IMG/VR virus record: IMGVR_UViG_3300022670_000133 | Coordinates: 1-36,726 of that record | Source: a virus | Taxonomy: Duplodnaviria > Caudoviricetes | Length of the DNA stretch: 36,726 nt | Direction: 5' to 3' (one strand) | Shown here: positions 1 to 36,726 of the stretch, one piece after another | Layout of the letters: the number at the start of each line of letters is the position of its first letter | Position numbering within the stretch: the stretch's first letter is position 1 | Translations under genes and position numbers: made by a program | The notes under the pieces: model-generated | What the model was told of the DNA's origin: nothing | Databases searched by the model: none | What the model saw: only the letters and a program-made list of their open reading frames with translations

Positions 1-2
1 GC

Positions 3-2003
3 GGCGCGTCAGTAATAGCAAATGAATGTAATTTTGGTTGCCAGTTCTACGAGCCTGATAACGATGCCAGGTGGGGACACGCAGTTTATTCTCTTGTGTC
101 TGATGCGGTTATTATTCAAGGGTGTAACTTCGACGGTTTCTGGCACGGTGTGACATGCCGACACGCCAACCCTTATATTGTCAGGGACTGTGATTTCGCC
201 AACCAGATCCACGACACCATGCGGGCCATGACAAACGAAGGCGGAACAGGCGACGTCGAACTATGGTGGCAATATAATGTTGCAAGGAAAGCTATTAAAA
301 GAGATCGATGGATTTCAGACGACTTTGACACCTCTAACAACGCATTGCATGTTGATTTCATGCAGATTAGCGCGAACAGCGACACAAATAATTACATCGT
401 CCATATAAACCATAACCGTTCATACCTGATAGGGTATCGTTCTCAGAGTTACTTTAGAGGTGGCAACCAGGGCATTAATGTTACTGGTGAGATTACGAAT
501 AACTTCTTCGCTAATACAAACACTCACGGCATAAGTAATGGTGCTGGCGAGATTATGGTAAACGCCAACAACAGCATTATCTCTTCAATTAATGATAGCA
601 GCCAGAAATTCCCGTCCGCTTCGCATAAGATTAGATCAACACGGACCGATGTTATCGCTATTGACAATCTCACGGGGGCATTAGTAGCCAGCGGAACGGG
701 TTCGTTTACTCCTACTGGAAATGTCATTATTAACCATATGGATAACACGGGCGGGGTAGAAGATTACGCAGCTCTGTTTGATGGCCCGTTTGATTCCTTT
801 AATGAAGACTTTGGTAAGCAATTTACAGTTGATGAGTCAAGCAGAGCGAATTTTGTTACCTCAATCGATAGCCTGTTTAGTCCTAAAGTTGGCGGCGCAG
901 CAGTTGGTAAAGGTCATCTGACAGAATTTGTCGCTGATGTAGTCGCACCAATACTATCCTTGCCAACAGACACGGCGAACGGCGGGACAGCCTCAACAGG
1001 CACAGTAACCACAGACGAAGACAACGGCACTTTGTATTGGGTTGTTACCGAGTCATCAACACCCCCGACAGCCGCACAAGTCAAGTTAGGCCAGGATAAC
1101 AGCAGCGCGGCCGCGGCTGATAGCGATAACCAGACCGTAAGCGCAACAGGTGTGCAGAACATAGCCGCCGATGGTTTGACAGAGACAACAGATTATACAA
1201 CGCATTATATGCATGAGGATGCTGCGACTAATCCATCCAGTGTTTCAACGGCTAGCGGGTTTACGACAACCAGTGGATTCACAGCCTTTGCGGTAGACAG
1301 TAACACCGCATCAGATCAGTTTAACTCTTTCAAAGATGTGGGGTCAGCCATTGGTTCTAATGATGCGCAAGGGACAATAGCCTTCCATTACAGACCAGGT
1401 ACAAACGCGGCTAATAAACGTGTATTCCAGTTAAGAGATAGTGGTTTCACTAAAATAGTAGATTTATTCGAAACTGGTTCAGGTCGCCTACAACTTGTTT
1501 TGATGAACTCCTCTTCCACCACTGTGGTACAGAAGCAAACGTCCGCTAGTACTTTTGTTGACGGAACATGGTTCGCAATACAGATTTCGTGGGACTTGTC
1601 TACAGGCTCACCAGTATTCCAGTGGCGCATAGATGACGTTCAAGCTACCTTTACAGGCACAGAAACCCTTACAGGCTCAACTGACGTAGGGTGGGCTGTT
1701 GCTGAGAAAATGGGCTTGATGTGTGAGAGTAACGGCGGCGGAGACTTTGATGGGTCATTGGCTAATTTGTATATCAACGCGGCGGAGTTCGTTGATATTT
1801 CTGTAGCAGGGAATAGGCTTAAGTTCTCTAACACCGATACAACGCAAGTAAATATGGGTTCAGACGGTTCAACACCTACAGGCACGTCGCCCTTGTTCTT
1901 CTTTGACGGCGCGTTGGCAGGGTGGTCTACCAACAAAGGAACCGGGCCTTCTGGTACAGATGACGGAACGTTGATATCCGCTTCAAGTTTGCCGGGTGTA
2001 TAA
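3..2003 (+). CDS. C-terminal part of a large modular virion/adhesin-like protein (beta-helix + FN3-like repeat + LamG/ConA-like domain); 5'-truncated by the window edge
   Basis: The frame is open from nt 3 (GASVIANECNFGCQFY...), upstream of the listed GTG at 96. It has beta-helix-like repeats with HVDFMQ, an FN3-like unit at 936-1269 and a LamG-like C-terminus (GTWFAIQISWDL...FDGSLANLYIN). The FN3-like unit closely matches one in ORF 35345-end. Confidence 0.75.
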   Translation, partial: GASVIANECNFGCQFYEPDNDARWGHAVYSLVSDAVIIQGCNFDGFWHGVTCRHANPYIVRDCDFANQIHDTMRAMTNEGGTGDVELWWQYNVARKAIKRDRWISDDFDTSNNALHVDFMQISANSDTNNYIVHINHNRSYLIGYRSQSYFRGGNQGINVTGEITNNFFANTNTHGISNGAGEIMVNANNSIISSINDSSQKFPSASHKIRSTRTDVIAIDNLTGALVASGTGSFTPTGNVIINHMDNTGGVEDYAALFDGPFDSFNEDFGKQFTVDESSRANFVTSIDSLFSPKVGGAAVGKGHLTEFVADVVAPILSLPTDTANGGTASTGTVTTDEDNGTLYWVVTESSTPPTAAQVKLGQDNSSAAAADSDNQTVSATGVQNIAADGLTETTDYTTHYMHEDAATNPSSVSTASGFTTTSGFTAFAVDSNTASDQFNSFKDVGSAIGSNDAQGTIAFHYRPGTNAANKRVFQLRDSGFTKIVDLFETGSGRLQLVLMNSSSTTVVQKQTSASTFVDGTWFAIQISWDLSTGSPVFQWRIDDVQATFTGTETLTGSTDVGWAVAEKMGLMCESNGGGDFDGSLANLYINAAEFVDISVAGNRLKFSNTDTTQVNMGSDGSTPTGTSPLFFFDGALAGWSTNKGTGPSGTDDGTLISASSLPGV

Positions 2004-2030
2004 AGATGTTTTTTAGAAAGAGAGATTAAA

Positions 2031-2315
2031 ATGGCTTCAGGAAGATTTTTAGCGGACGGAAGCACCAATGAATTTATTGTTGGCGGCGGTTCAGAAAATA
2101 TTCATATAGGTGTTGAGGGTACTTTTGGCGGCGGAAATGTTGCTGTTGAAAAGGTCATTGCTGGCGAGGTGTTCCCGTTGAGGGATGGCGGTACAGCAAT
2201 AATTCTTTCTGCACCAGATGACAGCACATATCTTTTAAAATTTGGTGATGTAATCCGGTTGACTTTATCCAGCTCAACAACGCCAGCTATTACATGGTCA
2301 GTTACAGGATTTTAA
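2031..2315 (+). CDS. small beta-rich hypothetical protein, probably virion-associated
   Basis: 94 aa, tightly packed between the modular protein and the portal. Confidence 0.6.
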   Translation: MASGRFLADGSTNEFIVGGGSENIHIGVEGTFGGGNVAVEKVIAGEVFPLRDGGTAIILSAPDDSTYLLKFGDVIRLTLSSSTTPAITWSVTGF

Positions 2316-2318
2316 ATT

Positions 2319-4538
2319 ATGCCTGAGTTTGACGGCGAAAAAGACCCGAATATACTCCTTGCCAAAGATATGGACGTGGATAGAGATAACCGTGTTCAAG
2401 TCAAGGAAGCAAACTCGTTCGTTGATAAGAAAGACGGACAGTGGGAGCCTGACGTTCTGCAGGCGTCAAACGGTAAGCCTCGTTATACTTTTGATATGAC
2501 AACACCAATCATTAACCAGATTGCAGGCGGTATCGAACTCGCAGCCTTTGGTATTAATATCGACCCTGCAGGCGGCGAAGCATCCAAGGACCAGGCTTCT
2601 ATTCTTGACGGGTTAGTTCGGCAGATTCAGAACCAATCCGAAGCTGTCCATACGTTTAATATGTCCGCAAGATCCATGACCACAAGCGGGTTAGGTGGTT
2701 GGCAAGTTGTCCAGCGCGTGCAAGAGGGGAATAGTTTTAACCAAGATTTAGCAATTGAGGCAATCCCTAATTTTGCAGAGCGCGTCTTTTTTGACGCAGC
2801 CACACAAATGCAGGATAACTCAGACGCGCGGCGGGTAACTGTCCTATCAAGTATTGCCCCTGGTGTTTACAAAAAGAAGTTTCCTAAAGGCGGTGCCCAA
2901 TCTGTAGGCAACGGGACGCTTGACCAGCAATACTTCCATAAGAACGACAATATCGTTATTGGCCAGATGTACTTTTTTAAAGAGGAAACGGTTGAAATTG
3001 TCCAGATGAGCAACCTTAAGGTTTACGAGGACAACAAAGACTTCAAGAAGGTAAGAGATGATTTAAAAGACCAGGGAATAAAAGAAGACAACCGCAAGAA
3101 ACAGAAAAAGAAAACTGTTTGGTTCCGTAAATTTGACGGCGGCGGATGGTTAGAGTCTGAACAGAAAACAGCCTTCAGACTTCTCCCTGTTGTTGCCGAG
3201 TATGCAAACTTCAAAGTAGTTGAGAATAAGATTATTTATCACGGAGCTGTGCGTCCTTTGATGGACCCGCAACGAGTGCTGAACTATTCCAAGTCACGAC
3301 AGATTGAAGAGGGTGCACTTGCTCCGCGCTCCAAGCTTATTCTATCACTCAAGCAGATTGAAGGGCATGTTCAAAAACTCAAGACGATGAACGTTGACCC
3401 TGATCCCGTCCTGATTCTCAACAATGACCCTGAGAAACCGGGTCCGGTTCAACAGACGAACCCACCACAGATAAACCCCGGCCTTGCCAATCTATCAAAC
3501 GATATGCAAACCATAATGGGACCAATCTCGGGTTTGTTCGCCGCTAATATGGGTGATAACCCCGGCCTTCAATCCGGTGTTGCAATTGACAGCCTGAAGG
3601 AAACGGGTTCGGTTGGTACAGTTCAATATCATTCTGCACACGCGTTCGCTGTTTGTTTAACTGGAAAGATTATTCTTTCTGCTATTGATGTTGTTTACGA
3701 TACAAAACGGCAAGTTGCAGTCCAAGCGGAGGACGGGGCGATTTCAATCAAAACCCTGAATGATGACGTCCTCGATAAGGAAACAGGCAACACGGTTAAT
3801 CTGCGTGATTTGTCACGTTCATTCTACAATGTCACATGTTCAAGCGGGCCGACCTTTAAGAGCAGGCAGAAAGAAACTATGGCCGGTATGCTAGAAATTG
3901 CGCCTGCAATGCCTGAAGTCATGGCTATCGGTGCCGATATATTCTTAGGGAGCATTGACCTACCCGGCTTTCCTTTGTTGAGAGATAGGGTGCGCGACGC
4001 CAAATTTAGAGCGGGTGAGATACCGCCTGAACAGTGGAACGAACGAGAGCAAGGTATTGCACAGGCACAAGCAGAGGCAGAGGCACAACAGCCACCACAG
4101 GAAGACCCGAACATGATCGCGGCAAGAGGCGTTGAAGCTGAAGGCCAAGCCGCCCTTATGAAAGAGCAAGACCGCAGAGATAACACGCAGATTTCAGTTC
4201 AGGAAAAAGGCGCGAACATTCAGCTTAACCAGAGCAAGCACCAACTTGAAGTAGCCAAATTCCAACAAGGCGCGGCGGACGATGCAGAGAAACTTGAATT
4301 GAGCCAAGAGAAGCAAGAGTTTGAACAGCTTGCAGCGTCACAGAAAATGCAGGTTGAACAGCAAAGAATCCAGATGGAACAGAACGCGTCTGTAAATAAA
4401 GCAATCCTTGATATGGCCAATACATTGAAGGTCATTCGGGAAGCAATGGGCGTTGATACAATCGTAGGGCCGCACAATCAAGCGGCATACATCAACCAAG
4501 CAACAGAGTTAAATGAGACAATAGAGGAAAACCGATAA
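2319..4538 (+). CDS. portal protein, P22 gp1-like
   Basis: 739 aa with DGQWE, RPLMDPQRVLNY and SGVAI motifs and a Q-rich coiled-coil C-terminal barrel; lies before scaffold and coat. Confidence 0.92.
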   Translation: MPEFDGEKDPNILLAKDMDVDRDNRVQVKEANSFVDKKDGQWEPDVLQASNGKPRYTFDMTTPIINQIAGGIELAAFGINIDPAGGEASKDQASILDGLVRQIQNQSEAVHTFNMSARSMTTSGLGGWQVVQRVQEGNSFNQDLAIEAIPNFAERVFFDAATQMQDNSDARRVTVLSSIAPGVYKKKFPKGGAQSVGNGTLDQQYFHKNDNIVIGQMYFFKEETVEIVQMSNLKVYEDNKDFKKVRDDLKDQGIKEDNRKKQKKKTVWFRKFDGGGWLESEQKTAFRLLPVVAEYANFKVVENKIIYHGAVRPLMDPQRVLNYSKSRQIEEGALAPRSKLILSLKQIEGHVQKLKTMNVDPDPVLILNNDPEKPGPVQQTNPPQINPGLANLSNDMQTIMGPISGLFAANMGDNPGLQSGVAIDSLKETGSVGTVQYHSAHAFAVCLTGKIILSAIDVVYDTKRQVAVQAEDGAISIKTLNDDVLDKETGNTVNLRDLSRSFYNVTCSSGPTFKSRQKETMAGMLEIAPAMPEVMAIGADIFLGSIDLPGFPLLRDRVRDAKFRAGEIPPEQWNEREQGIAQAQAEAEAQQPPQEDPNMIAARGVEAEGQAALMKEQDRRDNTQISVQEKGANIQLNQSKHQLEVAKFQQGAADDAEKLELSQEKQEFEQLAASQKMQVEQQRIQMEQNASVNKAILDMANTLKVIREAMGVDTIVGPHNQAAYINQATELNETIEENR

Positions 4539-4539
4539 A

Positions 4540-4616
4540 TTGACTTTTAACCAAAAAACGGTTAATTATACCTTACGTGCAGGCAGCACGGCTTTTACCA
4601 TTATGGGCTATTTTAA
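4540..4616 (+). promoter_or_regulatory. structured leader of the scaffolding gene (possible weak promoter or autoregulatory hairpin)
   Basis: TTGACT at 4540; inverted TTAACC/GGTTAA at 4547-4565; hairpin CGTGC-AGGCA-GCACG at 4576-4590; no clear SD. Confidence 0.35.
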
Positions 4617-5417
4617 ATGACAGACGAAGAACTGCAAGCAAGCGCTGAACCGACCATTGAACCGACAATTCAGGCCGACGATGCACCTGTAATTCCTGAA
4701 AATGGAGCGGATTCAGTACCCGCAGAGGAAACAAAGGTTACGTTTTCACCTGAGCAACAGGAAATTTTTAACGCTGCTAAGGCCAAGGATACAAAGAAGT
4801 TTCACGATAAAAGACGTGAAGCTGAAGGGTATCAGGCTGAACTTGAAGCGTTAAAGGCTTCCATTCCTCAGCCAACGGAACCACAGATTCCTTCTCCGCC
4901 TGATGCGTTGATGCTAGATGACGATGAATTTAAACGTCAGTCTGCAGAATACGTTGAGGCAATTGAGCGGCGAGCAGAGTTTAGAGCTAATGTTAAAGTC
5001 CAAACAGAACAGACAGCGGCACAGCAACAAACAAAGCTTTTTGAACAACAGCAGCGGCGTGTTGCAGAGGGTAACACCTTTGCAGAGAGAAGCCGTAAGT
5101 TAGGGTTTGATGATACAGAAATGGGTCAATCACTCGTAACTTTGCAACAAATGGGTTTAGGTACAGATTTTCAGCAAGATCTTGTCGCGCATGAAAATGG
5201 GCCGGAAGTGATTGATTACCTTGCCAAGAACCCCGATGCACTTGACCAAATGCGGTCAATGTCATCAATGCAAGCTGGTAGCTACATCGCTACAAATATT
5301 GTTCCTAAAGCTCTGAACGCCAAGAAAACAACCAGCGCACCAATCCCCGTTGATTTTGTTAACGGTGGTGGTTCTCCTGAGAAGCCACTAGGCCCACCAG
5401 GAGCGGTGTTCAAATAG
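4617..5417 (+). CDS. scaffolding protein
   Basis: Acidic N-terminus, coiled coil, GPEVIDYLAKNP and TTSAPIPV motifs; lies between portal and coat. Confidence 0.85.
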   Translation: MTDEELQASAEPTIEPTIQADDAPVIPENGADSVPAEETKVTFSPEQQEIFNAAKAKDTKKFHDKRREAEGYQAELEALKASIPQPTEPQIPSPPDALMLDDDEFKRQSAEYVEAIERRAEFRANVKVQTEQTAAQQQTKLFEQQQRRVAEGNTFAERSRKLGFDDTEMGQSLVTLQQMGLGTDFQQDLVAHENGPEVIDYLAKNPDALDQMRSMSSMQAGSYIATNIVPKALNAKKTTSAPIPVDFVNGGGSPEKPLGPPGAVFK

Positions 5418-5429
5418 AGAGCATTTAAA

Positions 5430-6716
5430 ATGGTAAATAATGTAGAAAGTAACTTTAGAGAGAAGGTCATGCCGATCTTTCTCCAAGAATTTGATAACAA
5501 CCGTGTATTTTCAAAGACCGTTGATACACAGCTTTTAACCGGCGTATTTAATGCGGACAGTGGTGAGAGCGTAGCCTATAAACGGGGAACCGATTATCTG
5601 GCAATTGAAACCACAGACGGCGATTTGACGGGTGAAGATGCATCACCGATCATTGTTGGTAACGGGTTTGCCCGCGTTCAAAACCGGATTACTGTTCTTG
5701 TAGAGTACCAACGTATTGAGCAGGCGTTGAAGCTTAATCAACTTGCCGAACTCCTTCGTCCTGCCGCAAAACGAGCGGTAACGCAGCTAGAATTGAATAT
5801 GGCGCGGTTCATGATCAAGAATACCGGGCTTCTTTCTGGCACTGTAGGCACTCCCGCCGCATCCTGGACAGATGTTGCCGACGCGGGCGCGATTATGCAG
5901 GCAACCGGCGTTCCTATGGATAATATGTGGACTTATGTTGTTAATCCGTTCACACAAACGGCGCTTGCAAACGAGGTTCGTTCTCTTGGCGCTGGTGGCG
6001 CTGTTGGCACGGATATCAAAACAGCGTTAGACACCGCAACAATCAGCGAAAGCTACGCGGGCTTTGGTCGTGTTATGACGGCCACAACTCAAGCATCGTA
6101 TATCTCGGACTCCGAGGCAGACCGTGCGGGAACTTTGTCAGGTAACCCTGATGTAACTTATGTTACAGCCAAGGATACAATGACACAGATTCTCCCTGTC
6201 CAGGACTTTGGGAATGATCTTGAAATTAAAGCAGGCGAGCAAATTCAGATTACGGGCCGCAATCGCTTGAATCTGTCAACGCGTGAGCTTGTTGTAGATG
6301 CTTCCGGCAATCCTATCGTTTGGACTGGAACAGTAACAGCAGATGTAATCTTGTCCGGTACTGGCACAGGAAACATTACTGTGACCGGCCCAGCTATCTT
6401 TGAAACTGGCTCTGGTAACGGTGCGTTTAACACGGTTGATTCCGCTCCTGTTTCAACAGATGTTGTTACTCTTCTTGGTGCGGCAAGCACGACAAAACAG
6501 CCTAACCTGTTCTATCACAAACAGGCTTTCGGTGTTGGCTTTGTTGAGCTTCCAAATCTTGATGCACAGCAGAATTCCGGCACGACTAAAGACGGAATTC
6601 ATATCCGTGTCACACGTGGTTCTGATTTCATCAAGGACAAAAATATGGTCCGCTTTGATCTTCAGCCCGCTTTTGCTGCATTGAATCCGTTCCTTGCAGG
6701 CCAGGGTTTCGGCTAA
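5430..6716 (+). CDS. major capsid protein, P22/Sf6-like coat
   Basis: 428 aa with a beta-rich insertion domain, PNLFYHKQAF and C-terminal VRFDLQPAFAALNP; synteny. Confidence 0.93.
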   Translation: MVNNVESNFREKVMPIFLQEFDNNRVFSKTVDTQLLTGVFNADSGESVAYKRGTDYLAIETTDGDLTGEDASPIIVGNGFARVQNRITVLVEYQRIEQALKLNQLAELLRPAAKRAVTQLELNMARFMIKNTGLLSGTVGTPAASWTDVADAGAIMQATGVPMDNMWTYVVNPFTQTALANEVRSLGAGGAVGTDIKTALDTATISESYAGFGRVMTATTQASYISDSEADRAGTLSGNPDVTYVTAKDTMTQILPVQDFGNDLEIKAGEQIQITGRNRLNLSTRELVVDASGNPIVWTGTVTADVILSGTGTGNITVTGPAIFETGSGNGAFNTVDSAPVSTDVVTLLGAASTTKQPNLFYHKQAFGVGFVELPNLDAQQNSGTTKDGIHIRVTRGSDFIKDKNMVRFDLQPAFAALNPFLAGQGFG

Positions 6717-6729
6717 TTCCCTGAAGACT

Positions 6730-6754
6730 AGAGGGGTTTCGGCCCCTCTTTTTT
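6730..6754 (+). terminator. Rho-independent terminator after the coat gene
   Basis: AGAGGGGT-TTCG-GCCCCTCT followed by TTTTT. Confidence 0.9.
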
Positions 6755-6777
6755 CCCTCATAAATTATAGGTTAATC

Positions 6778-6909
6778 ATGGCTAAATGGATTAAACCAAA
6801 CGGCAAAGAAGTCGAGATACATGAAAACTCGATTGAATATGTTAAAAGCATCGGATGGAAGCCAGCCAAAAAGCGCGGCCCAAAGAAAGACAAAGCAAAG
6901 AAGGAATAG
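6778..6909 (+). CDS. small basic hypothetical protein (43 aa)
   Basis: MAKWIKPNGKEVEIH...KKRGPKKDKAKKE; ATG 6778 lies just after the terminator. Confidence 0.65.
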   Translation: MAKWIKPNGKEVEIHENSIEYVKSIGWKPAKKRGPKKDKAKKE

Positions 6910-6912
6910 GGC

Positions 6913-7407
6913 ATGACTACCGCAGCCGAGATAATTGGGGATGCACTGCAAGAGCTAGTTGTCCAAGCGGCAGAGGCACCTATAGAACCATCAGAGGCAG
7001 CATACGCCATTAGAGCAATGAATAGATACATGTTCATGTTGGATGCTCAGGGAATCGCGTTAGGATACACGGTTGTTGACGGTTTAGGCGATACGATTAC
7101 AATCCCACCAGGGGCCGAGCAAGGGCTAGTTATGAATGTCGCTCTTGTTATTGCAGGCCAATTCGGGGCCACACCTTCAGCAGATACAAGGCTTGCAGCG
7201 CGTGAAGGACTTGACGCAATGCGCAAACTTAGCATTACTGTCCTGCCTGCAGACTTCCCTTCAACTCTTCCCATTGGCAGCGGCAACGAAGATCAATCCG
7301 GTATTTTCTCGCGGCGTTTCTATCCAGGCTCAGCGGATGCAATCGCAGCCGAAACAACCGGCAATATTTCACTAGAAAACAACACCAACGAAGAAGCAGG
7401 GGATTAA
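6913..7407 (+). CDS. head-to-tail adaptor / DNA stabilization protein, P22 gp4-like
   Basis: N-terminal TAAEIIGDAL and C-terminal PSTLPIGSGN motif; synteny. Confidence 0.88.
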   Translation: MTTAAEIIGDALQELVVQAAEAPIEPSEAAYAIRAMNRYMFMLDAQGIALGYTVVDGLGDTITIPPGAEQGLVMNVALVIAGQFGATPSADTRLAAREGLDAMRKLSITVLPADFPSTLPIGSGNEDQSGIFSRRFYPGSADAIAAETTGNISLENNTNEEAGD

Positions 7408-7408
7408 A

Positions 7409-8989
7409 ATGTCCGGTACATTTAGCTCAGATAGACAAGAAAGCAAGTTCCCTGTTCAAACCAGTATGCCGTCAGGGTCAAGCGTTACGGGTTTTAGTTC
7501 TGGCGTGAACTTTTCCATTACCTTTGCTAACTTCGTTGCAGGCTTGGGCGTAACCGGATCGATCGTGCAGTCTGGCGACCCACTAGGAACGCCTGTCCTC
7601 AACACTCAGGGCACGGTCAACAATATCCGCAACATGGAGGACGGCCCCGGCGTTAAGTTCTCTGTAAGCCCTCAGAATGGTGTCATTGGTGCACATAACT
7701 TTGTATCAGGTTCGGGCGGCGTTGATATCCTCACAGATGAGACAGCACTAATCCCCATTATTAGAAGCATTGCGCCGGGCCCTGGTATCGCCGTTGCTGC
7801 GACAAACGGAGCGGTTAGAATATCTTCATCTGCGGTTCCAGGAAACAACATTGTTATTGTTAATTCGGCTGCAGATTTTCCGGCAGCGGTTGGCGGCGTT
7901 CGCACACTTGGCCCGGAACTCATCTATTTAATTTCGGGTGAGGTCGATATGGGGTCAGACCGTTTTATGGTGTTGAGCAATACGACAGTTAAAGGGAATT
8001 CAGCTTTCATTGATAAACTCACATCAGCCACGACAGGGGAGTTATTTTCATCGACTGAAGGCGCAACGATTGCGGTTAATAATCTTAAAATTAATTGTCC
8101 GAATGCGGGAATTATCAACCACACATCAATTACACCTAAGACAGGCGTCGTGTCGTTTGATCGGGTTATCGTGGAAGAATGCGACCATATAGGGGAATTT
8201 ACAAATACGGGTGTTGTTACTTATACAACGCTTATTATTGAAAAAATCAATACGACAGGGGCCACCTTCGCCGGGTCATTGATCGCGTTTAATTTAGACA
8301 CAATTCTAGTCCAAGAGTTTGTAGGAACCTTGATCGATTTTGGAACGTCAACGCTTGATGTTGTCGATGTAGAGAATGCAACTATCTTCAGTGATAACGG
8401 TGCAAATGTTATTGTTGATGGATTAGCCAACTCAGGAAATATAAATCTTGGAGGAAATGGGGCTTTAAGAGTCATTAATATTATTGGGGATTTCACTTCT
8501 ACAGGTAATATTTTACCTTCAGATTTGCGGTGGAATTTTAGCCAAAACAATAAATTTCCTGATAGTGTTAATCGTGCTTATTTGTCTATGCCAAGCAATG
8601 CGGTAGTCACAGCGATTGCAGTAATTGACACGCCTGTTTTAGTCTCTGGTGTATGGACTGATGTTGCTGATTCTCGTTTTGTTAATACAACAGGCGGCCG
8701 CACGACCTATTTAGGAACAAGAGGCATCGCGGCAACGGTGGATTTAACATTTACGGCGACAAAACAAGGCGGCGGCACAGACTCATACAGAATACATATC
8801 GCAAAAAATGGCGTGCCGGATGTAAACGCTATAGCAGAATTTTCTTCTGATACTACCCGTAGCCCAAACCTAGCTATCGTTAGCTTAATTACTTTAGTGG
8901 AAAATGATTTTCTCGAAGTGTTTGTTGAGTGCACGACAAGCACAAGCGATATATTAATAACAGCAGCTAATTTTGTGGTATCTGAATAA
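7409..8989 (+). CDS. putative tailspike/fibre-like virion protein with beta-helix-like region
   Basis: 526 aa, rich in G/S/T/N/V, with short repeated beta strands and a jelly-roll-like C-terminus (ITLVENDFLEVFV); lies between gp4 and gp10. Confidence 0.55.
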   Translation: MSGTFSSDRQESKFPVQTSMPSGSSVTGFSSGVNFSITFANFVAGLGVTGSIVQSGDPLGTPVLNTQGTVNNIRNMEDGPGVKFSVSPQNGVIGAHNFVSGSGGVDILTDETALIPIIRSIAPGPGIAVAATNGAVRISSSAVPGNNIVIVNSAADFPAAVGGVRTLGPELIYLISGEVDMGSDRFMVLSNTTVKGNSAFIDKLTSATTGELFSSTEGATIAVNNLKINCPNAGIINHTSITPKTGVVSFDRVIVEECDHIGEFTNTGVVTYTTLIIEKINTTGATFAGSLIAFNLDTILVQEFVGTLIDFGTSTLDVVDVENATIFSDNGANVIVDGLANSGNINLGGNGALRVINIIGDFTSTGNILPSDLRWNFSQNNKFPDSVNRAYLSMPSNAVVTAIAVIDTPVLVSGVWTDVADSRFVNTTGGRTTYLGTRGIAATVDLTFTATKQGGGTDSYRIHIAKNGVPDVNAIAEFSSDTTRSPNLAIVSLITLVENDFLEVFVECTTSTSDILITAANFVVSE

Positions 8990-10446
8990 TGCCTCTTATC
9001 CCCCTTCCCCTCCCTGCTGGCTCTTATGTATCGCGGTCTTTGCCACAATCTAACCAGCAGTTAGTCAATTGGTACAGTCAACCGGCAGAGGGCGGCGGTC
9101 TGTCTGACTTTATGCTGATAGGTACGCCAGGCATTACGGAGGCGACAAATACGGGCGCAGTCCAGCAGATCAACCGGGGCGCATGGGTTAAGAACGGTAT
9201 TGCATACGAGGTCAACGGGGACCAACTCTATCGCGTGAATGAGATAATTACGGCGGGCGTTTCAACCTATACCACAACCTCACTTGGAACTATTCCCGGC
9301 ACTGGCCGCGTATCAATGGCGAACAACAAGACACAGTTGCTTATTCTTGTTCCCGGTGGCGATGGGTTTATCTTCAATGAGGACGCAGGCACACCCTTTG
9401 AACAGATTACAGACGTCAATTTTGATGCGAACGGCAACCCTCAACATGTTGTCTTTCTGGATAGCTTCTTCGTTCTGACCACAGACACGAATAAGATTAT
9501 TATCTCTGCATTAAATGACGGGCTTACATATGACGCTCTAGACTTTGCGGAAGCGGAAGCAGATCCAGACGGTATCGTTGTTCCTATCGTCTACAGTAAC
9601 CGGCTATACATTCTTGGACAGGAAACGATTGAAGCCTTTCAGAATATCGGCGGGGCTGGCTTCCCATTCCAGAGAGTACCCGGCTTCGTTCTCCCCACTG
9701 GATGCGATGCGGCGTTTTCAGCGATACAGGCAGGCGGGACATTCTGTTTTATTGGCGGCGGTGCAGATGAAAGCCCGTCAATCTTTGCCTTCACAGGAAA
9801 CGGCGTCACACCGATTTCCACGGATGCTATTGATGATTTATTGCTGACATTCACAGAGACAGAGATTTCTCAATCATTTGCGGTGGCATACAGTCAAGCG
9901 GGCGCGAGGTTTGTTATATTCACGGTTAAAGACAAGACCTTTGGATATAACTTCAAGACAAAGACATGGCACGACAGAACATCACGGCGCACGTTTGAAG
10001 GTGATGTTTCAGATACACGTTGGCGCGTTAATTCACTGATTACAGCATACGGGAAAGTATTCGTTGGCGACTTCCAGGACGGGCGGATTGGTATTCTTGA
10101 TTTGAATGTAAATGAAGAGTACGGCCAGAACATCATTGGGACTTTCTCAACACTACCCTTTGCCAATAACAGCAAACCTATTTTCGTACCTTCAATTGAG
10201 CTTACAATGGAGGCAGGCGTAGGCGATGCTGCAACCCCTAATCCAGTGGTTAGAATGTCACGCAGTAAAGACGGAAAGACTTTCAGTGATGAAATAAGCC
10301 GTGCAGTGGGTAAGGTTGGCGAGTTTATGCGCCGCACTATATGGCGGCGGAACGGTAGAGCGGCACGGTTCGAGGTGTTCACGTTTGAATACTCTGAAAA
10401 GACGAAACGGATTGTGATTAAGTTGGAGGCAAATATTACAGGATGA
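8989..10446 (+). CDS. tail hub / packaged DNA stabilization protein, P22 gp10-like
   Basis: 485 aa with FAEAEADPDGIV, TKTWH, VGDFQDGRIG and GKVGEFMRRTIWRRNG motifs. Confidence 0.92.
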   Translation: MPLIPLPLPAGSYVSRSLPQSNQQLVNWYSQPAEGGGLSDFMLIGTPGITEATNTGAVQQINRGAWVKNGIAYEVNGDQLYRVNEIITAGVSTYTTTSLGTIPGTGRVSMANNKTQLLILVPGGDGFIFNEDAGTPFEQITDVNFDANGNPQHVVFLDSFFVLTTDTNKIIISALNDGLTYDALDFAEAEADPDGIVVPIVYSNRLYILGQETIEAFQNIGGAGFPFQRVPGFVLPTGCDAAFSAIQAGGTFCFIGGGADESPSIFAFTGNGVTPISTDAIDDLLLTFTETEISQSFAVAYSQAGARFVIFTVKDKTFGYNFKTKTWHDRTSRRTFEGDVSDTRWRVNSLITAYGKVFVGDFQDGRIGILDLNVNEEYGQNIIGTFSTLPFANNSKPIFVPSIELTMEAGVGDAATPNPVVRMSRSKDGKTFSDEISRAVGKVGEFMRRTIWRRNGRAARFEVFTFEYSEKTKRIVIKLEANITG

Positions 10447-10691
10447 TAGTTCCTCCCTCACCAGTCGTGCCCATTACCAACCCTAATGGAGATATGACGC
10501 AGGAAATGCAGACATGGACGGGGCTTGTCTCTAATCCAATTATCGTTGGCACGGGTTCCCCTGAAGGAGTTGTAAGCGCGACGCAGGCAACGGAATATAT
10601 GGACGACGCGGGCACGGCGGGCGCGATCAAGTATATCAAGCGGGACGCTGATATTGGCGGTGATAAGAAACAAGGGTGGATCTTGGTGTGA
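10443..10691 (+). CDS. short virion protein at the tail needle/plug (gp26) position
   Basis: 82 aa with GTGSPEGVVSA motif; ATGA-coupled to gp10. Confidence 0.55.
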   Translation: MIVPPSPVVPITNPNGDMTQEMQTWTGLVSNPIIVGTGSPEGVVSATQATEYMDDAGTAGAIKYIKRDADIGGDKKQGWILV

Positions 10692-11164
10692 TTATCGCAG
10701 AGCGCACATTTGACACAAAGCTGATACGGTCGATTATGACCAATGATGCTATATGGAAAACTGTCTCTCAAGACGGGCAAAGCAAAGCTGATTATATCCC
10801 TTATGTTCAGGCTGACTGCTGGCTCAAAATGTTGTTTAATAATATCTGTGTTGGTGTGTTTGGGTTTGAGAGCGTGAACAAGATCACGATTCAAGTACAC
10901 CCGGCTATCCTTGCAGAATATCGCGGTAAGATAGGCCATGAAGCCGGCATTGAACATTTAAGATGGATTTACGAGAATGAACCCACTTGCATGAAAATTG
11001 TTGCAACGATACCCGTGATTTACAAACATGTTAAACTTTATGCGAATATGCTAGGATACCGTGACGAAGGTATTAACCGGGCGAGCTACATGAAAAACGG
11101 ACGAATCCACGACCAATGGATGCTTGGAATTACTAGAGAAGAGATTGCGAGGGTTATATCATGA
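10688..11164 (+). CDS. GNAT-fold protein, P22 gp14/DUF2824-like
   Basis: QVHPAIL and LGYRDEGINRASYMKNGRIHDQWMLGITREE motifs; a GTGA overlap suggests the start is 10688. Confidence 0.8.
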   Translation: MIIAERTFDTKLIRSIMTNDAIWKTVSQDGQSKADYIPYVQADCWLKMLFNNICVGVFGFESVNKITIQVHPAILAEYRGKIGHEAGIEHLRWIYENEPTCMKIVATIPVIYKHVKLYANMLGYRDEGINRASYMKNGRIHDQWMLGITREEIARVIS

Positions 11165-12057
11165 GTTTTGTTTCTGATTTTTTGTTTGGAGGCGACGATA
11201 CCAGCGCGCAAGACGCAACGCAGAGACTACAATCTGAGCAGCTACAGCTATTCAAAGAACAGGCAGAGCAAGCGCGAGGCGATGTTATCCCCCTCCTTGG
11301 CCAAGCTGATGTTGATAGGAATTTAGGTTTTGAAGCAGCACTAGGCTCATTGCAGGCAGGACAACCACAGTTCCAGAATGCAATTCTTGGTTTGCCTGCA
11401 AGTTTACCGCAAACACAGCTTCCGCAGTTCGGAGGGACGGCAGCGGTCTTCCCTGGACAGCAAGCCACCCCGCAGGATAACGTGTTAGCTGTTGATTCAT
11501 TCCCCGGAAGATCAGAACCCATTCCCTCTGGATTATCCCTTGCTGATTTACAAAGGTCTGTATTCGCCGCGGATAAAGGCACAGAAGCGCGCAGAACAGC
11601 ACAGCAACAAGTCAATCAATTTTTAGGGGGCGCACAGGAAACGCCCTTATCTCTTGCATTGCAGGAATTCCAAGGGCTTAGAAAAGGCTCATCAGCAAGA
11701 GGCAGAGCAAAACAGGAGGTTAAAGACCTTCTTGGGCAAGATAGCCTGCAATCTGCGCTTTCTAGTATTTTTAGCGGACAGTTTGGCGGTCAGTTTGGCG
11801 ATGGTGGTTCCGATCCGTCGAGTCTTGACCAACCGTCACTCTCAACGCGTTCAGACGCGGAGTTATCCCTTGGCCTCAGTATAGCAAAGGGTCTTTCTAA
11901 CGTTCCGACGTTTGGCATTATTTCGATGTTCTCTCAGGCGGCTATTAATAATGAAATTTCTAAAAGAGGGGGGATTTCAACGGGTGGCACAGGACCGGGA
12001 AGCGGATTTGGTGGTGGTGAGGACGAAGCAGGACAAGTAGATCAAGGATTGGCTTAA
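11161..12057 (+). CDS. DNA ejection protein (gp7-like N-terminus)
   Basis: MSFVSDFLFGGD...Q-rich helix; G/S/Q-rich; first gene of the ejection cluster. Confidence 0.6.
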   Translation: MSFVSDFLFGGDDTSAQDATQRLQSEQLQLFKEQAEQARGDVIPLLGQADVDRNLGFEAALGSLQAGQPQFQNAILGLPASLPQTQLPQFGGTAAVFPGQQATPQDNVLAVDSFPGRSEPIPSGLSLADLQRSVFAADKGTEARRTAQQQVNQFLGGAQETPLSLALQEFQGLRKGSSARGRAKQEVKDLLGQDSLQSALSSIFSGQFGGQFGDGGSDPSSLDQPSLSTRSDAELSLGLSIAKGLSNVPTFGIISMFSQAAINNEISKRGGISTGGTGPGSGFGGGEDEAGQVDQGLA

Positions 12058-12066
12058 GGAAAAAAC

Positions 12067-12837
12067 ATGGTACATATTCCGGGGCATATCCCGCAAACAG
12101 GTTTAATCGGTTCAGAGCAAGCACTTCAAGGTGGGCTTGAAGGTGCTCTAGCCTCATTGCAAGGCGGTGTTAGCCAAGGGCGGCAGGATTTAGGCGGGTT
12201 CGCAAGGCAAGGCCAGCGGGCAGGCACATTGCAGGCGAGGCTTTCCGGTGCATCAGGCCCAGAACTTCAGCAACAGGCAATAAGCAATTTTGCCTCATCC
12301 CCGGGCCAGCAGTTCTTAAGAGATCAACAAGAGCAGGCATTGCTTCGAAATGCGGCCGCAACGGGCGGAACCCAGGGCGGGAATGTTTTAACCGCTCTGC
12401 AAGATCAAGCATTTGGACGGGCACAGACTGATTTTGGAAACCAGTTCAACAGACTTGGACAAGTGGCGGGGCGAGGCTTTCAGGCGCAAGGGCAGCGGGC
12501 AGGACTTGCAGCGCAAGGCGGACAGGCCGGGGCACAACTAGCCTTTGGTACAGGCCAGCAGCTTGCAGGCGGTCGCACACGCGCAGCCGAACAGATAGCC
12601 AGCAACCTTGGGGGCACGACAAGCGCCCTTGCAAATCTTCTTTCAGGCGCGGGGCAAGCATCGGCAGCGGGTAGTGGCAACCTTGCTCAAATCCTCGCGA
12701 ATATTGCAGCGGGCCAAGGAAACCAGATTTCAGGGATTGGCGGAATTCCAGGCACACAACAGACGCAAGGAAATATTGGCGGTGTTGGGCAGCTTGCAGA
12801 AGGTTTTGGAACTCTTTTAAGTTTCTTCGGTTCTTAA
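12067..12837 (+). CDS. DNA ejection protein, gp7-like core
   Basis: SPGQQFLRDQQEQALLRNAAATGG...NVLTALQ motif; G/A/Q-rich. Confidence 0.7.
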   Translation: MVHIPGHIPQTGLIGSEQALQGGLEGALASLQGGVSQGRQDLGGFARQGQRAGTLQARLSGASGPELQQQAISNFASSPGQQFLRDQQEQALLRNAAATGGTQGGNVLTALQDQAFGRAQTDFGNQFNRLGQVAGRGFQAQGQRAGLAAQGGQAGAQLAFGTGQQLAGGRTRAAEQIASNLGGTTSALANLLSGAGQASAAGSGNLAQILANIAAGQGNQISGIGGIPGTQQTQGNIGGVGQLAEGFGTLLSFFGS

Positions 12838-12871
12838 CCGGAATATGGTTAATTATGAAATGGTGATTTAA

Positions 12872-14140
12872 ATGGCAACATTGCAGGAAATACTTTCAAA
12901 CGTCAGCGTTGGCCTGCAAGGATTTGGCGCGGGTGTGAGGGGTGGCGGGCAACAGTTCTTGCAAAACAGGCAGACGCAGCTTACAAATCTTTCGAATGAG
13001 CGCAGGCAAGGCATGTTGATTGACAATAGGGGCGCGCTCACTCTCTTGCGCAAAGGTGACGTGCCACGTGCAACGCAGCTATTGCAAAACCGCGTTCAGG
13101 AGATACAACGATTAGGCGGCGATCCAACAGACACGCAAGGGCTACTCGATACAATCACCAGGGGAGATATTCAGGGCGCTATTGCGGATTCTGAAGTTCT
13201 TGATAATGCCGCTGTTCTTCGTGGGTTTTTACCCCAACCAACCGCCGCTGCAATCCCTAAAGTTATCAAGGTTGATAAAGGCGTTGCAGTGATGCAAGAC
13301 CCAACAACTGGCGAGGTGACAACGCAGCGGTTGCAAGGGTTCGGCGGTCTATCTCAAACGAAAGATGTGCAACGGTCTGTTAATCTTCCGGGCGGCGTGG
13401 TTCAGCTTGTGTATGAAGACGGTACAATTGAGTTAGTAGAGCCAAGCGCGCAAGATAGGGCTACCATTGAGGCTGCAGAAGATCGCGGGACAAGTCTACA
13501 GCAGGCAAGGTCTGAAGGTCGCGCCATTGGTAAGGTTGCGGGCACCAAGACAGAACAGCGAGTGCAGACGGTTATCAATGAAGGCGTTGATGCAGTGCAA
13601 GGCATACCTATTTTACGTAGATCCTTGCAATTACTTGAACGTATTGAGACGGGCGGCATTGACGCAGCCAGATTGAGAGCAAAACAGTTATTCGGCGTTG
13701 AAGGCGCTGATGAGGGAGAGCTATCAGCCAACCTTGGCCGTACAGTACTTGGACAATTGAGGGCAACATTTGGTGCGGCATTTACTGAAAAGGAAGGCGC
13801 GAGATTGGAGCGTATGTCTGCAGGCTTTGGCAAGTCACAAGCAGCCAATAAACGTATCTTGCGGCAGTCCCTCAAGATTGCGACGGATGCCGCAAACCGG
13901 GCACTGGCCGCGGCAAGAGAGCGCGGCGATACCGCGGCAGAGAATGACTTGCTTGATTTCCTTGATGGCAAGTTTGACTTAACAGACGAATCTCTTGCAG
14001 GCATCTTTACGCCAGGAGGAACACAGACAACCCCTCAAGATATTTCCAGCATGACAACTGAACAACTTGACGCAGAAATTGCACGTCAGGAAGCAGAGCG
14101 CGGGCGGCTGCAATCTCAAATAACGGCGGGTGGTGGCTAA
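12872..14140 (+). CDS. DNA ejection protein, gp20-position
   Basis: 422 aa, helical, with LRATFGAAFTEKEG; synteny. Confidence 0.65.
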   Translation: MATLQEILSNVSVGLQGFGAGVRGGGQQFLQNRQTQLTNLSNERRQGMLIDNRGALTLLRKGDVPRATQLLQNRVQEIQRLGGDPTDTQGLLDTITRGDIQGAIADSEVLDNAAVLRGFLPQPTAAAIPKVIKVDKGVAVMQDPTTGEVTTQRLQGFGGLSQTKDVQRSVNLPGGVVQLVYEDGTIELVEPSAQDRATIEAAEDRGTSLQQARSEGRAIGKVAGTKTEQRVQTVINEGVDAVQGIPILRRSLQLLERIETGGIDAARLRAKQLFGVEGADEGELSANLGRTVLGQLRATFGAAFTEKEGARLERMSAGFGKSQAANKRILRQSLKIATDAANRALAAARERGDTAAENDLLDFLDGKFDLTDESLAGIFTPGGTQTTPQDISSMTTEQLDAEIARQEAERGRLQSQITAGGG

Positions 14141-15918
14141 TGGCAACACTTGATGAATTAAAGCGCGAAAAACTTCGCCGTTTGATTGAAGGAAATCAAC
14201 AGTTAGCAGCAGGCGCGCCGACACCACAGGCAGCGCCGGAAATACCAACCATAGTTGAAGGTCAAGTCCTTGATTTTGGCGATGGCCCTGTTCAAATGCG
14301 CCAAGGTCAATTGGTTCCTATTCCTCGAAGTGAGGCAGACGCGATACTGGCACAACAAGCACAGCCAACAGCGCAAGAAGTTACAGGGCAGACACTTGAA
14401 AGCCTTGGCCTTGATCTAACACTAGAACGACCCCCATTCTCTCCGATTGCCAGAGATCCAGCAACAGGCAAAGGTGAGCTTGCTATTCCTGGGATTGCTG
14501 TTGAAGCATTACGGGCAGCACTCACACCAGGGGCAGCGGCGCAAGGTGCAAGAGTGAGCGCGCAGGATGTATTGAATACCGCCTTAACTGGTGGCCCCGG
14601 CGCTATTCGCGGCGCTGTCAGGGGTACAGCAAGAACGGTTGACCCTTTGGCACGTGAAGTCGTGGAGGCAGGAAGAGAATTAAACGTTCCTGTTATGACA
14701 ACGGACGTCTTGCCGCCTCAAGGTGTTATTGGTGGGCTTGCAAGACAGACAGGTGAGCGCATACCGTTCGCAGGAACAACAGGGCCACGCATTGCACAGC
14801 AACGAGCAAGGGAGCAGGCTGTTGAAAACTTCGCGGCAGAATTCCCGCCAATTAGTGAAAGTGATATTATTGGAAGCCTGAAGGCACAGAAAAAAGCCAT
14901 ATCGGGAAAAGCCGGGGATGTTATAGAAAGAACGAAGACAAATCTTTCTAATGTTGACAGTGTTGATATTACGGACGTGAATAAAACGATTGATGATTTG
15001 ATTGAAGACCTTTCAACCCCCGGACGGATACAAGATCCAGTTGCTATTGAACGTTTGAATGCAGTGAAAGAATCGCTGAATGCAGGGCCGCAACCTTTTG
15101 ATATTTTACGGGACAACAGAACGACAATCAGAGAGACGCTTGAACAGATCGACCCCACAGGACGAAGCCAGCTAACAAGCCGTGCCAAGTCACAGTTTCA
15201 AAAGGTGTATAATTCAATTACGCGAACACTTGACGCAGAGGTACAAGAGAACCTTGGCGAGACAGCCTTGCGCCAATATAAACAGGCGGACGGTGTGTTT
15301 TTCAGGCAGGCGAACGATTTACGAAAAACACGGCTGAAAACTGTTCTTGATAAGGGTGATTTGACACCTGAAACAGTCAACAACCTGATTTTCTCAACGA
15401 AGCCTTCAGAGGTTAAACTTTTGTTTAAGAGCCTGAATACTGAAGGACGTAAAAACGTGCGCGGTGCATTGATTTCAAGGGCTGTGGAAAAGGCAACAAA
15501 AGATAATGATGTTCTCGACCCTAGTAAGTTTGCAAAAGAGTTGAACAAGATCAAGACAGGAACGGACGTATTTTTCCGGGGCGACGACGCAAAGAGATTG
15601 CGCGGGCTTAAGGTGCTTATGCAGGCCACCAGACAGGCAAAGGATGCGGCGGTTGTCACAGCCACAGGTCAAAGCCTTTTACCTGCGGTTGGCGTTGGCG
15701 CGGGTGCTTTGGTCGGGTTCTGGCCTGCAATAGCGGGCATGGCAACAGCGGGCGGCGCTGCACGTCTTTATGAAAGTCAGGCAGTGAGAAATATGCTTAT
15801 TAATTTAGGTACGAGCGGGCAGAAGAATGCAGGGCGCATTATTGCAAAGCATTCCGGCGCAATAGCGGATACAATACGCAGGCTATCAGGTCCAGCACTT
15901 ACAGCAGAGGGTGAATAA
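14140..15918 (+). CDS. DNA ejection protein, gp16-position
   Basis: 592 aa with MTTDVLPP, KGDLTPE and a hydrophobic segment before ARLYESQAVRNMLI. Confidence 0.7.
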   Translation: MATLDELKREKLRRLIEGNQQLAAGAPTPQAAPEIPTIVEGQVLDFGDGPVQMRQGQLVPIPRSEADAILAQQAQPTAQEVTGQTLESLGLDLTLERPPFSPIARDPATGKGELAIPGIAVEALRAALTPGAAAQGARVSAQDVLNTALTGGPGAIRGAVRGTARTVDPLAREVVEAGRELNVPVMTTDVLPPQGVIGGLARQTGERIPFAGTTGPRIAQQRAREQAVENFAAEFPPISESDIIGSLKAQKKAISGKAGDVIERTKTNLSNVDSVDITDVNKTIDDLIEDLSTPGRIQDPVAIERLNAVKESLNAGPQPFDILRDNRTTIRETLEQIDPTGRSQLTSRAKSQFQKVYNSITRTLDAEVQENLGETALRQYKQADGVFFRQANDLRKTRLKTVLDKGDLTPETVNNLIFSTKPSEVKLLFKSLNTEGRKNVRGALISRAVEKATKDNDVLDPSKFAKELNKIKTGTDVFFRGDDAKRLRGLKVLMQATRQAKDAAVVTATGQSLLPAVGVGAGALVGFWPAIAGMATAGGAARLYESQAVRNMLINLGTSGQKNAGRIIAKHSGAIADTIRRLSGPALTAEGE

Positions 15919-17427
15919 ATGGCACGCGCAGGCAATCCAGTACCACAGATTTCAGACGATGCGGGCAAGCCGTTTGTCGATGCTGAGTTAAGCACATTTG
16001 AAAGCGACACAAGCACAAGAAAAGATACGTTTTCAGATGTAAACGAAACTATTAAAAACGATAACCCAATTTTAATTGGCGGCGGTGGGCGCTGGCCTAA
16101 TATCTTCTTTACAGGTATTGCAAAGCAAGTAATGAATGCAACGGTAAAGGGTGTGCCGGGCGTTCAAATATGGGAGCGCGATCCTGTAGGCGGTACAAAT
16201 CCAAACGATAGCATATCAAACTGGTCTGCTCTGATTATCTACAACATCAATGATTTGGTTCAGGGTTCAAATACGCTGTTTTATAAGAGCATCACAAACG
16301 GCAACATCAACAACGACCCAACCCAAAGCCCCGAATTCTGGGAAGAGTTCAAACTTATTACGGTTTGGAATCCTAATGTTGATTATGCGTTATCAGCAAT
16401 CGTTATTGGTTCTGATGGATTACAGTATCGGTCGCTGATTAGCAATAATTCAAACAACGACCCAACAGTGAGCCCTTCTGAATGGGGGCCAACAACAGCC
16501 CCGATTGGTACGGATGACATTCAAGGCGGCGCGGTCACATACCCCAAACTTGGGGCAGACGTAACAACAGTAATTGAAGACGAACCCAACGGCATTATTA
16601 ACGGTGCTTTTGACAGGTGGGAAAGAGCAACAACGCAATCTACAAGCGGGTACGGCTCTGCTGATAGGTGGGACTTCTCGTTCAGGACAAGTGACGGCGG
16701 CGTGGGGTCGGTAACCCGTACTGCTCACAGCGTTGGAGCAATGGAAACATCAGACAGCGAATTCTTTGCTGCATTCGACCAGACAACAGCCCCGGCAACA
16801 AATATACCAAATATGGAACAGCTCATAGAGGACGTTTGGACGTATAGCGACGAAGTTGTAACCGTTTCTTTCAGGGCAAAACTCACATCAGGAACTTCTG
16901 ATATCGTTCCCGTTCTTACTCAAAAATTCGGCTCTGGTGGGTCTTCTGATGTTGTGAATACAGGCACAGCGATAACCCTGACAGGCGCGTTTGCTGATTT
17001 TTCCCAAACATTCACCCTTGCCAGTATATTAGGTAAGACGGTAGGGGCCGGGTCTTCTTTGGGCTTGATGCTTAACTTTGACGTTGATGTTTTCAGGGTT
17101 GATGTCTCTCAAGTTCAGATACAGCGCGGCAGTGTTGCAACTAAGTTCTCCAGAGCCGGTGGGACAAAAGGCGGGGACGGTGAGCTTGCTAAACGCTATT
17201 ATATGGAATTAAACAATATTGGTGTGGTTACGTCTGATGCTGATGGCAGGTTTGCCAACAACATTCCTTTTCCTGTGACTATGAGAACAACACCCTCTAT
17301 AACCGTTGTTTTAAATGGTGGTGTTGGTGGCGATTTTGGGCAAGCTGATCCAAATTCATGCAGGCAAACAGCCGTCAATTCTACATTTGACGATAGCACA
17401 ATCAAATTAGACGCGGAGTTAAGTTAA
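15919..17427 (+). CDS. tail fibre/spike: virion-anchoring N-terminus, two CBM5/12-like repeats and a carbohydrate-binding-like domain
   Basis: PVPQISDDAGKP...NPILIGGGGRWPNIFF; two W..Y...YKS/YRS..N..NDPT.SP..W repeats; NGIINGAFDRWER; ELAKRYY; FPVTMRTTP. Confidence 0.75.
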   Translation: MARAGNPVPQISDDAGKPFVDAELSTFESDTSTRKDTFSDVNETIKNDNPILIGGGGRWPNIFFTGIAKQVMNATVKGVPGVQIWERDPVGGTNPNDSISNWSALIIYNINDLVQGSNTLFYKSITNGNINNDPTQSPEFWEEFKLITVWNPNVDYALSAIVIGSDGLQYRSLISNNSNNDPTVSPSEWGPTTAPIGTDDIQGGAVTYPKLGADVTTVIEDEPNGIINGAFDRWERATTQSTSGYGSADRWDFSFRTSDGGVGSVTRTAHSVGAMETSDSEFFAAFDQTTAPATNIPNMEQLIEDVWTYSDEVVTVSFRAKLTSGTSDIVPVLTQKFGSGGSSDVVNTGTAITLTGAFADFSQTFTLASILGKTVGAGSSLGLMLNFDVDVFRVDVSQVQIQRGSVATKFSRAGGTKGGDGELAKRYYMELNNIGVVTSDADGRFANNIPFPVTMRTTPSITVVLNGGVGGDFGQADPNSCRQTAVNSTFDDSTIKLDAELS

Positions 17428-17717
17428 TGGGGATATCAAGCGCGGCGTATACTGAAACCGGCGATATCAAAGTAGCGTTTGATAATGGCACAAGCGCCAC
17501 TGTCCCAGCAGAGGACGGAAACAGGCACTACAAGATGGTTCTTGAATGGGGGGGCACTATCGCAGCATACGCAGCCCCGCCACCTCAGACAGATGAAGAA
17601 GCATTCCAGGAGCTTATGAAAAACAAACACTTGAAAGCGTTATTCGTAGCTATTGGAAAGAGAGCAGGATTCACAGGAATTCCTCAGATAATCACAGCAT
17701 ATAAGGCAGAACTATAA
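17427..17717 (+). CDS. putative tail fibre assembly protein
   Basis: VPAEDGNRHY motif; coupled to the fibre gene. Confidence 0.55.
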   Translation: MGISSAAYTETGDIKVAFDNGTSATVPAEDGNRHYKMVLEWGGTIAAYAAPPPQTDEEAFQELMKNKHLKALFVAIGKRAGFTGIPQIITAYKAEL

Positions 17718-17830
17718 TGTCAGGTAGAAACCCACGGAAATTAAACCGCAAAAAGACATCAAATAAAACATCGAGTAAAAAATTATCGTCCCACAATCGC
17801 AACACAAAGAAGCGGACCAAAAAGGCTTAA
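17717..17830 (+). CDS. very basic 37-aa peptide (not in ORF track)
   Basis: TAATG coupling; MSGRNPRKLNRKKTSNKTSSKKLSSHNRNTKKRTKKA; fills the gap up to 17835. Confidence 0.6.
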   Translation: MSGRNPRKLNRKKTSNKTSSKKLSSHNRNTKKRTKKA

Positions 17831-17834
17831 TCCA

Positions 17835-18260
17835 ATGGATATTTATATAATTTTTGATGCCGTTGCCGTTATTCTAGCAGGTCTAATCTTCTGGAAAGCT
17901 AAAACAAAGGAAAGCCTGCTTCTTTTTTGTTTCTTTGTATTAGCCGCTTCGATTTACTCTTTTATTTATTTAATCGCAGGGGAATTCAGCGCGGATCTTT
18001 CAGGGCTTTGGGTTAAATTATTTATAGGAATGTCTGTTGTTTTCGGCTTGATGAGCAAAAGCCATCCCATTGTACTCGGCTATGCTGCCTATGTAATTGT
18101 TGTTAGTATGAATTCAGTAGCTCCACTAGAATATTATTCACAAATGATATATTCTATATATGCACTTCAATTATTAGTGGTGTTCTATGATAGAAATCAT
18201 ACTTTTGGGGGCCATAGGAATCGCGTTCCTAGTGTATCACATGGTAGAGTTGACAGTTGA
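17835..18260 (+). CDS. multi-pass membrane protein in the lysis region
   Basis: About 4-5 hydrophobic segments in 141 aa. Confidence 0.7.
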   Translation: MDIYIIFDAVAVILAGLIFWKAKTKESLLLFCFFVLAASIYSFIYLIAGEFSADLSGLWVKLFIGMSVVFGLMSKSHPIVLGYAAYVIVVSMNSVAPLEYYSQMIYSIYALQLLVVFYDRNHTFGGHRNRVPSVSHGRVDS

Positions 18261-18285
18261 GCGTGAGGATACGGACGATGATTGA
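18187..18285 (+). CDS. overlapping 32-aa single-TM peptide with an acidic tail (not in ORF track)
   Basis: MIEIILLGAIGIAFLVYHMVELTVEREDTDDD in an alternative frame; GTGGTG upstream; stop overlaps the next gene's 5' end. Confidence 0.45.
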   Translation: MIEIILLGAIGIAFLVYHMVELTVEREDTDDD

Positions 18286-18502
18286 ACTAGAATATTTAAG
18301 AGATTGGGTTTATGGCCCTGTCCTCGCGGTCATCACTCTGCTGGCATCTTTCATTTGGCACAAAATAGCCAAGGATCGAAAAGAGGTAAGAGAAGAAATT
18401 AAAACCATTCGTGAAGACCATTCATTAACAAAAAAGAATGTTGCCGAACTAAAGGTTTGCATTGGAAGAATGGATGAACGTCTGAAGGCATCAGAGAAAT
18501 GA
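18278..18502 (+). CDS. holin-like protein (one TM + coiled coil)
   Basis: TM GPVLAVITLLASFIW followed by a charged coiled coil; directly before the endolysin; GAGGA upstream of ATG 18278. Confidence 0.55.
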   Translation: MIELEYLRDWVYGPVLAVITLLASFIWHKIAKDRKEVREEIKTIREDHSLTKKNVAELKVCIGRMDERLKASEK

Positions 18503-18882
18503 GTGACTGGAACCCTGAAACAACGCCGAATTTCAAAATTTCAGAACTAGCTTGTAGATGCGGTAAGTGTGGCGCTCAATGCCAGATGAAACAGAGCCAC
18601 ATGGAAAAGCTGCAAGCTATGCGGGACATATTAGGCCGCGTGGATGCCGCTTCCGGTTATAGATGCCCACAACATCCAGAAGAACAGAAAAAAGCCACCC
18701 CAGGCGCTCACGCTCAAGGCACGGCCACAGATATCAAGGTATCTAACTCGGCTCACAGATATCAAGTAATAGATGCGGCGTATGCGGTCGGTATGGTTGG
18801 AATTTGCGTTTATGACACTTTCATTCACGTAGACTCAGGGCATGAGACAATGCCAAGACCAGCGATGTGGGTTAAATCATGA
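18499..18882 (+). CDS. endolysin, peptidase M15A family
   Basis: ELACRCGKC, SGYRCPQH, AHAQGTATD and FIHVD zinc-binding motifs. Confidence 0.88.
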   Translation: MSDWNPETTPNFKISELACRCGKCGAQCQMKQSHMEKLQAMRDILGRVDAASGYRCPQHPEEQKKATPGAHAQGTATDIKVSNSAHRYQVIDAAYAVGMVGICVYDTFIHVDSGHETMPRPAMWVKS

Positions 18883-19136
18883 AATACATTCTCATACTCT
18901 CAATGTTCGCTCTTGTTGGATGCAGTACAGCGCAAACCGTAGGCGATATAAAGCGTATACCGGACAGGATAGAGAACGTCATCAACATCATACAAGATCT
19001 TGAGCTTGACGGCCTTGAACTTTTCATACGAAAAGCACGTGAACGCTTGGCAGAGAAAGAAGCTGCGGTTGAATTGAATTATGTCAGAGATAAGGCACAG
19101 ATTAAACGGGGCTGGCAGATATTGGGCGGGAAATAA
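18879..19136 (+). CDS. lipoprotein, possibly spanin-like
   Basis: Signal peptide with lipobox LVGC; follows the endolysin. Confidence 0.65.
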   Translation: MKYILILSMFALVGCSTAQTVGDIKRIPDRIENVINIIQDLELDGLELFIRKARERLAEKEAAVELNYVRDKAQIKRGWQILGGK

Positions 19137-19170
19137 TCCCCCCTCGGACGTGAGGCGAACCGAGAGGGGA
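19131..19170 (-). terminator. terminator hairpin ending leftward transcription
   Basis: 11-bp GC-rich stem followed by TTATTT on the minus strand, at the convergence with the late operon. Confidence 0.7.
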
Positions 19171-19236
19171 ATCAATGGGAGCCTTAAGGAGGGCGGCTCT
19201 AAGGCGGGGAAAGAATGAATAACACCGCCAACCATT
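19131..19236 (-). ncRNA. candidate three-hairpin trans-acting sRNA with anti-start-codon and anti-SD loops
   Basis: Minus strand: GGCGG-[UGUUAUUCAUUCUUUCC]-CCGCC; GAGCC-[GCCCUCCUUAA]-GGCUC; UCCCCUCUCGG-loop-CCGAGGGGGGA-UUAUUU; has its own promoter. Confidence 0.7.
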
Positions 19237-19242
19237 AATGGA

Positions 19243-19271
19243 ATAATATTTAATATACTCGATGTTGTCAA
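19243..19271 (-). promoter_or_regulatory. sigma70-type promoter for the candidate sRNA
   Basis: TTGACA (19271-19266), 17 nt, TATTAT (19248-19243). Confidence 0.75.
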
Positions 19272-19273
19272 TC

Positions 19274-19588
19274 TTATCCATTCTTCCATTCCCAATAACG
19301 ACTTCTGGCTATTTCCTTTACCTGATCGATAGACCAGCCTTTATACTTCATCCAGAACGCCACCTGATTATCACCTTCCTCTGCGTGATGCTTTCTACAC
19401 AATGGCATTATTAAATCATCTGGCGGCTTAAGTCCCATTCCTCCTGACGAGCCGTGACGTATATGTGCCCCAACCGTTGTCTCTGTGGTCTGGCATACCT
19501 CGCAGGGTTTGCCCTTATGATCCTTTCTCCATAGCTTATCGATAAGCCGTTTTATCTTACCGAAAGGGAGCATTGAGGTATCCATCAT
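19274..19588 (-). CDS. DUF968-like zinc-binding/HNH-like protein
   Basis: CEVC...AHIR...GMGLKPPD...PLCRKHH. Confidence 0.7.
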   Translation of the reverse strand: MMDTSMLPFGKIKRLIDKLWRKDHKGKPCEVCQTTETTVGAHIRHGSSGGMGLKPPDDLIMPLCRKHHAEEGDNQVAFWMKYKGWSIDQVKEIARSRYWEWKNG

Positions 19589-19600
19589 TCTTTCCTCATA

Positions 19601-19822
19601 TCATTTAAAATCCTCTAGTTTTTCGTATACGTCACCCCAATAATTACGCCCTTTTGATGTCTGACTCCATTTAAAAGACATCATCAGCATGTCATGCATC
19701 GAACAGTTTTTTTCTTGCTCTTTGTTTGACTGAATAGGCTTAAGGTTTTTAATTACATCATCCCAATATTCGCGGTCTTCTGGTATCTGGTTAATACCGT
19801 CAATTAATTGTTTAATCATCAT
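19601..19822 (-). CDS. hypothetical protein
   Basis: 73 aa with AGGA SD; FKWSQTSKGRNYW. Confidence 0.65.
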   Translation of the reverse strand: MMIKQLIDGINQIPEDREYWDDVIKNLKPIQSNKEQEKNCSMHDMLMMSFKWSQTSKGRNYWGDVYEKLEDFK

Positions 19823-19944
19823 TCTTTCCTATAAATTGGGTGGGGCGAATCATGTCCCCACCCGTTAATATTTTAAAGAAACTCTCGAAAGCCTCCGATG
19901 AAAATCCGCCTTGCCACGCCGGGCCGTGACTTTCGGCTGTAAAA

Positions 19945-20373
19945 TTACCCGGTCATAAACTCTTCTAATTCTCTCACCAGATCAGCCTTACTCACGCCTG
20001 GTATGATTTCTTTCACTATAAAATCCAAAGTCCTGTTATAGACTTCATCGAATTTCGTTTGATCCATATTCGCAAAACTTACAGATGTTTCTTTAATCCT
20101 AACGCTGCCATCCCAAGAATTTATTCTTTTGCAATATCCTAGGGCCACCATTATATCCCCTCGCATGTCATCACGATCCGTATAATGTGACTGCGCCTCG
20201 AATACTAAACCAATAAGCTTAAAGTATTTCTTATGGTGCTTGATGTTCCGAGGCATGGTCAGGACGGCCTTAACCTCCTTGCCGGCCATTCCCCTGACGA
20301 TTTCCTCAGAAGACACGTCAACGGCCCTTAAAACGCCCAGCTTGTTTGCTTTCAGATAAACGGTTTCAGCCAT
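19945..20373 (-). CDS. DUF1367-like protein
   Basis: PRNIKHHKKYF and SVSFANMDQTKFDEVY motifs; follows ERF. Confidence 0.75.
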   Translation of the reverse strand: MAETVYLKANKLGVLRAVDVSSEEIVRGMAGKEVKAVLTMPRNIKHHKKYFKLIGLVFEAQSHYTDRDDMRGDIMVALGYCKRINSWDGSVRIKETSVSFANMDQTKFDEVYNRTLDFIVKEIIPGVSKADLVRELEEFMTG

Positions 20374-21025
20374 TATCATCACCTGGAAACGTACCGCCGA
20401 ATCTGTCTTTCAAATCAGATAGTATTTTTTGATCATTCTCATGGAAGCCGGTTATATGCTGTATGTTGTCGTTGTATATTTGTGCGGCGTCTTCTGAATT
20501 AACGGCGTTTTCCAGAGCATGGCCTATCCTGTTGTAATGCTTTTCAGCATCAGAGATTTCTTGTTTGACAGGCTCCTTCTTTTGTGCCGCGTTGTTATCG
20601 TCTGCCGTGTCCTCGTTGTCCTTCTCGCCAGTCTCAAGAGCGAAGGTCTTCAGGTAAATCATCTTACAGGCATAACTAACGGCCTTGCCTGGTCCCAGGT
20701 CATTCTTATCAATCCCATAACCAAAACCATTAACAGTTATTTTGTCTTCTGGATTATCGATATTCACGAAATCAATTGAAACATCAACATGAGTTAATAT
20801 TGCGACGCCGTTCTTTTCCTGCTTATCACATTTTGAATGCTCTTTTACTGTAGGAATAGCAATAACTTCATGCTTAACAAGTTGCTCGCGAACTAGCCGT
20901 GTAACATCGTCGTGACTGACAAATTTGTACTTCTGGAAAGTATTTGTTCCGCCCTTCTTCACATACGAAATGTCTTTCATAATCGCGTGTATGCGCTGGT
21001 GGATATTCATTTTCTTGTCAGTCAT
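20366..21025 (-). CDS. erf: ERF-family ssDNA annealing recombinase
   Basis: KGGTNTFQKYKFVS and GKAVSYACKMIYLKTFALETGEKD motifs. Confidence 0.82.
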   Translation of the reverse strand: MTDKKMNIHQRIHAIMKDISYVKKGGTNTFQKYKFVSHDDVTRLVREQLVKHEVIAIPTVKEHSKCDKQEKNGVAILTHVDVSIDFVNIDNPEDKITVNGFGYGIDKNDLGPGKAVSYACKMIYLKTFALETGEKDNEDTADDNNAAQKKEPVKQEISDAEKHYNRIGHALENAVNSEDAAQIYNDNIQHITGFHENDQKILSDLKDRFGGTFPGDDNG

Positions 21026-21230
21026 TCTTTATTTCCTCAATTTTCTCATACAGTGGACACAGCCCCCCGTTTACATTTCTACAATATAGAAACGGCTCGG
21101 CATTGTCCCACATATCTTTGGTTATAAATCCAAATCCATCAACACGTTTATGCATCCTGCAAAGCCAGTATCTCTGGTGTTTTGACGTCTTATCGCAATG
21201 CTTGCAATCTTCACAAAATGTGTGTGTCAT
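21018..21230 (-). CDS. Cys-rich hypothetical protein
   Basis: CEDCKHC...C...C...CPLY. Confidence 0.7.
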   Translation of the reverse strand: MTHTFCEDCKHCDKTSKHQRYWLCRMHKRVDGFGFITKDMWDNAEPFLYCRNVNGGLCPLYEKIEEIKND

Positions 21231-21460
21231 ATCGATAAATACAATATACCGAAGAACGCGGCAAAACTCACAAGCACAACGATTGTCGTTGTATGCCCTG
21301 TTTTCTCTTTATAATCCGTGCATGTGTTTTCGTTTCTCACAACATCACAGAAATCCATTTTCGTAACCCCCGTCAAATCAACATATTCTGTTAGCCCGCA
21401 TTGAAACCCGATTGTTCCACTTCTTGAATGCTTACATTCCCTGCAGTAGTGTATTTCCAT
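21227..21460 (-). CDS. Cys-rich protein with a C-terminal TM
   Basis: CRECKH...C...C...C plus a hydrophobic tail. Confidence 0.65.
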   Translation of the reverse strand: MEIHYCRECKHSRSGTIGFQCGLTEYVDLTGVTKMDFCDVVRNENTCTDYKEKTGHTTTIVVLVSFAAFFGILYLSI

Positions 21461-21477
21461 GTTATCATTCCTTTCAA

Positions 21478-21660
21478 TGTGTGGCGTCCTGAGATTTGCT
21501 TTCCATGATTACAGGGCCAAGCTTTTAAAGCGCACAGAATTTCATTGTCTTGGTATTCTGTTTGCTCATCTCAGGTTAAGGACCGCCACGAATCCTTTCA
21601 AGGAGGGGTCCGTTAAGACCGTGGCCCCAACCAAATTACGGCTGTTACTGTGGTTCGGTT
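21478..21660 (-). ncRNA. structured intergenic RNA element in the leftward early operon
   Basis: Nested stems 21481-86/21584-89, 21488-95/21568-75 and 21534-40/21555-61, plus further hairpins. Confidence 0.45.
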
Positions 21661-21784
21661 AATCTTTCATAAGGTAATGAATTATTCCGTCCATTAGATC
21701 AGGATCGCCCATGAAAATTATGGGGCATACAATAGTCAAAGAAATAAACCATATCCAAAAACCTATTACGTCAGATGCTTTCAT
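21659..21784 (-). CDS. small membrane protein (41 aa, not in ORF track)
   Basis: MKASDVIGFWIWFISLTIVCPIIFMGDPDLMDGIIHYLMKD; TGATG coupling. Confidence 0.6.
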   Translation of the reverse strand: MKASDVIGFWIWFISLTIVCPIIFMGDPDLMDGIIHYLMKD

Positions 21785-21891
21785 CACAACCCCGCCATAT
21801 AGTTAAGCAACGCCACAACAACAGAACCAATCACAATCCATGTTGCTATCTCGCCCCATTGTTGGGCCTTTAATCTGTTCAGGTGTTTCAT
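21784..21891 (-). CDS. small membrane protein (35 aa, not in ORF track)
   Basis: MKHLNRLKAQQWGEIATWIVIGSVVVALLNYMAGL; GGAG SD; ATGA coupling. Confidence 0.6.
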   Translation of the reverse strand: MKHLNRLKAQQWGEIATWIVIGSVVVALLNYMAGL

Positions 21892-22088
21892 TCTTTCACT
21901 CCGATCTTGGTGTACACATATTTACCACAAACACTTATTTGCACATCAGTAATCACATACCCCAGCATTCCTGCGTAACCTCTATTAATTTCCCAATCAG
22001 TTTCATGCATTTTATAGCCCTGCTTGGTCAAATCACGTTTCTGACGCCTAAAGGCCAAAGTTTCTTTTGTGAAACTGGTAACGATCAT
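21888..22088 (-). CDS. hypothetical protein
   Basis: 66 aa with AGGAGG SD. Confidence 0.7.
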   Translation of the reverse strand: MIVTSFTKETLAFRRQKRDLTKQGYKMHETDWEINRGYAGMLGYVITDVQISVCGKYVYTKIGVKE

Positions 22089-22097
22089 TCTTTCCTC

Positions 22098-22391
22098 CTA
22101 AGATACTTTGCCTCTTACCGGCGTCGGTATTCCCATCCAACTCTCACCAGACGCCATGACGCACGTTCGTCCGCCTGGATGTGTTAAAACAATTGTCCAC
22201 GTAATCCCATCGGGGCTGGTAAATACCTCTAAAACACTTCCATTCGCAGCCAATCCAGCAGCAACAGGAACCTCGTCATATTTACCGTTTAAATGCTTGA
22301 TTAGATCTCCTCTGTTGAAGCAAGCGTTCTGTGCAAATGCACCTGTTGAAATTACCGTAAATACTACGGATATCGAAATGAGCTTTTTCAT
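22098..22391 (-). CDS. secreted/periplasmic protein resembling a conserved alphaproteobacterial hypothetical family
   Basis: Signal peptide ending in AFA; C..R...L..KY.E...G...E.F.S..G.TWTI..T.P.G.TC..ASG.SW; GGAGG SD. Confidence 0.75.
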   Translation of the reverse strand: MKKLISISVVFTVISTGAFAQNACFNRGDLIKHLNGKYDEVPVAAGLAANGSVLEVFTSPDGITWTIVLTHPGGRTCVMASGESWMGIPTPVRGKVS

Positions 22392-22408
22392 TCTTTCTTC
22401 CTCCGTTT

Positions 22409-22454
22409 GGTTTCTAGTAAGACGCACCCCTTAAGATGCGCCTAGATTGAAACC
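22409..22454 (-). promoter_or_regulatory. long leader hairpin (possible processing or antitermination site)
   Basis: GGTTTC..AGGCGCATC-TTAAGG-GGTGCGTCT..GAAACC on the minus strand. Confidence 0.45.
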
Positions 22455-22534
22455 ATTACAGCCTCTTAATCATTTTAATCTCCTGCGTTAGGGTTTCTCC
22501 TACTCTCCGGTATATCTCTGTCTTGTGAGAATTA

Positions 22535-22583
22535 ACAATACCACAACATTTCCTCTTGTCAATAACTTTTTATTGTGTATAAT
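22535..22583. promoter_or_regulatory. divergent early promoters with overlapping -35 boxes
   Basis: Leftward TTGACA-16-TATTGT with an extended TG; rightward TTGTCA-16-TATAAT; both centred on TTGTCAA at 22556-22562. Confidence 0.7.
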
Positions 22584-22609
22584 AAATAATTATCAATAAG
22601 GAAATATAT

Positions 22610-22837
22610 ATGATTAACTTTCTAAAACTACCGACTACCTGGAAATGGCGCATTCAAAAGGCGGAGCTTTCTATAAGCGATGTTGCTGACAAGATGGATA
22701 TGAAATTCAGCAATCTTTCTGCTCTTATAAATTCGCGCCGTATCCCGAGTGTGAATAACATGCAGGCAATAGAGACACTTCTTGCCGAGCATGGACAGGC
22801 ATTCAAGGTGGAGTATATCGAAGATGAAACGTCCTAA
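22610..22837 (+). CDS. Cro/XRE-like HTH regulator
   Basis: LSISDVADKMDMKFSNLSALINSRRIPS; first gene of the rightward operon. Confidence 0.75.
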   Translation: MINFLKLPTTWKWRIQKAELSISDVADKMDMKFSNLSALINSRRIPSVNNMQAIETLLAEHGQAFKVEYIEDETS

Positions 22838-23144
22838 ATACCGTAACAAGAAAACCGTTGTTGATGGCATGACGTTCGACAGCAAGAAAGAGGCTCAGCG
22901 GTACCAGGATTTAAAACTCTTGCAACTTGGTAATGACATATCAGATTTGAAGATCCAGCCAGAGTTTAAACTGCATGTTAATGGCTTCCTTGTATGCAAA
23001 TACAGAGCAGACTTTTCATACACAGAGCGCGGCGAATATATCGTTGAGGATGTGAAGTCAGAGATAACCCGCAAGAACAGGGCATACAGAATCAAGCTCA
23101 AGCTCATGAAAGCGGTTCATGGGATAGATATTAAGGAGACATAA
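22824..23144 (+). CDS. DUF1064 family putative endonuclease
   Basis: KYRNKKTVVDGMTFDSKKEA, YRADF and VEDVKS motifs. Confidence 0.9.
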   Translation: MKRPKYRNKKTVVDGMTFDSKKEAQRYQDLKLLQLGNDISDLKIQPEFKLHVNGFLVCKYRADFSYTERGEYIVEDVKSEITRKNRAYRIKLKLMKAVHGIDIKET

Positions 23145-23146
23145 GA

Positions 23147-23500
23147 ATGAGTGAACAGGAATATTGGTACAGATATGAAGTATATTACAACGATATATTG
23201 TTGAATAAATACAGAGTCGCAAGGCATACAAAATGCGGTGTATGGCTGGCCCGAAGGCATAATACAGAAAAGTTTGTGCTGAACGAAGCGCGGAAGAGGT
23301 GGGCATATCCTAGCATAGAAGGCGCAAGAATAAACTTTATAAAGCGCCGTCAGTATTATTTAGCCATATTAAAAGGGCAGCACGATAAGGCTGTAGAGCT
23401 TCTTGATTTCATTGGTAATGATGGAGAAAACCTTCCGAAAATGACAAGTAAATACGTTCGATTCAGAACTCCTGATGTTGCATATCCGGGGTTTGATTAA
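23147..23500 (+). CDS. hypothetical phage protein
   Basis: 117 aa with AAGGAG SD; TKCGVWL...KFVL...RKRWAYP. Confidence 0.7.
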   Translation: MSEQEYWYRYEVYYNDILLNKYRVARHTKCGVWLARRHNTEKFVLNEARKRWAYPSIEGARINFIKRRQYYLAILKGQHDKAVELLDFIGNDGENLPKMTSKYVRFRTPDVAYPGFD

Positions 23501-23528
23501 TCTTTGACAAAGCAAAAGGAGTGAAAGA

Positions 23529-23849
23529 ATGGAATTCAGAGGATTAAATCAATCAATGATAGCAATCGCAAAGGATAGTTATTGTGTAAAAGGTCTAACC
23601 AACAAAGAGATAGCTGGTAAGTTTGATTTCAAAGAAGATGTTATCAGGGGTTTAGCTAAATATTTAGGGTGGGTCAGGCCGGGTTGGTACGATAAAGAAG
23701 TTATTCGTATTGCAAAAATGACCAAAGCCATGCGCGAAAAAGGAGGGTTTGTCGTTGATAAGGCGGTAGAGAAAGACAGCAAAACATGGCCCGAAGATGC
23801 AAGGTTTGATAGGCCAGGAATGAACTATACTTTCAAGAGATATTTTTGA
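23529..23849 (+). CDS. hypothetical protein, possible HTH
   Basis: GLTNKEIAGKFDFKEDVIRG; AAGGAG SD. Confidence 0.6.
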   Translation: MEFRGLNQSMIAIAKDSYCVKGLTNKEIAGKFDFKEDVIRGLAKYLGWVRPGWYDKEVIRIAKMTKAMREKGGFVVDKAVEKDSKTWPEDARFDRPGMNYTFKRYF

Positions 23850-23860
23850 GGAGAGAAAGA

Positions 23861-24049
23861 ATGATGGGTAAAAGAATGAAAGGCAGAGGTAAGTATCTTA
23901 GTTTAGGGAATGGGAGCTTTACTGTTTTAAAAGACGTGGACGCGATTGTAATTATCCAAACACAGGAGCATCTATCCAGGGAAATAACTATAGCAGATAA
24001 TGCGTTTAAAGCGCTTATGGAATTCTTGAATGAGGAGACAGAAGAATGA
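23861..24049 (+). CDS. hypothetical protein
   Basis: GAGGAG SD before ATG 23861. Confidence 0.6.
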   Translation: MMGKRMKGRGKYLSLGNGSFTVLKDVDAIVIIQTQEHLSREITIADNAFKALMEFLNEETEE

Positions 24050-24495
24050 ACATCGCAGAAACAGAACAGAAGATCGAGGAACTAACCAAACGAATCACAA
24101 AGGCTCGTAAAGACCATAAGACAAGCTCAAAAATGGTTGCTGAGCAGAAAAGACTTCGTAACACTATTCTTGCGCATGGCAAAATTAAAGACTTCGCCAA
24201 CAAAGAGAAGGCAAAGAAAGAAGCCGTGCAACAGCGTGTTGACGCTACCAACGCAGCACAATTCGACACATACCGCCCGCTAGGACTGACAGAGCAGCCA
24301 ACACATGAAGAAATACGGCGAGACAGGGACGCACAGAGAGATACAAACCACGCCGTGACAAACGCAATGGATAATATGTTTGTGTCAACCAGTGAAGCCG
24401 CCGACCTTTCAGATCCTAATGTCCGCCGCAAGTTTTCCGGGCTTCCACCAACACTGTGGCAAAGAGTAAAGAGTTTCTTTGCAAGATGGTTTTAG
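24046..24495 (+). CDS. coiled-coil hypothetical protein
   Basis: 149 aa; GAGGAG SD; amphipathic C-terminal tail. Confidence 0.65.
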   Translation: MNIAETEQKIEELTKRITKARKDHKTSSKMVAEQKRLRNTILAHGKIKDFANKEKAKKEAVQQRVDATNAAQFDTYRPLGLTEQPTHEEIRRDRDAQRDTNHAVTNAMDNMFVSTSEAADLSDPNVRRKFSGLPPTLWQRVKSFFARWF

Positions 24496-24504
24496 GAGGA
24501 AAGA

Positions 24505-24831
24505 ATGATACCTTTCAACAGTCACATAACTAAAGACGATATACAAAAAATAAATAATTTCTTGGAAAACGCGACAGATGATTCTGGATTAGTTCACGAT
24601 AAAGCCACGTTACCTATCAAAACTTTGGGCTCATATCATATCGTAGTGAATGTTTTTCATGTGGATTCATACAATTCTGTAGGCGTGAATTATATTGAAG
24701 AAGATCAAAAGAAAGCGGAACGTGAGATCAGCAAGACTTATTGGCAAAGCGTAGAGGATAAAGAGGCAATAGAGAGAGATGGATATATCATATTAGAGGG
24801 AAATATTGACAAAACAACAGAACAAGAGTAA
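24505..24831 (+). CDS. hypothetical protein
   Basis: 108 aa; AGGAGG SD. Confidence 0.65.
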   Translation: MIPFNSHITKDDIQKINNFLENATDDSGLVHDKATLPIKTLGSYHIVVNVFHVDSYNSVGVNYIEEDQKKAEREISKTYWQSVEDKEAIERDGYIILEGNIDKTTEQE

Positions 24832-24834
24832 CTT
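24806..24834 (+). promoter_or_regulatory. promoter for the C4-like RNA / replication operon
   Basis: TTGACA-17-TAACTT. Confidence 0.65.
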
Positions 24835-24840
24835 TTTTGT

Positions 24841-24901
24841 GTGGTGAAAAATGCATACGTTTAGCGGCGTATGTTGGTTTTGCATTCCGACCCGCCACCA
24901 C
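24841..24901 (+). ncRNA. C4/CI-like antisense RNA
   Basis: Closing stem GTGGTG/CACCAC; hairpin GCATACG-TTTAGCGG-CGTATGT; second hairpin loop contains GCATTCC, complementary to GGAATGC at 24910 and 24923. Confidence 0.7.
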
Positions 24902-24932
24902 TTCTTTCTGGAATGCCTATATGGAATGCGCG

Positions 24933-24986
24933 ATGAAATCACCAAGCCATAAAACCGTATACACCAGCACGCAGGCTTTCCTATGA
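24933..24986 (+). CDS. 17-aa leader peptide coupled to the replication initiator
   Basis: MKSPSHKTVYTSTQAFL; ATGA overlap with 24983. Confidence 0.5.
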   Translation: MKSPSHKTVYTSTQAFL

Positions 24987-25744
24987 GCGGGTGGTTAAAG
25001 CTTCACAGAGCCTTCTCTGAATGGGAATGGGCAGATGAGCCTAATATGGTGGCACTGTTCATTCACCTCCTGCTAACAGCCAATTTTGAGGATAAAAACT
25101 GGAAAGGTATCCCTGTCAAAAAGGGCCAGTTAATTGCAGGCAGAAAGAAGATGGCGGAAACAACGGGTATTTCAGAGCAAGGCATAAGAACCTGTCTCGA
25201 GCGTTTGAAATCAACCAAAGAAGTAACCATATCTTCAGTGTCAAAATATTCAATAATAACAATAACTAACTGGGAAAAATATCAGGACACCAACCAGATA
25301 TCCAACCACGAAGTAACCAACAATCAACCAGCAACTAACCAGCAACTAACCACACCTAAAGAACTTAAGAAGGAAATAAGTAAAGAAAAGAAAGAAGATA
25401 TCTTGTCATTTTCCAATGACGTGAAAGAGGCATTCAACAAATATAATATTCTTGCCGAGAAAATAGGATTGCCGAAAGCTCAAGCGTTGACGAAAGCCAG
25501 AGCAGGGAAGATAGGCCAGAGATTAAAATCATGCAACGGGTTGGACGGCTGGAAATATGCACTAGAGCAATTAGAGAGCTCACCACATTGCCGAGGGGAT
25601 AACGATAGAGGATGGAGAGCGGACATTGATTTTGTATGCCAAGAAAAAAGCTTCACGAAATTAATGGAGGGGTCCTATGCATCCAAGAAACCAAACGGAA
25701 GTACTCAGGAAAACATATTTGACGAATTGAGGCAAAACCTATGA
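24983..25744 (+). CDS. replication initiator (lambda O/DnaD-like replisome organizer)
   Basis: GWLKLHR, LFIHLLLTAN, ITITNWEKYQ, low-complexity linker, GDNDRGWRADIDF...KLMEGSY. Confidence 0.85.
   Translation: MSGWLKLHRAFSEWEWADEPNMVALFIHLLLTANFEDKNWKGIPVKKGQLIAGRKKMAETTGISEQGIRTCLERLKSTKEVTISSVSKYSIITITNWEKYQDTNQISNHEVTNNQPATNQQLTTPKELKKEISKEKKEDILSFSNDVKEAFNKYNILAEKIGLPKAQALTKARAGKIGQRLKSCNGLDGWKYALEQLESSPHCRGDNDRGWRADIDFVCQEKSFTKLMEGSYASKKPNGSTQENIFDELRQNL
25211..25400 (+). repeat. putative replication origin: AACCA-core iterons plus an A-rich tract inside the initiator gene
   Basis: CAACCA.nGAAGTAACCA twice, AACCAGCAACT twice, followed by a purine/A-rich run. Confidence 0.6.
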
Positions 25745-26190
25745 GCAATTTACCCGTATTATTTTCACAAGAAAAAATGCCAGTCACAGCGGCATTCAAA
25801 AGCGAGTTGATGCGCGGCGGTTTTCAGGTCGAATACGATCAGAAGTTAATCCCCGTTGATTCCTTGAATGCAATTATAGCAGAGGCGGACCAATACCTGA
25901 AGCCCGCGGCAAAAGAAACGGTTTTGAATTGGGCCGAAATGCTGGTGGGGTCGTATCCATCAAACCAGGTGAAGGAACCAAAGATTTATATCCGGTCGCT
26001 GATATTCGATATGCAGGACTTCCCGGAAGATATAATTGAAATCGCGGTTCACAAGATCCGCCGTGAATGCAAGTGGATACCCTCTTGCGCCGAGGTATAC
26101 CAGAAGTGCAATGAAATGTTTGTTGCGCGGTCAGCGGTGAAGAGCAGAGCGTTAAACCAACTGAAGGAATGGGATAGGAGAGAGAAATGA
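25741..26190 (+). CDS. putative helicase loader/inhibitor (lambda P-position)
   Basis: DMQDFPEDII...RECKWIPSCAEV; coupled to the initiator. Confidence 0.6.
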   Translation: MSNLPVLFSQEKMPVTAAFKSELMRGGFQVEYDQKLIPVDSLNAIIAEADQYLKPAAKETVLNWAEMLVGSYPSNQVKEPKIYIRSLIFDMQDFPEDIIEIAVHKIRRECKWIPSCAEVYQKCNEMFVARSAVKSRALNQLKEWDRREK

Positions 26191-26495
26191 GCATGAGGGA
26201 AAGGCTTTACGAAATTCAGTGCAAATATATTCGTCAGGGTTATGACGGATCGTGTATCTGCAAGGAAGACAAAGGCATTATTGACAATAAGGATTACGGG
26301 GAAGGGACCCGCATGTGTCGGCTTCTTTGCGTTGAGTCTGTTAACGCAATTCTGGACGCCATGATGGTGCCAACACCGGAGATGCTGGAAAATGTCGGCT
26401 GTATGAACAATTTCGAAGACGAAGGCTACGAAACAGCCGACGCAGACCATACCGAATGGTGGCAAGCAATGCTCACAGCAGCAAAGGAAGAATGA
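26187..26495 (+). CDS. hypothetical phage protein
   Basis: PTPEML...WWQAMLTAA. Confidence 0.65.
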   Translation: MSMRERLYEIQCKYIRQGYDGSCICKEDKGIIDNKDYGEGTRMCRLLCVESVNAILDAMMVPTPEMLENVGCMNNFEDEGYETADADHTEWWQAMLTAAKEE

Positions 26496-26496
26496 A

Positions 26497-26745
26497 ATGA
26501 GGAAAATATATAGCTTCGATGATTTCGATAACTTGAACGCGCTAACCGTCGAGAAAATAAAAAACACGATAGAGATAAGCTTCAAACCAGAGAGATTATC
26601 CTTGAATGAGGACGAAGCCAGAAGCATGACATACGCATTAATGGAAATACTGGAGATATCCACAAAGAACGACGACCCATGCCTTGCCTGCACAGAGAGA
26701 GCAGAGGCAGAATACCAGGCGGAAGAAGGAAAACATTTGAGATAA
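26497..26745 (+). CDS. hypothetical protein
   Basis: 82 aa, packed in the operon. Confidence 0.55.
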   Translation: MRKIYSFDDFDNLNALTVEKIKNTIEISFKPERLSLNEDEARSMTYALMEILEISTKNDDPCLACTERAEAEYQAEEGKHLR

Positions 26746-26765
26746 ACAATGAATGAATAAACTTA

Positions 26766-26793
26766 TTGACACGCAGTAATAATTAATTATACT
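26766..26793 (+). promoter_or_regulatory. sigma70-type promoter for the accessory ORF cluster
   Basis: TTGACA-16-TATACT in an AT-rich gap. Confidence 0.7.
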
Positions 26794-26823
26794 AAGGCAT
26801 ACAAAGAATGAAGGAATGAAACG

Positions 26824-27009
26824 ATGGAACCTTATATAATTGCTGCTGCCACCCTTATTATTGTTGCGGGGATTTTGGTGCTGATTTTTATAGCTTTTTA
26901 CGACCATGAAAAAGAAAACGCACTGCTTAAATTTTGTCTGTTCTGGGTTTGTGTTGGGTCCTTATGCGCCCTACCAATAATACCTTTCATGTGGGTAGGG
27001 ACGCAATAA
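26824..27009 (+). CDS. small two-TM protein
   Basis: Two hydrophobic segments; AAGGA SD. Confidence 0.65.
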   Translation: MEPYIIAAATLIIVAGILVLIFIAFYDHEKENALLKFCLFWVCVGSLCALPIIPFMWVGTQ

Positions 27010-27021
27010 AGGAATGAAGCC

Positions 27022-27204
27022 ATGATTTATGTTTTAATAATTATGATATTTAGTGCCAATAACGAACCTATCATAGTTCACACTCAAGAATTTAACTCTA
27101 AGACAACTTGTGAAGTTTCATCCAGTATTGTCATGAACGAATTAACTTCTAGGCGCTATAGAAATAGAAGATGGAACCACTTTTTTGAATGTGTGAAAAA
27201 ATGA
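27022..27204 (+). CDS. small exported/membrane-anchored protein
   Basis: Hydrophobic N-terminus; QEFNSKTTCE...CV. Confidence 0.65.
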   Translation: MIYVLIIMIFSANNEPIIVHTQEFNSKTTCEVSSSIVMNELTSRRYRNRRWNHFFECVKK

Positions 27205-27216
27205 AGGAATGAAATC

Positions 27217-27531
27217 ATGTTAGTTTCAGATAATCAAAGAATATACATTGAATGGGACGACGGAGGGACACCTTACTCGCCAGAGTTCGTTCAGAAGCCC
27301 TACGAGGACGCTGGGGAGCTTATCGACGATATCCCGGACGAAGCTGCCAGAATATACATTCTTACGGCTGACAGGGAGGTTATGGAGGACATTACAGAAA
27401 AGGTTGCAGAGGCTTGGGTTGATGAAATGCACGAAAGCCAAATACTGAATTTCTCCATGGAAAAGCCGTTGTATGTTGATAATTCGGATTACCTGCGGGA
27501 TTACGCGCATGATTTCAAAGATGATTATTGA
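27217..27531 (+). CDS. acidic hypothetical protein
   Basis: 104 aa, very D/E-rich; AAGGA SD. Confidence 0.7.
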   Translation: MLVSDNQRIYIEWDDGGTPYSPEFVQKPYEDAGELIDDIPDEAARIYILTADREVMEDITEKVAEAWVDEMHESQILNFSMEKPLYVDNSDYLRDYAHDFKDDY

Positions 27532-27538
27532 GGATGGA

Positions 27539-27745
27539 ATGATGAGTGAGGCAACAATAGAGCGCCCTTTAAAAGTTGGTCTGATGATTGATGATACTAT
27601 GCATTCTGTAGAAATGGAGTCTAATACAAATGATATTTATGTTTATGAGGGTAAACATATAGTGCAACACTTCAATGACAAAGCGGAATTCGCGGAGTTT
27701 TATAAACTCATCTGCATAGCCAGGGAAGAAATGGAGAAAGAATGA
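27539..27745 (+). CDS. hypothetical protein
   Basis: GAGGA SD before ATG 27539. Confidence 0.6.
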   Translation: MMSEATIERPLKVGLMIDDTMHSVEMESNTNDIYVYEGKHIVQHFNDKAEFAEFYKLICIAREEMEKE

Positions 27746-27906
27746 TGGGGTACGGAATATACATAATAGCATTCGCGGCATGGATTACACATATCGTCGT
27801 TGCAATACAGACAGGCTCATGGATGTTTATGATTGCCGGCGCGTTGGTGGCCCCCGTAGCGATTGCGCACGGTGTGTCTGTATGGTTTGGCTTTGCGTGG
27901 GTGTAG
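27742..27906 (+). CDS. small two-TM protein (54 aa, not in ORF track)
   Basis: MMGYGIYIIAFAAWITHIVVAIQTGSWMFMIAGALVAPVAIAHGVSVWFGFAWV; ATGA coupling. Confidence 0.7.
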   Translation: MMGYGIYIIAFAAWITHIVVAIQTGSWMFMIAGALVAPVAIAHGVSVWFGFAWV

Positions 27907-27910
27907 GCAA

Positions 27911-28144
27911 ATGAACATCACAGTAACAGAAGAAGAAGCCCAGGTAACCGCTACTTACATGGACGCATTACAGCTATCAAATCGTGCGCTGGCGAAGGCT
28001 TTGGAAGTGGCTGAACGGGATTTCGATCGAATTTACACAAGGATTGAAAGCAGTGACCCTTTGCATGAAGCAAGCGACCACTGCAAGAACGCAAGACAGG
28101 ATGTTAGAGCAGCACTTAAAGAAAGAATGATCCATGACACATGA
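27911..28144 (+). CDS. hypothetical protein
   Basis: Helical, 77 aa, packed in the operon. Confidence 0.55.
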   Translation: MNITVTEEEAQVTATYMDALQLSNRALAKALEVAERDFDRIYTRIESSDPLHEASDHCKNARQDVRAALKERMIHDT

Positions 28145-28925
28145 ATTCAAACCGGACACTTGGATAGAATATGACGATGTTGTCACAACTTACGGCCACA
28201 TCAATACACTTCATCCAAGAGATTCACCGCCTTTTTTTACGTGGCTCACACTCCGCCCCGGTGACTACTGCAAGACTGAGGGTATGACGGAAGAAGATCA
28301 TAAGATATTGCTCGGCCACAATCTTTTAGGACATATCGGCAAGCAATCATTCGGTTCTATGATGATTTACGACTATCTTGTATTTACTGGAAGTGTATTC
28401 GGAGGAATTTCTAAATCAGTATTTACGGGAGAAAAGCGAGAATTAACAATAGAGCAGATCCTATCAACACTGCCTGAAGAGGAAGAGAAAACCTTACAAA
28501 GCGTGTTGGGTGATGCAATTAAAAAATCACAAGAACAAAAAGCGGCGGTAACAAAGCTTTTGAATGAGCCCAAAGCACAAGAGATAGACTGGTCAAAGCC
28601 CATACAGACGAGGGACGGAGAAAAGGCGCGATTGTTGGCGGATAATTTAAAGGGTGAAAATTCGTATTCTGTGGCGATTGATTGGGGCGATATTGAAGAA
28701 GCCAAGGCATATCATTCAAACGGAAGATTGTGGAAAAGCGGTGTGATAACTGGACTTGACCTAATCAACATCCCTGAAGAGCATAAGCTTGAAGTCTACG
28801 TTTATCACCAAAACGGTGAAGTGCGGTGTGAAGAGGCGCGCGAGTTCGGGGCGACAACACCCTCAGGGATTGTTGCGAAGCTCAACATCACATACATACA
28901 CGGACAAGGACTGGACGATGAGTGA
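28134..28925 (+). CDS. multi-module hypothetical phage protein
   Basis: 263 aa; C-terminal IDWSKPIQTRDGEKARLL module. Confidence 0.7.
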   Translation: MTHEFKPDTWIEYDDVVTTYGHINTLHPRDSPPFFTWLTLRPGDYCKTEGMTEEDHKILLGHNLLGHIGKQSFGSMMIYDYLVFTGSVFGGISKSVFTGEKRELTIEQILSTLPEEEEKTLQSVLGDAIKKSQEQKAAVTKLLNEPKAQEIDWSKPIQTRDGEKARLLADNLKGENSYSVAIDWGDIEEAKAYHSNGRLWKSGVITGLDLINIPEEHKLEVYVYHQNGEVRCEEAREFGATTPSGIVAKLNITYIHGQGLDDE

Positions 28926-29100
28926 AGATGTCCTAAAACAAGAATATATTGTAACAAACCCGCACACTAAGGATGCAACGTTAGATTCAATAAGTTCTGA
29001 ACTTTCCAGCAAAATTTTTGCTGACCTTATAAATGCGGAAAAATATGGAATAAAAATCGTTGTGACGATGCAAACTATTGAGGGTCCAGCCGATGAGTGA
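28918..29100 (+). CDS. hypothetical protein
   Basis: Overlap-coupled 60-aa ORF. Confidence 0.55.
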   Translation: MSEDVLKQEYIVTNPHTKDATLDSISSELSSKIFADLINAEKYGIKIVVTMQTIEGPADE

Positions 29101-29428
29101 AACAACAGAGCTTAAGCCGTGCCCTTTCTGTGGTGGAAAAGCGGAGCTTAACGTTAGAGGGTACAGTGTCGCCGCCTATTGCATGAAATGTCAAACTGAC
29201 GGCCCGTTTTGCTATAGGGAAAAAAGGGACAGAGCGATTGAATTATGGAACACCCGCCCCATAGAAACAGCCCTTCAGGAAGAGAACGCAACACTGCGGG
29301 AGCCAACGCCGGGAATGCTACAAGAGTTTAGCTTGGAGTTTGATGATAGTGCGAGCGATTCTTTAGAATTTGCATCCGAACTGTGGAAAGTAATGGTTAA
29401 AATAGCACTAAAGGAGGAAGGATCGTGA
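29093..29428 (+). CDS. lar: Lar-family restriction alleviation-like zinc-finger protein
   Basis: ELKPCPFCGG...CMKC...AIELWNTR. Confidence 0.75.
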   Translation: MSETTELKPCPFCGGKAELNVRGYSVAAYCMKCQTDGPFCYREKRDRAIELWNTRPIETALQEENATLREPTPGMLQEFSLEFDDSASDSLEFASELWKVMVKIALKEEGS

Positions 29429-29610
29429 GTGAAAATACCATAGAAGGTAATATGATCATTAAGGACGGTAAGTTAGTACCGGCAGCAAACACCACGCCAA
29501 GATTATACGGGAAGGAATGGGCGGAAAGCGGTGACTGCTGGTGTATGGGGCCACAGACAGGAGAAACATTGTGCCCTTGTGACCTAAAGAAAGCAGCAAA
29601 GGAAAAGTGA
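29425..29610 (+). CDS. hypothetical Cys-motif protein
   Basis: CWCMGPQTGETLCPC; AGGAGG SD. Confidence 0.6.
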   Translation: MSENTIEGNMIIKDGKLVPAANTTPRLYGKEWAESGDCWCMGPQTGETLCPCDLKKAAKEK

Positions 29611-29795
29611 TGTTTGAACTAAACGCGCCATTCTATTCCATCGTTGCAGTAACGTTTATTGTTGGGTGTGTATTTGTATATCACGTTATTTGTCTGCGGT
29701 GGCCAAAAGAACGCCACATTGAAGACCGGCGGACATTAGGGCCAGGGCCTTTAGATTTGGAACGGGAAGCACGAAGGAACGAACATAATGATTAA
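29607..29795 (+). CDS. small single-TM protein
   Basis: Hydrophobic N-terminal segment. Confidence 0.55.
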   Translation: MMFELNAPFYSIVAVTFIVGCVFVYHVICLRWPKERHIEDRRTLGPGPLDLEREARRNEHND

Positions 29796-30030
29796 ATGGC
29801 TCATAAACTATTTCAAAAAACTCAAAGTAACATATGTCTGTGATTGGTCTTCAGATTGTATACGTATACTGCCAAACGAGGTTATCATAAACACAAAATG
29901 GATGACGGAAAAAGGGATAGTGAAAAAGAATTGGCGTGGTCATACAATTGTACGTAATTTTAAATTCGGTGGAGACCCCACACTTTGCTCCGATCCCGGC
30001 CTTCACGTAGATTATTTTCAAATGTATTAA
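29788..30030 (+). CDS. hypothetical protein
   Basis: 80 aa, coupled. Confidence 0.55.
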   Translation: MIKWLINYFKKLKVTYVCDWSSDCIRILPNEVIINTKWMTEKGIVKKNWRGHTIVRNFKFGGDPTLCSDPGLHVDYFQMY

Positions 30031-30041
30031 GGAGGCAGAGA

Positions 30042-30404
30042 ATGCCAGAAGAAAAGAATGAACAGGTCGAGCGCGTCGCAAGGGCCTTGTGCGCAACGGG
30101 ACCAATGGACCCCGACGAAATAGGCGCAAATGACGGGCCAAATTGGGGGCGATACGTAGAGCAAGCCAAAGCCGCCATAGCAGCCGCACAAGCGTGGCAA
30201 CCAATAGAGACAGCGCCGAAGGATGGTATTGCTTTTTTGGGTTATCAAAGAATGACAAAGGATCTGTGGGTTATAACGCCAATGTATTATAATGATGGTG
30301 TTTTTAAAATGGTGGAATTCAACGAAAGTAATTTTGAAAACGAATACTTCCCAACCCACTGGACGAACATCCCAACACCACCAGCAGCACAAGAGGGGGA
30401 GTAA
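30042..30404 (+). CDS. DUF551-like protein
   Basis: WQPIETAPKDG...PTHW..IP.PP; AAGGAGG SD. Confidence 0.75.
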   Translation: MPEEKNEQVERVARALCATGPMDPDEIGANDGPNWGRYVEQAKAAIAAAQAWQPIETAPKDGIAFLGYQRMTKDLWVITPMYYNDGVFKMVEFNESNFENEYFPTHWTNIPTPPAAQEGE

Positions 30405-30559
30405 TGGAAACCCTTGAAAGAGACACAGAGATAGCCATTAAGCAGATGATAACAACGGGAGTTGTTCGTATAACGGCAAGAACACAGACAGGTAATATAC
30501 TGTTTGATGTTATAGAGCCAAACGATTACTGTGTTGTAAATGTGGAGGATGAGGAATGA
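30404..30559 (+). CDS. hypothetical protein (51 aa, not in ORF track)
   Basis: METLERDTEIAIKQMITTG...; coupled at both ends. Confidence 0.55.
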   Translation: METLERDTEIAIKQMITTGVVRITARTQTGNILFDVIEPNDYCVVNVEDEE

Positions 30560-30828
30560 CACAAACACTTGAATACATGATCGACGTCATGACCCGCGCA
30601 CAGGCTGGCGAACAGGTGCAGCAGAGAACTATGAATATAAATGGCACAATTTTTGAGGATGATAATAAACCTTCATGGAATTGGATGTATAATATATACC
30701 GCATCAAGCCAAGAGAGCCGCGTGTGATTTATATGACTGCATCAGAAATTGATAAGTTTGCTGGAGATACAGCCGCAGAAACCACTGACGATGTATTCGA
30801 ATTCATGGAGGTGATTGATGATGATTGA
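30556..30828 (+). CDS. hypothetical phage protein
   Basis: PSWNWMYNIYRIKP motif. Confidence 0.7.
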   Translation: MTQTLEYMIDVMTRAQAGEQVQQRTMNINGTIFEDDNKPSWNWMYNIYRIKPREPRVIYMTASEIDKFAGDTAAETTDDVFEFMEVIDDD

Positions 30829-30951
30829 CCTAATTGACCTAATTATAAGACTCATTGCACAGGTGATATAATGCCCTTATCACATCAATTCTGTATATGG
30901 ATGTTAGTGGGCGGCTTTATCTTTGATTATGTAATATAGAGGAACGAAAGA

Positions 30952-31329
30952 ATGAGCATGGAACTAAAAGATTTATGGATTGTCGATGTTAAAGGTGAGG
31001 CTGAAACAGGAAGTTGGGAGATTTCTGTTATCCGAAGCACTAACATACATGGGCAGGAAAGCTATGGGTGGATTGACTCTACTAAACTCCTTATTGGGAG
31101 CAGCGGCGGCCCCAGACACAACACGGTTATTAAAATAGTATGGGACGGTCTTATCAAGTTAGCCGAAGAAACCCGCGATCATTTGAACGCCAAAGATTCA
31201 CAAACCAAAGAGGCGTTAGAAAGAAATGCCAGAGCAGGCGCAAGAATAACAACGCCCGATGAACGTCTAGATATGTTGGATATGATCTTAAAGCCAATGA
31301 TGGACAAACTAACGGAGGACATAAAATAG
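30952..31329 (+). CDS. hypothetical protein
   Basis: 125 aa; GAGGA SD. Confidence 0.7.
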   Translation: MSMELKDLWIVDVKGEAETGSWEISVIRSTNIHGQESYGWIDSTKLLIGSSGGPRHNTVIKIVWDGLIKLAEETRDHLNAKDSQTKEALERNARAGARITTPDERLDMLDMILKPMMDKLTEDIK

Positions 31330-31364
31330 CTTGAGTTAACGCATACAACATGTAAGATAAAGAA

Positions 31365-31795
31365 AGACCCCGCAACGCGCAAACGTCCGGGGCATGAGAT
31401 TAAGGTTTTTCTGGTAAGACTTCCCCTTAATCTAAGATAGTTTTAGCACCGTTACAAAACTATTTCCACAAAAAAATCTTCCAGTGAGCATAACACAATA
31501 ACTATGCAAGGCTTTTGGCTTCAAGTTTATAGATGAAGCAATTAAATCCGGCTCTGTCATGGCGACAACCGGGACTGTGATGCGGCATCCCCGTAACGGT
31601 TACCGAGAGAGACTGTTGACCGACTGACCCAATCAGGACCAGGCAGTTTTTTTGATACAGCCGTGTTAAGTGTATCAACAGGGTGGCACAGGGTCACAAG
31701 CCGAGAGGCAAAAGGAAATGAGTACTCGGGCGCAAGCCTTCCCTTGGGACGGGACTGTAAGGGTTAAGGGGCTGTAGCTCATACCTCACAGGAGA
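31365..31795 (+). ncRNA. candidate large structured ncRNA
   Basis: ~500-nt gap with no credible ORF, more than 10 stems and two GNRA tetraloops; possible promoter TTGAGT-16-TAAGAT at 31331-31358. Confidence 0.6.
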
Positions 31796-31827
31796 AAAAG
31801 CCATAACTATGAATGAAGGAGAAGAGG

Positions 31828-31989
31828 ATGGATAATGAAAAACTAAAAGAAATAAAAGATGTACTTTTGACGGTAAAAAATGATGGATTTTATGAGTTGG
31901 CAAGTCCAGAGGCTCTTGAGCACCTCGCAATGCATGTAGTTCATTTGATTGATGCAATTTTGAAATACGATGAAGTCTCGAGAGACTGA
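31828..31989 (+). CDS. hypothetical protein (53 aa, not in ORF track)
   Basis: MDNEKLKEIKDVLL...; AAGGAG SD. Confidence 0.55.
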   Translation: MDNEKLKEIKDVLLTVKNDGFYELASPEALEHLAMHVVHLIDAILKYDEVSRD

Positions 31990-31993
31990 AAAT

Positions 31994-32022
31994 TAGACAA
32001 CCACATCAAAGGGATGTATAAT
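31994..32022 (+). promoter_or_regulatory. sigma70-type promoter
   Basis: TAGACA-17-TATAAT. Confidence 0.7.
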
Positions 32023-32028
32023 AAACAC

Positions 32029-32179
32029 ATGTGCGGCGGCGTGGAAAGCAGACACACAAATCTAATCTTTAGCCTAACGGCGGCGCGGCATGGTTAAATA
32101 ATGATTTCAGCCGATTAGATCATGCTACTACTCTGAGGAGAGGCAAAACACCAGCCGGTTTAGCGCCCGGCCCGCACAT
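32029..32179 (+). ncRNA. tRNA-like structured RNA with an expanded central domain
   Basis: Closing stem ATGTGCGG/CCGCACAT; D-arm-like GTGGAAAGCAGACAC; T-arm-like GCCGG-TTTAGCGC-CCGGC; inner ATCTAATC/GATTAGAT. Confidence 0.6.
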
Positions 32180-32197
32180 ACAATAAAGGATGAAAGA

Positions 32198-32341
32198 ATG
32201 GAAAAGTTTAAGAAAACGGTACGAGTAATTTTTATAACAATGGCGGTCATAGGTCTATTCGATATGGCGATTCAAGGTGCTACAAGCGGCGAGGTAGGGG
32301 TTATTAAAAACGTTTTATCTGTAATTTTCCAAAAAGATTAG
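32198..32341 (+). CDS. small membrane protein (47 aa, not in ORF track)
   Basis: MEKFKKTVRVIFITMAVIGLFDMAIQG...; AAGGA SD. Confidence 0.55.
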   Translation: MEKFKKTVRVIFITMAVIGLFDMAIQGATSGEVGVIKNVLSVIFQKD

Positions 32342-32345
32342 CCAC

Positions 32346-32516
32346 ATGACAGATTGGACAAAGCCAGAAGCATACATGGTGGGGTATCATATATTGCTTG
32401 AAAAATTGTTAATGGAAGCGCGGGAAATTCAAGTTTTCCACCACCCGGTAATTACAGTGTACAATCCAGATGGGACGAAAACGATTTTGAACGGCAAAGA
32501 GATAGGGAAAGAATGA
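32346..32516 (+). CDS. hypothetical protein (56 aa, not in ORF track)
   Basis: MTDWTKPEAYMVGY...; packed in the operon; weak SD. Confidence 0.45.
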   Translation: MTDWTKPEAYMVGYHILLEKLLMEAREIQVFHHPVITVYNPDGTKTILNGKEIGKE

Positions 32517-32594
32517 ATATGGACGAAAAACTTTCAACATGTCGGTTAGTAGAAAAAGGTGATATAGTATCATCTTTCAATGCAGGGTGATGGG

Positions 32595-32837
32595 ATGACG
32601 GACTTAGAAATAGCAGCCCGGTATTGTGCCATACTAAACCTTGTCCCAGGCGATGAGAAACATATAGACGGCGTCCTCAAGGAAGACGCAGCAAGAATTA
32701 CAGAGTTTAAGGACGCAGAACATTTTGGAGATTGCACCAAAGCCCCTATATCCTGTCTTAGGTGCGAGGCTGACGAAGCTTTTGGAATGGTGCCAATTAT
32801 TAGAATTATGTTTTCATTGAATGAGAAGGCCAAATAA
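32595..32837 (+). CDS. hypothetical protein with an HxGDC...CxxC motif
   Basis: HFGDCTKAPISCLRC. Confidence 0.6.
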   Translation: MTDLEIAARYCAILNLVPGDEKHIDGVLKEDAARITEFKDAEHFGDCTKAPISCLRCEADEAFGMVPIIRIMFSLNEKAK

Positions 32838-33026
32838 ATGTGCTATAAGTCAGTGAGGGAAGACATCGGAGTGTCGCAAAAGGAATTCGCGGTAAAGTAC
32901 GGGGTCCCATTGGAGAGCCTTAAAAACTGGGAGCAAGGCCGCAGAGTTCCTAATGGCCCAGCAAAGACGTTGTTAAAGGTAATTGCCAGCAACCCAAAGG
33001 CAGTAGAAAGGGCGTTAAAATTATGA
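32838..33026 (+). CDS. XRE HTH protein, HigA/YiaG-like
   Basis: SQKEFA...SLKNWEQGRRVPNGPAKTLLKVI. Confidence 0.85.
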   Translation: MCYKSVREDIGVSQKEFAVKYGVPLESLKNWEQGRRVPNGPAKTLLKVIASNPKAVERALKL

Positions 33027-33142
33027 TTGAAATTATGGTGTTTTGTATAGGCGTGGCTTTCGGAGTAGCTATCGGGTTAGATTTGGGAGATTGGTTTAAA
33101 AGAAAGGATTCCTTGAATGCCAAAAAAACCAGTAAAGAGTAA
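33023..33142 (+). CDS. small single-TM peptide (39 aa, not in ORF track)
   Basis: MIEIMVFCIGVAFGVAIGLDLGDWFKRK...; ATGA coupling. Confidence 0.45.
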   Translation: MIEIMVFCIGVAFGVAIGLDLGDWFKRKDSLNAKKTSKE

Positions 33143-33157
33143 ACCAAAGAAAGAAGG

Positions 33158-33418
33158 GTGAGAGGGGTGTCCTCAAAATTGAGGAGGCCAACTCCAGACG
33201 AAGTGCGAGCAGCTATCAATGCTAGATGGCCTGAAACAACAGTTGAATATTGGGAAGAGGAAGTATCGCGCTTAAAGAAGCTTGATGCTATGGTGAGAAA
33301 TTATAAGAAAATAAGGTCAGAAGACGTAGGCGCGCGCGGCCTAATTGATAACGGTGATGGAACAAGTACACATCGAAGAGTGAAAGAGGCGGATGTTGGT
33401 GAACGGGTATTTTTATAA
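33158..33418 (+). CDS. hypothetical protein
   Basis: 86 aa, GTG start. Confidence 0.5.
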   Translation: MRGVSSKLRRPTPDEVRAAINARWPETTVEYWEEEVSRLKKLDAMVRNYKKIRSEDVGARGLIDNGDGTSTHRRVKEADVGERVFL

Positions 33419-33481
33419 TGGTTAAAAACAAGGGCGGGCGTCCAAGTAAGAACATTCTAAACTAGAAGGTAGGTAGATTGT

Positions 33482-33829
33482 ATGGCTGGAGGTAAGCAAA
33501 AAGGTTCTGAGAAGACAGGCGGTAGGAAGAAAGGAACACCTAACAAGGTTCCCTCTCTGCTGAAGGACGCTATTCTGAAGGCGACTGAATACGCGGGTGA
33601 GGAATTCATAAAGAAGCGTATAGAAGAGGCCATTGAAAAAGGTGAGGTCTATGACCATGAGGAGCCAATGGTTGAATATCTCAAGGCGCAAGCAGTAGAA
33701 AACCCCAATGCATTCATGACAATCTTAGGTAAAGTTCTTCCCATGCAGATAACAGGCGCAGACGGCGCGCCAATAAGAGTGGAACAGCAAACGGTGTTTT
33801 TCAATCCTGTAGGTGGTGATGATAGCTGA
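33482..33829 (+). CDS. terS: terminase small subunit
   Basis: KTGGRKKGTPNK, AFMTILGKVLP and ITGADGAPI motifs; directly before terL. Confidence 0.8.
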   Translation: MAGGKQKGSEKTGGRKKGTPNKVPSLLKDAILKATEYAGEEFIKKRIEEAIEKGEVYDHEEPMVEYLKAQAVENPNAFMTILGKVLPMQITGADGAPIRVEQQTVFFNPVGGDDS

Positions 33830-35345
33830 ACCCATACAGATAGATTACGTTTACAAGCTTCATCCAATTTTTACCAAGAAGAAGCGCCTTAAGATTATCA
33901 TCGGTGGTCGAGCCTCTACCAAATCAACAGGCATCGCCGACAAGGTTGCGGTTGATGTTATGAATGGACAGTTATGGTGTTGTGCCAGAGAAACGCAAAA
34001 CTCCATTGAAGAATCTGTTCACAGGACATTGTTAGACGAAATAGAGCGGTTTGGACTTAGGGGCTTCGAAGACACTAAAACAGAGATACGGCATACAGCA
34101 AGCGGCGGGCGCACATTTTACCGCGGTCTTTCACGCAACATCACATCCTTAAAATCTACACTCTCAGGAATTGACGGCCTTTGGATTGAAGAGGGGGAAG
34201 ACCTTTCTGCAAATACATTGCGCGTTCTAACGGCCTCAGTCCGCCTGAATGCAACTGACACAGCGCGGGCTATAGCCGGTGAAGATGTAAAGATGCCTGA
34301 GATTATCATAACAATGAACAGAGGCGCACGTGATGGCGCCGTTGCAAAGAAGTGGCTTGCCAGAGCAGAGAAAGAGTTAAACAGGTGCGGGTATTATGAA
34401 GACGACCTAATGATTGTCGTTGAAATGAATTACACAGACATGCCTAGAGATTGGTTTGAAATGTCCGGCCTAGAGGAAGAGAGAGCCGATGACTACGAAA
34501 AGGAGAGCCGTGCATTTTACAATCATAAATGGGGAGGGGCGTATATGGATGAGGTTGAAGGTTCAATTATTAAGCCTGAATGGGTTGAGGCGTCGATTGA
34601 TGCACACAAACTCCCGCATCTGGAAAATGTATTTACGCCACATGGAGCCGCCCTTGCTAGCTTTGACCCTTTTAATGGTGGTGCTGATGCGGGCGGTTAT
34701 ACGTTACGTCATGGTTCGATTATCAAGAGAGTATTGGAGAAAACAACAGGGGAGATAGACGAGGTATGCGATTGGGCAACGGGAGAGGCAACCACGGACG
34801 GTGCCGACTGGTTTGTGTGGGATGGCGATGGTATGGGTACGGGTTTAAAGCGGCAAGTTTCCCTGGCTTTCGACGGCACAAGAACGCAATACCACATGTT
34901 CAGAGGAAGTTTATCAGGTTCAGGGCAGGACAACGCAGCCAAGCTTTACATGGAATCTGAAGGCGACAGCGACCCTGAAAAAAAGAACAAAGCCAATAAA
35001 ACTTATGCTGAAACATTCAAGAACAACAGGGCGCAATATTACTTCCTTTTAGCAAGAAGGTTTTATAATACGTACAAATGCGTTATAAAGGGGCATTACA
35101 TAGATCCTGATGAAATGATTTCCCTTGATTCTGAAGGCATTGAAGACATGGTAGGCTTAAAGTCTGAGTTGTGCAGAATACCCCGGAAATCCAATCCGGG
35201 CGGTCTTTTGCAGATTATGAGTAAAGACGAAATGAAGCGGCACAAGATAGACAGCCCCAACAGAGCGGACGCTATCATGATGAGCATATTTGCCCCTTCG
35301 GTAGCCACAAAGCACACACCAATACAATTTGACGGGTGGAATTAA
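33819..35345 (+). CDS. terL: terminase large subunit (PBSX/Sf6-like headful type)
   Basis: Walker A GGRASTKS; CARETQNSIEESV; Walker B LWIEEGE; nuclease motifs WDGDGMG and SPNRADA. Confidence 0.93.
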   Translation: MIAEPIQIDYVYKLHPIFTKKKRLKIIIGGRASTKSTGIADKVAVDVMNGQLWCCARETQNSIEESVHRTLLDEIERFGLRGFEDTKTEIRHTASGGRTFYRGLSRNITSLKSTLSGIDGLWIEEGEDLSANTLRVLTASVRLNATDTARAIAGEDVKMPEIIITMNRGARDGAVAKKWLARAEKELNRCGYYEDDLMIVVEMNYTDMPRDWFEMSGLEEERADDYEKESRAFYNHKWGGAYMDEVEGSIIKPEWVEASIDAHKLPHLENVFTPHGAALASFDPFNGGADAGGYTLRHGSIIKRVLEKTTGEIDEVCDWATGEATTDGADWFVWDGDGMGTGLKRQVSLAFDGTRTQYHMFRGSLSGSGQDNAAKLYMESEGDSDPEKKNKANKTYAETFKNNRAQYYFLLARRFYNTYKCVIKGHYIDPDEMISLDSEGIEDMVGLKSELCRIPRKSNPGGLLQIMSKDEMKRHKIDSPNRADAIMMSIFAPSVATKHTPIQFDGWN

Positions 35346-36726
35346 TGGACCTATCGATTAGGCAGGGTATGACCGCCAGTATAAAGCAACGCATGGTGCG
35401 AAGTGATACAGTCCTTTCCGCCCCTGTATTGACACTACCCACAGACGTAAGCACGGGCGTTATGACGGCGGACGGCACAGTAACAACCGACACAGGCAGC
35501 GGCACGTTGCATTTCTATGTGTCGATATCCGCAATTCCCCCAAGTAGTAGCGATTTAATAGAAGGCACTGATTCTGTTACTTTCGGCGACCAGGCTGTAG
35601 GCGCGGTTGGTGTGCAGAATATCTCTGTGTCAGGTCTTACAGGTGACACGGATTATTTCATACACTATGTGCAGACACTTGGCCCCGTGACGAGCAATAT
35701 CGCCTCTGCTGACGGTTTCACCACGGCGTCGGCTCCTGATATTATCGCGCCTATATTGTCCTCACCAACAGACACGGAAACAGGAGAAACAACTTCATCC
35801 GGCAGCGTTATAACCGATGAGGGCAACGGTACACTGTTCTTTGTCATCACACTGTCATCAACGCCACCAACTAAAGCTCAAGTTAAACTTGGACAAGATG
35901 ATAGCGGTTCAGCGGCCACAGATAGCGGCTCCCAAGCTGTTACTGTTTCTGGTGTGCAGAACATCACAGGTTCAGGGCTCACCAACAATACGGCTTACAC
36001 CACTCACTATATGCACGAAGACGCAGCCACTAATCAATCAGATGTATCTACGGCTGATGGATTTACCACAGCGGCAAGCGGGGCCTTGAATGTTGCTAAC
36101 CAGCCAATAGACTTTGGTGATAAGACAGCGAGCGGATCAGGACTATACACGCTAGAGGTTATCGCGGGTACGGTTACATCAGCCTCTATTACTTCTGGCG
36201 ATGCGTCTGGACATTGGACGATAGCTACTAACGGAGATCTAACGCCTTCTGCGGCCGGGGATACAGCCAACCTTAGTCTTGGTCCTTATTCATTGGCCTG
36301 TTCGTATAATGCGGGGGCAGACACAGCCACGCATACGGTAACAATTGAAAGCGGTGCGAGCTGTATTTCTCATACTGAGGCTGAAACACATGTAACAGCT
36401 ACCAGTACATCTGCTGATGACTTTGTACTCTTACGTGGTGGTCAAACGATTGGCTCCCGTGGTGTTGTCTTTGATTATGACAAAGGCTTTGACGGAACAA
36501 TCAGCGATCCAGACAGGAATGATAAAACTGCAGGGGCCAAGGCCACATACAGCGGCGGCTCTATAACATTCAGACGCCACGCCAATGATGCAAGCGCGCC
36601 CGTGGTTGACGGCGTGTTTAGAATGACTGGAGCCGGCCCATTCTATCTAGACAAATTAGACTTTATTAACGCACCAACATCTGACAGCAGCTATAACGAT
36701 CAATCAGCGGCTGGTGATAACCTGAA
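35345..36726 (+). CDS. N-terminal part of the large modular virion/adhesin-like protein (not in ORF track; runs off the window)
   Basis: TAATG coupling to terL; MDLSIRQGMTASIKQ..., open for 460 codons to the window end; FN3-like units at ~35411-35725 and 35738-36070, then an Ig/cadherin-like segment and the start of a beta-helix. Confidence 0.8.
   Translation, partial: MDLSIRQGMTASIKQRMVRSDTVLSAPVLTLPTDVSTGVMTADGTVTTDTGSGTLHFYVSISAIPPSSSDLIEGTDSVTFGDQAVGAVGVQNISVSGLTGDTDYFIHYVQTLGPVTSNIASADGFTTASAPDIIAPILSSPTDTETGETTSSGSVITDEGNGTLFFVITLSSTPPTKAQVKLGQDDSGSAATDSGSQAVTVSGVQNITGSGLTNNTAYTTHYMHEDAATNQSDVSTADGFTTAASGALNVANQPIDFGDKTASGSGLYTLEVIAGTVTSASITSGDASGHWTIATNGDLTPSAAGDTANLSLGPYSLACSYNAGADTATHTVTIESGASCISHTEAETHVTATSTSADDFVLLRGGQTIGSRGVVFDYDKGFDGTISDPDRNDKTAGAKATYSGGSITFRRHANDASAPVVDGVFRMTGAGPFYLDKLDFINAPTSDSSYNDQSAAGDNL

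What the first reader, a model, noticed from the sequence alone, without database searches (positions are those of the whole stretch)
19131..19271. Candidate phage sRNA whose loop is antisense to a start-codon box shared by about 12 early genes (possible RNA substitute for CI)
Seen in sequence: between the convergent late and left-early operons, a near-consensus minus-strand promoter (TTGACA-17-TATTAT) has no credible ORF behind it. It would make a ~105-nt RNA with three hairpins ending in a terminator. Loop 1 (UGUUAUUCAUUCUUUCC) is the reverse complement of GGAAAGAAUGAAUA. A 15-nt perfect match lies at 32505-32519 (start 32513), 11-nt matches at starts 19588, 19822, 22088, 24505, 21891 and 22391, and 9-10-nt matches at 23529, 23861, 27742, 30952 and 32198. 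Loop 2 exposes CCUCCUU, a perfect anti-Shine-Dalgarno. Established: alphaproteobacterial multi-hairpin sRNAs (AbcR, CcsR/cuckoo) repress translation with CU-rich anti-SD loops. Inference: one trans-acting sRNA may silence or time a regulon across both early operons in a phage with no recognisable CI. I know of no described phage system of this form.
Basis: partly seen in the sequence, partly recalled or inferred. Interest (0 to 1): 0.92.

Follow-up and report, generated by a model that had tools for sequence, protein, structure and literature searches.

The report
Phage RNA mirroring early start tags
A marine phage carries a predicted ~105-base RNA gene whose exposed loop is complementary to a private tag at about 20 of its early gene starts and none of its late ones, so one small RNA likely shuts off early protein synthesis; the design recurs with other tags in related phages and would give the unexplained 'start-associated sequences' an RNA partner.

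Summary
Observation confirmed. A minus-strand TTGACA-17-TATTAT promoter precedes a 108-nt structured unit (z -4.2; no Rfam family). Loop 1 can form a helix of at least 9 bp with 20 of 43 early starts and 0 of 23 late starts; the tag is rare in likely host genomes. A close relative keeps the promoter, the loop core and stem pairing (minus strand only), and breaks the overlapping ORFs. It loses loop 2's anti-SD, so loop 2 is not supported. Related P22-architecture phages, including cultured H6/1, pair different tags with their own antisense units (3 outliers among 71 units, tag-blind scan). Cluster K1 mycobacteriophages hold their single reverse SAS copy in a conserved loop, in the gap where late transcription starts. 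Best reading: a trans-acting antisense RNA that damps early translation as it accumulates (0.55). 'CI substitute' is weak: cro and the replication initiator lack the tag, and Adephagia has both a repressor and the loop. Against: no transcript seen, many tagged phages lack a partner, and tags may spread by gene swapping. This scan noted the same design before on many other genomes.

The parts
19243..19271 (-). sigma-70-type promoter, -35 TTGACA (19271-19266), 17-nt spacer, -10 TATTAT (19248-19243); starts 3 nt after the stop of the DUF968 gene
   Evidence: -35 unchanged and -10 TAATAT in relatives X2, X3 and X5
19129..19236 (-). predicted small RNA, about 105-108 nt (also the 3' end of the left early transcript)
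   Evidence: no transcript data
19203..19229 (-). hairpin 1; loop 19224-19208 UGUUAUUCAUUCUUUCC, core 19218-19211 antisense to AAGAAUGA
   Evidence: core unchanged, flanks changed, stem pairing kept in the relative
19179..19199 (-). hairpin 2 with CCUCCUU loop; stem conserved, anti-SD loop dispensable
   Evidence: 7-nt deletion leaves a 4-nt loop in the relative; no early/late bias
19129..19171 (-). terminator-like hairpin (19171-19137) with weak U tail
   Evidence: no change listed in the relative; not listed by the standard scan
19585..19595 (-). tag over start 19588 (DUF968/HNH-like gene), 11 bp
19819..19829 (-). tag over start 19822, 11 bp
21022..21030 (-). tag over start 21025 (ERF recombinase), 9 bp
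21465..21473 (-). tag upstream of start 21460, over the SD, 9 bp with one G-U
21887..21897 (-). tag over start 21891, 11 bp
22085..22095 (-). tag over start 22088, 11 bp; 30 nt around it are identical in the relative although the gene behind it is replaced
22387..22397 (-). tag over start 22391 (gene with Sneathiella homologues, which lack the tag), 11 bp
22535..22583 (.). overlapping divergent early promoters (leftward 22562-22535, rightward 22556-22583); no CI gene between the arms
22610..22837 (+). Cro-like HTH gene; its start lacks the tag
23143..23152 (+). tag over start 23147, 10 bp with one G-U
23523..23533 (+). tag over start 23529
23855..23864 (+). tag over start 23861
24041..24050 (+). 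tag over start 24046
24498..24508 (+). tag over start 24505, the called gene just upstream of the O-like initiator
26486..26496 (+). tag upstream of start 26497
26803..26820 (+). two tandem tags upstream of start 26824
27009..27018 (+). tag upstream of start 27022, over the SD
27203..27213 (+). tag upstream of start 27217, over the SD
27736..27745 (+). tag over start 27742
28121..28130 (+). tag upstream of start 28134
30946..30956 (+). tag over start 30952
32192..32202 (+). tag over start 32198
32505..32519 (+). longest match (15 nt), before a 25-codon ORF at 32513 that overlaps the upstream stop; gene status unverified

Best explanation
The unit at 19236-19129 is likely a trans-acting antisense RNA whose loop 1, complementary to a private AAGAAUGA tag at about 20 early gene starts and no late ones, is predicted to pair over their ribosome sites and would damp early translation as the RNA accumulates during infection. 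Shown: promoter-like site, stable fold, exposed loop, early-only complementarity, conservation in a relative, the same design with other tags in other phages. Inferred: transcription as a discrete RNA; pairing of 9-14 bp across SD or AUG blocks 30S loading (established for RBS-occluding sRNAs); timing as a delayed brake on mostly small accessory genes plus ERF, perhaps with polarity on the O-like initiator, because the five called genes upstream of it all carry the tag. Hfq help is possible (Hfq in 5 of 5 Sneathiella genomes) but untested.
For: Early 20 of 43 against late 0 of 23, Fisher p 3.6e-5; shuffled loops reach 17 targets in 5 of 2000 trials, mean 1.2. Of 8 promoter-terminator units in the window only this one matches many starts: 20 of 68 against 0-2. 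In 6 of the 20 targets the site lies upstream of the AUG, so it is not just start-codon context. Tag not a host habit: 0 of 585 called starts in 33 Sneathiella-type loci have AAAGA-ATG; 17 copies of GGAAAGAATGA in about 18 Mb of five Sneathiella genomes against 6 in 37 kb. Relative in run X2 (37.7-kb contig): 8 substitutions and a 7-nt deletion, none in the 8-nt core, the -35 or the terminator stem; U-G becomes U-A, G-C becomes G-U (a pair only on the minus strand), one new G-C pair. Tag-blind scan of 71 units in 37 genomes: 3 antisense outliers (window, H6/1, G006; 10-20 own starts, z 4.1-4.8), each with a different tag; the sense control gave one z of 3 or more, resting on 2 hits. Cluster K1: the reverse SAS copy lies in a hairpin loop, CCUCCUAUCC in 6 of 6 K1 phages aligned, and 9 of 49 predicted pairs change on both sides; late transcription starts in that gap (PMC11373665 section 19).
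Against: No transcript or protein data for this phage. No homologue of the RNA outside the close relatives, so structure support rests on three stem changes in one study. Fine-scale covariation was not seen: the relative's loop flank changed but the one tag I could read (22088) did not; 15 of the window's early starts pair with the relative's loop against 20 with its own. In the tag-first scan 14 of 21 genomes with a candidate tag had no antisense copy before a terminator, 7 of 18 orphan copies did, and background is 0.08-0.34. Pixie (19 SAS) and TM4 (11 SAS) have no reverse copy, and Keshu and Pixie keep the leader but not the loop. A sigma-70 promoter should fire at entry, so the delay is assumed. 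The terminator tail is weak. Direction of effect (repression) is inferred.
Confidence: 0.55

Rival explanations
1. The same RNA pairing serves as immunity: it would keep a resident or carrier-state genome quiet or block a superinfecting kin phage, in place of CI. Tag divergence between phages would then define immunity groups, as for c4 in P1 and P7.
For: No S24-type CI found; host-type promoter needs no phage factor; tags and loops differ between phages; c4 sets P1/P7 heteroimmunity by RBS pairing (PMC12197685 passage).
Against: No tyrosine integrase and no integrase or partition protein among 63 proteins scanned; cro, O-like initiator, NinB and resolvase starts lack the tag; CI is absent in relatives with and without units; Adephagia has a repressor, and its loop region is reported as a late start, not among the lysogen transcripts.
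Confidence: 0.13
2. The tag spreads because accessory genes are swapped by recombination at shared start regions; the reverse copy is a captured start fragment beside a terminator with no regulatory role.
For: In the relative a 30-nt start region is kept exactly while the gene behind it is replaced, and two other joints fall within 2 nt of tagged start codons (19590, 21892). Many tagged phages have no partner.
Against: Does not explain a strong promoter, an unpaired loop with a conserved core and minus-strand-only pairing, six tags displaced from the AUG, or three tag-blind outliers with different tags. The plus-strand copy opens only 7 codons, behind a hairpin.
Confidence: 0.13
3. The tag is bound by a protein (a RegA/RegB-like translation factor or nuclease on RNA, or a DNA-binding regulator), and the reverse copy is an operator or a plus-strand decoy made by late read-through.
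For: No U tail follows the hairpin on the plus strand, so late transcripts could read through and carry GGAAAGAAUGA in a loop; many early proteins have no family. T4 RegA/RegB recalled, not tested.
Against: Promoter, G-U pairs and U tail all point to the minus strand; the minus fold is more stable in both versions; in H6/1, G006, G016 and G018 the terminator is also on the antisense strand.
Confidence: 0.1
4. The RNA pairs with the tag but with another outcome: it would activate or stabilise tagged mRNAs, or guide their cleavage, without blocking ribosomes.
For: Early promoter timing fits a helper of early genes; the phage sRNA PreS is described as acting on host dnaN to favour lytic growth (review PMC12197685 part 1).
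Against: The helix covers the SD or the AUG itself in all 20 targets, which by established sRNA mechanism excludes the 30S subunit.
Confidence: 0.07

Closest known systems
Start-associated sequences (SAS) of cluster K mycobacteriophages (Pope et al. 2011, PMC3203893; Freeman et al. 2024, PMC11373665); SAS-like motifs of Microbacterium cluster EF phages (PMC7302621)
   Same: Private, asymmetric motif at the ribosome site of 11-19 non-structural genes, rare in the host, with a single reverse copy not at a gene start in four K1 phages. I found that copy in a conserved hairpin loop.
   Different: Other sequence, host phylum and virion type. Here the tag centres on the AUG, and the reverse copy is a stand-alone promoter-to-terminator unit, not part of a late leader. 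The papers give no mechanism (role 'not known' in 2024), and K2/K3 phages TM4 and Pixie lack the reverse copy.
c4 antisense RNA of phages P1 and P7 (review PMC12197685, passage)
   Same: Phage-encoded RNA (77 nt) whose loop-exposed segments pair around a phage ribosome site and block translation; specificity differs between related phages.
   Different: c4 controls the antirepressor message; this RNA would address about 20 unlinked starts in both early arms through one shared tag. No Rfam match, no antirepressor found.
Cuckoo (CcsR/RSs0680) RNAs of Alphaproteobacteria (PMC4615179, passages)
   Same: Short multi-hairpin RNA with pyrimidine-rich loops; likely host is an alphaproteobacterium.
   Different: Cuckoo loops all carry CCUCCUCCC, a generic anti-SD. 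Here neither loop does, the working loop reads a phage-private tag, and the anti-SD loop is dispensable.
sar (P22), OOP and aQ (lambda) antisense RNAs (review PMC12197685, part 2)
   Same: Short own-promoter RNAs in phages of lambdoid/P22 layout that lower expression of early regulators.
   Different: Each is described as antisense to one target (ant, cII, Q); this unit overlaps none of its predicted targets.

Membership tests
SAS-type start tag (cluster K) | conserved motif beyond the SD at starts of a subset of non-structural genes | tested here: met
   20 of 43 early, 0 of 23 late starts
SAS-type start tag (cluster K) | asymmetric, one orientation, a single reverse copy not at a start | tested here: met
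   the only intergenic non-start copy of GAAAGAAT/AAAGAATG is at 19209
SAS-type start tag (cluster K) | rare in the host genome | tested here: met
   host assignment to Sneathiella is itself an inference from one gene
SAS-type start tag (cluster K) | 13-bp consensus GGGATAGGAGCCC | tested here: not met
   tag is AAGAATGA; the window's unit matches 2 of 92 Adephagia starts, Adephagia's unit 1 of 68 window starts
SAS-type start tag (cluster K) | upstream 17-bp inverted repeats (ESAS) at about half the sites | not tested
   only direct repeats were searched
c4 antisense RNA (P1/P7) | match to the Rfam C4-type models | tested here: not met
   no hit at gathering score in the window; 3 unrelated weak hits at E 0.77-5.6
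c4 antisense RNA (P1/P7) | loop-exposed segments complementary to a phage ribosome site | tested here: met
   (prediction)
c4 antisense RNA (P1/P7) | target is the antirepressor operon | tested here: not met
   no antirepressor family among 63 proteins; targets lie in both early arms
c4 antisense RNA (P1/P7) | translation block shown by experiment | not testable with these tools
   no expression or reporter data
cuckoo RNA | 2-4 adjacent hairpins | tested here: met
cuckoo RNA | CCUCCUCCC in every loop | tested here: not met
   loops read UGUUAUUCAUUCUUUCC and GCCCUCCUUAA; definition from PMC4615179; no Rfam hit

The most novel reading that the evidence does not exclude
Phages build private translational regulons: each lineage stamps a short tag on the ribosome sites of its early and accessory genes, including genes freshly taken from the host, and encodes one antisense RNA that reads the tag. 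Tag and RNA drift together, in P22-like marine podoviruses and in mycobacteriophages alike. This would be a general RNA-based early-to-late switch and the function of start-associated sequences.
Probability: 0.4. Interest if true: 0.92.

Novelty: new variant of a known kind. Interest (0 to 1): 0.78.

Why it matters
Phage early-to-late switches are usually explained by proteins acting on transcription. One RNA that addresses a third of a phage's genes through a self-made tag would be a new layer of control. It would supply the RNA partner that Pope et al. left open for SAS in 2011, still called unknown in 2024 for phages used in therapy. It is testable now in two cultured phages (H6/1, Adephagia) with reporters and compensatory changes. 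Tag and RNA pairs would also be natural orthogonal translation switches, and the tag helps call small early genes.

Tried and rejected
Homologue searches for the RNA: pattern of both loops in viral contigs gave 42 stretches, none with the fold or tag enrichment; promoter plus loop-1 pattern gave 40 stretches, none comparable; blastn in 24 related records gave two 14-17-nt chance hits; no match in 50,697 phage records. Sequencing runs: no RNA holder listed; X1 may be the source and was left out; X4 does not cover the unit. Host start context rejected. Small-ORF reading rejected. Loop 2 as general anti-SD rejected. Sixteen metagenome loci of 16 kb or more around gp10 showed no outlier unit, but they cover mostly late genes; the other 64 of 80 were not scanned. 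The 53 viral loci found with the Sneathiella-like gene carry no AAAGA-ATG start. The reversed-sequence control is invalid for CT-repeat loops (H6/1, G006), so I used cross-genome controls. The cross-genome matrix ranks own genome first for 6 of 7 units at 8 nt (4 of 7 at 9 nt), but six units were chosen because they held the tag, so I do not count it as independent; one search is the tag-blind test. G008's hit (7 nt from a terminator end, weak promoter) was discounted. The LSM search for Hfq was uninformative (control negative in E. coli). No shared operator beyond the -35 word was seen between this promoter and the early promoters. Literature searches with no paper describing this mechanism; subscription journals are largely outside the library.

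Full report
Setting. The window is a whole virus record of 36,726 bases. It has a P22-type virion module (portal, coat, gp4, gp10, ejection proteins), an M15 endolysin, a leftward arm with ERF, NinB and DUF968, and a rightward arm with a Cro-like HTH, a resolvase, an O-like initiator and many small unknown genes. No tyrosine integrase and no S24-type CI was found. One early gene has close homologues in Sneathiella genomes, so the host is likely a Sneathiella-like marine alphaproteobacterium; this rests on one gene. The nearest cultured phage is Pseudoalteromonas phage H6/1 (coat 54%).

The observation. Between the last late gene (stop 19136, plus strand) and the last left-arm gene (stop 19274, minus strand) lies TTGACA-17-TATTAT at 19271-19243. 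The RNA behind it folds far better than shuffles (z -4.18) and matches no Rfam family. Loop 1 is open and is the complement of GGAAAGAATGA, found 6 times against 0.03 expected. I wrote a simple gene caller that reproduced most of the annotated H6/1 genes and called 68 genes here, 43 early, 23 late and 2 unassigned by position. Loop 1 matches at least 8 nt perfectly at 17 of 43 early and 0 of 23 late starts; shuffled loops average 1.2 and reach 17 in 5 of 2000 trials. Allowing one G-U, 20 of 43 against 0 of 23 form at least 9 bp, and in 6 of the 20 the site lies upstream of the AUG, across the SD. Among 8 promoter-to-terminator units found in the window without reference to the tag, this one matches 20 of 68 starts and the others 0-2. 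The tag is not a host habit: 0 of 585 called starts in 33 Sneathiella-type loci, which are largely one orthologous region and include the homologues of the tagged gene at 22391, and 0-6 copies per Sneathiella genome.

A close relative. Runs X2 and X3 (one study) hold a related phage, in X2 a 37,710-base contig. In the unit it shows 8 substitutions and a 7-nt deletion. None touches the -35, the terminator stem or the 8-nt loop core. In the basal helix U-G becomes U-A, in stem 1 G-C becomes G-U, which pairs only on the minus strand, and a new G-C pair extends stem 1; the relative's version folds to the same shape at -45.3 kcal/mol. The deletion removes CCUCCUU from loop 2 and leaves its stem, while loop 1 becomes complementary to AGGAGAAGAATGA, so an anti-SD core moves into loop 1. 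The three minus-strand ORFs across the unit fall from 131, 59 and 111 to 38, 11 and 18 codons. A 151-nt contig from another study (X5) differs at 2 places only. Against fine covariation: the one tag I could read in the relative, at 22088, is unchanged; the relative's loop still pairs with it through the core and AGGAG with a 2-nt bulge (-14.5 kcal/mol against -17.7 for the window's loop over the same span). That 30-nt start region is kept while the gene behind it is replaced, which also fits gene swapping at start regions.

Other phages of the group. I assembled 22 IMG/VR records and 14 isolates. Several have their own start tag: H6/1 AGGAGAGA, G006 GGAGATAGAGAGATGA, G018 TAACGAGGG, G016 TAAGGAG. 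In H6/1, 10 of 12 GGAGAGA copies are early ribosome sites, one is in a gene, and one is reversed in the loop of a terminator behind a promoter-like site. G006, G018 and G016 show the same, with no ATG at working distance on the sense strand. The tag-blind test is: 71 units in 27 of 37 genomes, scored against own and foreign starts, give three antisense outliers (G006, H6/1, window; z 4.1-4.8) and, in the sense control, one z of 3.2 resting on 2 hits. The tag-first scan is weaker: 7 of 21 genomes had an antisense copy before a terminator, one of them doubtful, with backgrounds of 0.08-0.34; 14 had none. The design is recurrent, not universal. My promoter and terminator thresholds were set after I had seen four of the units.

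Link to the literature. Pope et al. 2011 (PMC3203893, passages read) describe 11-19 SAS per cluster K mycobacteriophage, note a single reverse copy in four K1 phages and leave open an RNA or protein partner. I recalled SAS and searched for it before consulting the scan's notes on it. In Adephagia and Anaya the reverse copy (16 forward, 1 reverse) sits in the loop of a long hairpin between genes 92 and 93. The region is found in 137 phage records; I aligned 7: the loop CCUCCUAUCC is present in 6 of 6 K1 phages and 9 of 49 predicted pairs change on both sides. Freeman et al. 2024 (PMC11373665, passages and section 19) report that late transcription starts between genes 92 and 93, that the phage has a repressor, and that the role of SAS is not known. 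That is the only expression evidence, it is indirect, and I could not see the figure or the supplements. Against: K3 phages Keshu and Pixie keep the leader but not the loop, and TM4 has no reverse copy. Other papers seen: review PMC12197685 (parts 1-2 of 6 and passages; c4, sar, OOP, aQ, PreS, VpdS), PMC4615179 (passages; cuckoo definition), PMC7302621 (passages; SAS-like motifs, role unclear), PMC8244752 (passages; nothing comparable). Searches found no paper that proposes an antisense RNA for a shared phage start tag. The scan's own notes record this design on other genomes (10 and 146 word matches, 16 notes shown); they are unchecked and are not counted as support.

Mechanism. Most likely the RNA is made from a host-type promoter and as the 3' end of the left transcript, accumulates, and pairs through loop 1 over SD or AUG of tagged messages, so that 30S loading fails. 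Late genes escape because they lack the tag and have weaker SDs (p 0.002). The tagged genes are mostly small accessory genes and ERF; cro, the initiator, NinB and the resolvase are untagged, although the five called genes before the initiator are all tagged, so polarity could reach it. This fits a delayed brake in a lytic cycle better than a CI substitute. Steps shown: sequence, fold, specificity, conservation, recurrence. Steps inferred: transcription, pairing, repression, timing.

Verdict. A real feature and probably a real RNA. It works like c4 but is not a member; its targets meet most SAS criteria except the sequence. New variant of a known kind, with a 0.4 chance of being a general and so far undescribed regulon design. 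Interest 0.78.

Noticed in passing
window 35333-36726 and 1-2003 (+): Open frames of 472 and 667 codons run up to and away from the window's ends in different frames when the ends are joined: probably one very long gene between terminase and portal, cut at the assembly junction. No PHROG or Pfam hit for the 96-2003 part.
   Followed up: partly
window 22098-22391 (-): 97-aa gene 60-83% identical to a conserved Sneathiella chromosomal gene; the phage copy has gained the start tag.
   Followed up: partly
window 19137-19171 (+): No U tail follows the hairpin on the plus strand, so late transcripts may read through and make a full antisense to the small RNA, a possible late off-switch.
   Followed up: no
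window 31330-31810 and 31994-32197: Two long gaps in the right arm with G+C-rich inverted segments, the second behind a strong promoter-like site (TAGACA-17-TATAAT at 31994); possible structured leaders or further RNAs. No Rfam hit.
   Followed up: no
window 26486-27213 (+): Four neighbouring small genes share the variant AAGGAATGAA placed over the SD, behind a promoter-like site at 26766.
   Followed up: partly
window 32838-33026 (+): Second HTH gene (HTH_3, 62 aa) near the end of the right arm, untagged; candidate regulator of the early-late switch.
   Followed up: no
L051 (H6/1) 5478-5634, 22852-23226, 26207-26348, 31209-31304: A motif around GACCAGTT recurs in four intergenic gaps but not at the antisense unit's promoter; possible operator.
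   Followed up: no
L327-L332 (Vibrio phages 1.184.A and D478, Shewanella phage X14): Shared start tag TAACATG/AACATGA at 8-10 genes with no antisense unit found, while the related BA3 has a candidate unit at 33594-33662.
   Followed up: partly
L341-L342 (Shewanella phage ZP9) 24753-24915 (-): Intergenic unit with a tRNA-like cloverleaf segment.
   Followed up: no
L349 (Adephagia) 57798-58029: The HicA-like toxin gene 91 carries a SAS (PMC11373665), so an anti-SAS RNA could also guard against toxic early products.
   Followed up: no
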